Shown piece after piece: positions 1 through 64,000 of a stretch of DNA of 64,000 nt (the stretch's first letter is position 1; the number at the start of each line of letters is the position of its first letter). Below the pieces are notes generated by a model. It had not been told where the DNA came from. It made no database searches and saw nothing but the letters and a program-made list of their open reading frames with translations. Made by a program: the position numbers and the translations under genes. Source of the DNA: a bacterium (lineage in GTDB: Bacteria; Arandabacterota; Arandabacteria; Arandabacterales; Arandabacteraceae); the NCBI GenBank assembly GCA_025774405.1, contig JALGWB010000001.1, forward strand, positions 16,609 to 80,608. Reading direction: 5' to 3'.

Positions 1-32
1 CAGCCGTTGTGCCTTCTCCAGGCGTGTCTCAG

Positions 33-146
33 TCATGCTCCGTACTTCTCCCCTGCAAGAAAGGCTCCTAGGACAAATACAAAGATCATGACAATACCCC
101 GTGCGATGGACACGGGTGTGGCGAGCCAAGTCCAAAGATCAGTCAT
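33..146 (-). CDS. small hydrophobic (single TM) protein, short form of ORF 33..263
   Basis: C-terminal 37 aa MTDLWTWLATPVSIARGIVMIFVFVLGAFLAGEKYGA has one clear TM helix; the upstream part of the ORF overlaps the next gene. Confidence 0.25.
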   Translation of the reverse strand: MTDLWTWLATPVSIARGIVMIFVFVLGAFLAGEKYGA

Positions 147-171
147 TTGCTCCTCCTTGCATAGTGTGTCT

Positions 172-534
172 TCATGATCTCTCAGCCTCATCGGGCCATA
201 GGGCTTGCAACAGAACTTTCTGGCATTTGAAACACAGGTAGAACGATTCGCCCCCCATCTCAAAGGCCTTGAGACTGTTTGTTGCTCTCTCTGGGATTCC
301 GCATCGCCTACAGAAAGGTTCGTCGGGTCTGCGTATACTTTGCCAGTATTGTTTTAGTGTGGGGCTGATGTCAGAAGCTAGGTGCATATCTCTTTCCTTC
401 TTTCCGTGATGATTGATACTGGGCGGCGTTCCTGGGTTGCCTTCAGGATCGAACCACGTCCAGTATTTGCCATCTACTGTGTATCGCTTTTCCCATCCCA
501 CCATCGGTTTGGCTTGTTGCTGATAGGGGGGCAT
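172..534 (-). CDS. hypothetical protein with CxxC pairs (CRRCG...CFKCQ)
   Basis: 120-aa ORF in the leftward operon, two Cys pairs suggest a zinc ribbon. Confidence 0.4.
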   Translation of the reverse strand: MPPYQQQAKPMVGWEKRYTVDGKYWTWFDPEGNPGTPPSINHHGKKERDMHLASDISPTLKQYWQSIRRPDEPFCRRCGIPERATNSLKAFEMGGESFYLCFKCQKVLLQALWPDEAERS

Positions 535-593
535 CGGTCAGTTCTCCTTTCGCATAGGATTACAACAACGAGCCTATTCATTGAGTTGCCTCG

Positions 594-887
594 TTATTGT
601 GTCTCTCTTCTTTTCTTCGCCAGATCACCTAATGCTTCCGACACAGCAATCAGGCAACTGGAAACACGAGAGTTGGCATAGCCTGTATAGCTCTTGTAAT
701 ACTCATCCCACAAGTGAGGCTCTTGGTAATAAGCTCTTGCGTTCCAGCCTCGATCACGTACTCCAATGGCAATCTCGGTGCCATCTGGCATGTTTGCTAT
801 CAGATTGCCTATCGCTGCATACTCTGTACCAGACGGCATGTTTGCTATCTGTTTGCCTAAAGCCTCACGCTCTGCCTCGGTTAGCAT
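594..887 (-). CDS. hypothetical protein with internal 14-aa repeat (IANMPSGTEYAAIG / IANMPDGTEIAIG)
   Basis: Start moved to internal Met (MLTEAEREA) so the gene abuts the stop of the upstream gene at 892; repeat seen in DNA at 770-860. Confidence 0.35.
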   Translation of the reverse strand: MLTEAEREALGKQIANMPSGTEYAAIGNLIANMPDGTEIAIGVRDRGWNARAYYQEPHLWDEYYKSYTGYANSRVSSCLIAVSEALGDLAKKRRETQ

Positions 888-891
888 TTGG

Positions 892-1320
892 TCAGTTCTC
901 CTTTTCCATGGCCAACTGAACGGCAAGTGCATGAACGCAGAGGTCGTCGGTGTAAGAATGGTGTTGACCCCAGTTGCAGGTGCAGAAGAACTTGCCAGAG
1001 GTATAGACCGTAGTGTGATAGTGGCTCCTCTCTGTCTGCACAACTGCTCCCGTCTCGTAAGCGCCACGATAGCCAATCTTCACCTTTCCCTCGTCCACCA
1101 GCCTCTGCGCCTTCTCCAGGCGTGTCTCGGCCATTTGCGGATTTCCTCCATGTTGTCCTCTCTGATCTAGCGCTTTCCTCAAAGCTTCTCTTGCATCCAG
1201 AATATCCAGATCGTACAGCATCCCGTTCCCGATGTTGTCCATCTTCTCTAGCAAAAGTTCACCCGCTTCCCTCAATTCATCCACCGGCTGCTGCACATTC
1301 TCTGTGCATGTCTCTGTCAT
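892..1320 (-). CDS. SWIM zinc-finger protein
   Basis: CTCNWGQHHSYTDDLCVHA matches the CxCxnCxH SWIM signature near the C-terminus. Confidence 0.55.
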   Translation of the reverse strand: MTETCTENVQQPVDELREAGELLLEKMDNIGNGMLYDLDILDAREALRKALDQRGQHGGNPQMAETRLEKAQRLVDEGKVKIGYRGAYETGAVVQTERSHYHTTVYTSGKFFCTCNWGQHHSYTDDLCVHALAVQLAMEKEN

Positions 1321-1375
1321 CGGTTACTCCTTTTCTACAGAGCTCTCATAGTGGTAAGTTACTCCATGGACATTC

Positions 1376-1750
1376 CTATGGTAGTAAGTGCAACCATGAC
1401 AATAGCCGATATAGCCAGGTTCGCCTGAGTGACTCATACTGGCGTATAATGACTCGCTGCTCTTGCAACTCTTTCTCTATTCGCGATGCCACAATGCTGT
1501 CCACCAAACCTGCCAATTTATCTGGCAGGTCGTCGTCACAAACCCAAATCGTCAGTACTTGGTCCTGCTTCCAGTGCCTCCTTGTTAGCTTGTGGCGATG
1601 ATAGACCTTAGAAGATACATTTGCCAGATTGCTCTGCCCGAAATCGTACCACACGTCTGGCTCTTCATAGAAACGTTCTCCAGCGAACTTGGGGGGTACA
1701 TTCACCGTTCGCGTCTTTACTTCCCACAACTCTATGGTTTCTGTAGTCAT
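1376..1750 (-). CDS. hypothetical protein
   Basis: 124-aa ORF, tight packing with neighbours. Confidence 0.45.
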   Translation of the reverse strand: MTTETIELWEVKTRTVNVPPKFAGERFYEEPDVWYDFGQSNLANVSSKVYHRHKLTRRHWKQDQVLTIWVCDDDLPDKLAGLVDSIVASRIEKELQEQRVIIRQYESLRRTWLYRLLSWLHLLP

Positions 1751-1762
1751 AGCGACCCTCCT

Positions 1763-1996
1763 TCAGTCTCCCACATGAGATAGCAAACTATCACCCCCAC
1801 TGCGCCAAGAGTCTAGCACGGCATCGAACCAGGCACTAGCCTCTCGTCCCTTCATCCGCATGGCTTGCAATTCTTCAGGGGTCACAGAGCCCCAATATTC
1901 CTGGCACATCCGCTCTAGTTCTTCATCAGAATATCCTAGGTCGCCCATCGTCCTCGGGTACTGATTCCATCCACTTTGCGCTTTTTCGTCGGCCAT
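1763..1996 (-). CDS. hypothetical protein
   Basis: 77-aa ORF in operon. Confidence 0.4.
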   Translation of the reverse strand: MADEKAQSGWNQYPRTMGDLGYSDEELERMCQEYWGSVTPEELQAMRMKGREASAWFDAVLDSWRSGGDSLLSHVGD

Positions 1997-2030
1997 CTAT
2001 AGTCTCCTCTTCGCTGCAACTTGGCATGTC

Positions 2031-2315
2031 TCACATATCTCTTCCGTCTCTCCTCCTTATGGAATCACGCAACTCCTCAATCCAGCACCAGTCTGGCAGA
2101 CCATAGCTGTGTCTCACTATGACCAGACCAGGGAATCGTTTCCTACCTATTCCTTGAGAAGTAGCGCACTCCATAATGTCAATATAGCCTGGGTCACCAG
2201 ACATAATGACATTCAACTCATCCTCTATCTTGGGCAATTTCGCCAGTAATCCCAACAGTGGAGTGGTCGCCAGTGCTTTTACAAACTCGCGGCGATTCAT
2301 CTCTCCTCCTATCAC
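2031..2315 (-). CDS. hypothetical protein
   Basis: 94-aa ORF in operon. Confidence 0.4.
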   Translation of the reverse strand: MIGGEMNRREFVKALATTPLLGLLAKLPKIEDELNVIMSGDPGYIDIMECATSQGIGRKRFPGLVIVRHSYGLPDWCWIEELRDSIRRRDGRDM

Positions 2316-2326
2316 ACGTGCAATTG

Positions 2327-2569
2327 TTAGTCTGCTACAAGATAGGCATGCTCTATCAGATACGTGTTCTCTGCCAGCAAATCGTCGGTTGATAAGAATT
2401 CACCGCAGGTAGGACAATGGGTAATGTATTCACCCGCAGTTGGGCTTTCTTCCTCCTCATCCCTATACTCTGGCCTATATCGAATCCCTGTCCATCGATA
2501 CACGAGCCAGATTCTGTGACCGCATCCGTGCCGCATGAATACCATAGCCGGGTCCTCCTCGCTAGTCAC
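2327..2569 (-). CDS. small zinc-ribbon protein (CGH...CPTCG)
   Basis: 80-aa ORF with Cys/His pairs. Confidence 0.4.
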   Translation of the reverse strand: MTSEEDPAMVFMRHGCGHRIWLVYRWTGIRYRPEYRDEEEESPTAGEYITHCPTCGEFLSTDDLLAENTYLIEHAYLVAD

Positions 2570-2573
2570 TCCT

Positions 2574-2828
2574 TCACAGAATATCTATTAGCCTAGTTCG
2601 AGCGGCCGATCTATCGCTTCGAACTGGCGTCTCGTCGCTACTGAGATGCAAATCTGTCACCAGCCAGTCTATCTCGTTCTTGCCCGTGATGTCCTTCTCT
2701 ATTGCACGCAGTGTCGACGAAAGTTTTGAGATGGCTTTGGCAAAATCGTCAAGTGAAACTTTGCCCTCAAGATGAATCGCCAAACTGTCTTTGTCCATGT
2801 TGTTGTTCCCCACACTTACTTTTGTCAT
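2574..2828 (-). CDS. hypothetical protein
   Basis: 84-aa ORF in operon. Confidence 0.4.
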   Translation of the reverse strand: MTKVSVGNNNMDKDSLAIHLEGKVSLDDFAKAISKLSSTLRAIEKDITGKNEIDWLVTDLHLSSDETPVRSDRSAARTRLIDIL

Positions 2829-3028
2829 CCCATCGCCTCGCTAACAACACCGCAATAAGGTTGTCAGTATCCTAGCCACAGAGAGGACTATGACGCGGGC
2901 GTGGCTCGCCTGCTTCCGCTAAGGGATTTTGGTTGCCCACGGTAAGCTCAGCTATGCCCCTGTATCATCCCAGACCGGTTGCCACACATACATATATCGG
3001 GCATATTATGCCGCCCGCGCCTTGTCCT

Positions 3029-3379
3029 TTAGCCTACACGATTGTTGATTTCATTTACCTCCTTCAGTACCCTCTCCAATCTTACAAGGATGTTGTCATT
3101 CAAAACCTGGGTACAGTTGTCAAGCCGCTGAATCACTTTTGTAGGCTTGGGTATGACCAGTTCTGTTCCCTCGCCGTTTTGAGAGATTCCCAAAACATCC
3201 TCGATATAGCAGAGCCGCCTTTGAATCCGGTCTACACAATCACAGAGTGTCGCAACCTTCACTTCGTCAATCGCCTCTGGATTTCTCATCGTAGCATCCT
3301 CTTGTAACGCTGTCCCACCATAACATCCCAGTGTCATTACTTCCCCTATCCCTGTCGCCTCTGGCCCTAAGATAACCAT
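3029..3379 (-). CDS. hypothetical protein
   Basis: 116-aa ORF. Confidence 0.4.
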   Translation of the reverse strand: MVILGPEATGIGEVMTLGCYGGTALQEDATMRNPEAIDEVKVATLCDCVDRIQRRLCYIEDVLGISQNGEGTELVIPKPTKVIQRLDNCTQVLNDNILVRLERVLKEVNEINNRVG

Positions 3380-3537
3380 CCTTCCTCCTTTCGGTTTTTT
3401 GCTATTCTCTCATCCCCTCTTGGTCATAGCCAACAACGCCATGATCGCCATCCCGAACCACACTCCTAACACCCAAGCTACGCCAACCCACCATCCCATT
3501 ATCCCCCCTCCAGACTCACGTTGGTCGAATACGAATA

Positions 3538-3993
3538 TCACTTGCCTCCAGCCTCCTCGCTCACCTCTTCACATGTCCAGACTAGATAGCCAGGGGTTTC
3601 GTGGAGAAGGCTCGCCACTTCCCTAGGAAGCACCTTGGACTTGACAAGTGCATTTACAGCTTTCTTGGAGACTTTGCGCTCAACCAGCTGGGGTAAAACC
3701 TCACCAAGGCCAAGGTCAGCAAGGTAGCTCTGAATCTCAGGGAAAAAGTATTCGCTATGTGTACGCCTGCTGGCTGTAAGTCTGACGCTGCCAACAATCC
3801 TTGTTTCTCGCTTGGCGACTAGAGGGCCCCAGGCTTCCTTGAGTTGCTTCTTGATAGATGCCTCGCGGCGGGCCAGGGCTTTCTGCGTTCTTCGGACGGA
3901 GTAAAGACTGTATGCCAAATATTCTAACTGTCTCTCTTTCATACCTATTCCTCTCTTACCCATGCGAGCCATTGCCCTTCCCATACTCAGCAT
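3538..3993 (-). CDS. hypothetical basic protein
   Basis: 151-aa ORF, overlaps the upstream gene by 38 nt. Confidence 0.4.
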   Translation of the reverse strand: MLSMGRAMARMGKRGIGMKERQLEYLAYSLYSVRRTQKALARREASIKKQLKEAWGPLVAKRETRIVGSVRLTASRRTHSEYFFPEIQSYLADLGLGEVLPQLVERKVSKKAVNALVKSKVLPREVASLLHETPGYLVWTCEEVSEEAGGK

Positions 3994-4672
3994 GGGCCGC
4001 TTGGTAGATTGACCTTGCAGTTACTTTCCCTATGCCTTTCACTGTCCTGAGTTCCTCTTGACTAGCCGATAAGACGGCCAAGGGAGTTTTCAGCTCCGCC
4101 AATAACCGCTTGGCAAGTTCCACACTGACTCGCGGGCAGCCAGTTACAATGTGGATGGCTCGAATGTCGTCTTGATTGCCCATCGCGAACGGCATCCGCC
4201 TTTTCATCAGGCTCTCATGACGCTCCTTCTGAAACCAGCTGTGGATAGAAACGAGTACCTGCGCAGCAGTGTACTTGTTTGGCGCTATAGGCAGAACTGT
4301 GACCCCGTGCTTGCTAATTGATAGCAAGGCATTGGTCAGTTGAGTATAAGTAGGCCAGGGAGGATGGACTTTGACTCCCGTCCTCGTGCGACAGTAACCC
4401 TGCTTAGTGACAGTCAGGAATCCAAAGGGGAGCAGGAGGGAGGACTCATAGGTCAGTATCATCCGAGCAGATTGCTCAAATAGCCTGCCGCTGCGGAGGG
4501 AGCTCAGCAAGTCATCAGACGCCTTCAGCTCGACGCCAACCGAGATGCCGCCATGAGCCAGGAAGCTGACGTCTCCTGCCTCCAGCCTGGTAGTCAGGAC
4601 CTCTGCGCCAGCCTCCTCCAGGAGCTCTAGCACATGGTGATGCCCACGATTGTCGGCTATAAAGAGCGCCAC
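3956..4672 (-). CDS. ERCC4-type (XPF/Mus81/Hef-like) structure-specific nuclease with C-terminal HhH
   Basis: GDVSFLAHGGISVGVELKASDDLLSSLRSGRLFEQ matches the GDx..ERKxxxD..GRLxxQ ERCC4 signature; C-terminal ELRTVKGIGKVTARSI is helix-hairpin-helix. Confidence 0.7.
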   Translation of the reverse strand: MALFIADNRGHHHVLELLEEAGAEVLTTRLEAGDVSFLAHGGISVGVELKASDDLLSSLRSGRLFEQSARMILTYESSLLLPFGFLTVTKQGYCRTRTGVKVHPPWPTYTQLTNALLSISKHGVTVLPIAPNKYTAAQVLVSIHSWFQKERHESLMKRRMPFAMGNQDDIRAIHIVTGCPRVSVELAKRLLAELKTPLAVLSASQEELRTVKGIGKVTARSIYQAAHAEYGKGNGSHG

Positions 4673-4691
4673 AGGACTATCCTCTTACAGA

Positions 4692-5723
4692 CTATTCCTC
4701 GCCATATAGACTGCCGTCTTCCTTGACCAATTCACTTAAGTCGAACGTCTCTGTATCCAGGCCTGGCTCCTGGCTTAGTCTTTGATCCACAAACTTAACA
4801 ATTCCCATTTTCTCAAGTTCGGGTATCTCCTTGGAGTAGAGGCCTGATATCATTGTTAAGATAGACTCTCGTCTATCAGCAGCCTCTTTGCTGTCTAGGA
4901 CTTCTTTGAGCGCATCCAAGGTAGCCTGAGGTGTGCCGAATTTGGCCTTAGCCTCAGGAATGTCTGAACATTCCAAGAGGTAGAGCGCCTCCTTGGGACT
5001 ACGGCCTAAGGCTACAGCAGCCCTAGTGAAGTCCAGCCAGTCTGAGACTGGGGTTCCTGCTAACCCTACTGGTTTCTCCTCACCAGACTCATCTAGCAGC
5101 GGTCTCTCCTCGCTTGCCATGGATACTACTAGCCCCTCCTCCCTCGACAGAGTAGCCGTTGGCAGTGTAGAGAAAGGAGACTCACCACTGAGCTCCTCCC
5201 AGCCATAGAGATGACTCGATATATCTGGAAATAAAGCTCGTCCTCCTCTTAGGATACATCTGGCTCGATGCATGTCCTTACCGAACTTACGGTAGGTGTC
5301 CTTGTTTGCAAAGCCAGCCCGCTTGTCATCAGCAGATGACCAAGTTGTGGTATAGGCGCTGGGGATTCCCTTTCGCTTCATGGTCATTGTGCAGGAATCG
5401 TCTGTCTCCTCGAAGGAGATATCCTCCAGGAGGCCGCTCCTGAAGATGAGGGCCAAGATAGTTTGAGAGTCTGCCTGGACCGCTCCGTGAACTGGGAACA
5501 GGCCCCCGCTGACGGATACCATTGGAGGGAGGCCTAACTCACGCCCCCTGAGCATCACTGCCAGTGCTTTCTCAGGAGTATCTAAGCTCTTTGGGAGGAA
5601 CCCAGATTCGACTAAGACGTTGGCCTGAGCTCTCATTTCCTCGAAGGAGGCCATGGGCGTAGGCTGCCTGATAGCTGGAACCTGGGAAGTTTGCGATTGT
5701 TGTGAATCTATCACCTCGGTCAT
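4692..5723 (-). CDS. putative RecT/Red-beta-like single-strand annealing protein
   Basis: N-terminal region KALAVMLRGRELGLPPMVSV...ILALIFRSGLL resembles the RecT core (LGLxP...IIGYRG..ARRSG); sits two genes downstream of a Cas4-like exonuclease. Confidence 0.45.
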   Translation of the reverse strand: MTEVIDSQQSQTSQVPAIRQPTPMASFEEMRAQANVLVESGFLPKSLDTPEKALAVMLRGRELGLPPMVSVSGGLFPVHGAVQADSQTILALIFRSGLLEDISFEETDDSCTMTMKRKGIPSAYTTTWSSADDKRAGFANKDTYRKFGKDMHRARCILRGGRALFPDISSHLYGWEELSGESPFSTLPTATLSREEGLVVSMASEERPLLDESGEEKPVGLAGTPVSDWLDFTRAAVALGRSPKEALYLLECSDIPEAKAKFGTPQATLDALKEVLDSKEAADRRESILTMISGLYSKEIPELEKMGIVKFVDQRLSQEPGLDTETFDLSELVKEDGSLYGEE

Positions 5724-6031
5724 GACTCATCCCACCTTTCTCTGTCTGCTCTGTTTTGCCATTCTGATACCCAGTTAGGCATGGGTTCCAATTTCTCACC
5801 CCGCAGGCGAGCCTCCTCCTTGAGCCAAGTGTCCTCAGCCTCGTCGTCCAATTCAACAAAGGGACCTCGGAAGGGGCCTTTGCGATTCTCTAGTTCTTGA
5901 AAGAAGGCTTGGTCCATAACCTCCTCTAACTCTTCAGACAATTCAGGCGTTCTCACTTTGCCTCCTTTACCAAAGTAACATCGACGGAAGAAATACTTAC
6001 TCCGACTTGAAAGCGGGTTTTGTGCCTCCAA
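5720..6031 (-). CDS. hypothetical acidic protein
   Basis: 103-aa ORF. Confidence 0.35.
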   Translation of the reverse strand: MEAQNPLSSRSKYFFRRCYFGKGGKVRTPELSEELEEVMDQAFFQELENRKGPFRGPFVELDDEAEDTWLKEEARLRGEKLEPMPNWVSEWQNRADRERWDES

Positions 6032-6333
6032 AACCGCATAATGCCGCTCGGATACTCACAGTCTGTTCGTAAAATGGGAATAAGGTTGAAGAGACTTTTG
6101 GGAACCGTCTCCTCAGTAAACTTCCAATTTACATCATCACAGTAGGCGGCTATCTCAGATATCCACTTTTCGCCTATTCGTGTCACTCCCACGACTGCAA
6201 TTTGCATGAAGCCGCTCTCATGCTTGCGACGTGTGGGGACAAGATATAGCCAGTCGTAAGTCGATACTTCGTCCCAAGGCCTTTCAGGTAGGCTCAATAG
6301 GGCCTTATGGGTGATCTTACCTAGAACTTCCAT
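5953..6333 (-). CDS. hypothetical protein
   Basis: 126-aa ORF; true start may be internal to avoid overlap. Confidence 0.35.
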   Translation of the reverse strand: MEVLGKITHKALLSLPERPWDEVSTYDWLYLVPTRRKHESGFMQIAVVGVTRIGEKWISEIAAYCDDVNWKFTEETVPKSLFNLIPILRTDCEYPSGIMRFWRHKTRFQVGVSISSVDVTLVKEAK

Positions 6334-6349
6334 GATATACCTCCCCTAT

Positions 6350-7099
6350 TCAACAAATGTCTCGATAGCTACACCAACGGCATAAGTAGGATTCTCTCCT
6401 GGGAAATCTGCCTGCCGAGACTCCTTCAACGAACTCTGGGATAATCACGGAGTCAAGTTCATCTAACTGTGCCTCACTACGGTGAACTTCAGCGATCTGC
6501 CACTGAACTGGGAGAGCCTTGGTGCCGATTACAAATAGGAATCTATGCCCAGGAATCTGTTTCATATAGCAAGTGGATTGCAAATCCTCCTTGAGGCGTT
6601 TCTTGGGCCAAGGTCGAGAGGCAGTTTTGAAATCGTAGATAGCGTCTTCAGTCACTAGGTCAGGATGAGATATAAAGGGCAGATGACCGCCGTCTGGCAG
6701 TGAAACCTGTCTCCTCACTGTCATCTCCACGCCCACGATGGGAGAGAGGATAGATGGGGCTATCTCAGTCATGTAGGAGCGAACCATGGCGAGGCCTAAG
6801 GCCCGGAGATCGCTGGGATCGTTCCCAGACCAGTCGATCTGCTCTGTGAAAGTCACTACCCCATCTCGGAAGAAGTCATCTGTGATCCCACAATCCCACT
6901 CTCTCTCGAATGCTGACAGAGCCCTGGTTTCCTCGTCTATCAGCCCAGCCGCTATGCCAGCATGCACACACCTACCAAAGTAAAGTGGCCATGGGCATGC
7001 TACTGGGATGGCTAGAACTTCCGAAAGATAGAACTTCCGAGGACACTGACGGTACTGGGATAGATATGTATAGGAGAGAGACTTAAGCTCGAAACTCAT
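6350..7099 (-). CDS. Cas4/RecB-family PD-(D/E)XK exonuclease with Fe-S cysteines
   Basis: N-terminal Cys (YRQCPRKFYL), DxK-type core (HPDLV...YDFKT) and C-terminal CRWCSYRDIC (Cx2Cx5C), the Cas4/AddB-like arrangement. Confidence 0.65.
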   Translation of the reverse strand: MSFELKSLSYTYLSQYRQCPRKFYLSEVLAIPVACPWPLYFGRCVHAGIAAGLIDEETRALSAFEREWDCGITDDFFRDGVVTFTEQIDWSGNDPSDLRALGLAMVRSYMTEIAPSILSPIVGVEMTVRRQVSLPDGGHLPFISHPDLVTEDAIYDFKTASRPWPKKRLKEDLQSTCYMKQIPGHRFLFVIGTKALPVQWQIAEVHRSEAQLDELDSVIIPEFVEGVSAGRFPRRESYLCRWCSYRDIC

Positions 7100-7470
7100 A
7101 CCAGTCTCTCCTCACACTTGCTTGGTCTCTCCACATATCTCCCTACCCTTCCCATCTCATCATAGACGACTTCACATGGCAACTCGCCCTTTGTCCAGGC
7201 CAACCCGTTTATGATGATAGTTGTGCCCTCGTCATATTTACATAAGAGGCTATAAAGTAGAGATAATTCTTGTTCATAGCCTCTGATTTGACCCATAAGG
7301 CCATATCGAGGCAGGGCAACAACAGGAGTGACTTTGCCTGTTAGCCAATTCTTCCTTGCAGGCTTTAGAACCTCAGTTAATGGCTCTTTGCGAAGATCAT
7401 CTAGTTCCATCTGATACTTTTCAAGTATGGGCTCAATTACGGTCCTGAGGTCACTCTGTGGCTTACTCAT
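7096..7470 (-). CDS. hypothetical protein
   Basis: 124-aa ORF, start overlaps next stop. Confidence 0.4.
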   Translation of the reverse strand: MSKPQSDLRTVIEPILEKYQMELDDLRKEPLTEVLKPARKNWLTGKVTPVVALPRYGLMGQIRGYEQELSLLYSLLCKYDEGTTIIINGLAWTKGELPCEVVYDEMGRVGRYVERPSKCEERLV

Positions 7471-7664
7471 GCTAACTCCCCTGTGAACTCTAGGCTATCT
7501 CTGGGCTTGATCTCCACCCTGACTTTGGCTCCTCTCAATGCCTCAAACAAGTCCTGGCCGTAATGACGCTGTGCTGTTCTCAGAGTTAGCACCACTATGC
7601 TCTCCTGGCTAGATGCCGAACGACTTACTATTCTAACCAACTCACCGCTCAGAGTGATTTTCAT
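7467..7664 (-). CDS. hypothetical small protein
   Basis: 65-aa ORF. Confidence 0.35.
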   Translation of the reverse strand: MKITLSGELVRIVSRSASSQESIVVLTLRTAQRHYGQDLFEALRGAKVRVEIKPRDSLEFTGELA

Positions 7665-7759
7665 GGATGTCCTCCTGGATGGTGGGCTAGGGCAAGAATG
7701 CTACTCTAGCCCACCTTCTCAAGGGAGATAAGCCTAAGGCAGACTTACTCCCCGCGACT

Positions 7760-8467
7760 CTAAAATCTCATCTCAAAGCTGTAGGCTCCGTTCTCCTCAC
7801 TCACGCACTCGGCTGCTACTAGGCTGCTCAGAGCGCTGGCTCCTCTAGTGGCTATCGCGGCTTTGAGTCCCTTCTCGTGCTGATTGATGCTCAGCATCAT
7901 CAAGGCAGGCCACTTGAGAGGGCCCTTGCCCGAAGCCTTGGCAGCTTCCAGAGTGTCCAGGAGAGCGTTCTGCACAGCTTCATCTGAGTCAGAGCCAGCA
8001 GAGCCAGTCTCCTCGGTCACGTCTCTCTTGCCCAAGTACTTGGTAGGGACCAGGATCATGGGCTCCCTATCACCGATCTTGATCTTGCGTCCTGATACCT
8101 CGGACATGGTCTTACGTTCCCAGTGGAAGGTCATACCCTCCCAAACTGAGGCCTCGTCCCCAGGAGGCAACTTAGCCTCACACTTCAGAGCGGACTTAAC
8201 CAGGAGGTCTATCTTGGAGTTCTCCTTGAACTGAGCTCCTCCTACTCTAAGCCCACCGTCCAGTACCACGAAGTCGCCCTTGCCAAGTGAGTACCAGGCA
8301 AGCTGATTCTCGCCTGCGTAGTCAGGGTCTAGGTTCTTGATCGAGAGAACCATCTGTACTCCGTAGTCGCCCTCTTGGAAGACGGCGGTCTCCACCACTC
8401 CATCGAACTTGTCCAGGAAGCCTGCAGGTTCAGGATTCCTGTTCCAACCAAACTCTCCTTTAGGCAT
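7760..8467 (-). CDS. hypothetical protein (possible ssDNA-binding role, unproven)
   Basis: 235-aa ORF with acidic patch SAGSDSDEAV; sits in the recombination cluster. Confidence 0.4.
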   Translation of the reverse strand: MPKGEFGWNRNPEPAGFLDKFDGVVETAVFQEGDYGVQMVLSIKNLDPDYAGENQLAWYSLGKGDFVVLDGGLRVGGAQFKENSKIDLLVKSALKCEAKLPPGDEASVWEGMTFHWERKTMSEVSGRKIKIGDREPMILVPTKYLGKRDVTEETGSAGSDSDEAVQNALLDTLEAAKASGKGPLKWPALMMLSINQHEKGLKAAIATRGASALSSLVAAECVSEENGAYSFEMRF

Positions 8468-8510
8468 GTCTTTCTCCTTTATGTAGATAAACGGCTAACC
8501 GATCTAGGCC

Positions 8511-8717
8511 TTATTCCCCTATTCTCCTCCTTTCGATTTTATCAGCTTGGCAGATGCGAGCAAGAACTGCCAGCAAGGATGAACCACAGAAGACCGCAGT
8601 GGCAGTGGGGAGATCTCCGAGACACAACAGGATAGTAGCTGCAAATCCGCCAAGTGTCGCTAGGGCCATGAGGAAGTTGTCCATCGTTACCTCTTTTCTC
8701 CAATCGAGTCCTTGCAT
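8511..8717 (-). CDS. small two-TM membrane protein
   Basis: MDNFLMALATLGGFAATILLCLGDLPTATAVFCGSSLLAVLARI is hydrophobic. Confidence 0.35.
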   Translation of the reverse strand: MQGLDWRKEVTMDNFLMALATLGGFAATILLCLGDLPTATAVFCGSSLLAVLARICQADKIERRRIGE

Positions 8718-8913
8718 TGTGAATCTCCCTTTTCTGTTTTAGCCCGCTGCCGAGACCTCTTAAGTCAGCTCCTACTGCGATGTGTGCTAAGGTAGCAAGA
8801 CCTTCCTTTTTACTGTCTAGCATCAATCCTCTAGGTTAAAGCAAGTACTGCCAAGAGACAAGCACCAACGAGCACACCAGCAATAGATGACCAGCCAGGT
8901 CTCGCCATAGGCC

Positions 8914-9216
8914 TCATTCCATAGGTACCTCCTCATTGCCAGGAGCCTCGCGGGGCTTCATCTCGATCTCAACTACATTCTTCTTGGCCAGAAGAACACT
9001 CAATTTCCCGCCCCCCGATTCTCGGACTGTAAGTGAATTCTTGACGCCACGGGTCAGGAAGATCTTCCAACGAGGCCCTTTCCAATCCTCGCCCAGCATG
9101 TCTATAACTATGCCGCCGAGATCTTCGGTAAACCCCGTATCGCCTTCACTAACGATCTCCTCCCAGGCACCAGGACATTCACTGCCTTTGGGGAACTTAA
9201 CCAAGTAAACCTTCAT
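8914..9216 (-). CDS. hypothetical protein
   Basis: 100-aa ORF. Confidence 0.4.
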   Translation of the reverse strand: MKVYLVKFPKGSECPGAWEEIVSEGDTGFTEDLGGIVIDMLGEDWKGPRWKIFLTRGVKNSLTVRESGGGKLSVLLAKKNVVEIEMKPREAPGNEEVPME

Positions 9217-9255
9217 TATCCCTCCTTTCCCTTGGACATACTTAGTTGTAACAGG

Positions 9256-10863
9256 CTAGCTACTTCCTTTTTTTCTCCAAACTATGGCATCTTTGAACCA
9301 CTGGGGGAAATAGTCTCTATACTTATTGACCAGCCAACCCAGATGCCCGTCTAGCATGTAATTGACCGACCAGTCAGTGGGACTCCTAGTTGTACGCCCC
9401 GTAGTCTGCACGATGTTCATGCAGGTCTGATACTGATACCAACGCTTGCTCTCGTTTGCCCTCGCCCGAATCTGCGGATCGGCTAGGGACGGAAAGGGCG
9501 TTTTGACCTGGATGGCGAATCTCGCTCTATCGTCATCGAAGGAGACCCCCTCGGACATAGATGGTGACACGAGAACCTTCGGTCCCTCTGCTGCCATGAA
9601 CTCACCCAAGACCTCGCTCCTGTCCGCTCGGCCATGGGTTATCATGTACTCAGACCACCGCGAGTAGGCAAGTAGATAGTCTCGTATCTTGTAGCTCACG
9701 CTGTGAATGATACCCTTCTGGCCCTCGGCGAAATGCCTATCTAGTATCTTGTCGCATTCTTGGACTACTCTGGGAAGTTGGCTCTCCAGTGTCTTGCGAT
9801 TCAACTTAACCACAGCCAGATTTATCAAAGGTCTACTTGCAACAGGAAAGGTAGATTGCACTTCAAGGCTACCATGCTCTCCTATTCCTAACACCTCAGG
9901 GAACGGTGGCGTTGCCGACATGAGCAGAAACTTCTGGCCATGCTTGAACAAGTACGGATAGGCATACTTGCTAACCCACACTGGCTTGAACTTGACAGAC
10001 CAGGGTTTGTATTCCTCCAGCCAGGTCTCATTGAGCTCAGACAGCTTCCCGACTTCCTTGTAGACGCGGTCAAGTCTTTGGTAGTCTTTCATGAAGGACT
10101 TATCCCAATTGAATGATTGAGCCTGGGCAGCGAGCTTAGCCAGGACATCGCTGACCTTGGGCAGGATGGCCATTGCCCATTCTTTCCACCTTGTAAAGCC
10201 TTTGAGACTGGGAACTTGGATGCCATACTTACCCAGGAGCTTCTTGTTGATAGAGATATTCACCCAGGACATGAGCTCCCGTTCTGTACGGTGAGACTCA
10301 TCCAAGATCACAAAAGGCCGTCTCATCTTGCCAATATAGTTGAGCTCATTGAGAGCATAAGCGTAGGGCATCGCCACGATGTCTGCTCCTAGCGCCCTCT
10401 TCTTAGCCAGGTAGTAGGGACATTTCGAGAACTTCACTGGGCACTGATCTCCCATAGTACATGGTGCGATGTCTGCAGTGAGATGCGGATAAACATAACA
10501 AGGATAATTACTCCTGCCTTTCATCACCACGACGCTTTCTGGGAAGGACATCTCATATTGAGAAGCCAGCTGCTTGGTGCCAACTAAGATGAGAGCTCTG
10601 AGCCTTAGCTCTTTTGCTACTGCGCAGCCAATCAACGACTTGCCCGTTCCGGTGGGTCCGCTCAGGCTTACAAGATTGTAAGAATCGCTAAGTTGTTTGG
10701 CGATTTCCCCAATGGCCTCGCGCTGATGGAGTCTCCAGTGCGGAAACCTTTCCCCTGGAAACCCCAAATCGGCAGGGGTGTCATAATTCATCGGCGCGTG
10801 GTCGGCGGGGAATCCTAGTTCTGATGGTCTAATCATCCAAGACCTCTGAGAGTACCTGGGCAT
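9256..10863 (-). CDS. Rad3/XPD/DinG-family Fe-S DNA helicase
   Basis: Walker A GPTGTGKS, DEAH box FVILDESH, four-Cys Fe-S insertion (CYVYP..C..C..CPYY), helicase C-terminal motifs (TTGRTTRS). Confidence 0.75.
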   Translation of the reverse strand: MPRYSQRSWMIRPSELGFPADHAPMNYDTPADLGFPGERFPHWRLHQREAIGEIAKQLSDSYNLVSLSGPTGTGKSLIGCAVAKELRLRALILVGTKQLASQYEMSFPESVVVMKGRSNYPCYVYPHLTADIAPCTMGDQCPVKFSKCPYYLAKKRALGADIVAMPYAYALNELNYIGKMRRPFVILDESHRTERELMSWVNISINKKLLGKYGIQVPSLKGFTRWKEWAMAILPKVSDVLAKLAAQAQSFNWDKSFMKDYQRLDRVYKEVGKLSELNETWLEEYKPWSVKFKPVWVSKYAYPYLFKHGQKFLLMSATPPFPEVLGIGEHGSLEVQSTFPVASRPLINLAVVKLNRKTLESQLPRVVQECDKILDRHFAEGQKGIIHSVSYKIRDYLLAYSRWSEYMITHGRADRSEVLGEFMAAEGPKVLVSPSMSEGVSFDDDRARFAIQVKTPFPSLADPQIRARANESKRWYQYQTCMNIVQTTGRTTRSPTDWSVNYMLDGHLGWLVNKYRDYFPQWFKDAIVWRKKGSS

Positions 10864-11179
10864 CTTTGGGCAGAACCAGGAACGGAAATCTCTGTTGCAT
10901 AGCGGCCATCCTAGATAGAATAGTTTGGCTTCCTGTATTCCGCCAATCTGCTGCTAGACGTTGAAAGGTGGCCCTAATGTTCTCCCTGCGTCTAACAATC
11001 CGCCTAGATTGAATCAGGGAAAGCTCATCCTCAGTAAACCCCTGATCTTCCTCAATAGCTTTCTGAAGCTTCTCTCTTGCATACTCTGAGATGTTCCCGC
11101 CACGGCGGTTGGTGACTCTGATAAGACCATCCCAGGTCTCATCATCTAGGCGAACCCGAATCGTGTGATTGAGAGCCAA
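10829..11179 (-). CDS. hypothetical DNA-binding protein (RHH-like N-terminus)
   Basis: 116-aa ORF; HTIRVRLDDETWDGLIRV resembles a ribbon-helix-helix strand-helix. Confidence 0.4.
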   Translation of the reverse strand: MALNHTIRVRLDDETWDGLIRVTNRRGGNISEYAREKLQKAIEEDQGFTEDELSLIQSRRIVRRRENIRATFQRLAADWRNTGSQTILSRMAAMQQRFPFLVLPKDAQVLSEVLDD

Positions 11180-11612
11180 TGTTGTCTCCTCCTGTTCTTT
11201 TTCGGGTTACCTCGAGTGCCCTGACGACGGCAGGTTCCAGGCCTAAATTGGGATAAGTCTCGCGAAGACTCTGAATCGCTTCGAGGTGAGTAAAGTCACC
11301 CGTTTTAGTCCAAAGGCTATAGAGAGTCTTCACCTTCTCCTCAGCTAACTCAATGCTATGAAGTTGATGATAGAGGCTGGCAAGGGAACGTTCCCCCTCA
11401 GACGTTCCCCTAAGAATCTTCTCCTCAATCGCGGATCGCACATATTCAGAGAGCGAGGACCTGCCAGTCTCAAGAGCCTCACGGAGAGCAGCATATTCAA
11501 CCCCGCTTAGACGGACCGAAATGACCTTCTCTTTCATTTCTCCTCCCTTTTGTATGACGGTAAGAACAGGGCGTTTACGTCCAAAACAGCCAAATCCTAT
11601 AAAATCTCGCAA
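11142..11612 (-). CDS. ribbon-helix-helix (CopG/Arc-like) transcriptional regulator
   Basis: KEKVISVRLSGVEYAALREALE is a canonical RHH beta-strand plus helix; first gene left of a repeat-rich intergenic region. Confidence 0.5.
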   Translation of the reverse strand: MRDFIGFGCFGRKRPVLTVIQKGGEMKEKVISVRLSGVEYAALREALETGRSSLSEYVRSAIEEKILRGTSEGERSLASLYHQLHSIELAEEKVKTLYSLWTKTGDFTHLEAIQSLRETYPNLGLEPAVVRALEVTRKRTGGDNIGSQSHDSGSPR

Positions 11613-11842
11613 TCAACAGTAACCAACCGCTATACATAACATGTGTAAACAATCATACGGCTTTTTGACTCTGGCCTATTAAAGAATAGAGTAGATTTCT
11701 CGGTGGGACGGAGACAGAATCCTTGTAAACGCATAAACATCCTACGCCCCGTTGACGTATTATCGTGTGAATCTAGCCTAATTCTACTATAGCACAAACG
11801 TACACGGTTGTCAAGTCCCAATTTCACCCCCACCTATGGGCG

Positions 11843-11917
11843 TCGTTATGTCTAGTGGCTATGAGTGTCGTTATGTCTAGTGACTACCCTCGGACAGCTA
11901 CCCGCGGACAGCTACCC
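11843..11917. repeat. two pairs of short direct repeats (GTCGTTATGTCTAGTG x2, CGGACAGCTACCC x2) in the 450-bp intergenic region
   Basis: Exact 16-nt and 13-nt tandem duplications read directly. Confidence 0.6.
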
Positions 11918-12009
11918 TCGGATAACTATCTATGAAACCCTATCCAGGCCAGGCAACCGAGCAAGACCACTATTGCTATCCCCGCCTCGACAGCCAGAAT
12001 CTCCCAAAT

Positions 12010-12140
12010 CAGTGTGGGCATGATTCACGTATCTCCCTTGGGCAATGTTTCATATGTCTCCCTATGGTTCACAGACCTCCTCTGGGCATGATTCACATGC
12101 CTCCCCTGGGTACACTTCACATACCTCTCTGGTGGGCCAC
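12010..12140. repeat. iteron-like array: about 28-bp direct repeat GGGCATGATTCACrTryCTCCCyTGGG (2 full plus 2 partial copies)
   Basis: Copies at 12016-12043 and 12084-12111 with degenerate copies between and after; overlaps the 3-prime end of the 12062..12487 gene. Confidence 0.55.
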
Positions 12141-12487
12141 CATGCCCAATTCTCACCAAGAGCATGGCAAGCTGCGAGACTGCTCATCCAGGGACTCAAA
12201 CGCGGATCGCCGTTCTTCTCCCAGTTCCATGTTACGCCCATATCGCGTAAGGCAACTCTGATGGATTCCTCATGCCACTGCCAAAGAGAAACAGCAGCCC
12301 CGTTATCGCCAACGGCATGTAGGTCCCAGTGCGACTCGTGCTCTACTATGCAGCAGGCCAGACTAGGGTCTACATGGTAGAGGCCCGCCGAGACTCTGAC
12401 AACAGCCCTGAGATAGTCCTCTGGTGGCGGCTCAGATGCAGGGTGGATAGCCAATATGAGCAGGGCAGCCAGAATGCGAGGGTTCAA
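12062..12487 (-). CDS. secreted lytic transglycosylase (SLT/lysozyme-like family 1)
   Basis: N-terminal signal-like MNPRILAALLILAIHPASE; catalytic motif VEHESHWDLHAVGDNGAAVSLWQW matches the E-S...G..G.(G)L.Q SLT signature. Confidence 0.6.
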   Translation of the reverse strand: MNPRILAALLILAIHPASEPPPEDYLRAVVRVSAGLYHVDPSLACCIVEHESHWDLHAVGDNGAAVSLWQWHEESIRVALRDMGVTWNWEKNGDPRLSPWMSSLAACHALGENWAWWPTREVCEVYPGEACESCPEEVCEP

Positions 12488-12837
12488 AATGGTGCCTCCT
12501 TGTCTCCTGTAGCAGCCTTGGCAGCTGCGATCCTGTCAGCTTGCATCAGGGCCGCCTCTTGAGCGTCCGCAATATGCCTACCGAGGCTATATCCTTGCTC
12601 GTCTATTTCTGCCTGCGCTATCTGGTCATGTATCTCGGCGATCTCGTCAGGCAAGCGTCCTCCTGTGCAGTTCTCACAAGGCTCTTCTACGAATCCGCCA
12701 GCTTCTGGATAGTCTTCAAGAACATAGCCCGTGTCGAAACATTTTGTACAATTGTGCAACATGTCTATTGTCCTTAGAAATACTTGATAGGAGCACCGAG
12801 ATAGAGCATCTCTCCCTTTTTCGCCGTTCTCGAACAC
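12484..12837 (-). CDS. zinc-ribbon protein (CTKC...CENCTGG)
   Basis: 117-aa ORF with two Cys pairs. Confidence 0.45.
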   Translation of the reverse strand: MFENGEKGRDALSRCSYQVFLRTIDMLHNCTKCFDTGYVLEDYPEAGGFVEEPCENCTGGRLPDEIAEIHDQIAQAEIDEQGYSLGRHIADAQEAALMQADRIAAAKAATGDKEAPF

Positions 12838-12854
12838 ATTCCTGATTGTTGAAG

Positions 12855-13211
12855 CTACAGCATTTGCCGGTCTACCAACATTTCTCCAACCCGCCAGTCA
12901 CCAGGAAGCGCATCAGCCCGTCTTTGAGCAGCTTCTCTAGTACTCCACGCGGAGTCTACCTCCCAAGGATCGTGGTTACTAAAGCATACCAGATATACAA
13001 TAGACGGCTTCCTTCCCTCTATTATACCAGTGAAATCTTCTGGTGGATTGGTGACATCAACACCCTCACCAGTTACTGTATGTCCTTCCCAGTCTCCCTT
13101 ACGCATCATGTGTCCTCCTATAATCTCTCTAATATCCACAATCCTGCTTGGACGGCCAGTAACACTAGCACACAAAGAACAGGTGGTTTCTCTTCTCTGT
13201 TCATGTTTCAC
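12855..13211 (-). CDS. hypothetical protein
   Basis: 118-aa ORF. Confidence 0.4.
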   Translation of the reverse strand: MKHEQRRETTCSLCASVTGRPSRIVDIREIIGGHMMRKGDWEGHTVTGEGVDVTNPPEDFTGIIEGRKPSIVYLVCFSNHDPWEVDSAWSTREAAQRRADALPGDWRVGEMLVDRQML

Positions 13212-13656
13212 TATCCAGATATTGAGATAGGTCTTTGGCTATCACAACCCGTTGCCTCTTGATGTTGCTGACTGGTGCGTTAGCAAGGAAGGGAGCGGCT
13301 TCTAGGAACGCTGGCTTATCCAGTTTCACTAGGATGCCTCCGCGCCCACGACACCAGGCTAAAGCGTCATTCTCATCGAACTCAACGGCCATGTGCTCCT
13401 CGATCTGCACCCCAGGCCAGGGATTCTTATTGCCAGTCTCTGCATAGACAGCCAGAGCTTTTTCTCGGATCCGTGCAGCAAGCCTATCTACTTCCCTTTG
13501 GCTTTCGCGTCGCCAGAATTGCGCATCGCGAAAATGGGTATATGCTGGGCTTTGTTCTACATCCGCCTGGCACTCTGCTTCAAACCGCTTCCGACTCTCC
13601 AGGCTCGCCCGTGCTTCAGCTAGTTGCTCCAATATCGCAAGTATCTCGTCATTCAT
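13201..13656 (-). CDS. hypothetical protein, paralog A of a tandem pair
   Basis: Shares SQREVDRLAARIREKALAVYAETGNKNPWPGVQIEE with its upstream neighbour (SQKEVDRLAAQIRAAALTVYATRSIKNPWPGVQVEE). Confidence 0.5.
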   Translation of the reverse strand: MNDEILAILEQLAEARASLESRKRFEAECQADVEQSPAYTHFRDAQFWRRESQREVDRLAARIREKALAVYAETGNKNPWPGVQIEEHMAVEFDENDALAWCRGRGGILVKLDKPAFLEAAPFLANAPVSNIKRQRVVIAKDLSQYLDSET

Positions 13657-13975
13657 CTATCTCCTCCTTCGGCAAGTATTGAGATAGGTCTTCCGCTATT
13701 GTAACCTGCGGCTCCTTAGCGATCGGGCTCTCCTCCTCGACCTGTACTCCAGGCCAAGGATTCTTGATGCTCCTCGTTGCATAGACGGTCAGAGCCGCAG
13801 CTCGGATTTGTGCGGCAAGCCTATCTACCTCCTTTTGGCTCATACGCCGTCGATATTGCGCCTTGGTAAGACAGGAATCTGCCAGGCGTTTTTCTTCCCG
13901 ACTCTCTGCTTCGATCCTTTTCCAATTTTCCAGGTTTGCCCGCATCTTAGCTAGTCGCCGCAGCATCCAGGCCAT
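13649..13975 (-). CDS. hypothetical protein, paralog B (start set at MAWMLRRLAK by alignment to paralog A)
   Basis: Alignment with paralog A begins at the internal Met; the longer ORF would overlap the next gene by 131 nt. Confidence 0.45.
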   Translation of the reverse strand: MAWMLRRLAKMRANLENWKRIEAESREEKRLADSCLTKAQYRRRMSQKEVDRLAAQIRAAALTVYATRSIKNPWPGVQVEEESPIAKEPQVTIAEDLSQYLPKEEIDE

Positions 13976-14141
13976 GTCCCTCCCTTCCCTGCTCATTCTC
14001 CACTTGTTGGAAATAACGTTCTGCATTCTCCATAGCCTCCTTGTAATGCTTCTCGCAATAGTCATGCGAGACACCACCGCTTGGCGTCTCTATCCAGCGT
14101 AAGTGCTTCCCACAGACGCAGCACCGGACTTCTGTTCGCAT
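13947..14141 (-). CDS. small zinc-binding protein (CCVCGKH...HDYCEKH)
   Basis: 64-aa ORF. Confidence 0.35.
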   Translation of the reverse strand: MRTEVRCCVCGKHLRWIETPSGGVSHDYCEKHYKEAMENAERYFQQVENEQGREGHGLDAAATS

Positions 14142-14368
14142 ATCATAGCCTCCAGCATCTCGTCAACGGCCTCTGTCCAGTCAAGGCTCTCTCGCAAACG
14201 CTTCTCTAAGGAAGGCGCTGGCAATAGCTTGCCCGTCTCTATGTATGAGATAAATCTGTTATCTGTCATCGCCAAATCTGCCAATTTCTCTTGACTGTAT
14301 CCTCTTGTGACTCGTAGGACCCGCATTCGCTTGCCAAAGTTCATCCAGATGCCTCCCCTCTGTAGCAA
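14090..14368 (-). CDS. XRE-family (Cro/CI-like) HTH transcriptional regulator
   Basis: RMRVLRVTRGYSQEKLADLAMTDNRFISYIETGKLLP is a canonical HTH_3 motif. Confidence 0.6.
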   Translation of the reverse strand: MLQRGGIWMNFGKRMRVLRVTRGYSQEKLADLAMTDNRFISYIETGKLLPAPSLEKRLRESLDWTEAVDEMLEAMICEQKSGAASVGSTYAG

Positions 14369-14622
14369 TGCACGGTTTTCATCAATTGTTCTTGTGTGGC
14401 CTTCCTAGCCTCGACTGCTATGTACTTGCGTTGTGATACTTTGCATAATAGCCATATCTCATTTGGGTGATTGATGATTAGCCAATAGCCTGGCCTGATT
14501 CTTTGTCATAGGGCCTCCTAAGGGGTGATCTGGGGGGCTGCAATGCTGACCAATGCTTTAGGCTGCTCCCCCCGCAGCAATTCAATCAAGCGCTCTACAG
14601 TCATTGTCATGTTTGTCCTTTC
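14369..14622. promoter_or_regulatory. intergenic control region with direct repeat CAATGCTGACCrATGCTT (14534-14552 and 14622-14640)
   Basis: 254-bp noncoding gap upstream of the Cro-like gene; 18-nt repeat read directly. Confidence 0.35.
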
Positions 14623-14937
14623 TCAATGCTGACCGATGCTTCGGAACTCATTGAGAGTTTTGCTTACTGCTTGGGCCATGGGTATAGGAAGACTGGCCGT
14701 AAGGCTAGTTCCATAACGCTCCTCAGTCCATGACAGGATGTCGCGACAAACGGAGTTGTTGCGCCTGAGGACTTCCCCGTAGACGAACAAGGCCCGTTTG
14801 AGGACTTGTAGTTCAGCGGGGGATACCTTGAGAACTACTTCTGCTTTCATTACGATCTCTCCTTTCTGCATGTTTGACTCATAGTGAGATTCATCGGTCG
14901 CATGCATCATCAAGTATAGATTGTGCAATGCTGCCAA
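14623..14937 (-). CDS. hypothetical protein
   Basis: 104-aa ORF. Confidence 0.4.
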   Translation of the reverse strand: MAALHNLYLMMHATDESHYESNMQKGEIVMKAEVVLKVSPAELQVLKRALFVYGEVLRRNNSVCRDILSWTEERYGTSLTASLPIPMAQAVSKTLNEFRSIGQH

Positions 14938-15097
14938 GATATGCTATCAGTCTAGTGAACGACAAGAGACTCCATCGCTCTGAGGCCAGAACAAGACGCA
15001 GCGCGCGACGTAAAGCCATCTGGCGAGAGTCAAATGGTTGTAAAGTGTCAGTTGCTTCATCCAGACACATTTCCAATTGTTCATCTACGGTGGTCAT
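14891..15097 (-). CDS. hypothetical small protein (C-terminal 68 aa of ORF 14891..15445)
   Basis: Only the part from MTTVDEQLEM looks protein-like; the upstream 115 aa is low-complexity and probably noncoding. Confidence 0.3.
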   Translation of the reverse strand: MTTVDEQLEMCLDEATDTLQPFDSRQMALRRALRLVLASERWSLLSFTRLIAYLGSIAQSILDDACDR

Positions 15098-15263
15098 CGA
15101 TCTTCCTCCTCTGGGGCACAAATAACTCCATATGGCAATCCCAGTGAGTTTTATCTGCCTGTTTACTTCCGCCAACGCCGCTGATGTAGTAGTCGAGTTG
15201 GTCACAAACAATGTACATGATGGACTCTGGCCTTGATACGCCGGAGGGCTTTGCCCTCCTCGA

Positions 15264-15530
15264 TTACGTGACCACTGGCGGGGCGTTGCCCGATTCTGTG
15301 ATGCCGTCTGAGCTATCGAAAACCAGATCGAGCTTGCAACCGCCCGGTTGTGCCCCTTCTTGATAGTGCTTCTCGCAGAGGGCAAAAGTGGGCACCTTCT
15401 CGCCGGCTCGTGCAATGATGGTAGTGACACGCTCTCTACACCCACGGCAGTTGCAACGACGTAACCCCCAAGTGATAGCTAGTGCAGCTGTGTAGATGTT
15501 TGCTGTGTCTGGGTCTCGGATGATCTCCAT
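15264..15530 (-). CDS. zinc-binding protein (CNCRGC...CEKH)
   Basis: 88-aa ORF with Cys cluster. Confidence 0.4.
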   Translation of the reverse strand: MEIIRDPDTANIYTAALAITWGLRRCNCRGCRERVTTIIARAGEKVPTFALCEKHYQEGAQPGGCKLDLVFDSSDGITESGNAPPVVT

Positions 15531-15550
15531 TTGTTCCTCCTTGTCTACCG

Positions 15551-15829
15551 TCAGGGCGGGTCTGGCAACCCACTGAAAGGCATCCAGTGTGTAATCTCTG
15601 TGTAAGGAATTAAGCCCCGTGTGGGCCAGCGCATAAAGCTAGGGAGACCGAGAGATGTTGAGTGGCCCCAATAGCGAGCTAAAGCCACGATGCGCTCACC
15701 TTTACACAGACGCCGATAACAGATAAATACGTCACGGTCTCTAGGTACTGGGAAGTCTACTACCCGCTTCCACTCAGTCATTTGATTTCTCCTTCCTGCG
15801 GCTCGCTCTTCACTCGATACAGGCATCAC
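15551..15829 (-). CDS. hypothetical protein
   Basis: 92-aa ORF, start overlaps the MTase stop by 4 nt. Confidence 0.4.
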   Translation of the reverse strand: MMPVSSEERAAGRRNQMTEWKRVVDFPVPRDRDVFICYRRLCKGERIVALARYWGHSTSLGLPSFMRWPTRGLIPYTEITHWMPFSGLPDPP

Positions 15830-17226
15830 TTAGCATTGGGACCTCCTTCGCATAACATATTCAGCATCGGGCAATCATCTATCACCCGCTTTCTTGCCAT
15901 CTTGCAATACTCCTCTGACAAGTCTATCCCAATCGCCCTCCTTCCTAGCCGCAGGGCCACCATGACGCTTGTCCCACTCCCAACAAAGGGGTCAAGAACT
16001 ATGCAAGGAACTGGGTTATGCCCACATGAACACCCAGGCCGCCATTTGTCCGTTGCGCGACTGGTGAGAGCCCATCCCGTGCTATCAGTTTTCGTGGGTG
16101 CGTTGTTAGGTACGTGCGCTGGCTCTCGCTTGTTAATGTGGCCTGTCCGTTCGATGATTCTGTTCCATCCCTTCCCGCACTCCGGGCAGCATCCGCGCTC
16201 GGAAGTTCCGAGGTGAATGCACCTCTCAGGAAGCACAGTGGGAAATACGGCGAAGTGCAGCCCTGGAAATCCGCTTGTGGGGAATCTCCAAACGTCTCTC
16301 AGGTTGGCTCCTCGCCTATCAGGCTCCCATCTCTTACCACTGTAGGTCGGATTCCCGTAGCCAGCTGCCTTCTCACCACCGAACTTGATATTCAATCGCG
16401 GTCTGTCCATTGAGTGTACTGTCTGCCCAGGGACGCCGCGTGAGCGCTTATGGCTGTCGCTCACCCCGCGTTTGTACCTTGCTACTGAGGCTTCTTTCAA
16501 AGGCGTCCTTACAGCGTAGTTGTCATAGTAGTATCGGGCGCTTTTCGTAAGTAGCAGAATATGCTCGTAGCTGGATGTGCATCTGTCAGTGACACTTTCC
16601 GGCATCGGGTTCGGTTTGGCCCAGACTATTGACGACCTCAGCCACCATCCGTCTCTTTGCAGAGCCATGCCCAGCATCCAGGGGATAGGAACCCATTGTT
16701 TATCCTGGAATGAACCGGCTATGTTCAGCCACAGCGTGCCGTCATCCCTGAGCACCCTTTTCACTTCTCTGAATATCCCAACCAGATGGCAAATGTAGCA
16801 AGCTCCGCAAAGGCGCGGCCTGAAATACTTGGCTAGATGAGCAGGCACAGCGTATCTCGGTAGAGTTATCTCGGTTTGCATCCTAGCCCTTTCGAGTTCT
16901 GACATGACATAGGCACGCTCTTTATCAGTCAGGTCTGGCCGCAATTCCTGGAATGGCCGCCCACAGTCTGGCGTTGGCTCCAGGCCCAGCGACCCGCGCC
17001 AGCAGCCACAGAGACGACAGAAGGCATGATTGTGCGGTTTATGTCGGCTTCCTGCATTACTATCCTGTTTTGCTGATGGCCCACCTGACATTCCTGGTCG
17101 TATCTGCTCGTCCCACTCATGCTTGCACTCATCCGAGCCGCCCCAGAGTAAGGGCGGCAAATTGTAGTCTCTTAATCCCCATGGAATCACCAGTAGGGTG
17201 GCGAGGTACAAACCGTCTGGACGCAA
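15826..17226 (-). CDS. DNA N4/N6 methyltransferase (beta-class, DNA_methylase N-4/N-6 domain) with inserted zinc-finger segment
   Basis: SIVWAKPNPMPES (conserved iiW.KpN block) and C-terminal SAM motif DPFVGSGTSVMVALRLGRRAIGIDL; inserted CPECGKGW...GCSCGH cysteine cluster. Confidence 0.7.
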   Translation of the reverse strand: MRPDGLYLATLLVIPWGLRDYNLPPLLWGGSDECKHEWDEQIRPGMSGGPSAKQDSNAGSRHKPHNHAFCRLCGCWRGSLGLEPTPDCGRPFQELRPDLTDKERAYVMSELERARMQTEITLPRYAVPAHLAKYFRPRLCGACYICHLVGIFREVKRVLRDDGTLWLNIAGSFQDKQWVPIPWMLGMALQRDGWWLRSSIVWAKPNPMPESVTDRCTSSYEHILLLTKSARYYYDNYAVRTPLKEASVARYKRGVSDSHKRSRGVPGQTVHSMDRPRLNIKFGGEKAAGYGNPTYSGKRWEPDRRGANLRDVWRFPTSGFPGLHFAVFPTVLPERCIHLGTSERGCCPECGKGWNRIIERTGHINKREPAHVPNNAPTKTDSTGWALTSRATDKWRPGCSCGHNPVPCIVLDPFVGSGTSVMVALRLGRRAIGIDLSEEYCKMARKRVIDDCPMLNMLCEGGPNAK

Positions 17227-17498
17227 GCATCTGGCATAGTACGCAAGACATCCCTAACATCGCCCTGCACAACAGCCCACTGCCGGCTTCCAGCCAATAC
17301 CTCACTCAACCCTACTGGTTGTCTCTCTCCCTTCATCTGATAAATTGCCTTTCATATTAGCCATGCTATGAACCCAGTGGTGACACTTACGCAAAGCAAA
17401 GTTAGATTGCCAAGGTCACAACGCAGCCATCTATCCTCGCCAAGACCTCCCTACAATCCCCCTGCACGATGGCCCACTTGCGCTGGCCTGATAATACT

Positions 17499-17759
17499 TC
17501 ATCTATCATTTGAGACTACCTCACCAGATATTTTGAGATTCAATTTAAGATATTCAGGGACACTCTCTCCTTCCTCGAAGAAGAGATACTCGGCGTCTTT
17601 ACCTAGCCGTCGAATACACCGATCCCTGAATTCAGGCGTTACTGGCTCATGACCATGCTTGAGACGAGAGAGATGCTCGTAACTATAGCCTAACAGGTCA
17701 GCCATCTCTTTCATAGGTACTCTGTAGTCTTCGGCCCATCGAAACAGACTTGTCTGCAT
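17499..17759 (-). CDS. HTH DNA-binding regulator
   Basis: VPMKEMADLLGYSYEHLSRLKHG is an HTH. Confidence 0.5.
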   Translation of the reverse strand: MQTSLFRWAEDYRVPMKEMADLLGYSYEHLSRLKHGHEPVTPEFRDRCIRRLGKDAEYLFFEEGESVPEYLKLNLKISGEVVSNDR

Positions 17760-17840
17760 AACAGTCTCCTTGCTAGTTGTTGTTAGTCATTGGTCACTTA
17801 GTCTCTTAGTCGCTCTAGGCTAGTATTCTCTCTAGCCTCT

Positions 17841-18782
17841 CTAACCTAGTATTCTCTCAAGATGGTTGCCAAAATTGCTATGCCCTGCCCTCTTGAGATA
17901 CTGTAAGCCGAGAACAGTCAGCTTGCGTCCCCGCCCTGTAATCTCAATAAGAGCCTTTCGCAGCAACAAGGGCTCATAGATCTCCTTGATAGTTCTCGCG
18001 TTCTCGGCTAAGGCTCCTGCTAAGGTCGATGCGCCTGCTGGCCCTCCCCCAAACATTATACCAAGAACCATCAGGTACTTTCTCTCCTCAGGCCTAATTC
18101 CCAAGAAGTCTATCCCCAAACTAGACAGGATTTCGCCGATGTCAGAAGCCGATGCCTGGTTAGTCACGTCCCTGACACGTCTCAGCAGATGGTTCGCGAT
18201 CCTCGGCGTGCCCCTGGCCCTTTCTGCCAAAGCCTCACTAGCACCTGGCTCCAGCGTCACGCCCAGTGCTGCTGCTGAGTTCTCGACAATCTCGGCTAAG
18301 TCCTCAGTCGGATAGAAGTCCAGTCTCAGTCTCAGAGGAAACCTGGTTCTGAGGGGGGCTGTTACCTCCGCAGGCCGCGTTGTGGCTGCTATGATAGTCC
18401 CTCGAGCGCTTCGATCCATTAGGTTTGCCAAACGCTCCTGGCTATCTATGTCCAGAGCATGAACCTCGTCTATGAAGATGAACTGAACGGATTCAGGTTC
18501 CCTGCTTCCTAGTTCTCTAGTTAGGCCTGCTTCCAAGTCATCATAGTCTTGGCCTGTAACTCTGACAAGGTCCTGGCCTCCTACCAGCCTAGCCAGCGTC
18601 GTCTTGCCGAGCCCTGGTGGTCCAGTCAAGAGAAGGTGATCAAGAGGTTCTGACCTTCCCTCGGCTGCCCCCAGGGCCCTTCGCAAGACATCTTTGATTT
18701 GTTGCTGGCCAATAAAGTCCTGCCAGGCTTGGGGGCGGAGTTTACTATCGAGCATTGCTATTGACAATAGAGTGCAAGCCAT
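17841..18782 (-). CDS. RuvB-like AAA+ ATPase (Holliday-junction branch-migration-type motor)
   Basis: LRPQAWQDFIGQQQIKDVLRRALGAAEGRSEPLDHLLLTGPPGLGKTTLARLV closely parallels the RuvB N-terminus; Walker B FIFIDEVH; RTRFPLRLRLDFY sensor region. Start trimmed to an internal Met because the first 55 codons are Cys-rich and overlap gene 18794..18988. Confidence 0.65.
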   Translation of the reverse strand: MACTLLSIAMLDSKLRPQAWQDFIGQQQIKDVLRRALGAAEGRSEPLDHLLLTGPPGLGKTTLARLVGGQDLVRVTGQDYDDLEAGLTRELGSREPESVQFIFIDEVHALDIDSQERLANLMDRSARGTIIAATTRPAEVTAPLRTRFPLRLRLDFYPTEDLAEIVENSAAALGVTLEPGASEALAERARGTPRIANHLLRRVRDVTNQASASDIGEILSSLGIDFLGIRPEERKYLMVLGIMFGGGPAGASTLAGALAENARTIKEIYEPLLLRKALIEITGRGRKLTVLGLQYLKRAGHSNFGNHLERILG

Positions 18783-18793
18783 CCACGTTTCCT

Positions 18794-18988
18794 CTACCTC
18801 CGAAAGTACGGGTTGACTAGCAGAGCCACTACAACCAAGAGCCAGCCCAGAACAAAGAAGACAACAAAGACACCAACCGCGACATCCAAGAGATTTCTCT
18901 TCATCACACCAACGCCTGGTTTGACCAACTGCCAGAACTTGGTCCACGTCATCATGGCCTTTTCCTCCTTCCTAGAATTACCTCTCAT
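18794..18988 (-). CDS. small membrane protein
   Basis: VAVGVFVVFFVLGWLLVVVALLV TM helix. Confidence 0.35.
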   Translation of the reverse strand: MRGNSRKEEKAMMTWTKFWQLVKPGVGVMKRNLLDVAVGVFVVFFVLGWLLVVVALLVNPYFRR

Positions 18989-19000
18989 TGTCGCCTCCGT

Positions 19001-20083
19001 CTAAATGTGTGCATCAACCAGATAGACCCTCTGGTTAGGACTCGACTTCTCAAGCTCTCCCACGAAAGACCAGAAGGCTGCATCATAGCCTTCGTTTGGG
19101 TTGGTAGTCAGGGCCCAGTAACCCATCTGGGCTCGTTCTACCCATTCGCCATCCGAGGTCACAAAGGCAAAAGTCAGCGCCCTGGCCTTCTGCTTCAGGA
19201 TGAACTCCTTTTCGGATAATGCCAGGAGACTATCGTCCCCCCAGAGAAAGATATTTTCCCTTTGCAGAACTCTCCCCAGTAGCCTCTGTTTAGTATACTC
19301 GTGAAGTGTGCCTTCCCAGTTCTTGTCTCTCTCAAGGAGACTCAGGAAGTCAGCTCTGAACTCGCCAAGGTGAGCCTGAACATCCATCGCCTCAGCCTCT
19401 ACCTGGCATGCCTTAACAGCACGGAAGCTCTCTAGGGCTTTCGTGAAATCTTTGCCTCGCATTCCTTCCCAGTCTATCCAGGATACAGGAGCCCAATCGC
19501 AACAGAGCGGGTCTCTCTGGGGCTTGCCAACGACGCCTGGCTCCCCGAACCCCACTGTACCGTCCGCAATACTCGCTGGACTGGGCTTCCGCTTCATTCG
19601 CAAGTAGCCTGACCAGCGGCCTCCTATCTCCCACCAGTCGTACTTCGCGTTTTCGTTCTGCCAGTAGCCAATACGTCCCTTGAGTGGGTCTCGGTTGAGG
19701 CCCGCCCACTCATTGCAGAACTTGTCAAAGTCCCCCTGACCATAGTACTCCAACAGAGTCTGACCAACAGACTCAGGATACTGCCGACCTGTGTAGCTCT
19801 CCTCTGTGATGATCTCCTTGGCCTTCTCCTGGAGCTCGTCCTCTTTGTCAAAGAAAGACATGTAGTCGTAGGGAGGCTGGCTTACGCAGTTCTCCATGTA
19901 GGGTAACATCTTGTCTTCCAGGTCGTTCACGTCATCTGCGGGTATCAAGACACTAAAATGACTCATCGAGATTCCTCCTTTTGTTGATTCAGCCGCCGCC
20001 CCAGAGCAGAAACCCTCCCTGCTCAGCAACAACCAGTGGCTCCTTCTGAATATCCTTCTCGACTTGCTCCCGCAACGAAGCAA
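19001..20083 (-). CDS. hypothetical protein (360 aa)
   Basis: Long clean ORF, no recognisable motif. Confidence 0.5.
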   Translation of the reverse strand: MLRCGSKSRRIFRRSHWLLLSREGFCSGAAAESTKGGISMSHFSVLIPADDVNDLEDKMLPYMENCVSQPPYDYMSFFDKEDELQEKAKEIITEESYTGRQYPESVGQTLLEYYGQGDFDKFCNEWAGLNRDPLKGRIGYWQNENAKYDWWEIGGRWSGYLRMKRKPSPASIADGTVGFGEPGVVGKPQRDPLCCDWAPVSWIDWEGMRGKDFTKALESFRAVKACQVEAEAMDVQAHLGEFRADFLSLLERDKNWEGTLHEYTKQRLLGRVLQRENIFLWGDDSLLALSEKEFILKQKARALTFAFVTSDGEWVERAQMGYWALTTNPNEGYDAAFWSFVGELEKSSPNQRVYLVDAHI

Positions 20084-20471
20084 GGAGAATTGGATTCTTC
20101 ACATGCTCGCCGATACTCTGCTCATACGCCTGAAACACTGCCCTCCGCGCTTCCTCAACATCACAAGCCAACGCAAACACCACCCCGCTAGTCCAGTTGT
20201 AAAGAACATCCTCCCAGACGAACAGTTTGAGTTGATCTTGACCTCCCAACACCACAACTCTGTAAATAGACACATTCTCCTGATTCTCTGGACAGGGTGC
20301 ATTCGTCCTGATGTAGACCTTCTCGCCGATGCTCTCCTTGTCCATGGCGTTATCCCAGTACCTAGAACCCGCCGTAGAGAAAAGGTCGCCTGGCTGTAAG
20401 TCTTTTCCCAGAACCGCCTCTGCGCGAGCCTTGACTGTCATTTCTCCTCCTTTTGACATCAATTCCTTCAT
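19989..20471 (-). CDS. hypothetical protein
   Basis: 160-aa ORF. Confidence 0.4.
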   Translation of the reverse strand: MKELMSKGGEMTVKARAEAVLGKDLQPGDLFSTAGSRYWDNAMDKESIGEKVYIRTNAPCPENQENVSIYRVVVLGGQDQLKLFVWEDVLYNWTSGVVFALACDVEEARRAVFQAYEQSIGEHVKNPILLASLREQVEKDIQKEPLVVAEQGGFLLWGGG

Positions 20472-20528
20472 CGAGGAAGCCCCGCCATGACTATACTTCC
20501 GCCATCGAAGATTAGGGTTTGCATATTC

Positions 20529-21074
20529 TCACCCTCCCTTGCGGGCTCTCACAATCTGCGCTTCATACAGTAAGATAGCTTCTTTCCGAGTTGGCAGAGA
20601 ACCCTTAGCGCAGAATATCATGCAGCGGTAGAAACAGCCGTCTGGGGACCTCGCAATTTCAGGTTTACCGCTAAAGTGGTCGGAGACTCGCCGATCAAAT
20701 GGGCAGAAGTTCCTCAATGTATTGTACTTTGGAGCTACTCGCCCTCTCTTAATGAACTCGTCTGGCCACAGGTGATCTTCGGCATCTGGCCATGCTTCTG
20801 CGTCCCTACTACACTTACCCCAAGAGCAGTAGAACTCCTTGGCCCCGATCTCGTCACAGTTGTAGTATGAGAAATTCAAGCCTGCTTTCAATCGTTCCAC
20901 CATCCGTTCAAGAAATACTACATAGCGTTCATTGGACAGTTCCATCTTCTTGTACCGACAGAGAATACAGATCGTCTCGGCCTCGACTGGGATAAACTCC
21001 TTGCCACAAGAATCACAAATGGCTGTCTTTCGCCTTCTTACTCGCATAGCCTTCTCGCCTCCGCAGTGTACCAA
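20529..21074 (-). CDS. Cys-rich hypothetical protein (multiple CxxC)
   Basis: CDSCGKEF...CILCRYKK plus further Cys. Confidence 0.45.
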   Translation of the reverse strand: MVHCGGEKAMRVRRRKTAICDSCGKEFIPVEAETICILCRYKKMELSNERYVVFLERMVERLKAGLNFSYYNCDEIGAKEFYCSWGKCSRDAEAWPDAEDHLWPDEFIKRGRVAPKYNTLRNFCPFDRRVSDHFSGKPEIARSPDGCFYRCMIFCAKGSLPTRKEAILLYEAQIVRARKGG

Positions 21075-21421
21075 TCCCAGGTATTCATCGAGGAAGCCTT
21101 ACCTTTGTAAATTACTATCCCTCCACCACCGAAGTCGCCCACTCGCGGCTTAGAGCAGGTCCCTGCCCAGGAAAGACTCCAGGGCTCCTCTACCTCAAAC
21201 CGTTCCTGGAAGGCGGCAACTGTGTCTGCCAGAGCGCCAATATCGCCTGAGTCTTCAGAGTGGACCCAAACATCCTTCCCCTCTGCTGCGAACTCGCACG
21301 GCGGATACGCTGTTCCGTCATCATCCTTGACTGCCCCTGTGAGTTTCTGTATCAGCCAGTCCTGCTGCTCCTTCGTCTTACAAGGAACTATCTCCGAGAA
21401 CAGGGTCCAATAGTCAGCCAT
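21038..21421 (-). CDS. hypothetical acidic protein
   Basis: 127-aa ORF. Confidence 0.4.
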   Translation of the reverse strand: MADYWTLFSEIVPCKTKEQQDWLIQKLTGAVKDDDGTAYPPCEFAAEGKDVWVHSEDSGDIGALADTVAAFQERFEVEEPWSLSWAGTCSKPRVGDFGGGGIVIYKGKASSMNTWDWYTAEARRLCE

Positions 21422-21424
21422 CAG

Positions 21425-21925
21425 TTACCTCCCAGGAGACTTTTCCGCTGTCGCCAAAGTCTTCAAGCTGCTGTCCTCGGGCAACTCCCCTTCCTCTGTG
21501 ACGTAGGGCAGGACTCCCTCCAGGACATCCGCACTCTTGTAAGTAGGACCCGTCACAAACATATCCAGGAGATGGTGGTCAGGCGTAGTGATGATATAGC
21601 CATGCACGATACACCTGTCACCATTGTAGTGGAAGAGCTCTGAGACCCAGATGGAGTCCTTGCGCCCCGCTGTCAGTCTGATAACTGACTGCCGCACCGA
21701 CGTAGGCATTGTGGGCCAGTTGCCCAGATCATAGTTGCGTAAGTAGCCTGGCTCATAGTCCGTTCGACTCCAGGTCTTGACACACATCTCGCCTCGCACA
21801 TAGAAGGCAGACTGAGTATTGGCTATAATGTTGCCTGTGCTGACGATGTTCGTCTGGCGGTCGAAAGTCTTATGCCCAGTCTCGACCAGCATACGATTAG
21901 GATTCTTCCAAACTTTCGCTTTCAT
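21425..21925 (-). CDS. hypothetical protein
   Basis: 166-aa ORF. Confidence 0.45.
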   Translation of the reverse strand: MKAKVWKNPNRMLVETGHKTFDRQTNIVSTGNIIANTQSAFYVRGEMCVKTWSRTDYEPGYLRNYDLGNWPTMPTSVRQSVIRLTAGRKDSIWVSELFHYNGDRCIVHGYIITTPDHHLLDMFVTGPTYKSADVLEGVLPYVTEEGELPEDSSLKTLATAEKSPGR

Positions 21926-22347
21926 GATCCCTCCCTTGAGACGCTAAAGAACCCGTTTTCGTCTCCGTACAGACCTCTCAACTCATCAAATATCTCCAGT
22001 AGCAAGGCTCGATCCTCGCCCTTCAACTCCCGACTAGCGCCATCAAACCAGTTGAGAAACCAGTACTCCACTCTCCAGGCATCATACCTCCCACCAGGAT
22101 AGAAGCGAAACTCGTCCTGAGGGCCACCCCAGGAAATCTGATAACGATAGTAGCCCTGTTGCTGGTCCCTGAAAGTGCCCGCTTCCACATAGTCAAAACT
22201 CAGGCCATAGTCAAACAGATAGGACTCTACCTCTTCGCAGTACTCTTCGCTCCGCTGGTAGGAAGCCCAGAGCAACCTCAAATCCCTGAGCCTGGCCTCC
22301 ATCTCCTCGTCAGTTCGCTCCTCACAAGTTCTCTGTTTCACAGTCAT
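21922..22347 (-). CDS. hypothetical protein
   Basis: 141-aa ORF. Confidence 0.45.
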   Translation of the reverse strand: MTVKQRTCEERTDEEMEARLRDLRLLWASYQRSEEYCEEVESYLFDYGLSFDYVEAGTFRDQQQGYYRYQISWGGPQDEFRFYPGGRYDAWRVEYWFLNWFDGASRELKGEDRALLLEIFDELRGLYGDENGFFSVSREGS

Positions 22348-22424
22348 ACTTCTCCCTCCTTAACAACTTAGTGAGATACTACTGTCAATCCATTCGCTCC
22401 CTCAGCCTTGTGAGGGGGGTCAAA

Positions 22425-22482
22425 GGTGGGGGCGGGACTCGAACCCGCCCAGGCCTCATACCTGCCTGTTGCCATGCCCACC
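22425..22482 (-). other. tRNA-like element lacking a D-arm (58 nt): acceptor stem GGTGGGC/CCCCACC, anticodon-like hairpin, canonical T-arm GCGGG-TTCGAGT-CCCGC
   Basis: Minus-strand read GGTGGGCATGGCAACAGGCAGGTATGAGGCCTGGGCGGGTTCGAGTCCCGCCCCCACC; 6/7 acceptor pairs and a perfect T-arm, but only 26 nt between acceptor and T-arm, so no complete cloverleaf. Confidence 0.45.
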
Positions 22483-22498
22483 TTTAACTGCCGTCTTC

Positions 22499-22825
22499 TC
22501 ACGCCCTCGCCATGGCTTCTCGCCAGTCTCTTACCTTCTCTCGCCATAGTCCTGCGAACTCCCGCTGCTCGTCTGGGGTGACGTCTGCCACCTTGAACAG
22601 CCGCCTTAGGTTGGCCTCCCAGTCACTCAGGCTTCCAATGAAGTCGTTGCAGCCGATGTCTCCATCAATGCGAGCCAGCAGGCCACCATCGCAAGTGACA
22701 TGCAGCTCCCGTATCTCAGGCTTTGTCCAGGACTGACCCAGAACATAACCCAGAATGGCTGACATCTTGCCACTCATAGCCGTGAACCTACTTGGGTGCA
22801 GCTTCTCACTTAGAGACATGTTCAC
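22499..22825 (-). CDS. hypothetical protein
   Basis: 108-aa ORF. Confidence 0.4.
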   Translation of the reverse strand: MNMSLSEKLHPSRFTAMSGKMSAILGYVLGQSWTKPEIRELHVTCDGGLLARIDGDIGCNDFIGSLSDWEANLRRLFKVADVTPDEQREFAGLWREKVRDWREAMARA

Positions 22826-23064
22826 TTCCTCCTTCTGCTATCCGCCCGTTGGCGGGGCTATTTTCTTGCCTGCCCACAATGCACTCTCCTGGTAAGCTGG
22901 CACTCGCAAGAGCGCGGCCATCGCATATCTACGCTGTCACCCTCCCCACCCCGCGTCGCTGCTCTTATCCAGCGTTGCTATGTTCACATGCACATCGCAG
23001 ACTCGGCCAGGTCGCTTTGCCAGTTACGAGGCCACTGGCAGGGCACTGATTCTGCTCTCTGTGG

Positions 23065-23259
23065 TCATCTCGCCTTTTGGCAGACAGCACACCAGAGAGT
23101 TGCCGCCGAAGGGTGTTTACAGCGAATGCTGTACAAGTTGTGCCCACACTTCGGACACAGATAGCGAGTACGCCGCGAGCTGCTGACCCTCCAGGACGGC
23201 GTTCCTGGAAACGGCTGCCCTTTTCGGGGGATATATGGTGTATCCCTTGGGGTTGCCAT
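23065..23259 (-). CDS. small zinc-ribbon protein (CPKCGH...CAVCQK)
   Basis: 64-aa ORF. Confidence 0.35.
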   Translation of the reverse strand: MATPRDTPYIPRKGQPFPGTPSWRVSSSRRTRYLCPKCGHNLYSIRCKHPSAATLWCAVCQKAR

Positions 23260-23466
23260 CTCTCTTACTCCTTATCAGTCACGAGGCTACTGGTGAGCCG
23301 CACATCTACCTGCTTATCAATATTCCAGATAGTCCAGTAGCCAAAGCATCACTTGAAACCCAACTATGCCTAGCATCAGCCACAAGCCGCTCAGGTCAGG
23401 ACGTCTCTTCTCAGGCTTCAGCCAGTCTTGACTCGCCCAGTCTCTCTTCATTTGCCTCTCTCCTGT

Positions 23467-23757
23467 CTACCTCACTATCTGATTGGCGATATATTCTTGT
23501 ACAGCCACGAGAGCCCTCTCGCCTATCGAGCCTGTCTCTCCGCCCTTCATACGAGCCAGTGCGGGAATATCAGCACACATCTGCAATGCCTCTCTCCTGT
23601 CCCAAGGCCCAAGGTCTTTAGCGACATCCAGGGCCAGATGCCAAGGGCTCCAAGAATTCCAGGAGTCAGGGCTCTCTTTCTGTCGGTACTTGGCCCACTC
23701 TTTGTGCTTGGCCCTGGCTTGCCTAACTATTCTCTCCAGTTTCTGTTTGCTGGTCAT
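23467..23757 (-). CDS. hypothetical protein
   Basis: 96-aa ORF. Confidence 0.4.
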   Translation of the reverse strand: MTSKQKLERIVRQARAKHKEWAKYRQKESPDSWNSWSPWHLALDVAKDLGPWDRREALQMCADIPALARMKGGETGSIGERALVAVQEYIANQIVR

Positions 23758-23785
23758 CCGAGTTCCTCCTTTTATGCTTGAGTTC

Positions 23786-23992
23786 CTATAACCATGGAAG
23801 AGTCTTTGCCTTACCTTCCTTTCTCCACTCCCACCCGCAAGTTAAGCAAAACCGTCTTTGCCTCTTTCTATGAATGTACCGCCGCCTTGTCTCGCCACAT
23901 ACAGGACACTCCTCTCCAAGAGAGACTTTTCGCAGCGCCCCTTTGGAGATAACAATTCCTTTCGCTGCGAGGATTTCTCCTATCGTTGCCAT
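23786..23992 (-). CDS. small zinc-ribbon protein (CPVCGE...CLTCGW)
   Basis: 68-aa ORF. Confidence 0.4.
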   Translation of the reverse strand: MATIGEILAAKGIVISKGALRKVSLGEECPVCGETRRRYIHRKRQRRFCLTCGWEWRKEGKAKTLPWL

Positions 23993-24192
23993 CAGTCTGT
24001 GCCCCTCACTGCCGTCTGAGCAGCGATCTCCCTCTTCACTCCTACTAACGCCCTCTCAGCCCGGCTGGCTATCCATCGGGCCGTGTCAAGGCGATACCCT
24101 AGCCAAGGTTTCTCGGCAACGATTTTCTCCAAGCGATGTACTTCCGCCTTCGCCTTGGCTGCTGCGTCCTCAAAGTCAACCAGGTTTGTCAT
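23992..24192 (-). CDS. hypothetical small protein
   Basis: 66-aa ORF. Confidence 0.35.
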   Translation of the reverse strand: MTNLVDFEDAAAKAKAEVHRLEKIVAEKPWLGYRLDTARWIASRAERALVGVKREIAAQTAVRGTD

Positions 24193-24728
24193 CTTGTGAA
24201 TCTCTCTGGCCCAAAGCTCTCAAAAGGATAGTTTTGGACCAGCCTTCTTAGTATTGCCACAAAGTAGCGATTGTGCACTGAGCCTTTCCATCTCTCGTCT
24301 CTGTCCACCTGCAACACATGGGCAAACTCGTGCAGCACTACCCGCCAGACTCCCTCATATCCTCTTTTTACCCCACGCCAGACACACTCCTGTTCGAGCC
24401 TAGAGCCAACGCTGCCATACTGGTAGGCCCAGAGCAATCCTTCTCTGCCATAGGTGATGGCATGTGCCTGGCTTCGCTTGCCGCCACCTCGATGGCGACT
24501 ACCTGTGCCTCTCACTACCTCAGTGTAGAAGTGCAAGCCAACTCGCTCCTTGCGATAGAGTTCCTCGGTCAGCGCAACTGCGTACCGTGCTAGGCTTACT
24601 TGCTCAAGGCTTACTTCCTCAGTGTATACTTGCTCCATATCTACCTGCCCCGCCGCTTGCGCCTTGGGCAAGTAGGCAAATCTCGGTAGCAACATACCGC
24701 GCATCTCCATCGGAAAGCCTTCTGGCAA
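24189..24728 (-). CDS. SprT-like / WLM-type zinc metalloprotease-like protein
   Basis: HExxH motif VVLHEFAHVLQ and overall SprT-like layout. Confidence 0.5.
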   Translation of the reverse strand: MPEGFPMEMRGMLLPRFAYLPKAQAAGQVDMEQVYTEEVSLEQVSLARYAVALTEELYRKERVGLHFYTEVVRGTGSRHRGGGKRSQAHAITYGREGLLWAYQYGSVGSRLEQECVWRGVKRGYEGVWRVVLHEFAHVLQVDRDERWKGSVHNRYFVAILRRLVQNYPFESFGPERFTR

Positions 24729-24901
24729 TCTTCTATCTCTCGCTTCCTAGCCATCTTCCGGTCCTTCGCCTCTAACCTCCTGGCAAGCCGCAGATACCGC
24801 ATGGTGCCAGGCTTAGCGCCGCGTTCCTGGACACGAATGTCCAAGTCAGAATAATAGCCCACAATTCCCTCCTTTCGGCTACTTGCTCTTCTCTCTCCCA
24901 C
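24641..24901 (-). CDS. hypothetical basic protein
   Basis: 86-aa ORF overlapping the previous gene. Confidence 0.3.
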   Translation of the reverse strand: MGERRASSRKEGIVGYYSDLDIRVQERGAKPGTMRYLRLARRLEAKDRKMARKREIEDCQKAFRWRCAVCCYRDLPTCPRRKRRGR

Positions 24902-24908
24902 CTACTCC

Positions 24909-25121
24909 CTACTCTATCTTGTCCATTGCCGTAAAGTCCCCGCAAGATACCGTATACCTACCACGGCGCGCCTTGGGATGCTCATCAAAGGCAAGATAAT
25001 CCCACGTGTTCCAGTTCCCTCTACCCTGTTCGTATGCAGCAACTACGGCTTGCTCAGGTGAACAGGTGTACCAACGCTCCTCTCCCGTATCAAGATTCTT
25101 TACTCTCATCATCTCCATCAT
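24909..25121 (-). CDS. hypothetical small protein
   Basis: 70-aa ORF. Confidence 0.35.
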   Translation of the reverse strand: MMEMMRVKNLDTGEERWYTCSPEQAVVAAYEQGRGNWNTWDYLAFDEHPKARRGRYTVSCGDFTAMDKIE

Positions 25122-25348
25122 ACCAGAGCCATCTCGCGCGTCTCTTCATCTTCCCGCATAGCCGACGCAATCAAGTCCAGTATCCATACCGACTCTTGGC
25201 CAAAGTCCACAATGCTCATTCCAGGATTCTCTGGATCGAAGATGAACCCGCAGGCCAGGCACTCCGTGTTGCCGTCGCCCAGTTCCTCCAACTCGTGCGC
25301 CCCGCACATAGCACAGGTGTGAGACGCATAACTCTCTCTCTGATACAT
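25118..25348 (-). CDS. small zinc-ribbon protein (CAMCGA...CLACGF)
   Basis: 76-aa ORF. Confidence 0.4.
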   Translation of the reverse strand: MYQRESYASHTCAMCGAHELEELGDGNTECLACGFIFDPENPGMSIVDFGQESVWILDLIASAMREDEETREMALV

Positions 25349-25372
25349 GGCTATCCTCCTTATACTCCACCC

Positions 25373-25840
25373 TTAATATTGACGGAAGCCCATAGGCATC
25401 TCCTCTCTTCTCTCCCATGCCACTTGCTCTACTAGCTCCTCAGACCACTGAGGGTGTAGGATATGAAGCAACTCGTGTTCTAGGGTCGCTTGCCAATACC
25501 ACTGACGCAAAGTCTCCGTTGGTATAAGTATGACCTTCGCCTTGCGATTAAGTGCCCTACCAGCAGACCGACACTGATATTGCGGAGGAATTGTCATTCT
25601 GGCTCGTGCATATTCCTCTTTATACTGGGCAATCCACTCATCATCAAACAAGTTGAAAACGTCAGTGGGCATCACGACAACTTTGACAGGAACCTGAAGG
25701 TCCGCGCATCGCGCTTCCCACCAGGCCTCTGCCCGCCGCCGCGCCGCACCAGTTCTACTGCCCCTGTCGAGAAACCTTACTCCTCTCATCTGTCCCTCCT
25801 TAATATCTTGTGCCCCGCATATAGCGCAAGTGCGGGGCAC
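25373..25840 (-). CDS. second HExxH metalloprotease-like protein with N-terminal CxxC
   Basis: LEHELLHILH motif; CAICGAQD at the N-terminus. Confidence 0.45.
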   Translation of the reverse strand: MPRTCAICGAQDIKEGQMRGVRFLDRGSRTGAARRRAEAWWEARCADLQVPVKVVVMPTDVFNLFDDEWIAQYKEEYARARMTIPPQYQCRSAGRALNRKAKVILIPTETLRQWYWQATLEHELLHILHPQWSEELVEQVAWERREEMPMGFRQY

Positions 25841-25849
25841 ACTTCCCCT

Positions 25850-26170
25850 CTACCTGCTCGCTGAATAGTTGCGTCGCATACTTGCAACTGCATCCTCCAA
25901 GGACTCATAGTCGAAGCCAACGTCCTCTGTCTCGAAACGCGAGCCTTCACTGTCGATACCATGATAGAAGTACCCGAAGCCCCCGTTCGCCTTGAAAATC
26001 GTTCCCCAAGTTCCCGCTTGGGGGGGCTCACCTTCTGTCTCGGCTCCATGTGGTCTTTTCTTGGACACCAGAATTGTGATGTACGCCATGTTCCCTCCCT
26101 TGTCCTTCCGAGTTATGCCAGTTCTTCTGCCGCTAAGTCCTACTCCTCTCATCTGTCCCTCCAGTTCCAT
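25850..26170 (-). CDS. hypothetical protein
   Basis: 106-aa ORF. Confidence 0.4.
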   Translation of the reverse strand: MELEGQMRGVGLSGRRTGITRKDKGGNMAYITILVSKKRPHGAETEGEPPQAGTWGTIFKANGGFGYFYHGIDSEGSRFETEDVGFDYESLEDAVASMRRNYSASR

Positions 26171-26189
26171 AGTCGCTAATCCAGTTCCC

Positions 26190-26410
26190 AGTTTCGCCTT
26201 TGACTGCCAGCCCTCAGTTCGACTATAGCCAGCAAATCGGCCAGTTCAGCTCGGCCAGTTCCTAGCCCCAGTTCGCCCCCTTGCCTAACTGCTGCTCGGT
26301 CTAGCAGTCGGACTGGCACGGGGGCTATAATAGCAGCCAGTTCAAAAGTGGCCAGTTCGGAGTGGCTAGCGGCCAGTTCCCAGTTCATAATGGCCAGTTT
26401 CCGCCCGCCT
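26190..26410. repeat. array of about 13 CCAGTT cores (5 copies of GGCCAGTTC) at irregular 10-25 bp spacing
   Basis: Read directly; the ORF 26176..26421 translated from it is low-complexity ELA repeats and probably not a real protein. Confidence 0.55.
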
Positions 26411-26477
26411 GGTGTAGCCATGGTTGGCCAAGGCTATGACTATGATCGATCCCAGGCTAGGCCGCCGGCGAAATAGA

Positions 26478-27056
26478 CTATGTTATGCTCGCGTACATTT
26501 CTGGTTTGTGTGTTTTTATCCAAGTGGCTGCGTTTGGTGGGTGTGTGCCCTCACCTCGCCAACTGATGCCGCCGCCGTTTGTGAGCTCGAGGATGTCGGC
26601 CATAGAAGCCCAACTGGAGTAGCTAACGCCCTCATAGGTGGGTTTGCGTATACCTCGACTGTCACCGTTGCCACGTGGTCCGCCCGTGGACCCCTTGCGC
26701 TTTTTTCCATAGACGGTTTCTATTCTGTCTATGGCAGCGGTGCCGTCCTCACGTCGGCCAATGCAGAAGCTAGTTATGGCGTCGGGTATGGCTACGCTGT
26801 TGACCCGTTCGAGGATCGCTTTGGCACATGGCGCGAAATCCGCCGATAGCTTCTCTATGAGCTCATCGTGAATAGACCGCTCCAAAGACCGAATCTCACG
26901 GGTTAGCGATCCGATAGTCCGAGCGAACATTATGGGATCTCTCTCCTCGAGATCGTAGCGCATGTCCTTCAAAGTTTCCAATTGTAACAGTGTTGCCGAT
27001 GGCGTTTTGGTCGCTGCCACTTTACTAGTTATCGCCGTCGTCTTCTCATTAGGCAT
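26478..27056 (-). CDS. hypothetical protein, first gene of the leftward operon
   Basis: 192-aa ORF bordering the divergent control region. Confidence 0.45.
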   Translation of the reverse strand: MPNEKTTAITSKVAATKTPSATLLQLETLKDMRYDLEERDPIMFARTIGSLTREIRSLERSIHDELIEKLSADFAPCAKAILERVNSVAIPDAITSFCIGRREDGTAAIDRIETVYGKKRKGSTGGPRGNGDSRGIRKPTYEGVSYSSWASMADILELTNGGGISWRGEGTHPPNAATWIKTHKPEMYASIT

Positions 27057-27437
27057 GTCATTCCCTCCACATGCGTGACGCCGGCGGCCTAGCCTAGAGT
27101 CGATCCATATGGAGGTTGATCGGTCGCGGAGGTTCCTCCCCTCCCCTCACCCTCGCCCAACACCTCATTTTTTAAGGTACTCAAACCTACCCCCATGATA
27201 GTCCTCGTGATGTAGATGTCAAATCCGCTATTGTAGCGATGTGCGGTCGGTTGCTGTTTTCTATACCATAACACGACGACTCAAAAGCAGGTTTTCCTGC
27301 TTTATGGGAACCCTGGCGCAGGAAAGTGAGATGGGGATGGATAGCCCCAGCCTCCATTTCCCCCATGTCTGAAACTTTTCCCTCTGCATAACAGCGTAAA
27401 CGACTACAACCCGCTGCTAAGGACTAGGCTAGACCGT

Positions 27438-27507
27438 AGTTCACATAATGGTTATTAGCGGTTGGTTTACATAATGGCTATCTGTCTGTGGGTAGTTTAC
27501 ATAACGG
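27438..27507. promoter_or_regulatory. three direct repeats of GTTyACATAAyGG spaced about 26-31 bp apart, immediately upstream of the rightward promoter (4th copy at 29423-29433)
   Basis: AGTTCACATAATGG, GGTTTACATAATGG, AGTTTACATAACGG read directly. Confidence 0.55.
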
Positions 27508-27535
27508 CTAGATAACCACTAGCCAAAATTGGGCC

Positions 27536-27564
27536 TTGACAAGAGTGCCAATTAGGTGTATAAT
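27536..27564 (+). promoter_or_regulatory. consensus sigma70-type promoter TTGACA-17 bp-TATAAT
   Basis: TTGACA at 27536-27541, 17-nt spacer, TATAAT at 27559-27564; faces the rightward gene block. Confidence 0.6.
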
Positions 27565-27613
27565 AGTAATTGCTAGGCTAAAGGGCAGGCTGGGCAATCT
27601 ATGTAGTGGCATC

Positions 27614-27723
27614 CGAGAAGTCGGCTTTTTCTCTCAGGCAACCAGGAAGGAAGTTCATTCCTTCCCCCTGTTTGGATGCCCAGGGTTGCCCTTGGTTGCC
27701 TGAGAGAAGAGGGCGACTTCTCG
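27614..27723 (+). other. large imperfect hairpin (about 30-bp arms) enclosing a second 7-bp palindrome, in the leader between promoter and first rightward gene
   Basis: Left arm CGAGAAGTCGGCTTTTTCTCTCAGGCAACC pairs with right arm GGTTGCCTGAGAGAAGAGGGCGACTTCTCG (24/30); inner GGAAGGA-AGTTCAT-TCCTTCC. Confidence 0.5.
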
Positions 27724-27772
27724 TGTTATAGGCGATGCAAATAGGAGTAACCAGTAGATAAGCCGATTTGCT

Positions 27773-28513
27773 ATGAAGGAAATTCCCCTCACGCAGGACA
27801 AGGTGGCCCTGGTTGATGACCAGGACTACGAATGGCTTAATCAGTGGAAATGGACGTATACTTCTAGGGGCTGCACAGGCTATGCTTATCGGAATGTCTA
27901 TCAAGGCTCCCGATATGTTAGGTGTGTCTTTATGCACCGTTTCATACTGAATCCACCTCCTGGCTTGGAGACAGATCATATCAATGGCAATGGCTTGGAT
28001 AACCGCCGTTGCAATCTGCGTGCGTGCACACATATCCAGAATTCATGGAATAGCCGCAAGCAACAAGGCGCTACGAGTCAGTACAAAGGAGTCTCCTGGG
28101 CACGGAAAAACCAATGCTGGAGGGCGTTTATACATCAAGGTGGTCAGCAGATATCGTTAGGCAACTTTGACTCAGAGGAGGCCGCAGCGCTTGCCTACAA
28201 CTATGCTGCGATCAAACTACGGGGTAGCCATACTCTTCTCAACCTTGTCCCTGACGGCCCTCCTCCATCCCGTCGACTAAAAAAGCGTCCAGGAAAGACT
28301 TCTCGCTATGTAGGAGTCTCCTGGTCTCGCCAACCGCAAGGTTGGCGAGCTGAGATTCGAGTTAAAGGCAAGCTCATATATCTGGGTTGCTTCACCTCAG
28401 AGGATGAGGCAGCGCGGGTCTGGAATGCGGCAGCGCTGAAGTGGAGAGGACCAGGAGCCAAGCAAAACATAGTACAAGGAGAAAGAGATGAATTTCTTGT
28501 TGAGCGAAGTTGA
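27773..28513 (+). CDS. HNH endonuclease with two AP2 DNA-binding domains
   Basis: HNH core HRFILNPPPGLETDHINGNGLDNRRCNLR; AP2 repeats YKGVSWARKNQCWRAFI and YVGVSWSRQPQGWRAEIRVKGKLIYLGCF. Confidence 0.8.
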   Translation: MKEIPLTQDKVALVDDQDYEWLNQWKWTYTSRGCTGYAYRNVYQGSRYVRCVFMHRFILNPPPGLETDHINGNGLDNRRCNLRACTHIQNSWNSRKQQGATSQYKGVSWARKNQCWRAFIHQGGQQISLGNFDSEEAAALAYNYAAIKLRGSHTLLNLVPDGPPPSRRLKKRPGKTSRYVGVSWSRQPQGWRAEIRVKGKLIYLGCFTSEDEAARVWNAAALKWRGPGAKQNIVQGERDEFLVERS

Positions 28514-29411
28514 GTTGTCAAGAAAGCCAAGGCTCTCTTTTTCATGGAGCGAGAAGCCTGTGCCTGTTCCCTATCACCGCCCACGAGACCCAGAGAGAAG
28601 GAAAAGATACTGTAATTTCTATTCTACTGAGATCGGTCTCTTAAGCGGTAGTCGGGTTTTCAAGCACGGGCCATGTGGAATCTTTCAAGGACCCGACCCA
28701 TGCCCTTCCTGCAGAGCAAGCCGCAAGCGAGAGATTCGCCTCGACTTGTCTTTGGCAAAGGAGATTTTCTATTTCTATGTACTTGCCCCCTCCAAAACAG
28801 AATGGGATACTCTCACCAAATACTGGAAGCGTCACAACATTCTCTTCAAGTGGTGCTATCAGGGCGAGAACTTGCTCCGACTGGTCTTTCTCAGTGGATT
28901 CGACGAACGGATAGGCAAAAGAGGGGCCACTAGGGCGTCGAGTCTCAACTCTGTCTCACTTGACATGATAAGCCTCGATACAATCATGAATCAGATGCCG
29001 TTAGGGTCGAGTTTCCATGGAACATTGAGGGCCTCAAGGGGAGGAAGAGGGAAGCCAGAAGACGAGCAGACCGAGGATGTTCCCCCTGTACCTAAAGAGG
29101 CAATCCCCATAGAGGTCTTTTATGTTAAGGCTTCTCCTGGGGTCGAAGACGAAGCCTGGGATGCCGCCATGGAGAAGTCTTTGGATCTCAACCCGAAAAC
29201 TAGGCAAGAGCTTATCCAGGGAGTCAGGAGACGCTGTGCTATTTATAAAGCGGAGCTGATTGCTAGGAATGCTGTTATTTCATATTCTCGCTGGGAGAAA
29301 CGTTATGTCCAAATAGCCCTATTGGATTGGGAATCCTACAATTCTATCTGGACAGCTGCCCATGAGAGGGCATTTAGTTTTGCCCTACCTAGCCGTGCTT
29401 ATGTCAATTGA
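28488..29411 (+). CDS. hypothetical protein (position compatible with a terminase small subunit, unproven)
   Basis: 307-aa ORF between the HNH gene and terminase; no recognisable motif. Confidence 0.45.
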   Translation: MNFLLSEVELSRKPRLSFSWSEKPVPVPYHRPRDPERRKRYCNFYSTEIGLLSGSRVFKHGPCGIFQGPDPCPSCRASRKREIRLDLSLAKEIFYFYVLAPSKTEWDTLTKYWKRHNILFKWCYQGENLLRLVFLSGFDERIGKRGATRASSLNSVSLDMISLDTIMNQMPLGSSFHGTLRASRGGRGKPEDEQTEDVPPVPKEAIPIEVFYVKASPGVEDEAWDAAMEKSLDLNPKTRQELIQGVRRRCAIYKAELIARNAVISYSRWEKRYVQIALLDWESYNSIWTAAHERAFSFALPSRAYVN

Positions 29412-29627
29412 CTAGCACGGCTGTTTACATAATCCACGATCTACTACATGGGCCTGAGCCACTAGAGTGGCCAGGTCTGAAAGGTGCTGTTTAAGAAATG
29501 TTTCTCTACTTCGCGCCAACACTCGGAAACTTCCTTCTCTGTCTGGTTTTTTTCCTGGCAGGTTGTCTCTACCTCTACAGTAAATGGTAGGCAGGGCCAG
29601 CAATCCATCTCAGTAGATACGACCTGC

Positions 29628-30155
29628 CTAGCTGCGTCTGGCCCCCCTCACTGCTGTCTTATGACCGATACCTATCTTCTCCTCAATCCAAATGCGTGTA
29701 TCAGGATGCAGTTGCATCTTATCCTTATTCGCCTGGTACCAAGTCTTGGTATTGTCTTCGTAACCCTGTGCCTTGCCAGCTCCCCGCCAATCTGCCAACA
29801 TCTCTTTTCGGTAGCGATCAGGCATAGGTAAGACCTTGATATCACCATCATCCTCTCGCAAAACCCACCATTGCCAGTGATGCCTATTGCGATGGATGTG
29901 CTTGAGCCAAGCTAAGTCGAACTTGTCCTGCACCTCCTGTTTCGTCAGACCGAAGAGCCGCCCCTTGGTCCCTGGCGCGAATCTGTGCCAATCGGGATAG
30001 TTGCCGTAGAAGTATTTCGTATAGGGCCGCCATTCATCAGGCAGGAACTTGCTCCAATCATGCAAAAAGCCCAACCAAGGTATGCCTAACTTGCATGCCT
30101 CAACGAACACAAACCACTTATGTGCAATCATGTAGCGTAAATATTTCAGATACAT
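29628..30155 (-). CDS. hypothetical His/Trp-rich protein (HIHRNRHHWQWW)
   Basis: 175-aa ORF on the opposite strand inside the late region. Confidence 0.5.
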   Translation of the reverse strand: MYLKYLRYMIAHKWFVFVEACKLGIPWLGFLHDWSKFLPDEWRPYTKYFYGNYPDWHRFAPGTKGRLFGLTKQEVQDKFDLAWLKHIHRNRHHWQWWVLREDDGDIKVLPMPDRYRKEMLADWRGAGKAQGYEDNTKTWYQANKDKMQLHPDTRIWIEEKIGIGHKTAVRGARRS

Positions 30156-30725
30156 CTACTGCCTCCTTGCCCACCTCGCCGCTGGATCAACCCAGGCTCC
30201 CTTGTTATCCACTGCCAACTGACTCTTCAGTACAGCCAATATCTCGTCCCTCAGCGCAAACCTCTGCTCCACGGGCAAATGTCTGGCCACTATCTCGGTT
30301 ACTTTCTTGGCCATGGTTACAGCCACACTGACAGGAATCAGATAGCGTCGCTCTTGCTCGATCTTGTTCTTGGTCTGAACTAGCTTCCGAATGGTGTCCA
30401 GCAGCAAGGCTAAGGTCCTCAAGTCTCCCTCTTTCTCAGCCTCAACCACCTTCTCCCTCGCTAGGGCAATCTCCCCCCTCAATTCCAACACCTCAGGGTC
30501 TTCGAGCTCCTGGCTTGACAGTTCTACCAAGTCCACAGGCTCGGCTACTGGCAATCGCTTGTCATGCAACCAGCAATAACCGACCCCCTTGTGGTTAGTT
30601 CTGGCTCCTGCCCATCTGTGACAGATGCCGTCTTTGCCTTCTTTGCAAGGCGCACCACAGATTCTGCTCGGATCATTGCGGGCTTTGGCAAGCCCAATTC
30701 TCACTTTGTCTGTTATCATGGGCAT
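30156..30725 (-). CDS. hypothetical protein with CxC...C..H cluster
   Basis: 189-aa ORF contiguous with the previous gene; CGAPCKEGKDGICHRW...GYCWLHD. Confidence 0.5.
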   Translation of the reverse strand: MPMITDKVRIGLAKARNDPSRICGAPCKEGKDGICHRWAGARTNHKGVGYCWLHDKRLPVAEPVDLVELSSQELEDPEVLELRGEIALAREKVVEAEKEGDLRTLALLLDTIRKLVQTKNKIEQERRYLIPVSVAVTMAKKVTEIVARHLPVEQRFALRDEILAVLKSQLAVDNKGAWVDPAARWARRQ

Positions 30726-30800
30726 GGTTCTTCTCCTAGATAGTCCATGGGGAGGCTCTGGTACTGTCTTGTAAGTAGATACTAGCCGTTATTTCGGAAT

Positions 30801-30843
30801 TTGTCAAGCATACTTGACAATTCAGAAGTTTGCTGCTAAGATA
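30801..30843 (+). promoter_or_regulatory. perfect palindrome TTGTCAAG-cata-CTTGACAA whose right half supplies a TTGACA -35, followed 16-17 nt later by TAAGAT; candidate regulated promoter of the terminase operon
   Basis: Palindrome at 30801-30820 read directly, 14 bp upstream of terminase RBS/ATG at 30857. Confidence 0.45.
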
Positions 30844-30856
30844 GAGACGAGAAAGA

Positions 30857-31717
30857 ATGGAGACTAAAGGCATGGAGACATCCTGGGACGCTAAAAGTCC
30901 ACGCGCAGCCCTTGTTGAAACCTTCCTGACTGGCCTTGGCGAGGAGAAGACCAAGCCCAGGCGAGCTCGTCGGGACTTTGCATACTTCATAGAATATGTC
31001 TTTTCTGATCAGAGAGGAAAGCCCCTCAAGCTTCAGTGGTTCCACAGGCAAATGATCAAATATCTGATGTTTGAGAAGAGGGTGCTGGTACTCTTGCCGA
31101 GATCGTGGGGGAAAAGTACCATAGGCTCAGTAGCCTATCCGGCCTGGCGTCTTGGGGTAAACCGAGACCTCAGAATTATCATAGCATCAAATACTATAAC
31201 GCAAGCTAAGTGGTGGTTATCTGAGATCGAGAACTTGATGCTCAAGAATGATAACTTTCACGAGGTATTCGGCTTCATGGTTCCCAAGCCTAGGACGCTT
31301 CGCTGGACTGATACCGAGAAGCGAGTACTTGGGCGTTCTCCTTACGCTATGCACTCCTCACTTCTAGCCACGGGCATTGGTAGTGCATTGCTAGGAGCTA
31401 GAGCGGATGTTATCATTGCCGATGATTGTATCGGTGAAAGAGAGGCCATTTCACCTATCCAGCGCAAGCAAGCCTCGACCTGGTTCTGGAAAGTTCTCCT
31501 CAACACGTTAGAGCCTGATGGCCAGGTGGTCGTCCTCGGCTCTCCCTGGGGGCCCAATGACCTCTACAAGGAAATCCAGGAGAGATGGAAGGATCTCCCG
31601 TCTGAGATGGCTACCTGGCAACGAGGCGACTTCGTTATGCCAGGGGATTATCCCAGCCAAAGTCAACTGCGTAAGATGGAGCGAGAAGGCAGCCTGGACC
31701 CACTGAGGAATGTTTGA
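30857..31717 (+). CDS. terL: terminase large subunit, ATPase domain (separate ORF)
   Basis: Walker A LLPRSWGKST, Walker B ADVIIADD, coupling motif VLGSPWG; ends at a TGA stop with no nuclease domain. Confidence 0.75.
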   Translation: METKGMETSWDAKSPRAALVETFLTGLGEEKTKPRRARRDFAYFIEYVFSDQRGKPLKLQWFHRQMIKYLMFEKRVLVLLPRSWGKSTIGSVAYPAWRLGVNRDLRIIIASNTITQAKWWLSEIENLMLKNDNFHEVFGFMVPKPRTLRWTDTEKRVLGRSPYAMHSSLLATGIGSALLGARADVIIADDCIGEREAISPIQRKQASTWFWKVLLNTLEPDGQVVVLGSPWGPNDLYKEIQERWKDLPSEMATWQRGDFVMPGDYPSQSQLRKMEREGSLDPLRNV

Positions 31718-31779
31718 TAACTTAGCCCCACTAGAACCTAGACCCACTAGAGAATGTTTGATAACTTTGAGGAGGGAAA

Positions 31780-32268
31780 ATGTTTGACGACGTGATAGTA
31801 ACTGACAAGTATGGAGCTCCAACAATGAGAGGGGAAGTGACCAGATATGGTCTCGTAACAAAGAATCCTGATGATGTCAGAGGTGGCCTATACTGCTGGT
31901 ATAAGCTAAAAAAGGCAGATGAATTTCTCCTCGCCTACAGGATCGAGGCAAGTAAAAAGCCCGTAGTTGAGCACACAGATGTGGAGGAGTGGTATCCTGT
32001 TACGCTCAGAGAGTCTTTCAAGATAGCAGGAAAAGGGCGATTCATGTTCGAGGAAGGAGAAGGGCCCCATATCTGGTTCAGACTCTCGACGTTTACCACA
32101 CCTAACAGGCTGAGGGCCAGGATAGCCGCAGTCAGGTCTGGCTGGCAACGATTCAGGCTTGCAGTTAAGTTTCTAAGAAGACGCCTTCGGGAAACCCTGG
32201 AGATTCTGAAGCCTGTCTATCGAAGAAGTGCCCGTCTCACTAATCCCCTCAGATGGCCTGGATATTAG
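31780..32268 (+). CDS. hypothetical basic protein encoded inside the insertion that splits the terminase gene
   Basis: 162-aa ORF with its own GGAGG RBS; no recognisable homing-endonuclease motif. Confidence 0.4.
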   Translation: MFDDVIVTDKYGAPTMRGEVTRYGLVTKNPDDVRGGLYCWYKLKKADEFLLAYRIEASKKPVVEHTDVEEWYPVTLRESFKIAGKGRFMFEEGEGPHIWFRLSTFTTPNRLRARIAAVRSGWQRFRLAVKFLRRRLRETLEILKPVYRRSARLTNPLRWPGY

Positions 32269-33185
32269 GGAGCATCGCCCCGATAGGCTGGGGGGAAGAG
32301 CATTGGAGGTTTATTATCGCTGGCATCTTGATCATACCTGCTCTAACGAACGACTCAGAAGGTAACCAGATCTCGAATTGGCCTGACCGCTGGCCTCTGA
32401 ATCGTCTCCTGGCTAAGAAGCAGGAGATTGGTCCCATCCCTTTCTCTAGCCAGTTTATGCTTGATCCCGTTAACTTGGAACACGCATTCCTCAAACGGGA
32501 ATGGCTGCAATTCTACCTAGATGAAGACCTTCCTGACCTTATCAACTATATCGGAGTGGACCCGTCACCCTCAGGCAGGCAAGGTACTGACTACTTCGCC
32601 CTCGCTGTTCTAGGGGTAGATGTTGCCCATGTGGGATATCTCGAATCTGCCTACCGCATCCAAATCGATCCCCTGGAGCAGGCTCAGCGTATCCGCATTG
32701 AGGCGGGGGTCTGGCATCCAGCTTTAGTCATGGTAGAAGCCGTGGCAGCTCAAGCTCTCTTTACTCGCTATATGCTTCAGGACGTTACCTTTCCTCTCCG
32801 CGAGGGCACGACCAGATTTCCCAAGGAGCTTCGCTATGTCTCAATGTCTCGCTTATTCGCAAGTGGCAGAATCAAGATCAGAGGCAAGCGAAACAGTGAC
32901 GGCGAGATCGTGCCTGCTGACTCTGTTGCCGACTTTGTTGAAGAGTGGGTAGGCTATGCGCCTAAGGGGCCTCGGGACGACACTTTGGATGCTGTCGAGA
33001 AGGCTATTGAGGCCTCTCAGCTAATCTCAGGCAATCCTGTATTCCAGGCATCTCGCCCTGAAAATGTTCCTGTGGGTCGGGGGACGCATCCTGGACTTGC
33101 AAGTGGCGGCAACTTGCTGAGAGGGACCCGAACGCCATTTGGGAACAGGCAGCTGCGCTCGCGGCGATCCCTAGGGAGACGATAG
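32253..33185 (+). CDS. terL: terminase large subunit, linker plus RNase-H-like nuclease domain (separate ORF)
   Basis: FSSQFMLDP linker motif followed by YIGVDPSPSGRQGTDYFALAV (first catalytic Asp region of terminase nucleases). Confidence 0.7.
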   Translation: MAWILGSIAPIGWGEEHWRFIIAGILIIPALTNDSEGNQISNWPDRWPLNRLLAKKQEIGPIPFSSQFMLDPVNLEHAFLKREWLQFYLDEDLPDLINYIGVDPSPSGRQGTDYFALAVLGVDVAHVGYLESAYRIQIDPLEQAQRIRIEAGVWHPALVMVEAVAAQALFTRYMLQDVTFPLREGTTRFPKELRYVSMSRLFASGRIKIRGKRNSDGEIVPADSVADFVEEWVGYAPKGPRDDTLDAVEKAIEASQLISGNPVFQASRPENVPVGRGTHPGLASGGNLLRGTRTPFGNRQLRSRRSLGRR

Positions 33186-33221
33186 GTTTAGCGAGATACA
33201 CCTTCTACTGGGAGGAAGACA

Positions 33222-33800
33222 ATGACGAGAATACGTTCCTGGTTCCGAGACACAGTTGAACGAATAGTTGAAGACCATCTTGAGAGTCGCTTTGTTGAGA
33301 TGCGTGGCGAGCTCTCCTCGAGTATCAGCCAGACCCAGAACGGCCTAGCTGCCGAGATCAAAGAGCGAGAAGACCGCATTCTGGGCCAATTGAAGAATAC
33401 CGAGAAGGCTATCCAGAGACGTCTCAAAGGCCAACTCACCTACTACCTTGAGAAGAAAATCAAGGCTCCTGATATCCTGGTTCAGGAGGAGCTCCAGCCT
33501 GAAATCGGAACTGACTATATCTTGGTAAACCTCGAGGTGAAAAACAACCAGCCTATCATGTTTGGGGGCAATCTGAATCTGGCCAATCTTGGGCGAGGGG
33601 ACGCCGTGAATCTCGTCTGTCTTTATACCGATCATAAGGGTTCTGAGTCCACCTTCTTCAGACATGAAATCAGAGGCCCGCTTGATGACCCTTTCTACAT
33701 TGTTGAGCCTCAAGTAGTAACTGCGGGAGCGAGAATAGTCTTCCGAGCTCTGCAGGGGCGCTCTCGACCTTTTACTTACTGCTTTTATCGCTGGATATAG
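33222..33800 (+). CDS. hypothetical protein
   Basis: 192-aa ORF between terminase and the portal candidate. Confidence 0.45.
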   Translation: MTRIRSWFRDTVERIVEDHLESRFVEMRGELSSSISQTQNGLAAEIKEREDRILGQLKNTEKAIQRRLKGQLTYYLEKKIKAPDILVQEELQPEIGTDYILVNLEVKNNQPIMFGGNLNLANLGRGDAVNLVCLYTDHKGSESTFFRHEIRGPLDDPFYIVEPQVVTAGARIVFRALQGRSRPFTYCFYRWI

Positions 33801-33842
33801 TTGTTGCGAATAGACTGATGGCGCAGGGGGCTCTGCTAAGTT

Positions 33843-35303
33843 GTGATAAGCTGGTCTAAGGAGATATCCATTATGCCGATTTTAGGGCGAATTGCAAAGA
33901 GACGACTGGTTGAGGCAGCGGTTCCTGTTGACGATACGGCTTCCGATACCTCTCGATGGCGCCGATTGACCGAGAAGGCCCCCAGGAACCTTTCTGACTA
34001 CGACCACAAGCGAATGTTAGATATCGCCTTGTATCTCTATCGCTTCAATCCATTAGCCCATCGAGGCGTTGAGATCATGCGAGATTTCGTAGTGGGCAGT
34101 GGCATTCGTATTGAGGCCAAGGACAAATCCATCCAGTCAGTCATAGATAGGTTCTGGAACAATCCCGTTCATAAGATGGATCGCCTGCTGGCCAGGATAG
34201 CCTTCGAGCTCAGTCTCTATGGGGAATTCATATCTCCCGCACTGGTAAACAGGCATAACGGGGATGTCGAGCTGAGTTATATTTCCCCCCTCCAGGTCAA
34301 GGATGTCACTCTCAATCGAGGAAACCTTCTCCTGTTTGATTCAGTCGAGATCATGCCCACTGACATCTCTACCGAATCATCGAAGCTCAAGGTCATCAAC
34401 CTAGAGACAGATGTTGAGGCCCACCTCGATCCTGAGGACCCAAACTCGCCCTCCACCTATGGCTATCGAACTGGAGACTGTTTCTACTTCTCGGTGAACC
34501 GAGTAGGGGATGCCAGCCGTGGCCTGAGCGATCTCCTGGCTGTTGCCGATTTCGTAGACAGCCTCGACCAACTTATCTTCAATTCATTGGAACGCATGAC
34601 CCACGAGACAGGCTGGCTCTGGGATATCGAGATGCAGGGGGCCTCAAATGAGCAATGCCAGCAGAAAGTCGCGGAGTTAGAGGCCGCTCCTCCCCGACCG
34701 GGCTCCTTCCTAGTCCACAACGAATGGGTCAAGTGGAACCCCATGAAGATCGGTCTGGAAGCCGAGAACGTCACTGACGAGTCTCTTCTCATTCGGAACT
34801 ATGCCCTGGGTGGCATGGGAGTTCCCGTTCACTTCTTCAGTGAACCGCAAGGAGCAGGTCGTGCTGTCGCTGAGTCCATGGCTGCTCCAGCCTATCAATC
34901 TCTGGAGTCTCGCCAGTCTGAAGTTGAGGGCTTTGTTCGGGAGATTCTGGACTTCGTCATAGACCAGAAACTCGTTCGGAAGATGCTAGACAGCAACTTG
35001 GATCGAAGCTATGATGTGATCATGCCAAAGATTTCCCTCCGCAATCTCCAGCGTACAGGAGGGGCCATGAACAGGACGGCGCAGGCTCTCAAGACCGCCC
35101 AAGACGAAGGTTGGATCGATAGCGAGCAAGGAAAGAAAGTCTTTGTGGCCATGCTGGAGCAACTTGGGCTGGGTGTAGACCTCACTCCTAGCCAAGAGTT
35201 GCCAGGTGTCGCTTCTAGCCAAAGGCTACCGTCTGATGTAGGTTTTAGCCAGGCAGATGTAGGTGTCGCTTCTAGCCAGGAACTGCCCAAGGAGCTGCGC
35301 TGA
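33843..35303 (+). CDS. putative portal protein
   Basis: 486-aa ORF directly downstream of the terminase module; size and position typical of portals. Confidence 0.5.
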   Translation: MISWSKEISIMPILGRIAKRRLVEAAVPVDDTASDTSRWRRLTEKAPRNLSDYDHKRMLDIALYLYRFNPLAHRGVEIMRDFVVGSGIRIEAKDKSIQSVIDRFWNNPVHKMDRLLARIAFELSLYGEFISPALVNRHNGDVELSYISPLQVKDVTLNRGNLLLFDSVEIMPTDISTESSKLKVINLETDVEAHLDPEDPNSPSTYGYRTGDCFYFSVNRVGDASRGLSDLLAVADFVDSLDQLIFNSLERMTHETGWLWDIEMQGASNEQCQQKVAELEAAPPRPGSFLVHNEWVKWNPMKIGLEAENVTDESLLIRNYALGGMGVPVHFFSEPQGAGRAVAESMAAPAYQSLESRQSEVEGFVREILDFVIDQKLVRKMLDSNLDRSYDVIMPKISLRNLQRTGGAMNRTAQALKTAQDEGWIDSEQGKKVFVAMLEQLGLGVDLTPSQELPGVASSQRLPSDVGFSQADVGVASSQELPKELR

Positions 35304-36781
35304 TGCAAATTGGTCTTTTGCTTAGCTCCAAACACCATGCTGAGATGTTAGCATCTGGTAACAAGACCATGCTCATCAGAGCGAGGCGTTTCTACCGCTA
35401 TGTCCGCATACCAGTCTACCTGCTGGCTGATCAGAAGTGTTATGCCAAGATGGTTCTTGGGTCTCCCCAAAAAATAGACCTGAGTGGGTTTAGAGCATTG
35501 CGGAGTCAACACAGAGTAACTGAAAAGGAAAGGGAGCAACAGTGGCCTGACGAACTAGACTTCTACAGCTATAAAGTCCAGGTTCTCGAAACTTACGATC
35601 CGCCTAAGAAGGTTAAGTTCCCTCCCACCTCTCAGGCTTGGGTACGCCATTGGGAATGGTTAGACCGCCCTCCCAAGGAGCTCCATCTTGAGAAGGTGGC
35701 TGACCTAGAACACTATCATCCGTCCAAGATTCCTGACACAGCACGCGGCAGTGCTATCCTCAGGGACGACGCTCGGCTACTCTTGGCCTACTGGTCGTCA
35801 AAACGGTCAGGCAAGGATGTCAAATATACCTACGACCTCTTGGAGCAGAAGTACACAGCCATCCTCCGTGAACTCGTTCGCAGGAGAGCAGCTCAGTTCA
35901 GTCCTCAGAACTATAAGCCTCATGCTAGAGATCTATTTGACAGAGCTGCGCGAACCCTCCAGTTGGAAGGTATTACTGTCCCACTCAGAAAGAGCTCGCA
36001 TCTGAAAGGACTCACAGCCCTCCAGAATATGACGGATAAGGAACTCCTGGCTCACCATGACCACTTGCATCAAATGTATGCTGAGGGCAAAGTGACTAAG
36101 GAGAGCATCGTCAATGCTCATATCTTTGCAGTCCAGGCAATGAGACATAGGGGCCTATCTCACAAGATCGAGGATGACCTTGACAGGGAGCTCCAGGGAT
36201 CTGCTGCATCACGCCTCGTCCCCTTCGTCATCATAGACTCAATGGTTTGTCAAACTGGCTCTTCTGTCTACGACATCAGGCCCCCTCACGACTGCGACTT
36301 AGTGATACGCAGCGATGAGGAAGACTCCAAGATGACCGCAGCTATCCTTAAGGCCGTTAACCTCCCTCCATCAACCATCCACCGTATTTATGAACCCAGA
36401 GGCCCCTCCTTTGACTATGTGGCCCTCCTGGATTATGTAGCAGTGCCAGTAGCCTGGAAAGGTACCTGGACGAAGAAGAGCATCCGCCCCGAGGACATCC
36501 CCGAACACTCTTGGGCTATCTATCGGCAGTTGCCTCCTGCCGTCTTAGTCCACGACCCCTTCGTCACTCAAAGCAACAATACTTTCTACGTCCGAGATGC
36601 TCGCCGCAACACTGGCATTGAGATCAAGCTCACCAGGCTGTTAGCGGCTAACCTCTCCTTCCGATGGCGCGGGGAGGACGAAGCCATGGCAGGAACGCCG
36701 CTCTTTAAGTCTTTCCTGATTCCACATATACCTCTGAGGAGGGCCAAAGTCGATGAGCCTTTCTTCCGAAGATACTACTGA
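35303..36781 (+). CDS. hypothetical protein (possible minor head / morphogenesis protein)
   Basis: 492-aa ORF following the portal, start overlapping its stop. Confidence 0.45.
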   Translation: MQIGLLLSSKHHAEMLASGNKTMLIRARRFYRYVRIPVYLLADQKCYAKMVLGSPQKIDLSGFRALRSQHRVTEKEREQQWPDELDFYSYKVQVLETYDPPKKVKFPPTSQAWVRHWEWLDRPPKELHLEKVADLEHYHPSKIPDTARGSAILRDDARLLLAYWSSKRSGKDVKYTYDLLEQKYTAILRELVRRRAAQFSPQNYKPHARDLFDRAARTLQLEGITVPLRKSSHLKGLTALQNMTDKELLAHHDHLHQMYAEGKVTKESIVNAHIFAVQAMRHRGLSHKIEDDLDRELQGSAASRLVPFVIIDSMVCQTGSSVYDIRPPHDCDLVIRSDEEDSKMTAAILKAVNLPPSTIHRIYEPRGPSFDYVALLDYVAVPVAWKGTWTKKSIRPEDIPEHSWAIYRQLPPAVLVHDPFVTQSNNTFYVRDARRNTGIEIKLTRLLAANLSFRWRGEDEAMAGTPLFKSFLIPHIPLRRAKVDEPFFRRYY

Positions 36782-37865
36782 GATTCGTGGTCTCCTGTAT
36801 CGAGATAGGCAGACTAAGGTGGCATTAAGGTTTCTCAAAAGGATAAATGTATCCCTAGAAGCCATTAGGCGAAACCTCGCAAGAGCAGAGGAGGCCCTTG
36901 CGGATGAGCCTCTATCTAGCAATGTGAGACTTCTAGCCGGCAAGTTTCTGCTAGCGGAGGAAGACATCCCTCTGGAGGATTTGGGTATTCTGACAAAGAC
37001 TCCAAATCTAGCCAGCATCATCATTCTGAACTACAATACTCTCAAGATCACCTCTGACTGTATCAAAAGCGTTCTAGCCTTGACTGAATACCCTGCGGAG
37101 ATGATAGTAGTTGATAACGGCAGCACGGATGGCAGTGTGGCCTGGCTCAAGAAACAGAATTACCTAACTTTGATATCTAACAAGAATAACCGTGGCTGGA
37201 CTGCCGCAAACAATCAGGGCATCAGAGTCTCCAAAGGGGCCTACTGCCTGTTACTTAACAGCGATACCATTGTGAGGACAAGGGGCTGGCTCAAAGCCAT
37301 GATTCGCCTCGCTCAGCCCCCTGACGTGGCGACGGTCGGGGCCAAGCTTCTTTACCAAGATGGTACCATTCAGCATATAGGGGGCAGCATCCACGACGTC
37401 AATCCCTTCCATCCCTTTGACGGAGCGCCTGCCGACATTCCCGAATCACTTAAAGTCAGAGAAGTCCCTTTCAACACGGGGGCCTGTCTCCTTATCAAGA
37501 AATCCGTCATCGAGCGGGTGGGCTTACTTGACGAGAAATATGTGTTCGGTTATGGTGATGTGGACTATGGCTTGAGGTGTCTTGAGGCAGGATTTAGGAA
37601 TCTCTACTGTCCATCGTCTATCCTAACTCATCTCTGGGCTTACACTCAGCGAAAAACAGGCAAGTGGATTCCATCTGAGAGCTTTGCCAGGTACAAACAG
37701 AAGTGGACTGACAAGACGCCCGCTCTCTCTAAAAAGGTTGACATGGATTTCAGGTGGCCTGATTCTGCACAGTATATCAGAAGGACTGGTCCGGGCAGTC
37801 ATATAGCAACTATTCGCAAGAAGGAGAGCGCTATGACCTGGGGGGCATTAAATGAAAACCAATGA
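36753..37865 (+). CDS. family-2 (GT-A fold) glycosyltransferase
   Basis: IIILNYNT...EMIVVDNGSTDGS...NRGWTAANNQG...LLNSDT, the typical GT2 N-terminal block. Confidence 0.75.
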   Translation: MSLSSEDTTEIRGLLYRDRQTKVALRFLKRINVSLEAIRRNLARAEEALADEPLSSNVRLLAGKFLLAEEDIPLEDLGILTKTPNLASIIILNYNTLKITSDCIKSVLALTEYPAEMIVVDNGSTDGSVAWLKKQNYLTLISNKNNRGWTAANNQGIRVSKGAYCLLLNSDTIVRTRGWLKAMIRLAQPPDVATVGAKLLYQDGTIQHIGGSIHDVNPFHPFDGAPADIPESLKVREVPFNTGACLLIKKSVIERVGLLDEKYVFGYGDVDYGLRCLEAGFRNLYCPSSILTHLWAYTQRKTGKWIPSESFARYKQKWTDKTPALSKKVDMDFRWPDSAQYIRRTGPGSHIATIRKKESAMTWGALNENQ

Positions 37866-38703
37866 GTTTGAGCCTAAAGTCTTTGTCAAGAACGCAAAGG
37901 AATCTGGGCAGCAGGTATCTCTAACCATGGTCACCTTTAATCGGTGGAATCTCACTCAGCAGAGTCTCTCTTCCATTTTCGAGCACACTCATCTGCCATA
38001 CATTCTGACTGTTGTCGATAACGGGAGCTGGGACGAGACGAGGGAAAACCTACAGGAACTCAGGCGGTCTGGTAAGATTAACAGATTGATTCTTCTCCCC
38101 GAGAACCGAGGCATTGACATGGGGAAGAACTTCGGCCTGCGAGCTACCCAGGGCCAGGCTAGCTGGTACTGCTGTATCGACAACGATATCAGAGTCAGTC
38201 CCTACTGGCTCAGCTACCTCTGCTATACATCTACTCTCCCTCGCCTTGGCATAATCGGCTGCAATGTTCAGGGATTTGGCACTCCTGGAGGCCCGAGCTG
38301 GTTTACACCCACGCACTGGAAAACTGTGAAAGGAGTTGTCCTAGACAACTGCCCTAATCCAGGTGGAATCTATGTCATCAGTGCAACTACATTCGAGAAG
38401 CTAGGCTTCTTCGTTGAGAGGGGCCTCTACGGTCTAGGGGACAGCCAATACTACTCACGGGAGTTTCAACATGGCCTCAGAAGCGTCTATGTGAGAAATG
38501 TCGATTGCAGAGAGATACCTGATGAGGACTTTGTGATGGCAGACGGTACGTCGTATAGGACTTTCAAGGCGACTTCTCACAACTCTATGCGTCAGAAGGT
38601 CAGAGAAATGGCATCTCAAGGCATTGATATCCACCCAAAGCATTACGAGACTAGAGTAACGGCCCAAGAAGTTGAGAAGTATACCTGGACGCCAGAATCA
38701 TGA
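37852..38703 (+). CDS. family-2 glycosyltransferase
   Basis: VSLTMVTFNRWNL...LTVVDNGSWDET...ENRGIDMGKNFG. Confidence 0.7.
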   Translation: MKTNEFEPKVFVKNAKESGQQVSLTMVTFNRWNLTQQSLSSIFEHTHLPYILTVVDNGSWDETRENLQELRRSGKINRLILLPENRGIDMGKNFGLRATQGQASWYCCIDNDIRVSPYWLSYLCYTSTLPRLGIIGCNVQGFGTPGGPSWFTPTHWKTVKGVVLDNCPNPGGIYVISATTFEKLGFFVERGLYGLGDSQYYSREFQHGLRSVYVRNVDCREIPDEDFVMADGTSYRTFKATSHNSMRQKVREMASQGIDIHPKHYETRVTAQEVEKYTWTPES

Positions 38704-38729
38704 CCTTAGATACTTAGGGGTCCCCAACT

Positions 38730-39206
38730 ATGATTTTAGATGCAGGATCAGGCATGGCATCGAACCCAAGAGCCAACATACTCATGGACAAATATCTTCA
38801 AGGAGACAGTACCTCTCGTATAACGGGCACTCTTATGATTCGCAAAGGACAGACTATGATTTGTGGTGACCTTGAGGCCATGCCATTTCTGGATAAGTCC
38901 TTCGACATTGTTATTTGCTCTCAGACGCTCGAACATGTTGATAATCCTGAGAAAGCCTGTGCTGAGTTGGTGCGGGTAGGAAGGAGTGGTTTCATAACTG
39001 CGCCAAACGAGACAGTAGAAAGGCGTCGATATGAGCGTCGCGAGAAGCTCTATCACAAGTGGCTTATCAAGCAACGGGGCACTCACCTCGACTTCTATCT
39101 CAGAAGTCTCGTTCCAAGCCTCCCGATGATGGAGCATCCTAGCCAGGGCGTGGATATGGCTTGGAAAGGGAGCTTCACTTGGTCAGTGTTCAGAGAATCG
39201 CCATGA
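38730..39206 (+). CDS. class I SAM-dependent methyltransferase (Methyltransf_11-like)
   Basis: LEAMPFLDKSFDIVICSQTLEHVDNPEKACAEL post-motif II/III block. Confidence 0.6.
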   Translation: MILDAGSGMASNPRANILMDKYLQGDSTSRITGTLMIRKGQTMICGDLEAMPFLDKSFDIVICSQTLEHVDNPEKACAELVRVGRSGFITAPNETVERRRYERREKLYHKWLIKQRGTHLDFYLRSLVPSLPMMEHPSQGVDMAWKGSFTWSVFRESP

Positions 39207-40195
39207 CAAGACTCCCCAGAGTCCTATTCGTTAGCATAGCTCCGTCTCTCCACACGGAGTTCTGGGCTGCTGGCTTTATGAAGGCCCTTCGCAAAGTTGC
39301 CGTTCCACTGGCTTTCCCTTTCAGGAAAATGGCTCATGACCACGGGGCAGCCTACATGAACGAGACGCTAGTGGAAACTGCTCTGGAGTTTCGTCCTGAC
39401 CTGATCTTTATTAGGAAGGGGGAAAGCATTCTCGGCTCTAGCATTAAGACGCTCAGGGATTCCCTGCCTGCTTATATCATCTACTATTGTGGGGACTTCC
39501 GTCTCAATCCAGTCTCCTTCATCGTCGATATTGGACGATACGCAGATTGTACCATTTTCAACAACGAGGACGAGAAGGTTGCTGATAGATATCAGGTTGC
39601 GGGTGTGAGACATGTGGGTCCTTGGTGGGACGGTGGAATTGACCCAGAAGTCTTTTGCCCGCAAGACGTACCCAGAGCCTGGGACCTAGCCTTCATGGGC
39701 ACTAACGTCCCCTTGCCTCACAGGGGCTATCAGGTACGTCGCCAACTACTGGAGGCTATCGTCGAGAGTAACTACTCTCTTCACATCTTCGGTGGGGCTG
39801 AAGGCTGGAAGTACCTCCACACGAATACCCACCCGTTCGTTTATGGCCCTGCTTTCGCTAAGGCCTGTTCTCAATCGCGTATCACTCTGGGCGTCAATGG
39901 AGTGAACGACATGTATCTGTATGCTTCCTGGCAACGTACTTTCAAGTCAATGGCCAGTGGAGCGTTTCACCTTACTCACTATGTCCCTGGACTGGAGACG
40001 TTCTTTGAGAACCGCAAGCATCTGGTCTGGTTCATCTCCATACCTGAGGCGATGAGTCTCATTGCTTACTATCTCACTCACGACGAGGAACGTGAAGAAA
40101 TAGCCATGGCAGGCCGACAGGAGGTTCTTGCTCACTTCACTTGGGACGATGCTGTCGCAAGGCTTATGAGGATTTGGCAAAGTGACTGCTGTTGA
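39161..40195 (+). CDS. CgeB-like / GT1-type glycosyltransferase
   Basis: C-terminal FKSMASGAFHLTHYVPGLETFFENRKHLVWFISIPEAMSLIAYYLTHDEEREEIAMAGRQEVLAHFTWD parallels the CgeB/DUF3880 spore-glycosylation family. Confidence 0.55.
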   Translation: MERELHLVSVQRIAMTRLPRVLFVSIAPSLHTEFWAAGFMKALRKVAVPLAFPFRKMAHDHGAAYMNETLVETALEFRPDLIFIRKGESILGSSIKTLRDSLPAYIIYYCGDFRLNPVSFIVDIGRYADCTIFNNEDEKVADRYQVAGVRHVGPWWDGGIDPEVFCPQDVPRAWDLAFMGTNVPLPHRGYQVRRQLLEAIVESNYSLHIFGGAEGWKYLHTNTHPFVYGPAFAKACSQSRITLGVNGVNDMYLYASWQRTFKSMASGAFHLTHYVPGLETFFENRKHLVWFISIPEAMSLIAYYLTHDEEREEIAMAGRQEVLAHFTWDDAVARLMRIWQSDCC

Positions 40196-40865
40196 ACAAT
40201 ACCGTAGGGACTTCGCCACGTACATGAGCCTTCCTGGAGCTGAGAGGTGTAGACTCCAAATGTATCCTCGTCTTGAGGATAAGACCGCATCAACTCCCCT
40301 GGATGCCTATTACTTTCGACAAGATACCTGGGCGTTCAAGCGGATAGTAGACCTCAAGCCTAGCAGCATAGTAGATGTAGGATCGACTGCGCTCCTCGTG
40401 GGAATTCTTGCCCAGATGTTTCCTACAACGAGTATCGATATAAGGCCCATTCCAGTATCTCTTCCTGGATTAACATGTAGGCAAGGCTCGATCACTAATC
40501 TCCCCTTCAAAGACGCCTCAGTTGAGCTCCTGAGCAGCCTATGTGTGATAGAGCATATAGGTCTAGGTCGATACGGCGACAAGCTCGATCCGCTCGGTAG
40601 CATCAAAGCCTGCAAGGAGATCTCGAGGGTGCTCAAGCCTGGTGGACATTTCATAATGAGCACTCAAGTGAGTCATACCCCTGCCCTCTGCTTCAATGCG
40701 CACCGAATCTTCACGCAGGCCCAAGTTCTGGATATGTTGCCAGCCTTCTCGGTAACGGATGAGGCGTTCTTCTTCCCTCGGCCTGGCAATGCAGAAGACA
40801 TAGAGGCACTCACGGGTTTCAGGTTCTGCTTCTGGTGCGTAGACTTGGTTAAGGAGTCAGCATGA
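40182..40865 (+). CDS. SAM-dependent methyltransferase (DUF268-like)
   Basis: VDVGSTALLVGILAQ (motif I-like) ... LKPGGHFIMST. Confidence 0.55.
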   Translation: MTAVEQYRRDFATYMSLPGAERCRLQMYPRLEDKTASTPLDAYYFRQDTWAFKRIVDLKPSSIVDVGSTALLVGILAQMFPTTSIDIRPIPVSLPGLTCRQGSITNLPFKDASVELLSSLCVIEHIGLGRYGDKLDPLGSIKACKEISRVLKPGGHFIMSTQVSHTPALCFNAHRIFTQAQVLDMLPAFSVTDEAFFFPRPGNAEDIEALTGFRFCFWCVDLVKESA

Positions 40866-41665
40866 CGCTCTCGGTTGTAACTCCTAGCTACATTAACAAC
40901 CAGCAACGAGCTGATTGGGCCAGAGACTCTCTGGCTTCCCTCAGGGAAACTATCGGCGACGGCTACTTACATGTTGTGGTGCTTGACAAATCCCTTGAAT
41001 GGAATATTATTGCTCAGGCAATCTATAACCAGCCTAATGTAATGCTCATGCAGCGTCCCAAGCCTCTTGGCAATACTTCAGCTTTGCTAAAGGCCGTGAA
41101 GGAATCTCGCAAGTTGGGAGCAGATCTCTGTTTTGTCCATATGGACGATAACATCTATGTCCCCGAATTCGGACCTCTTCTCAGATATGCCCAGGACGCT
41201 TTCAGCAACGATAGGGAGTTGCAAGAAGTGCTCTTTGTTGGCTACCCGATCCTTATAAAGAGGCATAGCAAACCACTTCTTGGCAATCGCACAGGCCTAA
41301 CTATCGAGGAGAATCAAGTCTCTTTCGATACCATACAGTTGCACCCTACTCGCTGTACGGATTATACTCTCTGGTGGTCTTATTTTCATGACCGAATGGT
41401 GGACGGGCGATTTTGGGCAGTTGTCATGTGGATGGCTCTCTACCGAGCTGAGTTCTTGGAGAGTGTCCTTACACTTGCCCCTACGGGCCGGACGCTTGGT
41501 CAGGTTGAATCTTACTACAGAAACAGAAGCAACTGGGAGAGACTATCCCATCGCTTTCCAGGAAAGCTCGGTTACATAAACATGCAGTTCGGCGGTTTGG
41601 AGATGCACCATCATAGTCAGGAATGGTGTGAGATGATCCGTTTTCCTAATACGCCTGTGAGGTGA
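40862..41665 (+). CDS. GT-A-like glycosyltransferase (DxD HMDDN)
   Basis: LSVVTPSYINNQQR...VHMDDNIYVP layout resembles GT-A enzymes. Confidence 0.45.
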   Translation: MTLSVVTPSYINNQQRADWARDSLASLRETIGDGYLHVVVLDKSLEWNIIAQAIYNQPNVMLMQRPKPLGNTSALLKAVKESRKLGADLCFVHMDDNIYVPEFGPLLRYAQDAFSNDRELQEVLFVGYPILIKRHSKPLLGNRTGLTIEENQVSFDTIQLHPTRCTDYTLWWSYFHDRMVDGRFWAVVMWMALYRAEFLESVLTLAPTGRTLGQVESYYRNRSNWERLSHRFPGKLGYINMQFGGLEMHHHSQEWCEMIRFPNTPVR

Positions 41666-41701
41666 GACATATAGGAGAAGACTTACCTGTGAGGTGAAGG
41701 A

Positions 41702-42340
41702 ATGACTTACAGAGAGAATCCAGAACTAGGTCAGGACATGGTTAAGTTTGCCTTTCATCGTTGGCAGCAAGGAGAATATCTCTTAGAGCCTCCTCAGCGT
41801 CAAATCTACGAGAATATTGCGGTCAGAGCGAAAGGCAAGACGGTCTGTGATATAGGCTCTGGAGCGGGACTGGGAACTACTATCCTAGCACAAAGGGCTC
41901 AGTCAGTTATTGGCATCGAGAAGGTTGCGTCTTCCGTCAGGTTCTCTAGGAAATGTCATCCCCTAACAAATGTGCAGTTTCTGAATGAGGATATAGGGAA
42001 GTGCTCTCTTTCTGACAACAGTTTCGATGTAGTGGTGGCGGTTGAGGTGATAGAGCATATCGCAAACTACCAGGCAGCACTGGATCAGATGGCTCGAATT
42101 CTGAAAGAGTCTGGAACCCTATACATCTCGTCTCCTAACAGGAATCAAGATATTAGAGGAGGAGCGTCAGGCGCAGGCCCGCCAAGGAACAAGTATCATG
42201 TTCGAGAGTGGACAGCCGAGGAGTTTCGGCATATTCTTCTCTCGCGCTTCAGTCAGGTTAGGCTTTCTGACTATACCCTTGACCCTTGCCTAGACTCCTG
42301 TACGCGAGTCTCGCCAGTTATCGCGATCTGTCGAATATGA
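41702..42340 (+). CDS. class I SAM-dependent methyltransferase
   Basis: Motif I VCDIGSGAGLGT, then FDVVVAVEVIEHIANYQAAL...LKESGTLYISSPN. Confidence 0.7.
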   Translation: MTYRENPELGQDMVKFAFHRWQQGEYLLEPPQRQIYENIAVRAKGKTVCDIGSGAGLGTTILAQRAQSVIGIEKVASSVRFSRKCHPLTNVQFLNEDIGKCSLSDNSFDVVVAVEVIEHIANYQAALDQMARILKESGTLYISSPNRNQDIRGGASGAGPPRNKYHVREWTAEEFRHILLSRFSQVRLSDYTLDPCLDSCTRVSPVIAICRI

Positions 42341-43005
42341 GAACTCTGTGGATCGTTATTCCAGCAAAAGATGAGGCTGCTACTATTGCAGACCTAGTTG
42401 CCGAAGCCGCCCACTACGGAACGGTGTTAGTAGTTACCAGTGGGCCTTCAGACGATACTGGCCCAAGAGCTGCCAGCGCGGGAGCCCAGGTAATCTACAA
42501 CGGCCAGAGCATTGCAGGAAAGATAGTCACTGGCTGGCAGAGAGCCCTCGACAACAATGCGACACGAGTCATAGTCATGGATGCAGGCGGATCGCATAGG
42601 CCATCAGATATCCCCCGTCTCCTGGCAGCAGAGGCTGACATCGTAATAGGCAGTCGGTTTGTGGCTGGAGGCCAATATCATGGCAGATCGTGGCGCAGGG
42701 TATGCAGTCAAGTCATGGCTCTGCTCTGCAACCTAGCCCAACCAGGTAAACAGGTCCATGACTGGTCTAGCGGCTTCAGGTGTTATTCGGTAGAAGCAAT
42801 TGGGCAGCTACTAGCCGTCCATTATAAATCTGATATGCACGCTTGGCAAATCGAGGTGCTAGGCTGGGCTAGGCGCTTGCACCTTTCAGTTGAGGAAGTC
42901 CCTATACAGTATACTGCTGGGCACTCGTCTCTCTCCTGGGATGGGGCTCTCAGGGCTCTCAATATATTGTTAGACATCTTGCTCCGCAGGTGGGTAGTCG
43001 GATGA
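42286..43005 (+). CDS. family-2 glycosyltransferase, DPM1/GtrB-like (polyprenyl-phosphate sugar transferase type)
   Basis: LWIVIPAKDEAATI...VVTSGPSDDTG...RVIVMDAGGSHRPSDIPRLL...DIVIGSRF. Confidence 0.7.
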   Translation: MPRLLYASLASYRDLSNMRTLWIVIPAKDEAATIADLVAEAAHYGTVLVVTSGPSDDTGPRAASAGAQVIYNGQSIAGKIVTGWQRALDNNATRVIVMDAGGSHRPSDIPRLLAAEADIVIGSRFVAGGQYHGRSWRRVCSQVMALLCNLAQPGKQVHDWSSGFRCYSVEAIGQLLAVHYKSDMHAWQIEVLGWARRLHLSVEEVPIQYTAGHSSLSWDGALRALNILLDILLRRWVVG

Positions 43006-44075
43006 TATTCTACCTTGATACATACATTACTGACGAGCCTCTCCATCCTGCGTTTGTTTGGCCAAACAGGGAGATCAGGAACTCCTGTCCCCAGTATAAG
43101 ATGCCACGGAGAATAGATATCACAAAGTACACGCTTGCGAGTTATAAGATGATTCCGTGGACACATGTTGTCATCGCATACGATGTTGCTGATAAGGATG
43201 ATGAAAGCACGTTCCTGGACTTTGTGCAAGAAGTTTTCCCAGACGCAGATGTTAGTCGGCCTCGCTCCTCTAACCAGAAGACGTACAGGGCAAGAGTGGA
43301 GCAAGTTTGCAGTTTTGAGGATGACTTCATCTTTTATGCACCTAACAACGATCATCCCCTCATAGCAAGCAATCTCAATCACCTGCCCAAGTTACTCAAA
43401 AAGGCTTCAAGGTTCTCACAAAACTACCCATTTGTCTCCGTTGTCTACTCGCACTTCAGTGAGTTCGTCAACGCGCCTGTCGTTGGGAGTCCTTTCTACA
43501 GACAGTTCTCTAGCGACTCACGCATAGTAGAAGACGACGAGATTGCTACGAGCTTTGTGAGATTCAATGGCGACAACTCTTCTATCCAGATCGTCAATAG
43601 GAATCTCCTGCAACACTGGTTTTGCTCACATGATCTCGGTGATGCCAGAATCATCAGAGCAGAAGATGTTCGCAGGTTTCTTCCAACTCCTAACCAGTTG
43701 ATGATAGTGCCCAAGAAGGAGCTCTGTGCGCACTTTGACGGCTACTCGCATACAACTGGTATCACTAAGATCAGTCCTGACCAGATTCCTCCTCTATTCA
43801 TTCCAACAGGGTTCTTCGACAGCTCGATTCGGATCGCCTACGGATATCCAGAATACCGAGATGGCTGGGTAAACATAAACCCTTCTGCGAGGGATTTCAG
43901 TTTCCGCGACCGAAAGACGGGCACAGATCTGAAAATTGGTCTTCAGGACATACCTCTTTTCTGGAAGAGCAGAATCGCAGAAATAGACATCAATGTGAAT
44001 GCCGACCTCGAGCGAATTAAGGAGGGCAGAGAGAAATACTTTGAGACAGTTCGTAACCCCTGGAGGAAAGCCTAG
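42990..44075 (+). CDS. hypothetical protein inside the glycosylation cluster
   Basis: 361-aa ORF, no motif recognised. Confidence 0.45.
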   Translation: MGSRMIFYLDTYITDEPLHPAFVWPNREIRNSCPQYKMPRRIDITKYTLASYKMIPWTHVVIAYDVADKDDESTFLDFVQEVFPDADVSRPRSSNQKTYRARVEQVCSFEDDFIFYAPNNDHPLIASNLNHLPKLLKKASRFSQNYPFVSVVYSHFSEFVNAPVVGSPFYRQFSSDSRIVEDDEIATSFVRFNGDNSSIQIVNRNLLQHWFCSHDLGDARIIRAEDVRRFLPTPNQLMIVPKKELCAHFDGYSHTTGITKISPDQIPPLFIPTGFFDSSIRIAYGYPEYRDGWVNINPSARDFSFRDRKTGTDLKIGLQDIPLFWKSRIAEIDINVNADLERIKEGREKYFETVRNPWRKA

Positions 44076-44650
44076 TGATCAAGTTGCATATAGGCTGTGG
44101 CCCCAGAGTGCTAAAGGGATGGATAAATATCGATCTCAAGTTCACTCCTTACCAGGCGTACCTGAAATACTACACTGACAAGTACTACCCAGAGTCCGCT
44201 AGGGGCGACAAGTCAGATTTTCTTGCACTAGATGTGTCTAGGCAGCCTTTGCCCTTTCCTGACAATTCGGTAGATGTCGTCTTCCATGAGGACTTCCTTG
44301 AGCACCTGAACCAGCGTAGCCAAGTTCTCTTCCTAGCTGATTCTCTCCGAGTCTTGAAGCCAGACTCCATTCATCGAATTGATACGCCTAACCTGTTAGC
44401 ATCGATGCGCGATCACTCTAATTTCTCCCTTGGCTTTCAGGGTGTCTATGTCCATGAGTGGGATAAGTCCAAGCATCTCAATGTATTGACCCCTAGCTCG
44501 CTTGAAGAGATGGCTCTTATGGTTGGATATTCAACAGTAGTCTTCACAGGTAGAAACCAAAGTGCGTCGCCTCTGATTCCGCCTGAGTATCGCCCTGATC
44601 CAAGAGATCGGCCCGAGAACGGAAACATCTTTGCAGATTTGGTTGCTTAG
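44075..44650 (+). CDS. SAM-dependent methyltransferase
   Basis: HIGCGPRVLKGWINID (motif I) ... LRVLKPDSIHRIDTPN. Confidence 0.55.
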   Translation: MIKLHIGCGPRVLKGWINIDLKFTPYQAYLKYYTDKYYPESARGDKSDFLALDVSRQPLPFPDNSVDVVFHEDFLEHLNQRSQVLFLADSLRVLKPDSIHRIDTPNLLASMRDHSNFSLGFQGVYVHEWDKSKHLNVLTPSSLEEMALMVGYSTVVFTGRNQSASPLIPPEYRPDPRDRPENGNIFADLVA

Positions 44651-45539
44651 GAGTAGCGCCTTGAGGATATTTGTTCTTCCTGTGTCGTCTCAGTTTCAAC
44701 CTCCTCCCATGAAGATTCTCTATCCTCCTCACAACAAGCGAGACTACGGCATTGAGCAAGACTTCGCTCAGCATCTCACAGAGCCTTCTAGTGACTGGAC
44801 GATCGCAGAGTCTTCTGACGTTGCTGATTGGCATTACCTTCCTATCTACTGGACACGTTACCATGTGACACATAACTATGCCAAGACTGGCCTAGAAGCA
44901 CTTCAGCGTGAAGTTGCCCGAAGAATCATTGACGACAAAAGGACCTTTACAATTTGCCAGTATGATGATGGGCCTTTGGTAGACCTTGGTAGAACTGTGC
45001 AGTTTCTAGGGTCTCGCAAAGGGGAAGAAGGCATCGACGTCCCTCTTCTTTCCTATCCTCATAAGCTCCCTGCAGTTGATCCCCCTAAACAGTGGTTAGC
45101 GTCTTTTGCAGGGAGACTCCGAACGCACGAGGTTCGCGCAGACATGCAGCGTGTTCTGGGGCCTCGCCAGGACATTGACATTCAGGACACACGCAAAACC
45201 AGTAGATTCTTTGTAGACTTGATCCTTCGGTCGTATGTTTCCCTCTGTCCCAGGGGATGGGGTGGCTCGTCTTTTAGGTTTTATGAATCTATGCAACTGG
45301 GAGTAGTGCCCCTTCTCATTGGCAGCATAGACACCCGCCCCTTCAAACGTTTCCTGAACTGGAGTATAATGAGTCTCTATGCTCGCACGGCCGAGGAAGC
45401 AAATGTGTCCCTCGACTCCCACACTCTGACAGAATTGCTAGAGATGGGGCGATGTGCCAAGAAAGCCTGGCATCAAGATCTATCGTTTGGGCACTGGCAC
45501 AAGTATGTGTTTCAGGAATTGGAGGCTCTATGGCATTAA
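44631..45539 (+). CDS. exostosin-like (GT47-type) glycosyltransferase
   Basis: SLCPRGWGGSSFRFYESMQLGVVPLLIG closely matches the exostosin C-terminal catalytic block. Confidence 0.6.
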   Translation: MQIWLLRSSALRIFVLPVSSQFQPPPMKILYPPHNKRDYGIEQDFAQHLTEPSSDWTIAESSDVADWHYLPIYWTRYHVTHNYAKTGLEALQREVARRIIDDKRTFTICQYDDGPLVDLGRTVQFLGSRKGEEGIDVPLLSYPHKLPAVDPPKQWLASFAGRLRTHEVRADMQRVLGPRQDIDIQDTRKTSRFFVDLILRSYVSLCPRGWGGSSFRFYESMQLGVVPLLIGSIDTRPFKRFLNWSIMSLYARTAEEANVSLDSHTLTELLEMGRCAKKAWHQDLSFGHWHKYVFQELEALWH

Positions 45540-46984
45540 AGCACCATCAGCACTCTCTACAGGCCGAGGCGGTATGGGGGAAAGCCTACGGCGTGTTTGA
45601 TCGAATTGTTCAGTTGAGAGGTTTCAGGACTGGCGTCGAGGTTGGCGTTGCTTTTGGAGGGCACATAGAAGCACTTCTCAACATCCCCACTATTGAGAAG
45701 GTCTATGGAGTTGATCCCTATCAGCAAACAGGAACTAGCAGCTCCTTGGGCCTCTCGCAGTCTGAGATGGATACCCTCTATCTCTTCGTTCTGAACAGAC
45801 TTGCCCCGTTTGGCGATCGTTACCAGCCTGTACGAAAAAGCTCGGTAGAGGCATCGTCTATCATCCCGCAGGAGATTGATTTCGTCTACATAGACGCTGA
45901 CCATTCCTACCAGGAAGTTATGGCGGATCTCTGTGCTTGGTTTCCCAAAGTACGCGAAGGCGGGATAATTGGCGGCCATGACTATTCTCATCCTGACTTG
46001 CCAGGAGTTAAGAAAGCCGTGGATAGATTCTTCAGTCGGTTTGCTCAGCGCGTTCACTCACTAGGCGAATATGTCTGGTGGATAGAGAAGAAGATGCCCA
46101 GCATCAGCTTCGTATTGCCTGCATACAACTGCGCTGAGTTCGTCGAGGAGTCTGTGAAGTCTATTCAGAAGGGGAACTTTGAAGATGGCGACGAGCTCAT
46201 CATTGTTGACGATGGCTCATCTGACAATACCCTGATGATTTTGCAGAGACTGGCCGCGTACTATCCCTCAATAAGGCTTCTCAAACACGACAGTAATAGG
46301 GGCGCATCAGCAGCCAGGAATACAGCGATAGCCAGTGCCAAGAACTCCCTACTCTTCAACCTAGACTCAGATAATATCCTAGTGCCAGGCAGCATCCCCA
46401 AACTCAAAACATATTTGATTAGCTCCAATGCTGATATAGCAGTGTTCGAGGAGACGCGTTTCTTTAGAAACGGAACTGGCCAGATAACACACAGCTGGAA
46501 GTATGGCCCAGGTCTGTTGACTCTATCCGACTGCTTGGCTGGCCAAATAACTCCTGGGGCTAGTGGGAACTATATGTTCACTAAGGAGTCCTGGGCCAAA
46601 GCTGAAGGTTACCCTGAGTTCGCAAAGACCTATGAAACCTGGGGATTCGCCTTCAGGCAGCTAGCCACAGGCTCCAAAATGATGGCAATGCCCGACTCTT
46701 TCTATCTCCATAGGTATGGCCATTCGTCACTCTGGGTGCGAGAAGGAGGAAATCGGAACGCTTCTCGGAAAACTCTAAAGATGATTCTGCCCTTTCTTGG
46801 CCTGCTTGACTACAAGGACGTTGAATACATAATGAGCCACAAGGAGACCTGGCTTACTAACTTATCTCAGCACCCAATACGAGTCAAGGGGAGCGCTCCT
46901 GGGAATTCGGGCAGCATCAAACTCCAGAGCCCTCCACTTGACTATATGGAGCTTTTGTGTCAGAATATAGACGAGGAGACATAA
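45530..46984 (+). CDS. bifunctional TylF/MycF-like O-methyltransferase (N-terminus) and GT2 glycosyltransferase (C-terminus)
   Basis: N-terminus GVEVGVAFGG...FVYIDADHSYQEVMADL...GGIIGGHDY (Methyltransf_24 pattern); C-terminus SISFVLPAYNCAEF...LIIVDDGSSDNT...NRGASAARN. Start set to the internal Met MALKHHQ. Confidence 0.65.
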   Translation: MALKHHQHSLQAEAVWGKAYGVFDRIVQLRGFRTGVEVGVAFGGHIEALLNIPTIEKVYGVDPYQQTGTSSSLGLSQSEMDTLYLFVLNRLAPFGDRYQPVRKSSVEASSIIPQEIDFVYIDADHSYQEVMADLCAWFPKVREGGIIGGHDYSHPDLPGVKKAVDRFFSRFAQRVHSLGEYVWWIEKKMPSISFVLPAYNCAEFVEESVKSIQKGNFEDGDELIIVDDGSSDNTLMILQRLAAYYPSIRLLKHDSNRGASAARNTAIASAKNSLLFNLDSDNILVPGSIPKLKTYLISSNADIAVFEETRFFRNGTGQITHSWKYGPGLLTLSDCLAGQITPGASGNYMFTKESWAKAEGYPEFAKTYETWGFAFRQLATGSKMMAMPDSFYLHRYGHSSLWVREGGNRNASRKTLKMILPFLGLLDYKDVEYIMSHKETWLTNLSQHPIRVKGSAPGNSGSIKLQSPPLDYMELLCQNIDEET

Positions 46985-47571
46985 TGATTGACTACAAGAC
47001 AACCGCTGGTTTCTCCCTGACACTTGAGGAGCGTGAGTTCCTCAAAGACTCTGCTGAGGGCTCTGGCTCCATTGTCAGTATCGAGTCTGGCCCCTGCGCT
47101 GCGCTATGGTGCTTCAGGGCAGGCGCGCCTGAGTCTTCCATCTACAGCGTGAAGGAGCAAGGATCGATCATAGATGGTGATCCAGGAGTAACTATCCTTA
47201 GTGGCTTTTCTGACTTCCCTGGAAACTCTGTAGACCTGCTCTTCATAGATGGCTCACATGCTTTCAAGGATGTTCTACTCGACTTAGTTACTTGGCAAGA
47301 TAGCATCCCGCTGAAAGGCTTAGTGGTCCTTCACGACTATGAGCACAACAATATGCCTGAAGTTAAGCTGGCTACTGAGTTCTGGCTCAAGAACGTCACC
47401 AGGAAAACCTGGCAGCCGATTGAGGCTCCTGGCTCTCTCTTTGCCCTCAGGCGTATTGCTCGTGGGAGGAAGCCAGCTGTTGTCCCCGTAGAGGCCCTCA
47501 AGGAACAGCACGCTGAGCAAGAGAGCGTATCAGAGAAGGCAACCGGCCAAGTGGACCCTAGACAGGACTGA
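46984..47571 (+). CDS. TylF/MycF-like (Methyltransf_24) SAM-dependent O-methyltransferase
   Basis: LLFIDGSHAFKDVLLDLVTWQDSIPLKGLVVLHDY; TAATG stop/start overlap with the upstream gene. Confidence 0.6.
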   Translation: MIDYKTTAGFSLTLEEREFLKDSAEGSGSIVSIESGPCAALWCFRAGAPESSIYSVKEQGSIIDGDPGVTILSGFSDFPGNSVDLLFIDGSHAFKDVLLDLVTWQDSIPLKGLVVLHDYEHNNMPEVKLATEFWLKNVTRKTWQPIEAPGSLFALRRIARGRKPAVVPVEALKEQHAEQESVSEKATGQVDPRQD

Positions 47572-47582
47572 GGAGGGAATAG

Positions 47583-47912
47583 ATGAGGTACTGCCCCATG
47601 TGCGACATCGCTTTGGGCTCACCTGAAGCCCACAAGACCGAATGGTTCTATCATTCAAGGGCAGTTACTATCGTTGAAGACCTTGATCCCAAGGGCTATG
47701 TCCTAAGGCTCTTGGGCGTACCTCGCAAACATTTCGACTGTGAGGCTACAGGGGAGCTTATAGCAGCGATCCGCCAACAGACCATTGAGATAGCCTTAGG
47801 TGTAGCGCGGGCAATATGTCTGGAGCGAGGGCTAGCAATTGCCCAGATCGATACTGAGCATCATTCATTCAGAGATCACTGGCATCTCCAGGTCTGTCTG
47901 AGTTTGAGGTGA
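47583..47912 (+). CDS. HIT-like small protein (N-terminal CPMC, C-terminal HWHLQ)
   Basis: 109 aa; partial histidine-triad pattern (H-x-H-x-Q) and N-terminal CxxC as in some HIT proteins; weak. Confidence 0.3.
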   Translation: MRYCPMCDIALGSPEAHKTEWFYHSRAVTIVEDLDPKGYVLRLLGVPRKHFDCEATGELIAAIRQQTIEIALGVARAICLERGLAIAQIDTEHHSFRDHWHLQVCLSLR

Positions 47913-47918
47913 AAACCT

Positions 47919-50900
47919 ATGTCTGAGCTTCTGATTCGCAAGGTCGGCAACATCTGCTTTGTGCTGGACGAGAAGGGCAAAGATGTCTCAGGTGACTATG
48001 CAGACAGCCTTAACCAGTACAGAGATCTCGGGTTGTCCTCATTCTCCCTGTCAGCGCTGGGCTATGAGAATTCTCTCTATCCTACTGACTGCCTGGAACT
48101 ATCAGGGGAGAGCCTGGCTGAGCTCTCCCATCAGGAACGGGTAGACTTGTTCCTCACGGCTCTTCCCCAAGACCAGGATATCTCCTTCCGGCAATCGAAG
48201 CAAGTAGAGCTATTCAAACCCTTCACTCCGCTGAAGGCCCGCACTGGCTATGGTCTCTATGAGTTCAATAACAAACAAGACCTCTGGGAGATGTGGGCCA
48301 AGGAGCGCATAGAGGCCAAGCGACCGATTGCTGTTCAGGCCAAGTTTGACGGTATCCGGCTTATCGTATTCAGGAAGGGCGACAGAGTTCAGATGCTCAC
48401 CGAGGATAAGAAACGAGACCGTGCTTCTATTCTCCCTGAAGTCGTAGCAGAGATTAAATCTCTGCCAGGCGACTCCTGCATACTGGATGTGGAAGCTGTC
48501 ATTTGGCAGGAGAATCAGCCCATTCCTCGTCGTGAGATGATAAAGATGGTTGTGGGCAAAACACCTCTCAGGGGTGAGGATATCCACATTAATGTCCACG
48601 ATTGTCTGCTAGTAGATGGTAAGCCTCTTAACACTGAGCCCTACTCGGTGCGATTGGCAGCTCTTGACGAACTTCTCCCTAAGGATAAGAAGTTTCTCAG
48701 AAAGGCTCAAACTTGGGTAGCTAAGACTAAAAGCGAGTTCCTGTCTGCCCTCGACAAGGCATCTGCTTATCCTGGCTCAGAAGGAGCTATGGTCAAAACC
48801 TTGGATAGCGACTATCCTATTCGGGGTCGTACCCGAGAAGAGACTGCTGACTGGGGAAAGTTAAAGTTGGCGGTGGAGCTGCATTGCAAAGTCATAGGGC
48901 GTACTCGCAAGCCTAATCCCTGGCCTCCTGACGAACGCCCCAAACGCAATCTCCAGGGTGATGAGGCCCTTAAAGCCTTTCGTAAGTTGCAGAAAGGCTC
49001 CAAGACTTTCTACTATCGCTGTGCCCTTCGGGACGGTAAGAAGCTCATCCCTATCGACTCTGAGCACAAGCTGACTCCTGGAAACCTCTCCCTCAAGTGG
49101 GACGCCGAACACGAGGGCGGAGTCTGGAAAGGCACTGACGACCCTGAAATCTGGGAGATGGCTAAGGGTTTTGAGAACAGGCCCCGAGGCGACTGGGCTT
49201 ATGGCAATACCTACGCCGTTAAGTACGACCCTCCGCCGAAACTGGGCGATATCATCACAGTGGCTCCCATCCTGATGCGAGCCTGGAAGGACAACAGCAC
49301 TACTCACTACTCCTGGACTTTTCCTAGATGCAAAGAGTTTGATCCTACCCGTACACAGCCTGACACCGTCCAGGACGCAGAGCGCATCGTGGCAAAGTCT
49401 CCCAAGTCCATCCGCAAGCATGTTCGTCCTGGGCCTTTTGGGCATCCTGGAGGCAAAACCGTCTTGCTGAAGCATATCCTGCCTAGGATACCTGCCCATG
49501 AGACTTATTGTGAGCCTTATGTCGGATCAGGGGCTGTATTCTTCGCCAAGCCCAAAGCCCACAAGTCAGTTCTAGGGGATACAGACCCTGAGATAATAGC
49601 AGCCCTCCGCTTTGTTCGGGACGCCTCAGCAGAGGATATCGAATGGCTGCGCAAGCAGAACTGGCAGCCGTCCAAGGGTCGCTGGCAGTTCCTCAAGGAT
49701 CAAAAGCCAGTCCGCAAACGAGAGCGCTTCTATCGCTTTAGATACCTGGATATCAACTCCTGGGCTCACTCGCCTGCTAAAGGCTTCGCCCGTAGCAACC
49801 AGCCCGCATCCATGAAAGCCGAAATGGATAAGATCAGGGCAGGCCAGCAGAAACTACGTGGCAATGTCTCTATCGTCCAGCAAGACGCCTTCAAGACTAT
49901 GCGGGAGAATGACTCACTGTCTACTTTCCACTACATTGATCCGCCCTATTGGGGCAGTGGTGACCTTCAGCCCTATGGTGGTAAGGCCCCTGACCCCGAA
50001 GCCCTTGTTAAGTTCCTCAAAGGACTACGCGGCAAGTGGCTACTATCCATGGCAGACAAACCTAGAACGCGCAAGGCCTTCAAGGATTTCAATATCAAGT
50101 CAGTCTCTCGTCAAATGACTTATACAGTTTACTCGCGTAAGACTAAGGCTGGTCAGCCAACACGCACTCGCCGTGAGCTCCTAATTGCTAACTACGACTT
50201 CGCCGATCTCCACGAAGCCGTAGTTCCTCCTGGCGAAGGCGAGAAACCCACCCACAAGAAGCAGCGTGCTGAGGCTGAGCGCAAGTTCGGCGATCCCTAC
50301 ATGGTTCACCAACCTCCCGACAAAACCTTTCCCTTTGTCTATATGCACCATGAGCGGGGTATCTGGACTCAGGCTGAGCTTGTGGGCCTACGCGCCGCAC
50401 TCAAGAACGCCAGACGATATCCTGATCTTATTCCTGACATCTGGAAACGTTACAAGCCTGTCGTCCTAACGACTAGCCTAGAGTCTCTCAGGCGAGACGC
50501 AGAGGCAACCTCCGAGAAGCGGGGTGATGTCACTGCTGCTGTCCACAAGCACCTTGACGAGAAACCTCCCAAAGTTCTTCCTTCCAACAACAAGATACTC
50601 AATGTGGGCAATGTCCATGGTGACTGGCGAATGCGCTCTCCAGAGGGCGAGTTCCTCATTGGGTGGACCCTCTCTACCCCGTCGGTTGTACTCCAGTTTG
50701 CCGACGGCAAAACCGTCTATCCTATCAGGGACAGATTCCTTGAGAACAAGGAGGGCGACAAGATAGTAGCCTACCGCAAGTGTCCTAATCCACTCTGTGA
50801 CGAGGAGCGCTATTTACGCCTAGTTGAATCCAATCCTCATGAGAGCGTGTCCCAGATGTTCGCCAGCGAGGAGGGCGAAATAATTCTCGGTTCCCAACGT

Positions 50901-51950
50901 CCGTTAGCTATGCGATTGGCAGAATCAGGTGCAATCCAACTCTTGGCAGGCTTGCCAGAGAATCTTACTCAGGAATCGGTTCAGCCGATGGTATGGCTCA
51001 CTATCGTCAATCCTAAGCGTCTCGTCTATCAGGTCTCAGCTGGAGGCGTAGGTGCAACGGCGAAGACTGGCGCTAGGTTCATCTTTCGGGATGCTGGGAA
51101 AGTGGCATATGGTTGCCAAAAGTCGGATTTCCATGAGGGGTTTTTCTGGTTCAACCGCCACAAAAATCTCTCAGGCCGCTGGGGAGTCCAGGAGCTAGCA
51201 GGTAGGCCTGAGTACACAAAGCTCGGAACTGAGGGTAACTGGTGGATGGTCAATCATGTCGTCAAAGACCCTCGGCCCTACATCCTCCGCTACTCCCGTG
51301 ATGCTAAGGAGCGGCAGGCTAAAAAGGAACATCTCAAACACATCATCTGGAACGCCGATGTCCTCAAAGTTCTCAAGGCTGACCCTCATGGCCGCAAATG
51401 GCTAGGGCTAACCTCCCAGAAGAAACTAGACGAGAAGTGGGCTGAGTTCTCTGCTGGCAATGGAGAGTTTCGCCTTCGCAAATCGCTCAGCTTCAGCTCG
51501 AAGCTCTTTCACTCACCGGCCGCCGAAAAGCAACTGTTTGTCTATGGGGCAATTCTCATCCCAGGCAAAACTGACGCTCAGGGCCACCATGTTACAGCAA
51601 TAGAGGTCGCTAAGGCCATTCGCACAATGGGGGACATTGGTTTCGATATTGAGCATTCTGAGAAAGTCTCTCCCAACGATCTTAGGCTTACCCAAATCTT
51701 CCAAGCCCCAGTTGGGTTCAAGATTGGCAGCCAGCATTTCAAGAAAGGCACTGCTATTGCCGAGATCGCTGTTCTGTCGCCCGCGATTCGCAAGCGTGTT
51801 CTCTCAGGTGAGATCAGGGGCTTCTCGATCTCCGGGAAAGGGGTTATGGACAACTCGGCAGGCCTGTACGACATTAAGATTCAGAAGATCTCCCTTGTTG
51901 GGAGCCCTGCTATCAAAGAGGATTTCATAATAAAGGTTGAGGACGTGTAA
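47919..51950 (+). CDS. 1343-aa multidomain fusion: ATP-dependent DNA-ligase-like nucleotidyltransferase + Dam-like N6-adenine DNA methyltransferase + unknown middle region + C-terminal prohead-protease-like (XkdF/DUF2213-type) domain
   Basis: Ligase motifs I AKFDGIR (K142), III ILDVEAVIW, IIIa/IV INVHDCLLVDGKPL..PYSVRLAAL, V EGAMVK, VI DWGKLK. Dam motifs FGHPGGKTVLLKHILPRIP..YCEPYVGSGAVFF and HYIDPPYWG. C-terminus ILIPGKTDAQGHHV..GFDIEHSEK..GFSISGKG. Confidence 0.7.
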   Translation: MSELLIRKVGNICFVLDEKGKDVSGDYADSLNQYRDLGLSSFSLSALGYENSLYPTDCLELSGESLAELSHQERVDLFLTALPQDQDISFRQSKQVELFKPFTPLKARTGYGLYEFNNKQDLWEMWAKERIEAKRPIAVQAKFDGIRLIVFRKGDRVQMLTEDKKRDRASILPEVVAEIKSLPGDSCILDVEAVIWQENQPIPRREMIKMVVGKTPLRGEDIHINVHDCLLVDGKPLNTEPYSVRLAALDELLPKDKKFLRKAQTWVAKTKSEFLSALDKASAYPGSEGAMVKTLDSDYPIRGRTREETADWGKLKLAVELHCKVIGRTRKPNPWPPDERPKRNLQGDEALKAFRKLQKGSKTFYYRCALRDGKKLIPIDSEHKLTPGNLSLKWDAEHEGGVWKGTDDPEIWEMAKGFENRPRGDWAYGNTYAVKYDPPPKLGDIITVAPILMRAWKDNSTTHYSWTFPRCKEFDPTRTQPDTVQDAERIVAKSPKSIRKHVRPGPFGHPGGKTVLLKHILPRIPAHETYCEPYVGSGAVFFAKPKAHKSVLGDTDPEIIAALRFVRDASAEDIEWLRKQNWQPSKGRWQFLKDQKPVRKRERFYRFRYLDINSWAHSPAKGFARSNQPASMKAEMDKIRAGQQKLRGNVSIVQQDAFKTMRENDSLSTFHYIDPPYWGSGDLQPYGGKAPDPEALVKFLKGLRGKWLLSMADKPRTRKAFKDFNIKSVSRQMTYTVYSRKTKAGQPTRTRRELLIANYDFADLHEAVVPPGEGEKPTHKKQRAEAERKFGDPYMVHQPPDKTFPFVYMHHERGIWTQAELVGLRAALKNARRYPDLIPDIWKRYKPVVLTTSLESLRRDAEATSEKRGDVTAAVHKHLDEKPPKVLPSNNKILNVGNVHGDWRMRSPEGEFLIGWTLSTPSVVLQFADGKTVYPIRDRFLENKEGDKIVAYRKCPNPLCDEERYLRLVESNPHESVSQMFASEEGEIILGSQRPLAMRLAESGAIQLLAGLPENLTQESVQPMVWLTIVNPKRLVYQVSAGGVGATAKTGARFIFRDAGKVAYGCQKSDFHEGFFWFNRHKNLSGRWGVQELAGRPEYTKLGTEGNWWMVNHVVKDPRPYILRYSRDAKERQAKKEHLKHIIWNADVLKVLKADPHGRKWLGLTSQKKLDEKWAEFSAGNGEFRLRKSLSFSSKLFHSPAAEKQLFVYGAILIPGKTDAQGHHVTAIEVAKAIRTMGDIGFDIEHSEKVSPNDLRLTQIFQAPVGFKIGSQHFKKGTAIAEIAVLSPAIRKRVLSGEIRGFSISGKGVMDNSAGLYDIKIQKISLVGSPAIKEDFIIKVEDV

Positions 51951-52005
51951 GGAAAAGGAGACCTTCGCCTTAGCCATCATCTGGGAACTTGAATGAGGAA
52001 AAGAC

Positions 52006-52224
52006 ATGGCCTTAGATTCCTTCCTAGGACTTGACAAGCGCAGCATAACCGGTTATAATGAAGATAACAAAGCTCATCCCATAGTGCGGGCCTGGATTAG
52101 CCAACTAATTCAGTCTAAAGAGCTAGCCCTGGTCCTAGACAGGTATGAGTTTCGGCGTATCGATGTGACGCTCTCAGCTAGTGGAGGTAAGGCGGTACTC
52201 AAACCGACGATCTCGTTTCGCTAA
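52006..52224 (+). CDS. hypothetical small protein
   Basis: 72-aa ORF between the protease-like domain and the capsid gene. Confidence 0.3.
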   Translation: MALDSFLGLDKRSITGYNEDNKAHPIVRAWISQLIQSKELALVLDRYEFRRIDVTLSASGGKAVLKPTISFR

Positions 52225-52313
52225 TCACATAACCGCTCGCAATAGGCGGAGCAACTGTTTTGTAGTGAGGAGGAGACTACAGCCTCCTCTCTTTCATTCT
52301 AAGGGAGGTAACA

Positions 52314-54992
52314 ATGGGTTTCACATTAAAGGTGAAAGGTTGGATTGAGGACTTCGTGAAGGCGGCTGAGGCGTCCAAAGAGGAGATTCCCAAGGCGGCC
52401 CAGGGTAGCTTCACTCGCCTGAAACTACTCTCGGCCCAGAAGCCTGTCAAGGATGTGGAGTCTAGCCGCAACTCCGAGGGTCTGGAGAAGCTTCAGGCAT
52501 TCCTGAAGAGTGTGAAGGGCAAAGCCAAGTTGGAGACTGTTGCCAAGAAAGCCATTGACAACCTGACCGAATACTTTGGGAAGGACTATGGGGCAAAAGG
52601 GGAGGTCGCAAAAGCTTCCACTTATGTCTGCCCAAAGTGCGGCTACAAGGGCAAGCCTGACAAAGACGGCAACTGTCCCAAGTGTGGCACTAAGATGAAG
52701 GTGGATTACGGGAAAGCCTACGGCGACTACGGCAAGACCAAGTATGAGGATTATGGCAAGACCGAAGTTGCCAAATCTGAGCCCCATCCCCACGGCAAGC
52801 ATGTCGTCTATTGCCCTAAATGTGGCTATGAGGAGACAGTCGAGGCTGGCGTCAAGGCTAAGGACAAGAAGTGTCCCAAGTGCGGAACTCGGATGCGGGC
52901 TAGGGAAATAGGTGAGCGGCGCGAGGCTGTCCACTTCAGGACCCTAACTGGCCGACTTCTTGAAGCTGTTGAAGGCACAGAGGGTAGCCAGTGGGAAGTC
53001 ACTCTCATCGAGGCAGGCGTCTCTGAGAATCGCACCAAGTACAGTCTCCCTGTTCTTGAAAAAGCGCTTCCCCTCTTCGATGGTGCTAAGTGCTTCGCTG
53101 ACCATTCAACTGCCTCTGAGCGTCGCGAGCGCCCTGGACGCTCTATCAGAGACATCGTAGGCTGGTTTGAAAGCCCGAAAGTTCTCGGCGACGGAGTCAA
53201 AGGAATTGGGGCTGTCTTCAACATCCTAGAATCAGAACGATGGTTTCGAGATAAAGTCGTAGAGGCCTGGGAGCGAGGCAAACGAGACCTCATTGGCTTC
53301 TCGATCAGCGCCATCGGCAGACAGAAACTGATTCGCGAGGAGGACAAACTCCTCAAGGAAGTCGTTTCGATTGACAAAGTACAATCTGTAGATGCTGTCA
53401 CTGAGCCTGCAGCTGGTGGCAAATTCGTGAAAATGCTAGAAGGGAAGGAGGCAGAAGAAGTGAGCCAACTAGATATTCTGAACACCATCACACTGGAGAA
53501 TCTGAGAGAGGTGAGGCCAGACTTGTTCCCTGAGCCTGCTTCTGAGCCAGAGCCTGATTTGGAGCCTACGCCTGAGCCAGAGACTGAACCATCTCCTGAT
53601 CTTTCTCACCTCACTGAGGCGGTCAAAGAGATCGAGAGCCTAAAGGCTACCCTGGCTGAAATGCAGGATACGTCTCGGAAGACGGATCTCAAGGCGCAGC
53701 TTGACTCGGCGCTTCAGTCCAGCGGTCTTCCCAAGCCTGTCCAGGATAAACTTGGGCGACGCTTCTCTTCTCTCGAATTCACCTCGGAGACTCTCACTGA
53801 GGCGATTCGCGAGGAGAAGGAAGTCTTAGCCCAAATTCTGCCACCAGAGCGTCGTTACTTCCCATCAATCAAGATGGGCGAGAGCGAGCGGGACAAGATT
53901 GACAAGGCTATGGATGGTCTCCTGGAGGGCGAAGATATCGACGGGATTCCTCGCTTCAGGAATCTGCGTGAAGCCTACTCGATAGTCACTGGTACACCGA
54001 TTCTGGATGTCAGAGCTCAGCATATCCTGAATGCGTCGTCAGCCTTTGACTCGTCAGTTGGTTTCTTGCGAGAGGAGATATCGACAAGCACTTGGACGAA
54101 CGTCTTCGGAACCAGCATGACCAGGAGACTGCTTAAGGAATACCGCAAACCTGGCTATGATGACTGGAAGAAGATTTGCTCCAGCGTCGAGACTCTCGAC
54201 AACATGAAGTCCCAGGAGCGAGTCCGCATAGGTGGCTATGTTGCCCTCAGCTCGGTTTCCGAGGGAAGCACCTACACAGAGCAGTCGTATGATCCTCCAA
54301 ATGAGATGCAGAACTACACCCCGACCAAAAAGGGTAACTTGGAGAGTATCACACTGAAAGCTATCGCCAACGACGACCTTGGTGCTCTACGGCGAATTCC
54401 CAAGGCTATGGCCTTTGCAGCCAAGGTGGGTGTCTACAAGGCAGTTTTCGACGTTCTGACCACGAACGCTGCAATGAACTATGATTCAGTGGCTCTGTTC
54501 AACGCGGCCAGTCACGGGAACTATGGGACAACTGCTCTTAGCTATGAAGAGCTCACAAGTGCCAAGAATGCTATGCTGGAGCAGATGGAGCCAGTAGGGT
54601 CTGGTGGAACTGAGCTCACCTATCTGGACGTGGAGCCCAAGTACTTGCTGGTTCCACTAGAGCTCCGAGGCACAGCCTGGGACCTCATCAATTCGCCAGT
54701 TAGGGCACTTGCCAGTTCCTTCAACGCAACTCAGCCCAACATGCACTATAAGACGCTTGAGCTGATTGTAGTGAGGCACTGGACTGATTCTAACAACTGG
54801 TACTTGATCGCAGACCCTTCATTGATTGCAACCATCGAGGTTGGTTTCTATGGTTCTCAGGAGCCCGAAATCTTTACCGAGTTGGCCAATGCTGGGTCGA
54901 ATTTCACTGCTGATAAGCTCCGCTACAAGATTCGTCATATCTATGGGGTAGCAGCTCTTGAGCATCGTGGAATGTACGCCGAGATCGTGTGA
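52314..54992 (+). CDS. scaffold-domain / major capsid protein fusion (892 aa) with two zinc ribbons and a Pro/Glu-rich linker
   Basis: Strong RBS AAGGGAGG; N-terminal about 400 aa is Lys/Glu-rich coiled-coil-like with CPKCGYKGKPDKDGNCPKCG and CPKCGYEET..CPKCG; linker PEPASEPEPDLEPTPEPETEPSP; C-terminal about 450 aa has the composition and position of an HK97-fold capsid protein. Confidence 0.6.
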   Translation: MGFTLKVKGWIEDFVKAAEASKEEIPKAAQGSFTRLKLLSAQKPVKDVESSRNSEGLEKLQAFLKSVKGKAKLETVAKKAIDNLTEYFGKDYGAKGEVAKASTYVCPKCGYKGKPDKDGNCPKCGTKMKVDYGKAYGDYGKTKYEDYGKTEVAKSEPHPHGKHVVYCPKCGYEETVEAGVKAKDKKCPKCGTRMRAREIGERREAVHFRTLTGRLLEAVEGTEGSQWEVTLIEAGVSENRTKYSLPVLEKALPLFDGAKCFADHSTASERRERPGRSIRDIVGWFESPKVLGDGVKGIGAVFNILESERWFRDKVVEAWERGKRDLIGFSISAIGRQKLIREEDKLLKEVVSIDKVQSVDAVTEPAAGGKFVKMLEGKEAEEVSQLDILNTITLENLREVRPDLFPEPASEPEPDLEPTPEPETEPSPDLSHLTEAVKEIESLKATLAEMQDTSRKTDLKAQLDSALQSSGLPKPVQDKLGRRFSSLEFTSETLTEAIREEKEVLAQILPPERRYFPSIKMGESERDKIDKAMDGLLEGEDIDGIPRFRNLREAYSIVTGTPILDVRAQHILNASSAFDSSVGFLREEISTSTWTNVFGTSMTRRLLKEYRKPGYDDWKKICSSVETLDNMKSQERVRIGGYVALSSVSEGSTYTEQSYDPPNEMQNYTPTKKGNLESITLKAIANDDLGALRRIPKAMAFAAKVGVYKAVFDVLTTNAAMNYDSVALFNAASHGNYGTTALSYEELTSAKNAMLEQMEPVGSGGTELTYLDVEPKYLLVPLELRGTAWDLINSPVRALASSFNATQPNMHYKTLELIVVRHWTDSNNWYLIADPSLIATIEVGFYGSQEPEIFTELANAGSNFTADKLRYKIRHIYGVAALEHRGMYAEIV

Positions 54993-55009
54993 TATCCTTT
55001 CTCTCTCGC

Positions 55010-55048
55010 CTGGAGAGTCAGTCTTGCCCAGGGGCTGACTCTCCCAAA
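55010..55048 (+). terminator. stem-loop GGAGAGTCAG / CTGACTCTCC (10 bp) just after the capsid gene
   Basis: Inverted repeat read directly; no strong U-tract. Confidence 0.35.
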
Positions 55049-55068
55049 CCCTATATCAGGAGCAGAAC

Positions 55069-55767
55069 TTGACAAAGTATCTGAGCTCCTACGTTGATGC
55101 TGTGCGTAATCGGCTTCAGGAGGTTGAGGCCAGTGAGGAAATCAGCACTACTGAGATCAACGACTCCATAGAGCTCGCCGTGCGGTATCACAGTCGTTTC
55201 AGGCCACAGATCATCGTAGACGATATCGCAGGCTCTGGAGTCTATGACCTCACTCTGCCTGACACTTGGGAAAAGGACTTCTCGGTTATCCTGGCTGTGG
55301 AGTGTCCTCAGGGCAGCAGGACGCCCACTTACCTTGAGCCCAAGGATTGGATGCTTTATCGGGGTACAAGCGGCAATCCTTCCTTAAGGCTCCTCAGCTT
55401 CACTCCGAGCGCCAGCCAGACTGTACGTATAACCTTTACCCATACTCATTTAGTAACTGCCTCTACTACTACCATCCAGGATGAGGATTACTGGGCTGTG
55501 GGTAACTTAGCTGCCTCGATGGCAGCTCGCCTGCTTGCTGCCCGCTACGCTCGCGTGTGGGGGCCAGTTCTTAATGTAGATGTTGTGAACTATCCTAACA
55601 AATCGGAACAGTATCTAGCTTTGGCCAAGGAATGTGAGAATATCTGGAGGCTCCATCTTGGGCTTCCTCCTGAGGGAGCGCCTAGCCCCTCGTTCCAATA
55701 TGGGGACTGGGATATGACATATTCTTGGAATAGAGGGCTTCTGGTTCACAAGCCTGAATATAGATAA
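55069..55767 (+). CDS. hypothetical head-tail module protein
   Basis: 232-aa ORF after the capsid gene. Confidence 0.45.
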   Translation: MTKYLSSYVDAVRNRLQEVEASEEISTTEINDSIELAVRYHSRFRPQIIVDDIAGSGVYDLTLPDTWEKDFSVILAVECPQGSRTPTYLEPKDWMLYRGTSGNPSLRLLSFTPSASQTVRITFTHTHLVTASTTTIQDEDYWAVGNLAASMAARLLAARYARVWGPVLNVDVVNYPNKSEQYLALAKECENIWRLHLGLPPEGAPSPSFQYGDWDMTYSWNRGLLVHKPEYR

Positions 55768-55779
55768 TGGCTGAGGATA

Positions 55780-56268
55780 ATGGCTTCCACCCGTAAGCAG
55801 ATTTCAACTGCCATCAAAGGCATTCTAGAAACCGTCAGTGGTGTAGGGGTAGTTCAGGAGTATCACCGCTATACCCGCTCCCCTGAAGGGTTCAAAGAGT
55901 ACTTTACTAAGTTGGTAGATCAGTACTCACGGGAAGCCAATGCTTGGCTAGTCTGCCGAGACAGCTTCTCACAGACCACGGCAGGAATGCCGATTCCTCA
56001 GGAGATGCGAGAGCATCAGTGGACTATTGTGGGCTATGTCGGGCTGAAAGATTCAACAGGTTCTGAGGAGACGTTCCAGGACTTGGTCGATGAAATCGTG
56101 AACGCTTTTGAGGCTCGCAAGCAGTTAGGGCTTCCTACCATAGTCGAATATGTCAGGCCGCCCCAGGTTCCAACAATCGACCACGCCTGGTTTGGGCCAG
56201 TTCTATGTCATCATTGTGTGATTCAGTTGGCAGTTCTCGAAAGGCGTACTATAGTATATGCGTCCTAG
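55780..56268 (+). CDS. hypothetical head-tail module protein
   Basis: 162-aa ORF. Confidence 0.45.
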   Translation: MASTRKQISTAIKGILETVSGVGVVQEYHRYTRSPEGFKEYFTKLVDQYSREANAWLVCRDSFSQTTAGMPIPQEMREHQWTIVGYVGLKDSTGSEETFQDLVDEIVNAFEARKQLGLPTIVEYVRPPQVPTIDHAWFGPVLCHHCVIQLAVLERRTIVYAS

Positions 56269-56323
56269 CAAGCAACGAATTGGTGTATCCTAAGTAAGTG
56301 GTGGCCCTAGTTGAGGATAAGCA

Positions 56324-57487
56324 ATGGCCCGCTATGGGAGAGTTCTTCAGTCCAGACGTCAGCAACCTTTAAGGGTGATAGCTCCTTGCTATGAACTAGC
56401 AGCTAGTGGCTATTATCGGGTTCTGCTACCGCTCAAGGTCTTGCTCGACAGGGGGGCTATCGAGGCAGTTTGGAAGGGGATGTTACCCTGCAAGCCAGGG
56501 GAGAAGCCTGAGCGCGGCTCTCGACTTGCTAATTTGATGGCTCAACTCCTCAATTGGGCTAACGTCTACTTCCTAGAGAGAGAGGAACGAGAGAACCTTA
56601 TTCCCATACTTGAGAAAGCCAAACGACTCGGCAAGGCTATCGTGATGGACATAGATGACCATGTAGTTGCCTTTCCTGATATTCCTCAAAGGCAGGTATC
56701 GGATTTTTGGAAGGAGCGAGTGCCCTATTTCCTGAAGATCCTCCAGCAGGTTGATTTGTTGATTACCACTACCGACAGACTAGCAAGGAGTTATAAGGAG
56801 TACCTGGGCGATGGTGCCGAGACAGTTAGTATTCCAAACTTCATCGATACGAGGCATCCTCGCTGGCAAGTTCAGCCTAGCGAAAAGACTGACGGGACAA
56901 TCACTATTGGCTGGATGGGCGGCCCGACTCACATAGATGATCTGGAACTCCTCCGAGAGCCGCTCTCTATTATTCTGAACCGATACCCCAAGGCTGTCTT
57001 CAAGTGTGTAGGGCTGATTCCAGAGTGGTTGGACAGTTTGCCTTCCGGCCAGGTCGTCAGGAGTGAGGGCTATTCTGGCCTTGCTGACTATCCAAAGCGC
57101 TTCGCAGATTTCGATATAGGACTTATCCCACTCACTGACAATGAGTTCAATCGGAAGGGTAAATCAGCGTTAAAGTATCTCGAATATTCGATGTTCGGAA
57201 TTGCCTCAGTTGTCAGCAAAGTGCCCGCTTATTGGGGAGCGGTTAGCAGGAAGCGAGGCTTTCTAACGCCCAATACGACCGAAGATTGGATCAAGTCCAT
57301 AGAAACACTTATCACCAGGGAAGCCCTTCGCAAATCCCTGGGCAATGCGGCCAAAGACTATGTTCTCAAGCAGCGTTCTATCGATGGCAACGCCTATCGT
57401 TGGGCTGCTGCCTTTGAGCAAGCTCGTCGAATCAGACGGAGCCGGAATCAAATCCTAGTGCCTGCACTAGAAGGAGTAGCAATATGA
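56324..57487 (+). CDS. GT1-family (GT-B, Glycos_transf_1) glycosyltransferase
   Basis: ITIGWMGGPTHIDD... and the C-terminal block KGKSALKYLEYSMFGIASVVSKVP typical of retaining GT4-type enzymes. Confidence 0.6.
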   Translation: MARYGRVLQSRRQQPLRVIAPCYELAASGYYRVLLPLKVLLDRGAIEAVWKGMLPCKPGEKPERGSRLANLMAQLLNWANVYFLEREERENLIPILEKAKRLGKAIVMDIDDHVVAFPDIPQRQVSDFWKERVPYFLKILQQVDLLITTTDRLARSYKEYLGDGAETVSIPNFIDTRHPRWQVQPSEKTDGTITIGWMGGPTHIDDLELLREPLSIILNRYPKAVFKCVGLIPEWLDSLPSGQVVRSEGYSGLADYPKRFADFDIGLIPLTDNEFNRKGKSALKYLEYSMFGIASVVSKVPAYWGAVSRKRGFLTPNTTEDWIKSIETLITREALRKSLGNAAKDYVLKQRSIDGNAYRWAAAFEQARRIRRSRNQILVPALEGVAI

Positions 57488-58440
57488 CCATATCACGATT
57501 GACCAAGATTGGTGTTGCGCGCGAAAGCTCCTGGGGAGCCGCTGATGCTCCACAGGTACTTCTGCCTGTCGAGCCGCCTAGTATAACAGAGCCTTATGAG
57601 CAGATTCTGGACAATCTACAGCGTGGCCTCTATGCTGCGGACTTCGGCGCATATCAGGGCGCAGGCCATGTGGAAATGTCGCTTTCTGGGCAATTCTACC
57701 CAGAGGAAGTGGGCTTTCTACTTACAGCTATGATAGGCTCACCCTCTAGCGGTACGAGTGTACCCTATGAGCATGACTTCACCATGGCGACTTCTCAGCC
57801 GCCTAGTCTCGCTATCCAGGACGAAGGCGCTGTCTATAAATCAGGGGCCACCAAGCGACGCTACACAGGGATGCTGCCATCTAGCCTCGTTTTCAGCTTT
57901 AGCTCAGCTGAGGGAGTGCTTGCCTGGTCTGCTGACCTAACAGGCAAACTAGGAACTGCGCCAGGCAGCGGAGCTATCCCTAGTGCTGTAGGTACGTCTC
58001 CCTTCCTTGGCTGGCAAGGAGCCCTCACTATTGGGAGTGCTAACACTCGCCTCATTGACGCTGAGATTACTCTTGAGCGAGAGGTTGAGATGCGGCATGG
58101 CTCAGACGGAACTCAGTATGCAGTCGCGGGTTACTCTGGAGCCTTAACTGCCACAGCCACCATGACACTTGATGCAATAGACAACACAGAGCTTGACTAC
58201 GTTCTTGGTCACTCTTCCAACACAGTTGTGCTCACTTTCTCCTATGGAGCTGGCAATGCTGAGCGTAGCATCGCCTTCACTATGACTAAATTCAACTGGG
58301 GGGAGGCACCAGCAGAACTAGACCGCAGCGGGGTCTTCGTCACTTTGGGAATCAGCGGCAGAGCTCTCTACAATGATACGGATGCTGGGCCTATCGCAGT
58401 TACGCTCAAAAACGCTAGGTCTAGTTACGCAGCTGCCTGA
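57484..58440 (+). CDS. putative major tail (tube) protein
   Basis: 318-aa ORF upstream of chaperone/tape-measure genes; start overlaps the previous stop. Confidence 0.45.
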   Translation: MTISRLTKIGVARESSWGAADAPQVLLPVEPPSITEPYEQILDNLQRGLYAADFGAYQGAGHVEMSLSGQFYPEEVGFLLTAMIGSPSSGTSVPYEHDFTMATSQPPSLAIQDEGAVYKSGATKRRYTGMLPSSLVFSFSSAEGVLAWSADLTGKLGTAPGSGAIPSAVGTSPFLGWQGALTIGSANTRLIDAEITLEREVEMRHGSDGTQYAVAGYSGALTATATMTLDAIDNTELDYVLGHSSNTVVLTFSYGAGNAERSIAFTMTKFNWGEAPAELDRSGVFVTLGISGRALYNDTDAGPIAVTLKNARSSYAAA

Positions 58441-58536
58441 TAAGGGAGTATGGGCTGTCAGCGATGTCCTTGCCTCTCTTTCAGTTCACTTGACATCTTG
58501 GCTCGTTTCTGCTAGAATAAGAAGCAGGAGGTTAGG

Positions 58537-59151
58537 ATGCCAAAGGGAGTCTATGCCAGGGTTCAAGAAACCCAGGGCTATCGCGATAGGAGCTACTGGG
58601 CGAAGAAGATTAAGGCGCAGGCTGGTTTCGTCTGCCAGAGATGTGGCAGGTATCAGCCTGCTTCCCTGTTAAGGGTTAGGCCCCTCTCGGAGAAACTCAC
58701 TCTCGATGCTGGAGAGGTGCTGTGCTTCCGATGCCTAGCTGAGGAAGAATTCGGTGGAGATGTTGTTCTTCTTGCCGACTTCCTGCTATGGGTTTCGGAT
58801 GCTGGTGTATCTCTCACTTCAAATCTCCTCAAACAGTGGACTAGGGAGGGGCTACTCCCCAAGCCCCTCTATGGATTTCTTCCGATGTCGCTTCGCCCAA
58901 AAGTGGCTCTCCTGTTCCATAACCGCTCCCTTCCTACAGAATCCCTGAGGGAACTTCTCTCCAGGCAGAAGGTCGAAACCCTGATTATGCGTAACCTCAA
59001 AACAGGCAAAACTGAAATCCTAACCGTTATAGAAGAATTTCCTGCCATCAGTCTTGATGGCCATAGATACTATTGTCGCAGACTTCTCAACGGAGATATC
59101 CTTACAAGATCAGAGAGGAGGAAAAAAGATGAGCGGCTGGTTCAATCCTGA
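58537..59151 (+). CDS. hypothetical protein with CxxC pairs (CQRCG...CFRC)
   Basis: 204-aa ORF. Confidence 0.4.
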   Translation: MPKGVYARVQETQGYRDRSYWAKKIKAQAGFVCQRCGRYQPASLLRVRPLSEKLTLDAGEVLCFRCLAEEEFGGDVVLLADFLLWVSDAGVSLTSNLLKQWTREGLLPKPLYGFLPMSLRPKVALLFHNRSLPTESLRELLSRQKVETLIMRNLKTGKTEILTVIEEFPAISLDGHRYYCRRLLNGDILTRSERRKKDERLVQS

Positions 59152-59524
59152 GACGATCAAAGTCGATTTTGAGGATTTAGGCTATTCCCAGTTCTGGGTG
59201 GATGTTAAGAAGCCTGGCTCTTTGCTCTATGGTGAGATGTTGGGCCTCGATAAGTTAGGCGAGGACAGTCCTCCCAAGGAGGTAATGGGAGCCTTAGCCC
59301 TGATGATTCAGGACTGGAACTTGACTGATCCTGTGACAGAGGAGGCTCTGTCAGTCCCAACTCAGAAAGACCCAACTCCTCTCTATCGGCTGCCAAACGC
59401 CTTTTTGAGGTTACTCCAGCAACGTATCACTGCTGAGTCAGAGGCCTTTGCAGGGCCTGAGGGTGTGCTAAAAAAAGCCAAAGAGATGCCGCTCGAAGCT
59501 ATTTCAGAGGAATCAAGGGAGTGA
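59129..59524 (+). CDS. putative tail assembly chaperone
   Basis: Start set at Met26 (MSGWFNPE) preceded by GAGGAGG; acidic 131-aa protein just before the tape-measure gene. Confidence 0.4.
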   Translation: MSGWFNPETIKVDFEDLGYSQFWVDVKKPGSLLYGEMLGLDKLGEDSPPKEVMGALALMIQDWNLTDPVTEEALSVPTQKDPTPLYRLPNAFLRLLQQRITAESEAFAGPEGVLKKAKEMPLEAISEESRE

Positions 59525-59674
59525 AAGCCCCAGGCTGGGTAGTGGAGATAGCCATCATGGAGCGATTTGGATGGACTGAGCGGCAGCTCTATGAAGAGAA
59601 CTCTGTCAAGCGCATCTTTACAATTGTCGAGGAGATGAATCTGAGAGGGCAGGCCGAGAAGTCGAGGAGATAGC

Positions 59675-60373
59675 ATGGCAGAGAGCTTCCAGGTGAGAAT
59701 AGACATTCTGACTAGGAAAGACGGCTGGGTTGAGAGCCTTATTGCCGATGGTCTGCAAAACAAGGCAGGTCGCCAGATACTCCTGGAAAGGCTTGGGCCT
59801 CAGCTCAAGCCCATCCTCGACGAATGCACTAGGAGAACTAAAGAGATTGTCTTGGAGGCGTACCGAACTCCAGGTTTCGTCCCAGGCGATACTCTCCGAA
59901 TGGCTTTCTTGGGCGGCTATGGTGAAAGCGTCCAGCGGCGCTTCCGAGCTCAGACAACTCAGACCTGGCCCTGGGCCTATGTAGGTCTTTATCCCCAGCC
60001 AGGAGCAGATACGCTCCAATCTCGCAATCCTGCTATCTACATTCCCTCGATAGAGACAGGGATGACGCCTGCGGGCTGGACAGACTTTCAACATGATGGC
60101 TCTGGGAGACGCAAATCCACAGGCACTGGTGGCTGGATGATGTTTCAGCGATTGGCTTATTGGGCCAGGAAGAAGCTTGGGGTTGATGAGGGAACTCGCA
60201 GGGGACATACTTTCGTTTGGTTGCTCTATAAGAAGATTCTTGAGAGAGGCACGAGAGCTAAGTATCTCTTTCGTCAGGTCGAGGACACACCTGAGTTTCA
60301 GAAGTTCCTTCAGGAGAAACAGAAACGAGTCTTTAATGCAATTCGGAGAGCGTTCCTGCCCTTTCGGAGATAG
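59675..60373 (+). CDS. hypothetical protein (possible second chaperone or tail component)
   Basis: 232-aa ORF ending 3 nt before the tape-measure start. Confidence 0.35.
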   Translation: MAESFQVRIDILTRKDGWVESLIADGLQNKAGRQILLERLGPQLKPILDECTRRTKEIVLEAYRTPGFVPGDTLRMAFLGGYGESVQRRFRAQTTQTWPWAYVGLYPQPGADTLQSRNPAIYIPSIETGMTPAGWTDFQHDGSGRRKSTGTGGWMMFQRLAYWARKKLGVDEGTRRGHTFVWLLYKKILERGTRAKYLFRQVEDTPEFQKFLQEKQKRVFNAIRRAFLPFRR

Positions 60374-60375
60374 CA

Positions 60376-63300
60376 ATGCCAACTGATGTCTTCACCACAG
60401 TATTTGATTTCAAGTCCCGCAACGACAAAGTTGTAAGCAAGGTTGCTGCCGACCTTGCTCGGTTGAGCAAGGCTGCCCAATCTGCTGGCCAGCAGGCAAT
60501 TCCGCCTATGGTGAAGTCCGTTAACCAGATGGTGGCCGCCTTCCCGAAAGTCTCTCCCCGTATCATGGATATCTCCAAAGCCCTTCAGCGAATCTCCGAG
60601 CCAGCGAAAGTTACAGGGAACCTGATCACCGCCCTCCGCGCGGACATTATGAATGTCAAAAAGGCAGGGGGTCCTTTTTCCGCTACAGCTAGAGATATCG
60701 ACAAAGTCCTGAGGAAGATGAGTGGGACTCTCCTAGTCCTCACATCAGGTACGCAAGTTGCTGAAGAAGGTGCCAAAAGATTTCTAAGCGTACTTACAAA
60801 GGACGCTCCCCCGAAAATCATAGCCTTACGAGAAGAGGTTGCAAGACTTGAGGAGGAGCTCGAGGCTGAGCAGGCCATAATAAAAGAAACGGGGTCTCTT
60901 GAGGAATTTGCGGGTGTACACAAGGCGGCTTCGATTAATGTTAAAGATCTCAAGGAAAAACTGAAAGGAGTCAAAGGTGAGCTGAAAGCAGTAGAGACTC
61001 CCTACAAACGTGCAATTGCTCCTATAATTTCCACTATGGAAAAACTTGCTTCAGGAGGCCGAGTTACATCGGGCAAAATTACAGAATTAATGAGCAGAGT
61101 ACGCCGTTTGGGTAAGGACTTTGGCTATGCAGCAGGATGGGCCCGGCCCTTGGTTCGAAGACTCTCCGATATGCAGCGAGCCTTAGTTGATACCGAGAGG
61201 GCAGCTAAGTCTCAAGTCTCTGATGCCCTTAGGCCCTGGTCGAAGACCCTCCAGAACGTCATTGCTCAGTTTGGAACCGTCCCCGCGCCCATGCAACGTA
61301 TCCAAAAGGGGATGACAGATCTCCAGGCATCTTTCCAGGCGGGCAGCCTTAGCGCCAAGCAAGTTCAGCGGGCGATCAACTTGGTCAGGGTAGCTGGCGG
61401 AGAGCTCTCTGCCCAGCAACGCGCCATGATTCCCAAAACTCTGGTTTCAGACCTTGAGAAGCTCTTTAGCGTTCTCAAGAAGAATGAGGCGGTACAGAGA
61501 GAGCTTGGGCGGGCTATGGCTTTCGGCTTTGATCGAGGAGAAAAAGAGATAAAGTCTCTCCGTAGAATGCAGTCGGTTGCCTCAGGTGTGATGATGGGAA
61601 CATCGTTGCTCCAGGGCAATATCAGGTCGCTGGCCTTCTCTTTCGTCTTCCTCAGGTTTGCACAGAAGAAAGCCGTCTTTCAAGCAGCGGCTCTCACTGT
61701 TGCATTTGGACTCCTGGCTAAAGCCGTGAAGCTAGTTATCTCCACTCTCTTGTCTCTTATCAAGGGTTTCCTCTCAATCATTGTCAAGGCTATCAAAGGA
61801 GCTGTCTCACTCATAACTAGGCTCGTCAAGGGTATTTGCTCCCTTGTGGTCAAACTCGTCAAGGGAGCTATGAGTCTCGCAGTCAAGGTTCTGAAAGGCG
61901 CTCTGGGGGCAGCAGGAGGATTGCTAACAAGTTTTCTCGATCTTGTTAATAGGATATTCAGCAAAGTTGCTGAGATAATAGTGAGGAGTGTTCAGAGAGC
62001 TTCTACCGCCTTACAGGGATTAGGTAAGGCTATCTTGGAAGCGACAAGGAAGATACCCCAGATAGGAGAGCCATACGAAAAGGCATCTGCTTCTATTCGG
62101 GAATCAATTCAGAAGCTGCTGGCTGTTATCGGTCAGCCCTTTGTCAGGGATGTCATTCTTCCCCTGTTAGAAATCCTTGCGAGATTAGCAAATGAGGTCT
62201 TTTCACTTGCCAGATCGTTTATGACCTGGGTTCAGAAGTCTGGCCTGTGGGCGGCGGCTCTCCAGGTCTGGAAGGATGCCATCCAGGATTTCATGCCCAC
62301 CTTAAGGGAGATGTGGATTGGCATCAAGATCATACTCATTGGAGCCATTTACCTCAGCATAGCAGCTTTCAAGGCCCTGGGTTTCATCATTGGCAGAGTT
62401 ATGAAGGCAGTGGCTGGACTCTGGGCCTGGTTCAAGAAGTGGCTCAAAACCATGAAGCCCCTCTGGGACTCTCTCAGAATGATGTCTCAAGCCCTCAAGG
62501 AGATGGACTGGCGAGCCTTCCTGCAAGGAGCCAAAGATTTCATTACTAACTTGCCTCCCCAGCTTTACTCTGCTCTTCTTGCAGCCATTGGGCTGATTGC
62601 CCTCTTCTTTGGCGCGAAACTAGCTAGCGCGATTGCCACAAGTCTAGGAGGGCAAGCATGGGGAATGGCAGTCAATGCTATCTTTATAGGATTGGCCGCT
62701 GCCCTTTTAGCAGGGATTATTGACTTTGAGAAGAACCCTGATTTTGTAACAGCTTGGCACAAGCTCCTTGGCGCAATCGCGAAGGCATTAGCGTCAGGCG
62801 AATACTCAGATGCTTTCATGATGGTTGGGGGAGCCCTCTTAGCAGGGATAGCAAGAGGGCTAACCATGTTTATTATGCCTAAGGGAGCACAGGGTGAATT
62901 ATCAGATAGGGTTACCAAAGGAATCAACGAAGCCCTCGGAATGGTTGCTGATAAAGATGTCAAAGGAGGAGTAGGGAAATTAGGCGAGGTACTTGAAGAT
63001 GTTGTGAGCACAGAATGGCTTCGTGTTCTCATAATAGGACTCGCTGCTGCTTTGGCCACGGCCTTCGGCAGCCCCGCCCTGGGTGTCGCGATGGCCGCTG
63101 GGGTTGGCTTGATGTTACGAAATGTCCCAGAGGGGAAACTGAAGGAGGAGCTAGTCAGTTGGACAAAGGACACCTTCGGGCCTGCGCTTGCAGGTGCACT
63201 AGCGGCACTTGTAGTTCCTCCACCAAAGCATGTATTTCGATATCCGAGTGAAGTGGAGCCAGACACGTCTTTTCTGAAAAGACTCGCGACATTCGCGGTG

Positions 63301-64000
63301 GAGCTTGTCAAGGCTATTGGGAAAAAGATCCAAGCGGCATTCGAAACCCCTGAGGGCAAGGCCACAATCAAGACCGTCCTGGAGGCCTTTGGGGCCGCCA
63401 TAATTGGAGGCCTCGAATTCCTGACCCAGTTTCTGGAAAAACATAAATCTGACATTGTTGGCTGTATCACAGACACCCTGAACGCAATTACAGATGCAAT
63501 CACGAGTGGCCCAGAAACCCCTCCTCGACCCTCGTGGATGATACCAGATATCCCACCGCCGGTTCCTCCTAAGAAATCTGACCTCTCAGGAGTTGCTGGT
63601 GCGTTTGCGAGGTTCTTTACTACGGTACTAGAGATAGTACAGGCGTCCTTGATAGATTCAGGAGCCCTTGCAAATCTCGCTGGTGCGCTTATAAACGAAC
63701 TTGTGAAGTTCTTCGATCCAAAGAGTGGGCCAGGGGGCAAGCTAGTCACGGCTCTTACTGAGCTCTTTGTCTCTAGTCTCAGGTCTGCCATTGATACGCT
63801 CCTAGAAGCAGAGGAGGGGGAGGAGAACCGTCTTGTCAAGATTGGCAAGGCCATTGGGGGTGGAATAATAGCAGGGGTAGAAGAGAGCCTTAAGGGAACT
63901 CCTTTATCTGAAGCGTATGACCTTGAGGTAACCCCTGAAGGTGAAAGAAAGGCCAGAACCTTTGGGGGCTTGCTAGCTGCCATAGTCACTAATGCCTTTG
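60376..64000 (+). CDS. tape measure protein, 5-prime partial (open to window end)
   Basis: Frame 1 is open from the ATG at 60376 through 63999 (about 1208 codons, no stop); coiled-coil-rich N-terminus, 11-aa tandem repeats and TM-like segments typical of tape-measure proteins. Confidence 0.7.
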   Translation, partial: MPTDVFTTVFDFKSRNDKVVSKVAADLARLSKAAQSAGQQAIPPMVKSVNQMVAAFPKVSPRIMDISKALQRISEPAKVTGNLITALRADIMNVKKAGGPFSATARDIDKVLRKMSGTLLVLTSGTQVAEEGAKRFLSVLTKDAPPKIIALREEVARLEEELEAEQAIIKETGSLEEFAGVHKAASINVKDLKEKLKGVKGELKAVETPYKRAIAPIISTMEKLASGGRVTSGKITELMSRVRRLGKDFGYAAGWARPLVRRLSDMQRALVDTERAAKSQVSDALRPWSKTLQNVIAQFGTVPAPMQRIQKGMTDLQASFQAGSLSAKQVQRAINLVRVAGGELSAQQRAMIPKTLVSDLEKLFSVLKKNEAVQRELGRAMAFGFDRGEKEIKSLRRMQSVASGVMMGTSLLQGNIRSLAFSFVFLRFAQKKAVFQAAALTVAFGLLAKAVKLVISTLLSLIKGFLSIIVKAIKGAVSLITRLVKGICSLVVKLVKGAMSLAVKVLKGALGAAGGLLTSFLDLVNRIFSKVAEIIVRSVQRASTALQGLGKAILEATRKIPQIGEPYEKASASIRESIQKLLAVIGQPFVRDVILPLLEILARLANEVFSLARSFMTWVQKSGLWAAALQVWKDAIQDFMPTLREMWIGIKIILIGAIYLSIAAFKALGFIIGRVMKAVAGLWAWFKKWLKTMKPLWDSLRMMSQALKEMDWRAFLQGAKDFITNLPPQLYSALLAAIGLIALFFGAKLASAIATSLGGQAWGMAVNAIFIGLAAALLAGIIDFEKNPDFVTAWHKLLGAIAKALASGEYSDAFMMVGGALLAGIARGLTMFIMPKGAQGELSDRVTKGINEALGMVADKDVKGGVGKLGEVLEDVVSTEWLRVLIIGLAAALATAFGSPALGVAMAAGVGLMLRNVPEGKLKEELVSWTKDTFGPALAGALAALVVPPPKHVFRYPSEVEPDTSFLKRLATFAVELVKAIGKKIQAAFETPEGKATIKTVLEAFGAAIIGGLEFLTQFLEKHKSDIVGCITDTLNAITDAITSGPETPPRPSWMIPDIPPPVPPKKSDLSGVAGAFARFFTTVLEIVQASLIDSGALANLAGALINELVKFFDPKSGPGGKLVTALTELFVSSLRSAIDTLLEAEEGEENRLVKIGKAIGGGIIAGVEESLKGTPLSEAYDLEVTPEGERKARTFGGLLAAIVTNAF
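61720..61900 (+). repeat. about 33-bp tandem repeats encoding (x-LVKG-x-x-SL-x-x)n within the tape-measure gene
   Basis: KLVISTLLSLIKGFLSIIVKAIKGAVSLITRLVKGICSLVVKLVKGAMSLAVKVLKGAL read from the translation. Confidence 0.6.

Follow-up and report, generated by a model that had tools for sequence, protein, structure and literature searches.

The window, i.e., the whole stretch of 64,000 nucleotides that was analysed, contains the head module of an uncultured phage, with a giant gene between the portal and capsid genes (Table 1), and the same placement was found in all loci read (the window and six related loci). The 1343-aa open reading frame (ORF) starts with ATG and has zero internal stops, which bears out the single uninterrupted frame reported in a preliminary description of this DNA. 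The late head operon to which it belongs has very short intergenic gaps. The giant gene had been placed immediately upstream of the capsid gene; however, a conserved 72-aa ORF intervenes, and relatives have a 66- or 69-aa ORF in the same position.

Table 1. Features of the head module and of the giant gene (positions in the window; aa, amino acids of the encoded protein)
Feature	Position	Strand	Basis
Portal protein, start of head module	33843..35303	+	phrog_10963, E 1e-34
Glycosyltransferase/SAM-methyltransferase cassette between portal and giant gene (context)	36753..47571	+	Pfam matches
Giant head-module polyprotein, whole ORF	47919..51950	+	exact protein = P0001; full-length orthologues P0002, P0003, P0004
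N-terminal region, aa 1-133, no recognised domain	47919..48317	+	no Pfam or PHROG match
ATP-dependent DNA ligase nucleotidyltransferase domain, aa 134-316	48318..48866	+	Pfam PF01068, PDB, motifs
Ligase C-terminal region, aa 317-495, presumed OB domain + insert	48867..49403	+	phrog_114 span, family conservation
D12-class (Dam-like) N6-adenine DNA methyltransferase, aa 507-766	49437..50216	+	Pfam PF02086, phrog_56, PDB 7m6b
LigD-type 3'-phosphoesterase (PE) fold, aa 787-1123	50277..51287	+	fold match
Helical linker between PE and protease domains, aa 1124-1187	51288..51479	+	model secondary structure
XkdF/prohead-protease-fold domain, aa 1188-1343	51480..51947	+	Pfam Peptidase_S78_2, fold
72-aa ORF between giant gene and capsid gene	52006..52224	+	no Pfam or PHROG match
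892-aa capsid polyprotein	52314..54992	+	zinc ribbons, protease fold, helices, capsid protein

The identical giant protein was recorded on three contigs; the JGI contig equals the window across 18.6 kb, and its copy of the gene is therefore not independent. Three orthologues (P0002, P0003, and P0004) come from three other samples and share 66-72% identity with the giant protein in alignable regions. In each, a single ORF encodes all three Pfam domains and the gene order is preserved, and P0003 (1342 aa) shows 68% identity at 100% query coverage. The possibility that an assembly or frame-fusion artefact has united separate genes, for which a check had been proposed, could draw on the distant relative L015, in which methyltransferase, ligase, and PE are separate adjoining genes. 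However, because uninterrupted full-length orthologues occur in three other samples, long fused family members number in the hundreds, and the alignment is clean across the domain junctions, an artefact is extremely improbable and effectively refuted.

The ligase, methyltransferase, and XkdF domains proposed earlier all hold, with Pfam matches above the curated cut-offs. DNA_ligase_A_M (PF01068) matches aa 134-316 (E 6e-22, 78.7 bits against a cut-off of 26.2), and the archaeal DNA ligases 3rr5, 3gde, and 2cfm were found in the PDB with E-values of 6e-9 to 1e-7. Six ligase motifs had been claimed. Motifs I, III, IIIa, IV, and V were located as KFDGIR 142-147, LDVEAV 189-194, NVHDCLLVDG 225-234, EGAMVK 288-293, and WGKLK 312-316, respectively, and TFPRCKE at aa 467-473 resembles motif VI. 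The motifs are conserved in relatives, and with the motif I lysine (K142) and motifs I-V the predicted active site looks intact. A match to phrog_114 (ATP-dependent DNA ligase) covers aa 127-491, and the C-terminal block of the ligase part is kept in all relatives; it may adopt an OB fold, and no match to Pfam DNA_ligase_A_C (PF04679) was obtained in the giant protein. Directly ahead of the ligase domain, a block of the form FTPLKARTGY...EF..DLW..WA is conserved across the family, as judged from the sequences. One relative (P0006) has an mRNA_cap_enzyme match below threshold.

The next domain matches MethyltransfD12 (PF02086) on aa 510-734 (E 1e-17, 65.3 bits against a cut-off of 22), phrog_56 (E 1e-37), and PDB entry 7m6b (aa 508-766, E 6e-16). 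It contains FGHPGGK (507-513), the AdoMet motif EPYVGSGAVFF (532-542), and DPPYWG (674-679). The AdoMet motif thus precedes the catalytic DPPY (aa 674-677), and the alpha-class layout described before stands, as does the D12 domain; the label Dam is better replaced by D12-class. Judging from DPPY and the FxGxG-type motif, the predicted active site looks intact. The recognition sites of D12 enzymes are various, and the depletion of GATC in the window (193 seen vs. 335+-18 expected) decides nothing on the specificity of this methyltransferase.

The region of about 400 aa that follows, previously regarded as unknown, is a divergent LigD-type PE fold with two inserts, and an eight-strand beta-barrel was identified at aa 787-1123. 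The giant protein would therefore combine ligase, end-healing, and methylase functions. The first insert (about aa 818-888) is helical; the second (about aa 955-1018) is clade-specific, low-confidence, and contains CPNPLC. A profile alignment, weak but consistent with the fold match, pairs H811, H900, D902, and R904 with H42, H48, D50, and R52 of PaeLigD. The three PE metal ligands (H811, H900, and D902) and R904 are invariant in the family, and at the positions of H84 and Y88 invariant Q1022 and W1026 are found instead. All six PaeLigD residues are required for PE activity (PMC3300020), and the predicted replacement of two of them (H84 to Q, Y88 to W) counts against the delivery of an end-healing cargo favoured below. 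No match to Pfam LigD_N or solved PE domains could be detected with the protein, the family profile, or insert-spliced profiles, and hhalign of the region against real PE sequences gave P 0.015. As in bacterial LigD, one polypeptide unites an end-healing domain of PE fold with an ATP-dependent DNA ligase, and the Mn-ligand triad and the Arg52 equivalent are conserved. On the other hand, the giant protein has no AEP polymerase domain, its PE is too divergent for Pfam and PDB sequence searches to find and differs in the two large inserts and the Q/W pair, and its gene, which also encodes a protease domain, lies in a phage head module. No Ku was found among the window ORFs scanned. The linker that follows varies in length and inserts among relatives.

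Both profile and fold assign the C-terminal domain to the prohead protease family, in agreement with the XkdF-type domain recognised before. Peptidase_S78_2/XkdF matches aa 1200-1308 (32.6 bits against a cut-off of 24), and the domain corresponds to the N-terminal protease part of phrog_3017 (positions 41-155). The candidate catalytic residues, assigned by analogy, are H1246 (in DIEH) and S1303 (in GFSIS): S1303 is invariant, and His at H1246 is found in all XkdF-bearing relatives, one alignment column out of register. An ISLVGSPA strand lies close to the C-terminus, and this part of the structure model is of moderate confidence (pLDDT 50-80). The Pfam family, the fold, the conserved His and Ser, and the position between portal and capsid genes are shared with XkdF-type proteases (HK97 gp4/T4 gp21/herpesvirus assemblin fold). 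However, the members described so far either stand alone or combine protease and scaffold, with lengths of about 200-400 aa, whereas here the domain makes up the final 12% of an enzyme array of 1343 aa. A further difference lies in the capsid gene, whose product contains two zinc ribbons (aa 98-205), another prohead-protease fold at about aa 224-376 (motifs FADH, GFSIS, and SVDAVTEPAAGG), helices resembling a scaffold (about aa 385-577), and, at aa 586-888, the major capsid protein. The phage therefore has two protease-fold domains, and XkdF is not demonstrably its assembly protease.

The idea that the domain occupies the normal place of the maturation protease gained support from distant relatives, in which it lies in the canonical portal-protease-scaffold-capsid slot; stand-alone XkdF genes hold the same place in cultured phages. 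In locus L008, the portal is followed by the giant gene, a 255-aa protein, and an ordinary capsid protein of 311 aa; the three neighbours scanned gave no further full match to a protease domain. In locus L009, the gene after the giant gene matches solely the C-terminal part of phrog_3017 (positions 256-395), as though the protease half of a canonical protease-scaffold gene had become fused to the cargo. Such placement makes it reasonable that the domain tethers cargo. Among cultured relatives, none with the giant gene was found; in Microcystis phage Mae-JY22, the closest of them as judged by the capsid gene, the annotation shows no similarly large ORF upstream of that gene.

A family profile search yielded 4,676 cluster representatives at E<=1e-10. 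Among the best 150 of these, the XkdF domain was included in the best-matched stretch of 101, ending at most 30 aa from the C-terminus in 100 of the 101; 80 were at least 700 aa and 57 at least 1000 aa long. In 44 of the best 150, the PE match ended ahead of XkdF, and in relatives such as P0006 and P0008 a ligase-PE protein without the XkdF domain is present in the head module, indicating that the XkdF anchor is not indispensable. All five long members sampled contain a DNA ligase, together with variable C5 or D12 methyltransferases, 2H phosphoesterase, or NUDIX domains, and DNA methyltransferases are the commonest accessories. Sequence comparison thus indicates that the conserved core is ligase...XkdF and that the methyltransferases are variable accessories. 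The fusion is not a one-off and belongs to a very large metagenomic family, with thousands of similar but undescribed proteins. A literature search found no paper describing a ligase-methyltransferase-protease fusion, in line with the earlier remark that no such case was known.

The explanation that we favour, with a probability of roughly 0.5, is that the giant ORF encodes a protease-anchored cargo polyprotein that delivers end-healing, sealing, and methylating enzymes together with the genome. Prohead proteases are incorporated in the procapsid interior, and the approximately 1190 residues N-terminal to the XkdF domain would therefore ride inside; it is the domain position only that suggests packaging. 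The XkdF domain would carry the ligase, the D12-class methyltransferase, and the LigD-like PE into the procapsid, where they might be cut off the anchor during head maturation, either by XkdF itself or by the second, capsid-fused protease. The freed enzymes would remain in the head alongside the DNA, be ejected into the host upon infection, and draw on host ATP, SAM, and Mn2+. There, the PE could clean 3' ends, the ligase could seal nicks or join the ends of the incoming genome (as circularisation or as repair of nuclease damage), and the methylase could mark this genome against restriction; the cleavage, the ejection, and these substrates are all conjectural. Several points speak against such delivery: each protease copy would have to carry a bulky load of about 130 kDa, which would need unfolding to pass a siphovirus tail, the modules are separate genes in L015, and the XkdF part of the model is of moderate confidence.

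Alternatively, the product could be a late cytoplasmic polyprotein from which a protease (XkdF or the capsid-fused one) frees the enzymes to work on phage DNA after its replication and ahead of packaging. They would seal nicks that could otherwise stall packaging and would methylate the progeny genomes, and the fusion would serve only to secure co-expression with the head genes. The location in a tightly spaced late head operon, the presence of the required ATP and SAM in the cytoplasm, the lack of another ligase among the window ORFs scanned, and the existence of split (L015) and XkdF-less versions are consistent with this possibility. We nevertheless consider it unlikely, since it leaves the extreme C-terminal position of XkdF in 100 of 101 top family members unexplained and offers no reason why the fusion partner should be a procapsid-internal protease specifically. 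Prohead proteases such as T4 gp21 and HK97 gp4 are active within assembled procapsids. Moreover, the replication module of the phage already includes a DNA methyltransferase gene of its own (15826-17226).

Two further readings both appear improbable. Tethered enzymes might act on DNA while it is pumped into the procapsid, with ATP and SAM entering through capsid pores, nicks being sealed and sites methylated, and the enzymes then persisting as inert internal proteins or being degraded. This alternative, already raised in the preliminary description, shares the architectural evidence for cargo delivery and would explain the tether to a capsid-internal domain without the ejection of large proteins, but we know of no precedent for such in-head processing, densely packed DNA would limit enzyme access, and the NUDIX and 2H phosphoesterase domains of relatives look more host-directed or repair-related than like packaging aids. 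Or else the delivered kit might serve RNA repair or counter-defence instead of DNA repair, with ligase and PE mending RNAs cut by host anticodon nucleases or signalling nucleotides being degraded, and in relatives 2H, NUDIX, or other modules acting together with them. LigD PE works on 3'-ribonucleotides and 3'-phosphates (PMC3300020), and a weak RNA_ligase match in the relative P0007 and the 2H and NUDIX domains would also fit; we give this little credence, as the best matches of the ligase domain are DNA ligases and the commonest accessories, the DNA methyltransferases, point to a DNA substrate.

Delivery as protease-anchored cargo would have parallels in several known systems. In polyvalent proteins, MuF and portal fusions bear effector domains (Iyer, Burroughs, Anand, de Souza, and Aravind 2017; PMC5512222). 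The giant protein likewise has several unrelated enzyme domains acting on nucleic acids in one polypeptide, a gene among terminase-portal phage virion genes, accessory content that varies strongly between orthologues, and predicted packaging and delivery with the DNA. However, its anchor is a C-terminal prohead-protease domain rather than MuF or portal, and its conserved core joins an ATP-dependent DNA ligase to a LigD-type PE domain; the text of PMC5512222 contains no XkdF or S78 term and mentions ligases as RNA ligases only. Annotated protease-MuF fusion proteins exist in mycobacteriophages.

The 250-kDa DarB protein of P1 is targeted to the capsid, with each virion containing about 40 copies, and, it is believed, is delivered into the cell to counter restriction; the capsid-targeting sequence of T4 IPIII is a further precedent (PMC9024508). 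In these systems, enzymes or inhibitors enter the head while it is being built and protect the DNA from restriction on entry, much as proposed here; their packaging has been demonstrated, whereas for the giant protein we infer it, and P1 Dar and T4 IPIII are targeted by short N-terminal signals, whereas the giant protein would use a whole C-terminal protease domain. To our knowledge, no ligase or PE activity occurs among the P1 Dar and T4 internal proteins. An NHEJ-type joining of ends at the start of infection would resemble that in the mycobacteriophages Corndog and Omega, which reportedly (Pitcher and colleagues, 2006) circularise their genomes via phage Ku and host LigD; these phages supply Ku and depend on the ligase of the host, whereas the phage described here would bring its own ligase and PE. 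A further resemblance is that Corndog and Omega carry virion glycosylation genes in the structural module.

The giant open reading frame (ORF) of the head module runs from an ATG start over 1343 amino acids (aa) with no interruption, and the three domains that a preliminary description had recognized in this single frame, namely a DNA ligase, a Dam-like (D12) methyltransferase and an XkdF-type protease domain, were all recovered above the Pfam thresholds. The ligase motifs KFDGIR (K142), LDVEAV, NVHDCLLVDG, EGAMVK, WGKLK and a motif-VI-like TFPRCKE are present, as are the methyltransferase motifs FGHPGGK, EPYVGSGAVFF and, further downstream, DPPYWG. In sequence searches of the PDB, the closest solved relatives were archaeal ATP-dependent DNA ligases and adenine-specific D12 methyltransferases, and the PHROG matches included phrog_56 (DNA methyltransferase), phrog_114 (ATP-dependent DNA ligase) and phrog_3017 (head maturation protease). 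The XkdF region was also matched by the C-terminal part of the phrog_1530 profile, which is annotated as 'DNA methyltransferase'; methylase-XkdF fusions are therefore already present, unremarked, in phage protein families. A nested stand-alone protease translated from an internal start was considered and rejected, as in-frame SD-like starts occur only at aa 295, 516 and 1110 and none precedes XkdF. GATC is rare in the window (193 sites versus 335±18 expected from dinucleotide-preserving shuffles), which may reflect restriction avoidance and is neutral, neither for nor against, on GATC specificity of the D12 methyltransferase.

Related genomes were used to address the concern that an assembly or frame-fusion error had joined separate genes. 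The exact protein is recorded on three contigs, one of which, a JGI contig, is not independent evidence because it matches the window exactly along 18.6 kb. Three full-length orthologues from other samples, P0003 (1342 aa, 68% identity across 100% of the query) and P0002 and P0004 (both roughly 1510 aa, with a best local alignment at 71-72% identity), are each encoded by one ORF with the same three Pfam domains, and the domain junctions of the giant protein align cleanly with those of its relatives, making such an artefact very improbable. Among these orthologues, the neighbours of P0003 and P0004 were read and follow the same order as in the window, with a small ORF, a capsid polyprotein of ~900 aa, proteins of 232 and 162 aa, a glycosyltransferase, the tail tube and the tape measure downstream. 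P0002 and P0004 also contain a tandem-repeat insert of ~165 aa between the methyltransferase and the region that follows it.

That region, about 400 aa previously described as unknown, is predicted to be a divergent module of the LigD-type 3'-phosphoesterase (PE) fold. The pattern was first noticed by reading family sequences. Residues 762-1343 were then aligned with ten homologue fragments (alignment A1) and their structure was predicted (mean pLDDT 70; above 85 in the PE-like core and 50-80 in the XkdF part), and a Foldseek search with this model independently retrieved the PE structure 3p43 (probability 1.00, target TM 0.69). The relationship was invisible to all sequence methods applied to the giant protein and its family, and profile-profile alignment to real PE sequences was weak (P 0.015), yet collinear and consistent with the fold match. 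In this weak alignment, H811, H900, D902 and R904 correspond to H42, H48, D50 and R52 of PaeLigD, the first three of which are the Mn2+ ligands, and Gln1022 and Trp1026, both invariant in the family, take the place of H84 and Y88. A published study reports that all six of these PaeLigD residues matter for the activity of LigD PE (PMC3300020). Because four residues match and H84 and Y88 are replaced, the predicted and possibly catalytic module appears to have kept its metal site intact, with changes in the second shell. A helical insert follows strand 1 of the domain, and a second, low-confidence insert in the window's clade contains CPNPLC.

A search of 1.84 billion cluster representatives with a PE+XkdF profile revealed a large and unexpected family, comprising 8,692 proteins at E<=1e-3, of which 4,676 also pass E<=1e-10 and 302 pass E<=1e-30. 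XkdF lay within the best-matched stretch in 101 of the 150 best representatives and ended at most 30 residues from the C-terminus in 100 of these 101, which were at least 700 aa long in 80 cases and at least 1000 aa in 57. The PE core was found in 88 of the best 150, and the PE match ended before XkdF in 44. Ahead of XkdF, domain order is shuffled and content variable: the window protein reads ligase, methyltransferase, PE, XkdF; P0005 reads methyltransferase, ligase, PE, XkdF; P0011 and P0012 read NUDIX, ligase, PE, XkdF; and P0016 has metallo-beta-lactamase, methyltransferase and ligase domains. Five long XkdF-terminated members, picked for a best match to XkdF alone or for great length, all carry a DNA ligase (5/5), accompanied by five C5-methylase stretches in P0034 (2643 aa), C5 and D12 methylases in P0124, a D12 methylase in P0121, no other Pfam domain in P0101, and in P0135 an intein (Hint + LAGLIDADG) inside the ligase and a 2H phosphoesterase at the N-terminus. 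A Pol-beta-type nucleotidyltransferase motif (GS...DIDLLVR) seen at the N-termini of distant relatives found no Pfam support.

Relatives were also present on 13 IMG/VR viral contigs, in forms that include a 1776-aa protein with two DPPY motifs and 556-aa PE-XkdF proteins; at one such locus (L015), methyltransferase, ligase and PE are three adjacent separate genes. XkdF is missing from the ligase-PE proteins P0006 and P0008; of their two loci that of P0006 was read, and there the gene is nevertheless flanked by the portal and a protease-capsid fusion. Based on the profile census, the sampled members and the IMG/VR loci, the conserved core is, at the level of sequence, a head-module DNA ligase with a putative PE, usually XkdF-terminated, with methyltransferases as common accessories. 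No relatives were detected when one genome of each bacterial or archaeal species was scanned, and the fusion was absent from the cultured phages of a 50,697-record collection, in which tblastn of the whole protein gave partial matches only; those listed were all to the methyltransferase and covered at most 23% of the query. The XkdF part matches only short stand-alone proteins there. In cultured phages, stand-alone XkdF genes sit between the portal and capsid genes. Similarity of the capsid to that of phage Mae-JY22 hints, as no more than a guess, at a cyanobacterial host.

Table. Features of the window; nucleotide positions are those of the window and residues those of the giant protein.
Feature	Location	Strand	Detail
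Giant ORF	47919-51950	+	1343 aa
DNA_ligase_A_M	aa 134-316		Pfam E 6e-22, above curated threshold
MethyltransfD12	aa 510-734		Pfam E 1e-17, above curated threshold
PE-like fold	aa 787-1123		predicted structure
Peptidase_S78_2 (XkdF)	aa 1200-1308		Pfam 32.6 bits, cut-off 24
Capsid polyprotein	52314-54992	+	892 aa
ERCC4/XPF-type nuclease	3956-4672	-	with HhH motifs
PD-(D/E)XK nuclease	6350-7099	-	
XPD/DinG-like helicase	9256-10863	-	
Second DNA methyltransferase	15826-17226	-	N6_N4
RuvB-like ATPase	17841-18947	-	
Terminase ORF, ATPase part	30857-31717		phrog_38 positions 266-473
ORF between terminase halves	31780-32268		162 aa, unannotated
Terminase ORF, nuclease part	32253-33185		phrog_38 positions 468-705
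ORF directly after portal	35303-36781		492 aa
Sugar-modification run	36753-47571		~11 kb, co-directional
ORF upstream of giant gene	47583-47912		109 aa
Further glycosyltransferase	56324-57487		

Within XkdF, the His of DIEH (H1246) is kept across the family and the Ser of GFSIS (S1303) is invariant, and in the window's clade an ISLVGSPA strand lies close to the C-terminal end. The head module of this phage contains two protease-fold domains, XkdF and the capsid polyprotein's own, which weakens the earlier argument that XkdF fills the protease slot in this phage. Direct kinship of the two is not demonstrable by sequence (BLASTP E 0.9; hhalign P 0.004-0.011, probability <4%); hhalign nevertheless pairs the His, GFSI and SLV..PA motifs in collinear order, and by fold both domains independently match T4 gp21. 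The XkdF family profile matched no solved structure by sequence, and a 4jg2 Foldseek match of the model was too weak for use. The arrangement in distant relatives is more canonical. At L008, the portal is followed by a NUDIX-ligase-PE-XkdF giant, a 255-aa protein and an ordinary 311-aa capsid protein. At L009, the terminase and portal are followed by a MuF-like protein of 1211 aa and three small ORFs; next come the giant, a protein of 333 aa and a 400-aa virion structural protein, presumed to be that of the capsid. Of the family phrog_3017, the 333-aa protein matches the C-terminal part alone and the giant's XkdF matches the N-terminal protease part, so that this locus looks, by sequence, like a protease-scaffold gene with cargo borne by the protease half.

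Four things are direct observations: which domains are present, that their active sites are largely intact, that the protease domain is strictly C-terminal and that the gene lies in the head module. The best-supported reading of them is a protease-anchored cargo protein (probability about 0.5). Every functional step past domain identity is one that we infer: the giant protein would co-assemble into the procapsid, its enzymes would be set free by proteolysis, held back in the filled head and ejected, and they might then act on the incoming genome by 3'-end cleaning and by sealing nicks or ends for circularization or damage repair, with methylation countering restriction. Arguments against the cargo reading are the second protease of this phage, the family members without XkdF, the two substituted PE catalytic residues and the bulk of the cargo. 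A polyprotein acting late in the cytoplasm is an unlikely alternative to delivery, and processing inside the head during packaging is less likely again, as is a substrate of RNA rather than DNA. Extending the cargo reading to the whole family is more tentative, with the odds somewhat against it: tailed phages of a large class not yet described would fuse a self-contained kit for DNA end joining and repair to the head maturation protease, load it in this way into the capsid and inject it with the genome. Such a kit, made up of an ATP-dependent ligase plus a LigD-like 3'-phosphoesterase and, optionally, DNA methyltransferases and NUDIX or 2H modules, would permit circularization or repair of nuclease damage, plus methylation, at entry, before host defences and with no need for host ligase.

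The first minutes of infection are decided by virion-delivered proteins. To our knowledge, few examples exist (P1 Dar, T4 IPs and Alt, N4 RNA polymerase and MuF-fused toxins), each with its own loading trick. According to Duda, Oh and Hendrix in 2013, the HK97 protease is reportedly brought to the capsid by its C-terminal tail. Protease-MuF fusions are annotated in mycobacteriophages. Large proteins loaded into heads include P1 DarB and T4 IPIII, both with capsid-targeting signals (PMC9024508), and 'polyvalent proteins' carry effectors fused to MuF or portal, in a survey that mentions neither XkdF nor DNA ligases (PMC5512222). The giant protein would work in a similar mode to these polyvalent and Dar-type proteins. 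It combines the ligase and predicted PE modules of bacterial LigD but lacks the polymerase, and no Ku was found among the window ORFs scanned. Our literature search found no paper describing fusion of a prohead protease to a ligase or PE. Both the proposed anchor (a protease domain) and the cargo (a DNA ligase with a cryptic LigD-type PE) are considered new elements. If true, the cargo reading would establish a capsid-targeting principle in which the prohead protease is a general cargo anchor, a counter-defence strategy of ligase delivery, and a natural scaffold for putting foreign enzymes into capsids. An end-healing ligase would then be a very common cargo of environmental phages (thousands of 50%-identity clusters), implying widespread selective pressure from nicking or end-damaging host defences, or from genome circularization. 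The predicted PE modules also define a branch of the LigD phosphoesterase superfamily so divergent that it escapes current profile libraries.

Several other features of the window were recorded. The minus strand at 3956-20083 holds a replication and recombination module, and no separate ligase was found among the window ORFs scanned. The large terminase is split in two ORFs (30857-33185), with no Rfam intron match and no Pfam match to the intervening ORF; nowhere in the window did the Rfam or tRNA scans give a match. The ORF directly after the portal, the usual place of MuF-like minor head proteins, had no Pfam or PHROG match. The 109-aa ORF ends 6 nt upstream of the giant gene and appears HIT-like by eye (CPMC..., ...DHWHLQV); a HIT-like or aprataxin-like role received no Pfam, PHROG or PDB sequence support, and two loci of relatives (L002 and L003) have no called gene there. 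Between the portal and the giant gene lies a run of glycosyltransferases (GT2, GT1-like, GT47) and SAM-methyltransferases, and a further glycosyltransferase separates the head-completion genes from the tail tube. Comparable sugar-modification cassettes occur at the same place in L002, L003 and L008, which suggests virion glycosylation.

Follow-up and report, generated by a model that had tools for sequence, protein, structure and literature searches.

The 892-aa gene lying on the + strand of a 64,000-nt window of bacterial DNA (the whole stretch analysed) is a known kind of fusion, in which a maturation protease, a scaffold and an HK97-fold capsid protein are joined in one reading frame; the real oddity of this capsid gene is a rare N-terminal extension, containing two conserved zinc ribbons. 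The initial annotation, which described a major capsid protein preceded by a scaffold-like domain of about 400 aa, is thereby corrected to a protease-scaffold-capsid polyprotein, a strategy of phage head construction that is widespread but has seen little experimental study. The product is probably a head-assembly polyprotein made of five parts, which are, in order, the extension, an assemblin-fold serine protease, an acidic linker, a scaffold and an HK97-fold capsid protein. The features on which this description is based, all on the + strand, are the following, with residue numbers referring to the 892-aa protein unless otherwise stated.

47919–51950, +: 1343-aa protein with DNA ligase, D12 methyltransferase, a domain of unknown type and a C-terminal XkdF-like protease (Pfam, PHROGs)
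51516–51842, +: XkdF-like protease domain of the 1343-aa protein, its aa 1200–1308 (Pfam, PHROGs)
52006–52224, +: conserved 72-aa ORF between the cargo and capsid genes, 62% identical to positions 6695–6901 of the related locus L005
52301–52308, +: Shine-Dalgarno sequence AAGGGAGG, 5 nt before the ATG at 52314 (direct sequence reading)
52314–54992, +: polyprotein ORF, 892 aa, running from the N-terminal extension through the prohead protease, the acidic linker and the scaffold to the HK97-fold major capsid protein (ORF call, PHROGs)
52314–52613, +: Lys/Glu-rich pair of helical hairpins built of four short helices, aa 1–100 (AlphaFold)
52614–52706, +: zinc ribbon 1 (C106, C109, C121, C124), aa 101–131 (sequence, AlphaFold)
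52707–52784, +: Tyr/Gly/Lys-rich linker with DYGK repeats, predicted disordered, aa 132–157 (sequence, AlphaFold)
52785–52928, +: zinc ribbon 2 and its conserved flanks (HPHGKH...C167, C170, C187, C190...RMRAREIGERRE), aa 158–205 (sequence, relatives)
52956–52967, +: candidate cleavage motif L-L-E-A at the extension/protease border, aa 215–218 (motif conservation)
52971–53447, +: assemblin-fold prohead serine protease, aa 220–378 (PHROGs, AlphaFold, Foldseek)
53103–53105, 53301–53303 and 53391–53393, +: candidate catalytic residues H264, S330 and D360, respectively (alignments)
53526–53606, +: acidic Pro-rich (PEP/TEP) linker, predicted disordered, aa 405–431 (sequence, AlphaFold)
53607–54074, +: helical, delta-like scaffold domain with no cysteines, aa 432–587 (AlphaFold, alignment)
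54066–54077, +: candidate maturation cleavage site L-R-E-E just before the capsid core, aa 585–588 (motif conservation)
54075–54989, +: HK97-fold major capsid core, which would be the mature protein of about 305 aa, aa 588–892 (Pfam, Foldseek)

The 892-aa frame is real, as annotated, and starts behind a strong ribosome binding site. An artefact, by which mis-assembly or a sequencing error would have joined separate genes into one long ORF, is practically out of the question: no point was found in its favour, and it is contradicted by both replicate contigs and relatives. The identical protein is encoded by three contigs from NCBI and JGI sources, one copy being found on an 87-kb JGI metagenome contig (sample 3300033148); the related loci L005 (64% identity) and L004 (60–71%) retain the ribbons, the protease and the capsid domain in one uninterrupted ORF; and the fusion is common to more than 100 homologues. 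phrog_29592 aligns end to end over aa 212–892 (E 7e-129), phrog_4523, described as "major head and protease protein", also matches (E 9e-44), and the full-length AlphaFold model, with a mean pLDDT of 82, shows clear domain boundaries. None of the start codons found between aa 380 and 600, where translation of a shorter scaffold-capsid product might begin, is preceded by a convincing Shine-Dalgarno sequence.

At the C-terminus, the annotated HK97-like capsid core was confirmed. Pfam Phage_capsid_4 spans aa 586–888 (E 8e-36), and structure prediction assigns an HK97 fold to the C-terminal half, the AlphaFold model being matched by Foldseek with probability 1.00 to the capsid proteins of HK97, D3 and phiXacJX1. 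The acidic proline linker proposed to precede the core also exists, with 10 Pro and 14 Asp/Glu in aa 401–450 and pLDDT below 50, but it was misplaced, being separated from the core by a helical scaffold of about 155 aa (aa 432–587). The composition of the linker is conserved in L005, while its sequence is not conserved in L004. Long helices are predicted within the scaffold at 432–470, 474–485 and 491–508, with pLDDT above 89, and aa 432–520 align with the scaffold part of the capsid-less protease-scaffold proteins P0013–P0018, including an LP.P...I..RF motif. Judging from this alignment, aa 432–587 and the scaffold of the stand-alone protease-scaffold proteins are homologous.

In the stretch assigned to the 400-aa scaffold, or delta, domain, such a domain is absent, and a complete prohead protease domain (aa 220–378) sits in its middle. 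This region is beta-rich and globular, with pLDDT of 85–98 in the full-length model and 91 in a model of the domain, and is matched by phrog_15531, "head maturation protease" (E 2e-22). Foldseek comparison with the PDB gives T4 gp21 as the best match (5jbl, probability 1.00, TM 0.51–0.57), followed by pseudorabies assemblin; in BFVD, 184 matches at E≤1e-3 bear the name of a capsid maturation, prohead, XkdF, HK97 or T4 protease. Sequence similarity of aa 220–378 to the solved prohead proteases is undetectable, and a search of PDB sequences with the whole 892-aa protein returned only weak zinc-ribbon noise (E≥0.1). Two alignments of homologues, the proteins being taken from a search of representative clusters, highlight the candidate catalytic residues: among 97 sequences G235, S330 and D360 are invariant and H264 is just below 90%, while among 147 G235 and S330 are invariant and H264 and D360 each reach at least 90%.

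The remainder of the first 400 residues does not form the single K/E-rich, coiled-coil-like domain that had been described either. Only aa 3–88 are helical, as four short helices (3–20, 27–41, 54–66 and 71–88, pLDDT about 75), and disorder is predicted at aa 133–160 and 198–219, ahead of the globular protease. An HK97-type delta domain is one contiguous helical domain, devoid of any enzymatic fold and abutting the capsid core; aa 1–400 hold instead a pair of zinc ribbons, two linkers predicted to be disordered and a beta-rich protease, and aa 432–587 are the only part of the protein answering to that definition.

The 892-aa protein thus belongs to a large family of protease-scaffold-major capsid fusions (PHROG 29592 / 4523). 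It has an assemblin-fold protease domain with conserved Ser and His in its N-terminal part, next a helical scaffold and finally, at the C-terminal end of the one reading frame, a major capsid domain of HK97 fold, as do the other members, in which this last domain is likewise of the Phage_capsid_4 type; set against the family norm, the 892-aa protein adds an N-terminal stretch of about 200 aa that bears the two zinc ribbons. A search with the protease domain retrieved 2779 representative clusters at E≤1e-3, and a fused capsid domain is present in 116 of the 163 sequences examined. The nearest isolated phage is the Microcystis phage Mae-JY22, whose homologue, annotated as hypothetical, is 30% identical over aa 223–892 and lacks any CxxC pair in the N-terminus as translated.

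Known head-assembly systems share single parts of this arrangement. HK97 and D3 capsid proteins also carry a helical scaffold fused before the HK97-fold core and presumably removed by a protease, which in HK97 is the product of a separate gene. In the 892-aa protein, in contrast, the scaffold, at about 155 aa, is longer, and linker, protease and ribbon-bearing extension come before it. The protease shares its fold and the conserved Ser and His with T4 gp21, HK97 gp4 and herpesvirus assemblin, from which it differs in being fused in cis to its substrate, in a 1:1 ratio. The D3 protease is encoded by a separate gene, and the D3 prohead contains about 90 free copies of it (PMC12749128); T4 uses about 55 protease copies (PMC9958956).

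A probable scheme of assembly can be drawn from this architecture, in line with the initial annotation in having the N-terminal part removed. The capsid domains would build the procapsid, with the N-terminal 587 or so residues of every subunit inside; this would bring in one protease per subunit, as against the tens of free copies of HK97- and D3-type systems. After assembly, the protease would cut after Glu at conserved motifs of the form [LIVF]-x-E-[S/A], once at E217, on the border of extension and protease, and once at E587, just ahead of the capsid core, the latter cut yielding a mature capsid protein of about 305 residues. Cleavage C-terminal to Glu is common to all T4-type and giant-phage prohead proteases (PMC5694885), and T4 gp21 is activated by self-cleavage of its own N-terminus (PMC9958956). 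The x-E motifs at the domain borders of the 892-aa protein resemble the Glu-specific sites of T4-type enzymes, and gp21 is the nearest solved fold, at a TM of only 0.51–0.57.

Conservation of both motifs makes them candidate maturation cleavage sites. An [LIVFM]-x-E-[ASG] motif is found at most 30 aa before W227 in 127 of 147 family members, mostly 10–13 aa before it, and in this protein the segment at aa 215–218 has pLDDT below 50. At the second site, where a local dip in pLDDT is also seen (aa 585–588), the hydrophobic-x-E motif is retained in 111 of 128 aligned homologues; E587 itself occurs in 122 of 129 and is followed by Ser or Ala in 111 of 126, this protein having Glu in place of the usual Ser/Ala. 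A conserved linear x-E motif beside a domain could also be a structural feature rather than a cleavage site. By analogy with the Glu-specific enzymes, the mature capsid protein is predicted to start near aa 588, and the conserved x-E motifs offer a concrete prediction of where maturation occurs.

The two zinc-ribbon units of the initial annotation were recovered. Ten cysteines are present in the 892-aa protein, confined to aa 106–190, 260 and 622, and eight of them sit in four CPKC knuckles: ribbon 1 reads CPKCGY-x9-CPKCGT (C106/C109...C121/C124) and ribbon 2 CPKCGY-x14-CPKCGT (C167/C170...C187/C190). Each unit has four cysteines and two CxxC knuckles on beta-hairpins, as required of a zinc ribbon, and AlphaFold places short strands, with pLDDT of 75–88, on the flanks of each knuckle. 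Pfam zinc-ribbon families score below cut-off on this protein, while the L005 ribbons are above it (DZR 34.1 vs 27.3; Zn_Ribbon_1 29.2 vs 25). PHROG and Pfam matches of aa 81–205 to HNH endonuclease, IS91 and Cas12f were discarded, being limited to the zinc-ribbon knuckles.

All eight ribbon cysteines are conserved in L004 and L005. Ribbon 1 is 61–68% identical to its counterparts in these relatives; the best-conserved segment of the whole protein is ribbon 2 together with its flanks, reaching 83–85%, as compared to 69–78% for the protease. The knuckle codons of the two ribbons differ at synonymous positions, indicating that the repeat is old and has been kept at the protein level. The module of ribbon 2 (HPHGxH..CPxCG..CPxCGTRMRA.E.GE) is shared with the protease-scaffold proteins P0013–P0018, which carry a ChaB domain and one ribbon, and with the free-standing mini-proteins P0167–P0170, of 50–100 aa, detected at E 1e-14 to 1e-17. 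Over 66 aa it is 59% identical in P0013, a protein whose protease shares only about 28% identity, and the mini-proteins reach about 60%. Both groups differ from the 892-aa protein in having one ribbon rather than two; moreover, P0013 lacks a fused capsid domain, a separate 449-aa gene following it, and the mini-proteins lie outside head modules, among small genes on contigs resembling phages or mobile elements.

Paired ribbons are as unusual as had been supposed: among the closest relatives the number of ribbons is 1, 2 or 3, and any zinc ribbon at all is found in only 3 of about 150 nearest family representatives. The absence of ribbons from about 97% of the family members indicates that they are not essential to the basic assembly mechanism. 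The function of these putative zinc ribbons we can only infer; the very high conservation of ribbon 2, which extends beyond its cysteines, points to a single, specific partner macromolecule, pending which the ribbons are a modest curiosity. Under the assembly scheme outlined above they would not be scaffold, but small metal-stabilised passenger modules, related to the free-standing phage mini-proteins, which would be carried into the procapsid at the N-terminal end of the protease, to be released inside.

The original view, that the first 400 or so residues are one oversized HK97-type delta domain whose ribbons bind nucleic acid, the protease or the product of the upstream cargo gene, is largely refuted by the fold assignment, and we consider it very improbable. 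Residues 1–100 are indeed helical and Lys/Glu-rich, and weakly resemble (z 3.3–4.4) a hairpin unit of the relative P0003, which is repeated at the N-terminus of that protein and again between its protease and scaffold; however, aa 220–378 are a protease domain, and homology to known scaffolds is found at aa 432–587, where there is no cysteine. As to the cargo, the 1343-aa protein combines, in this order, DNA_ligase_A_M, MethyltransfD12 and Peptidase_S78_2 domains (Pfam), and the ribbon-bearing L005 has the same ligase-methyltransferase-protease arrangement directly upstream of its capsid gene, which agrees with a link. Nothing, though, supports recruitment of this protein by the ribbons; it ends in a XkdF/assemblin-like protease domain of its own. 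With unrelated enzymatic domains, a location near head genes and a C-terminal assemblin-like peptidase, it has the features of a polyvalent protein, an arrangement already described in phages (PMC5512222), and by analogy its own protease domain would be a simpler route of entry into the procapsid. Moreover, the contexts of P0005, P0006, P0013 and P0003 reveal no consistent co-occurrence of ribbons and cargo gene: in P0013-type phages a ribbon is present, while no polyvalent gene is found within about 5.5 kb upstream, a MuF gene being there instead. The protease-like domains of the capsid ORF and of the upstream gene are not detectably close paralogues (BLASTP E 0.18).

Two further explanations bear on the extension itself. 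It may be cargo (aa 1–217), hundreds of cleaved copies of which would stay associated with DNA in the head and be ejected with the genome. Zinc ribbons commonly bind nucleic acids, and the extension has a net charge of +15 here and +20 in L005; extensions of relatives carry cargo-like modules, such as ChaB-like ones and, as judged by eye, a 2H-phosphoesterase-like one in P0029, and the contigs hosting free-standing ribbon homologues are compatible with the same idea. A precedent is offered by T4, which loads about 360 copies of each internal protein by means of an N-terminal targeting peptide that gp21 removes (PMC9958956). Against it, the L004 extension is strongly acidic (−23) despite its conserved ribbons, and several hundred 24-kDa fragments would crowd a genome of about 90 kb, so that we hold this explanation to be possible, though unlikely. 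In a more specific and more speculative form, which we regard as doubtful, the extension would be a new loading route for an internal virion protein: one ribbon module per capsid subunit, hundreds per head, would be freed at L-L-E217, to act then on the packaged DNA or, once ejected, on some target in the host. Were such loading true, the free-standing mini-proteins would represent the unfused form of the same effector. Alternatively, ribbon 2 may be a pro-domain or regulator, holding the fused protease inactive until the shell is assembled. It is the most conserved segment and lies about 25 residues before the protease, the N-terminus of T4 gp21 blocks the active site until self-cleavage (PMC9958956), and a protease fused 1:1 to its substrate would presumably need tight control. 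This role is nevertheless improbable, because most family members have no ribbon, many of their extensions being only 5–20 aa long, and because the adjacency of ribbon and protease is not conserved, the P0013 ribbon lying about 270 residues before the protease and the P0116 ribbon after it.

The extension as a whole is variable. The variation in sign of its net charge, which is not conserved, argues against simple electrostatic binding of DNA by the whole extension, and general DNA binding by a basic extension is weakened by the acidic extension of L004. In the position of the DYGK linker, an acidic linker is found in L004 and a third zinc ribbon in L005. A tblastn search with aa 1–210 gave no match among 50,697 phage records, and a 40-mer taken from the ribbon region had no exact copy in the genome and viral contig collections. 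Over the whole family the extension ranges from about 5 to about 400 aa, with a median of 94, and motif counts show it to be a patchwork of modules unrelated to each other (ChaB-like, SPGGxRG, helical hairpins). The N-terminus of the fused proteases appears to be a hot spot for the swapping of small modules, zinc ribbons and ChaB-like ones among others. Should these modules be passengers carried into the capsid, nature would have provided in this family a means of loading proteins into phage heads at fixed stoichiometry, a property of interest for capsid engineering. A DGSYPI...IIKRA module was also noted in family extensions, by eye only, like the 2H-like stretch of P0029.

The 892-residue capsid reading frame called in the initial annotation is genuine (window positions 52314-54992, + strand, with AAGGGAGG 5 bases 5' of the ATG), and an 87-kb contig from a JGI metagenome encodes an identical copy of the polyprotein. 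That annotation holds in part, both in what it observed and in how it read it: the gene belongs to an established family of fusions and carries in addition a rare and conserved zinc-ribbon extension. The full-length AlphaFold2 model, built from an alignment of 97 sequences (mean pLDDT 82), shows sharp boundaries between segments.

Segments of the capsid polyprotein in the AlphaFold2 model
aa 3-88: four short helices
aa 102-132: zinc ribbon 1
aa 133-160: disordered
aa 161-197: zinc ribbon 2
aa 198-219: disordered
aa 220-378: beta-rich globular domain, pLDDT 85-98
aa 407-430: disordered
aa 432-508: long helices, pLDDT above 89
aa ~520-892: compact C-terminal part

The C-terminal part matches, in the PDB, HK97, D3, phiXacJX1 and many other capsids with probability 1.00: the C-terminal half does have the HK97 fold, on which the initial annotation had made its reading depend. 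Pfam assigns aa 586-888 to Phage_capsid_4 (E 8e-36). The acidic proline-rich stretch is also present, at aa 405-431.

Modelled separately, aa 211-400 (pLDDT 91) find their best PDB match in the T4 gp21 prohead protease (5jbl, probability 1.00, TM 0.51-0.57), followed by pseudorabies virus assemblin, and match 184 predicted viral structures at E<=1e-3, with names including capsid maturation protease, prohead protease, XkdF, HK97-family and T4 U9 protease. Across two homologue alignments, of 97 and 147 sequences, S330 is invariant; D360 is invariant in one and at least 90% conserved in the other, and H264 reaches at least 90% in the larger and falls just below 90% in the smaller. Because of these fold matches and conserved residues, aa 220-378, previously taken as part of a K/E-rich, coiled-coil-like scaffold covering the first ~400 residues, is on the model a prohead serine protease.

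The scaffold lies further downstream. The scaffold portion of P0013-P0018, relatives that combine protease and scaffold and are devoid of a capsid domain, aligns to aa 432-520 and shares an LP.P...I..RF motif with them; helical structure continues to aa 587, and the whole region contains no cysteine. The delta-like domain is thus of an ordinary kind, free of metal. The 400-residue metal-bearing scaffold gives way to a cysteine-free helical one, spanning aa 432-587.

In PHROGs, aa 219-509 match phrog_15531 ("head maturation protease"), aa 427-889 match phrog_4523 ("major head and protease protein"), and aa 212-892 align to an 893-position family of unknown function (E 7e-129). The protease domain alone, used as a query, retrieves 2779 representative clusters at E<=1e-3, of which 834 pass E<=1e-10; a fused capsid domain is found in 116 of 163 sequences examined. 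Among isolated phages, tblastn finds genes in lambdoid, Pseudomonas, Ralstonia, Arthrobacter and Rhodobacter phages in which features labelled "head maturation protease" or "Clp protease" cover the capsid part. Of the isolated phages, Microcystis phage Mae-JY22 comes closest (30% identity over aa 223-892), with a homologue annotated as hypothetical. Protease and capsid share one reading frame here, whereas in D3 the protease, present at ~90 copies per prohead, and the capsid with its scaffold are separate genes (PMC12749128).

Flexible segments exactly at the domain borders hold two conserved [LIVF]-x-E-[S/A] motifs. At the extension/protease border the motif (L215-L-E217-A here) precedes the conserved Trp227 by no more than 30 residues in 127 of 147 family members, mostly by 10-13. 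Before the capsid core (L585-R-E587-E here), hydrophobic-x-E occurs in 111 of 128 aligned sequences, Glu in 122 of 129, and Ser or Ala as the next residue in 111 of 126. Prohead proteases of T4 and giant phages all cleave C-terminal to glutamate (PMC5694885), and T4 gp21 is activated by self-cleavage of its N-terminus (PMC9958956). We predict that the polyprotein is cut at E217 and E587 or close to them; the latter cut would leave a mature capsid protein of ~305 residues.

N-terminal extensions across the family range from ~5 to ~400 residues and combine unrelated modules in mosaic fashion. P0003, a homologue, carries a helical hairpin unit (..K.K.AI..L.SI.DELP..A...) N-terminally and two more times in the stretch separating its protease from its scaffold (aa 1-50, 345-400 and 400-450; z 10-12); the unit also occurs in P0116 (aa 1-60), and aa 1-50 of the capsid polyprotein resemble it only weakly (z 3.3-4.4). 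The N-terminal 285 aa of the family member P0029, before the protease, contain HLTL...HITL motifs and look, by eye, like a 2H-phosphoesterase (LigT-like), a hint that prohead proteases of this family can bear enzymes as N-terminal fusions.

The paired zinc ribbons of the initial annotation are present, at aa 106-124 (CPKCGY-x9-CPKCGT) and aa 167-190 (CPKCGY-x14-CPKCGT), and account, in four CPKC knuckles, for 8 of the 10 cysteines. Their knuckle codons differ at synonymous positions, so the repeat is old and kept at the protein level. They are indeed unusual, being rare in the family, but lie outside the metal-free scaffold: among ~150 nearest representatives, a CxxC...CxxC pair occurs only in P0003, P0026 and P0116, and none has two pairs. 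Closer relatives come from IMG/VR: L005 (64% identity, 91-kb contig) has three ribbons, and L004 has two, with a linker which is acidic rather than Tyr/Gly/Lys. Residues 158-205, which comprise ribbon 2 and its flanks (HPHGKH...RMRAREIGERRE), share 83-85% identity with both relatives, compared with 69-78% for the protease and 68-84% for the capsid part. The same module recurs in P0013, a ChaB-protease-scaffold protein, at 59% identity and ~270 residues upstream of a protease only ~28% identical. Its profile also retrieves free-standing homologues of 50-100 residues (E down to 8e-17); they are surrounded by small genes, on contigs resembling phages or mobile elements, and lie outside head modules. 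Mini-proteins P0167-P0170 (L006:8001-8159, L009:8001-8267) carry HPHGxH...CPxCG...CxxCGTRM as in ribbon 2, next to DUF932, HNH, N6_N4 methyltransferase and Phage_rep_O genes.

The ribbons might be regarded as part of the scaffold or as a general pro-domain of the protease, and the extension as merely a basic tail coating DNA, its net charge being +15 and +20 in two of three relatives; in the third it is -23. Taken together, rarity, copy number, conservation, recurrence, free-standing homologues and charge speak against all three, and favour a mobile module that folds autonomously and has a specific partner, captured at the protease's variable N-terminal end and duplicated locally.

Recruitment by the ribbons of the cargo fusion encoded upstream is not borne out, ribbons and such a gene showing no consistent co-occurrence in the other relatives examined. 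The surroundings of the capsid gene look like a tailed-phage genome.

Features around the capsid gene (window positions)
~30.9-33.2 kb: terminase
33.8-35.3 kb: portal
36753-47571, + strand: ~11 kb of glycosyltransferase and methyltransferase genes, between portal and ligase-methyltransferase-protease gene, separating portal from capsid genes
47919-51950, + strand: 1343-aa ligase-methyltransferase-protease (ATP-dependent DNA ligase, D12 N6-adenine methyltransferase, C-terminal XkdF/Peptidase_S78_2), before the capsid gene
56324-57487, + strand: further glycosyltransferase, between head-tail genes and tail tube
57.5-58.4 kb: tail tube

Given the XkdF/Peptidase_S78_2 domain of the 1343-aa protein, the head module has two assemblin-like protease domains; in L005 a ligase-methyltransferase-protease gene likewise lies directly upstream of the capsid gene. 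Since assemblin-like peptidases are described as always C-terminal in phage polyvalent proteins, where they likely act in virion assembly (Iyer et al., PMC5512222), this domain is plausibly the cargo's own route into the procapsid. An unknown domain of the 1343-aa protein (aa ~893-1182) shares 34% identity with the end of the gene that precedes the P0003 capsid gene (L012:3-734).

Sugar-modifying genes also adjoin the capsid gene in relatives (a DegT aminotransferase in L005; an epimerase and a radical SAM enzyme on the P0006 contig), and such blocks may be linked to glycosylation of the virion or of the host surface. A perfect sigma-70 consensus promoter (TTGACA, 17-nt spacer, TATAAT; 12/12) is found at 52031-52059 (+ strand), ~255 nt 5' of the capsid start codon, within a 72-aa reading frame (52006-52224) kept in L005 (6695-6901, 62% identity). 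Directly 5' of the capsid ribosome-binding site, a GC-rich stem-loop (GGAGGAG...CCTCCTC) followed by a T-rich tail (52269-52290, + strand) could be a terminator, an attenuator or a structure affecting translation.

Follow-up and report, generated by a model that had tools for sequence, protein, structure and literature searches.

A conserved GT-B glycosyltransferase gene in the tail module of an uncultivated siphovirus, with the tail tube as a candidate acceptor

Organisation of the locus

We analysed a stretch of 64,000 nucleotides (hereafter the window), which covers all but about 23 kb of the roughly 87-kb genome of a siphovirus-type phage. This phage is uncultivated, comes from metagenomes and is without a close relative among sequenced isolates; a search for near-identical DNA among sequenced phages gave no match. 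The gene considered here, at 56324..57487, starts with ATG and encodes a glycosyltransferase (GT) of 387 aa, as judged from its open reading frame, Pfam and PHROG matches and an AF2 model. It lies on the + strand, as do all the features described below. The frame is a real gene, as an earlier reading of the DNA made without database searches (the sequence-only reading) had it, and the next frame (57484..58440), the tail-tube gene, starts within its stop codon. The resulting ATGA overlap (57484..57487) is directly legible in the sequence. It had led to the two genes being called translationally coupled: the overlap is real and would be compatible with coupling, but the tube ATG has a strong Shine-Dalgarno sequence of its own, GAAGGAG (57470..57476), within the 3' end of the GT gene and 7 nt before the tube start. 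The GT start codon itself is preceded, at a distance of 6 nt, by a Shine-Dalgarno-like GAGGA (56313..56317). A consensus scan also gave a sigma-70-like promoter match (TTGGCA-17-TATAGT, 10/12) at 56227..56255, about 70 nt before the GT start. Such sites showed no clear enrichment over shuffled sequences in the scan, and the site is absent from relatives, where the preceding gene abuts the GT gene; being neither conserved nor statistically compelling, it was set aside.

Upstream of the GT gene lie a 162-aa gene (55780..56268) in the position of a tail terminator or connector, a 232-aa gene (55069..55767) in the position of a head-tail connector and, before them, the major capsid protein (MCP) gene (52314..54992), which encodes an 892-aa zinc-ribbon/protease/scaffold/HK97 fusion (PF25209 at residues 586-888; phrog_4523, phrog_15531). 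The description of the two small genes as putative head-tail connector genes goes by position and synteny; the synteny of the 232-aa gene is conserved, and the 162-aa protein has homologues in seven related loci (L001-L003, L021, L015, L016 and L019). It finds no echo in family or structure: neither protein was matched by Pfam, PHROG or a PDB profile, hhalign linked neither to annotated adaptor or Neck1 proteins, and a single-sequence AF2 model, with a pLDDT of 38 only, gave no lead either.

The downstream gene encodes a major tail (tube) protein of 318 aa, an identification secured by PF18906 (Phage_tube_2; E 4e-21, with 76 bits where the cut-off is 27). The protein has 507 homologues in the representative library and shares 34% identity with a Thermoanaerobacterium phage THSA-485A protein and 26% with the 'major tail protein' of Arthrobacter phage Mufasa8. 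It is followed by genes of 204, 156 and 232 aa, and then by a long open frame that runs from 60370 to the window end; at the matching position, the homologous locus L001 encodes a 1573-aa protein with a weak TMP_3 match. A tube gene, genes in the chaperone position and a frame in the tape-measure position, with no sheath gene, make this a siphovirus tail module.

The main cluster of GT and methyltransferase (MT) genes, at 36753..47571, ends 8.75 kb upstream, and the GT gene is indeed set apart from it. By Pfam, the cluster comprises four GT2-type genes, one Glyco_trans_1_2 gene, one GT47-like gene, SAM methyltransferases (six or more, counted as genes or domains) and genes without an assignment; the products are all soluble. 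We considered the GT gene as a recent paralogue of the Glyco_trans_1_2 (GT-B-like) member of the cluster, and rejected this, as no similarity between them was found.

Fold and family of the product

Scored as a whole protein against the curated gathering thresholds of Pfam, the GT stands barely above the cut-off for Glyco_trans_1_2 (PF13524; 25.3 bits against 25) and under those for Glyco_trans_1_4 (PF13692; 24.2 against 27) and Glycos_transf_1 (PF00534; 18.5 against 26.4). Its homologues in a large database are annotated as PF13692 or PF13524, and PHROG 7162, 'glycosyltransferase', is matched with an E value of 4.3e-31 (residues 27-355 of the protein on positions 13-296 of the 309-position profile). 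The AF2 model (pLDDT 92.1, pTM 0.89) has alternating beta-alpha elements in two halves, in a GT-B fold. Foldseek retrieved 367 PDB matches for this model at E<=1e-3, the best 50 of which are all GT-B enzymes, headed by the GT4 enzymes GlgM, PglA, BshA, MshA and PimA at E values of about 1e-15 to 1e-12. Sequence comparison with the PDB required a family profile, since a phmmer search with the single sequence gave no match; the profile matched GT4 structures at their C-terminal domains with an E value of 2e-16. The same five enzymes, with PimB' and TarM, top both the Foldseek and the PDB profile listings.

The identity of the product as a GT-B glycosyltransferase is thus borne out by the model, by PHROG 7162 and by the PDB profile, and the profile search for GT motifs that the sequence-only reading had proposed left its claim standing. 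Its label 'GT1-family' is appropriate in the Pfam sense of Glycos_transf_1, but not in that of CAZy: no GT1 enzyme was recognised among the best 50 Foldseek matches or the 60 listed PDB profile matches, and the nearest characterised enzymes belong to CAZy GT4. A search for transmembrane segments in the GT found none. We are confident that the product is, as modelled, a soluble, GT4-like glycosyltransferase of the GT-B fold, and it is presumably active as an enzyme.

The likeness to GT4 enzymes (BshA 3mbo/2jjm, MshA 3c4q, PimA 2gej, PglA 8dvw, GlgM 6tvp), retaining enzymes which act on small molecules or lipid-linked acceptors, lies in the two-Rossmann-domain fold (TM 0.6-0.68; Foldseek E values down to 8e-15); identity to the window GT is only 11-16%, and two motifs set the latter apart. 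The first is a family signature in the nucleotide-sugar-binding C-domain, G279-K-S-A-L-K-Y-L-E-Y288 (codons 57158..57187; alignments A1 and A6), in which K280, S281 and K284 are invariant in A1; G279 and E287 join them in the close-family alignment A6. At this place GT4 enzymes have their E-x7-E motif. The alignment to the BshA ...ESFGLVLLEAMA region requires an insertion of 5 residues, which bears the invariant K-S of G-K-S (E274...G279-K280-S281...E287 in the window GT against E-S-F-G-L-V-L-L-E in BshA). The motif is altered from its canonical GT4 form: the first Glu is E, D or P in close relatives, and the second, E287, is kept in the close family. The other motif, M108-D-I-D-D-H113 (codons 56645..56662), lies in the N-domain at the end of a beta strand (E105-110 in the AF2 model). 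Alignments A1, A6 and A10 all show its D111 and D112 without variation; the two residues may take part in catalysis or acceptor binding.

Further evidence on the signature comes from L021, whose orthologue is 31% identical and occupies the same gene position. It is interrupted by a LAGLIDADG intein exactly at GK|S (junctions ...NRLGK|CLTGD...ISHN|SDLKYLEY). An intein inserted at this invariant point suggests selection to keep the spliced GT product.

Conservation of the gene in the tail module

In L001, L002 and L003-5 the genes follow each other as in the window (MCP, 232 aa, 162 aa, GT, tube), with the GT and tube genes overlapping (by 4 bp in L001 and L002, by 8 bp in L003) and with the Shine-Dalgarno sequence of the tube gene preserved as AAGGAGG or AAGGAG at unchanged spacing. 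Identity to the window GT is 62% in L001 and 46% in L003, as against 64% and 51% for the MCP and 67% and 57% for the tube protein. GT identity tracks that of the structural proteins, which indicates that the gene evolves at the structural-gene rate. The GT-tube pair is retained in relatives down to this 46% and also in L021, so that the linkage is a stable one.

The accessory genes behave differently. The upstream cluster is partly kept in L012 and replaced by a different gene set in L003, and the accessory clusters vary in content, with a DegT aminotransferase and an acetyltransferase in L001, and radical-SAM/SPASM and other GT2 proteins in L003. The GT is the sole glycosylation gene common to the window phage and to the L001/L012 and L003 lineages. 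Following the GT gene and the upstream cluster together across relatives, as had been proposed, therefore showed the former kept and the accessory GT/MT genes reshuffled.

The GT is not a constant companion of this type of tube. Seven phages with homologous tubes are without it (L015, L016, L019, L023, L029, L030 and THSA-485A); in GT-less relatives the homologue of the 162-aa gene directly precedes the tube gene or is separated from it by no more than about 0.3 kb. In L022, a different glycosylation cluster stands immediately upstream of the homologous tube gene. Conversely, GT homologues occur in other settings: between capsid and adaptor genes in the unrelated phage L036 (order MCP, GT, adaptor), next to the adaptor gene in the structural module of the SU10-like phage L006, and in non-structural regions in phAPEC8 and Atuin. 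Profile searches of viral contigs added only L036 to the phages already found. Among genome contigs, the GT profile retrieved only a 27% identical relative in a Verrucomicrobiia MAG and the tube profile gave no match; in metagenomes, the tube profile found 7 loci only, mostly short. Judged by these sequence comparisons, the GT is a vertically inherited gene of the tail module and not a recent addition.

The tail tube as a candidate acceptor

The sequence-only reading had suggested, from the position of the gene, that the tail tube is itself glycosylated. The position of the GT gene in structural modules argues for a late, virion-linked role. It does not point to the tube as acceptor in particular, since homologues also adjoin capsid and adaptor genes, the SU10-like L006 included, and adjacency, as L036, L006, phAPEC8 and Atuin illustrate, is by itself not specific.

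The one hint that concerns the tube protein specifically is a Ser/Thr-rich strand at residues 133-141 (SSLVFSFSS; codons 57880..57906), a hypothetical acceptor patch. All 8 GT-linked tubes have 4-6 Ser/Thr there, and 8 GT-less tubes have 0-3; nowhere else along the protein do the two groups differ as much. The sample, in which gene context was known for 17 tubes, is small and phylogenetically confounded, with about three independent lineages. Position 134 is Ser in the GT-linked tubes and Glu, Gln or Ala in the GT-less ones. As a clean marker of GT presence Ser134 had to be downgraded, because Ser occupies this column in 31% of 178 family members, counted irrespective of gene context. Apart from this internal strand, no Ser/Thr-rich insertion or C-terminal extension specific to GT-linked tubes was found. 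The strand that tracks the GT is thus a weak hint in favour of the tube. The MCP is an alternative candidate.

Comparison with known glycosylation systems

A precedent for the glycosylation of tail tubes by phage enzymes is provided by mycobacteriophages Che8, Corndog and Myrna, whose own GTs, according to the summaries of Freeman et al. (2023, Cell Host Microbe) in PMC12363180 and PMC12619734, glycosylate capsid and tail-tube subunits. In these accounts, virion glycosylation by phage enzymes is demonstrated so far for a small number of mycobacteriophages only, and there it influences recognition by antibodies (PMC12363180, PMC12619734). The members listed are Che8 gp108-110, Corndog gp38 and Myrna. 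As in the window phage, phage GTs and methyltransferase domains are proposed to decorate a long-tailed virion in the cytoplasm; in the mycobacteriophages tail-tube subunits are a documented acceptor, and Che8 gp108 combines GT2 with Methyltransf_24/TylF, Pfam domain types also present in the upstream cluster of the window. In the mycobacteriophages glycosylation is demonstrated by experiment, whereas in the window phage it is deduced from the genes. The enzymes also differ. Che8 gp108-110 are of the GT-A type (GT2+Methyltransf_24, GT2 and GT25) and are encoded at the right genome end; the window GT is a GT-B enzyme of the tail module, without detectable similarity to them. Homology was rejected (hhalign probability of 0.4% against gp108), and a BLAST comparison of the 510-aa MT24-GT2 protein of the window with Che8 gp108 was not significant.

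The window phage has soluble, cytoplasmic enzymes without export or oligosaccharyltransferase machinery, which we take to be the defining trait of the mycobacteriophage system. Of 32 + strand proteins examined between 27773 and 60373, none showed a convincing transmembrane helix, and domain searches of the window found no flippase, oligosaccharyltransferase or ABC exporter (Wzx, Wzy, PglB, PglL, ABC domains). Likewise, no enzyme that forms 5hmC or 5hmU (thymidylate-synthase-like hydroxymethylase, TET/JBP-like 5mYOX) was matched by Pfam or PHROG among the scanned proteins of the 64-kb window, a search that a divergent 5mYOX may escape, and none was seen beside the GT in L003 and L021. Glycosylation of the virion in the cytoplasm fits these negative results for membrane, export and 5hmC/5hmU-making genes.

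The phages of PHROG 7162, a family filed under 'moron, auxiliary metabolic gene and host takeover', provide a looser comparison. Escherichia phage phAPEC8 gp074, Streptomyces phage KimJongPhill gp6 and Arthrobacter phage Atuin gp165 are 23-29% identical to the GT by tblastn, and KimJongPhill gp6 adjoins packaging and structural genes, together with a methyltransferase and a UDP-glucose dehydrogenase; none of the three, however, overlaps a tail-tube gene, and none is characterised.

Proposed role and alternatives

The GT probably serves a virion-glycosylation system, as one of its conserved enzymes. As a presumed late gene of the tail-morphogenesis module, it would be expressed together with the tube protein and would transfer a sugar, supplied by a nucleotide-sugar donor, in the cytoplasm of the infected cell. 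This step would probably be protein-proximal (priming or early) and the conserved one of a phage-encoded pathway, with the lineage-variable upstream GT/MT cluster building the remainder of a methylated glycan. The idea, raised earlier as an alternative, that the GT adds a priming sugar extended by the upstream cluster accords with its being the sole conserved glycosylation gene amid varying accessory genes. The leading candidate for the acceptor would be the tube. Taken as a whole, the explanation of a cytoplasmic GT-B enzyme that performs the conserved step of such a pathway, with the tube as leading candidate acceptor, is the one we favour, tentatively and at slightly less than even odds. 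Counted against it are the unrelated GT-A fold of the validated mycobacteriophage GTs and the seven phages that manage related tubes without the GT. The same holds for the role of its cellular relatives as polysaccharide enzymes and for the likeness of DNA-glycosylating GT-B enzymes to the same PDB entries, BshA and MshA.

One might speculate further that the GT is a protein-priming O-glycosyltransferase which recognises the tube at residues 133-141, with Ser134 as candidate site, and starts a large methylated glycan; a rapidly exchanged accessory cluster would diversify its composition, tails and perhaps heads would be coated in a lineage-specific manner by enzymes without kinship to the mycobacteriophage GT-A system, and the L021 intein would mark the GT as indispensable. 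In this detailed form we regard the scheme as unlikely.

The enzyme could belong to a virion-glycosylation pathway and yet modify the capsid or another virion protein, or extend the glycan, its adjacency to the tube gene reflecting nothing but the layout of the late operon. The homologues beside capsid and adaptor genes in L036, and beside the adaptor gene in L006, would suit this, as would the lack of a Ser/Thr-rich insertion or extension specific to GT-linked tubes and the mycobacteriophage glycans, which published summaries place on capsid as well as tail-tube subunits. Yet the overlap with the tube gene is kept over large divergence, and the Ser/Thr-rich strand covaries with GT presence. 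Moreover, the GT alone among the glycosylation genes is conserved with the structural proteins, as expected of an enzyme that recognises a conserved protein and not a variable glycan. We regard this reading as unlikely.

The cellular relatives of the GT raise another question, that of a host envelope glycan as substrate. The closest (L008 and L007) are polysaccharide enzymes in ABC-transporter-type O-antigen and dTDP-rhamnose clusters. L008 is a methyltransferase-GT fusion of Dechloromonas beside Wzm/Wzt and Rml genes. In bacterial fusions of this kind (Dechloromonas sp. HYN0024 protein P0070) the GT domain is 23-30% identical to the window GT and has the D-D and K-S..K motifs in common with it; they differ in an N-terminal SAM-methyltransferase domain, in the neighbouring Wzm/Wzt exporters and rml genes, and in an acceptor that is presumably a lipid-linked polysaccharide. 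The top structural neighbours, too, include the enzymes PglA and PimA, which use lipid-linked acceptors. During infection, and by way of carriers and exporters of the host, the GT might accordingly modify an O-antigen, teichoic acid, S-layer glycan or exopolysaccharide precursor; a block on superinfection or easier release would be examples of the benefit. We hold this to be quite improbable: no flippase, polymerase, ligase or membrane protein was found encoded in the window, the gene forms part of a tail-morphogenesis operon, shares its last bases with the tube gene and keeps pace in evolution with structural genes, and unrelated phages, too, carry family relatives in their structural modules.

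A role in the glycosylation of phage DNA (sugar hypermodification of 5hmC or 5hmU, directed against restriction) is very unlikely. It is suggested by the GT-B enzymes of DNA-hypermodifying phages, whose predicted folds resemble BshA and MshA as the window GT does and whose clusters sometimes lie near structural genes (Pyle et al., bioRxiv 10.1101/2023.12.21.572611), and by C5-cytosine methyltransferases encoded among, or next to, the structural genes and the GT in L003 and L021. The DNA-hypermodification clusters, however, need a 5mYOX or thymidylate-synthase-like enzyme encoded close by (bioRxiv 10.1101/2023.12.21.572611). The GT resembles their enzymes, and the T4 alpha- and beta-glucosyltransferases, in being GT-B, but searches of the 64-kb window, and of the genes next to the GT in L003 and L021, yielded neither a thymidylate-synthase-like hydroxymethylase nor a TET/JBP (5mYOX) homologue. 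Moreover, the many GTs and small-molecule or sugar-type SAM methyltransferases of the cluster would suit a complex glycan better than a DNA adduct.

That the GT is a mobile accessory gene (moron) without a virion role, or a decaying gene, as its patchy distribution, with seven tube-homologous phages lacking it, and its PHROG category might imply, is hardly credible, given that its composition is that of the surrounding region, that no terminator of its own was found, that it overlaps the tube gene, that its motifs are intact down to 31% identity and that the intein at an invariant motif in L021 implies selection for the spliced product.

Implications

On present evidence, the GT is a well-supported annotation with a candidate acceptor and not a new kind of system. 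One conserved GT of the tail module combined with a swappable GT/MT cluster makes a concrete model that can be tested. If the function suggested by the context is true, virion glycosylation would reach uncultivated environmental siphoviruses, and would do so through an unrelated enzyme fold.

Identity of the glycosyltransferase and its overlap with the tail-tube gene

In the mechanical ORF list, the glycosyltransferase gene (56324..57487, + strand, ATG start, 387 aa) is followed by an ORF of 318 aa, also starting at ATG (57484..58440, + strand). The junction reads GAAGGAGTAGCAATATGACC, so that the ATGA at 57484-57487 is common to the stop codon (TGA) of the first gene and the start codon (ATG) of the second, confirming the overlap claimed in the sequence-only reading. 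That reading's assignment of the second gene to the tail tube was borne out by a match to the Pfam family Phage_tube_2 (PF18906; 76 bits, cut-off 27, E = 4e-21). Among the homologues of the tube are one annotated as a major tail protein, from Arthrobacter phage Mufasa8, and a protein from Thermoanaerobacterium phage THSA-485A.

The glycosyltransferase itself is a borderline match to Pfam Glyco_trans_1_2 (25.3 bits, cut-off 25), two sister families falling below their cut-offs. The check proposed earlier, a profile search for GT1-type motifs, did return glycosyltransferases: PHROG 7162 ("glycosyltransferase") matched with E = 4e-31, and a profile of 41 family sequences matched GT4 structures in the PDB (B. 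anthracis BshA, MshA, TarM, PimA and others; best E = 2e-16). An AlphaFold2 model built on the same 41-sequence alignment (mean pLDDT 92.1, pTM 0.89) resembled in Foldseek the GT-B/GT4 enzymes GlgM, PglA, BshA, MshA, PimA/PimB' and glycogen synthase (TM 0.6-0.68), and uncultured tailed-phage "Glycosyl transferases group 1" proteins (TM 0.77-0.79). These approaches agree on a GT-B enzyme, of Glycos_transf_1 type in Pfam terms and apparently GT4-like in the CAZy scheme; the label "GT1-family" thus holds in the Pfam sense but not as CAZy GT1, the nearest structures being GT4. No hydrophobic segment was found in the protein.

Family alignments revealed two signatures, one with D111 and D112 invariant inside MDIDDH, the other with K280, S281 and K284 invariant inside F-N-x-x-G-K-S-x-L-K-Y-L-E-Y. 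The second sits where the GT4 E-x7-E motif belongs, with a five-residue insertion and a variable first Glu; the protein therefore shares fold and profile with GT4-like GT-B enzymes, but departs from them at E-x7-E. In a relative on a 106-kb JGI contig (3300078626; locus L021), whose tube is 39% identical, the position of the glycosyltransferase is held by an 832-aa gene (7285-9783), which BLAST and translation identify as an orthologue (31%) split by a LAGLIDADG intein of about 415 aa. Its insertion point is precisely the junction of the invariant Lys and Ser of GKS (...NRLGK/CLTGD...ISHN/SDLKYLEY, slashes marking the intein ends), and conceptual splicing yields a protein that aligns with the family along its full length. 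Inteins persist at conserved, functionally critical sites in genes indispensable to their host, so this insertion, which is new relative to the sequence-only reading, gives independent support that the GKS motif and the gene matter. An unrelated canonical GT4 gene in another phage locus, L022 (1314-3563), is also interrupted by an intein, which lies a short way before the E-x7-E motif (AEGFGLPVCE) of that enzyme. Among the papers listed by one literature search on this subject, none mentioned inteins in phage glycosyltransferase genes in its title or abstract.

Conservation of the glycosyltransferase and turnover of the upstream cluster

A search for near-identical DNA found no close relative among sequenced phages. 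The exact protein is encoded on metagenomic contigs some 87 kb long, and related proteins are 57-65% (P0002-P0007) or 45-46% (P0008-P0010) identical. Relatives with sufficiently long contigs retain the order major capsid protein, ~230 aa, ~163 aa, glycosyltransferase, tube, with an overlap of 4 or 8 bp and a strong Shine-Dalgarno sequence for the tube within the 3' end of the glycosyltransferase gene. In a BLAST comparison covering all late genes, identities to the window phage in two relatives (L001 and L003, respectively) were 62% and 46% for the glycosyltransferase, 64% and 51% for the capsid protein, 66% and 45% for the 232-aa protein, 72% and 53% for the 162-aa protein, and 67% and 57% for the tube, indicating that the glycosyltransferase evolves like the neighbouring structural proteins.

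The separate main cluster of glycosyltransferase and methyltransferase genes was found upstream as reported, at 36753-47571, and encodes four GT2-type proteins, one Glyco_trans_1_2 protein, one GT47/exostosin-like protein and at least six SAM-methyltransferase genes or domains. The L001 phage (its cluster read from L012) has about nine of these roughly 15 genes in common (eight at 47-74% identity, one at 31%), with a DegT aminotransferase and an acetyltransferase in place of the others. The cluster of the L003 phage is made up differently (GT2s, radical-SAM/SPASM, C5 DNA methylase, Glyco_trans_1_2), and its sole link to the window cluster is one weak GT2 match (27%). With the cluster thus reshuffled, the glycosyltransferase is the only glycosylation gene common to the three lineages. 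Its core status relative to a variable cluster is a further addition to what was first noticed.

The gene is absent from loci L015, L016, L019, L023, L029 and L030 and from isolate THSA-485A, though their tube and connector-position genes are homologous, and its distribution on a rough tube tree is patchy, so that it has been gained or lost more than once. L022 has another glycosylation cluster directly upstream of the tube (two epimerases, a radical-SAM/SPASM protein, two GT2s and, farther from the tube, the intein-bearing GT4). In L029 (5206-7164) Phage_tube_2 occurs as two paralogues side by side (334 and 312 aa), where other relatives have one tube gene.

Genomic setting

Four features separate the cluster from the glycosyltransferase: a 1343-aa fusion, an 892-aa capsid fusion, and 232-aa and 162-aa genes with no assigned family. 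The first (47919-51950), a head-module protein conserved in L001 (71%), fuses ATP-dependent DNA ligase, Dam-like N6-adenine methyltransferase and XkdF-type protease domains. The major capsid protein (52314-54992) is a protease-scaffold-capsid fusion, with three CPKCG-type zinc ribbons at about residues 100-200, a head-maturation-protease-like region (phrog_15531; residues 219-509), a Glu/Pro-rich linker and scaffold-like stretch, and an HK97-type capsid domain (PF25209; residues 586-888); zinc ribbons at the N-terminus of a capsid precursor are unusual. The large terminase (30857-33185) appears split into ATPase (30857-31717) and nuclease (32253-33185) ORFs around a 162-aa ORF of no known family (31780-32268), perhaps by an intron or homing-element insertion, and the two-part arrangement recurs in L012. 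A homing-endonuclease-like gene with HNH_3 and AP2 domains (27773-28513) marks the junction between leftward replication genes and rightward packaging and structural genes. Promoter matches upstream of the capsid gene (TTGACA-17-TATAAT, 12/12, 52031-52059) and in the gap downstream of the tube (11/12 with an extended -10 TG, 58490-58518) suggest that the host uses sigma-70-type promoters for late genes.

The tube gene is followed by a pair of small genes that overlap, then by one of 232 aa, and finally by a reading frame without a stop between 60370 and the window end; the L001 counterpart of this frame encodes 1573 aa and matches TMP_3 weakly. Because a sheath gene is missing, this arrangement corresponds to a long non-contractile tail. 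Next to the tube, where tail-assembly chaperones are usually encoded, is a 204-aa gene (58537-59524 region) with CxxC...CxxC zinc-ribbon motifs; it shares about 100 nt, in a different frame, with the following ORF (59054-59524). The gene in this place is MerR-like instead in L021, with the glycosyltransferase, and in L023, L029 and L030, without it. A minus-strand ORF of 474 aa (62565-63989) inside the open frame matching the tape-measure gene gave no matches in the family search, and is probably a shadow ORF.

The tube as a candidate acceptor

The position of the gene does not by itself identify the acceptor. In the unrelated phage L036, picked up when DNA was searched with a degenerate version of the family motif, a homologue (30%) lies between the major capsid and head-tail adaptor genes; in L006, with SU10-type portal, capsid and adaptor, one (25%) adjoins the adaptor gene, and SU10-type phages are short-tailed. 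More remote members occur in non-structural regions of phAPEC8 and Atuin; the copy in KimJongPhill directly precedes the terminase genes, with a methyltransferase and UDP-glucose dehydrogenase. What recurs is a place within virion modules rather than adjacency to the tube.

No Ser/Thr-rich insertion or tail was found in the tube. The largest Ser/Thr contrast along the protein is at residues 133-141 (SSLVFSFSS; 57880-57906), with 4-6 Ser/Thr in all eight tubes linked to the glycosyltransferase, seven of which form one clade, against 0-3 in eight tubes without it. Position 134 is Ser in every linked tube and in L022, and Glu, Gln or Ala in every tube without the gene; in a set of 178 family members of unknown gene context, however, 31% also have Ser in this column. 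This strand, which the sequence-only reading did not mention, is a suggestive candidate for a Ser/Thr acceptor site. The interpretation first offered is partly supported: virion-linked glycosylation is likely, but the tube as acceptor is plausible and unproven, adjacency not being tube-specific in L036 and L006.

Proposed role

Cytoplasmic virion glycosylation is the best-supported reading of the gene's role. It draws on the glycosylation gene products of the window, all soluble; on the failure to find any flippase, polymerase, oligosaccharyltransferase or ABC exporter in the window; on the location of the glycosylation genes within the morphogenesis operon, in the same orientation; and on mycobacteriophages, whose own enzymes are documented to glycosylate capsid and tail-tube subunits (PMC12363180, PMC12619734). 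The same absence of membrane machinery and operon setting argue against modification of a host envelope glycan by the enzyme, although its nearest cellular relatives come from O-antigen and rhamnose clusters. A role in DNA sugar hypermodification is somewhat less likely still. Like the present enzyme, the GT-B enzymes with which phages modify DNA resemble BshA/MshA, and their clusters are described near structural genes (bioRxiv 10.1101/2023.12.21.572611). Relatives have C5-cytosine DNA methyltransferase genes within glycosylation and structural gene blocks (L003:1041-2054, L021:5414-6367), where the window phage has Dam-like and N6/N4 methylases (47919-51950, 15826-17226). However, neither a 5mYOX/TET-JBP nor a thymidylate-synthase-like enzyme was detectable in the 64-kb window or beside the glycosyltransferase in L003 and L021, about 23 kb of the genome lying outside the window. 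That the gene is accessory, without a virion role, is argued against by its conservation and by the intein in the L021 orthologue.

We regard the gene as encoding a phage glycosyltransferase that likely serves virion glycosylation. In its proposed working it is closest to the mycobacteriophage virion-glycosylation system, yet homology does not place it there, since the GT-A enzymes Che8 gp108-110 show no similarity to it. The contrast between a core glycosyltransferase and a variable cluster suggests that this enzyme may carry out a conserved, protein-proximal glycosylation step.
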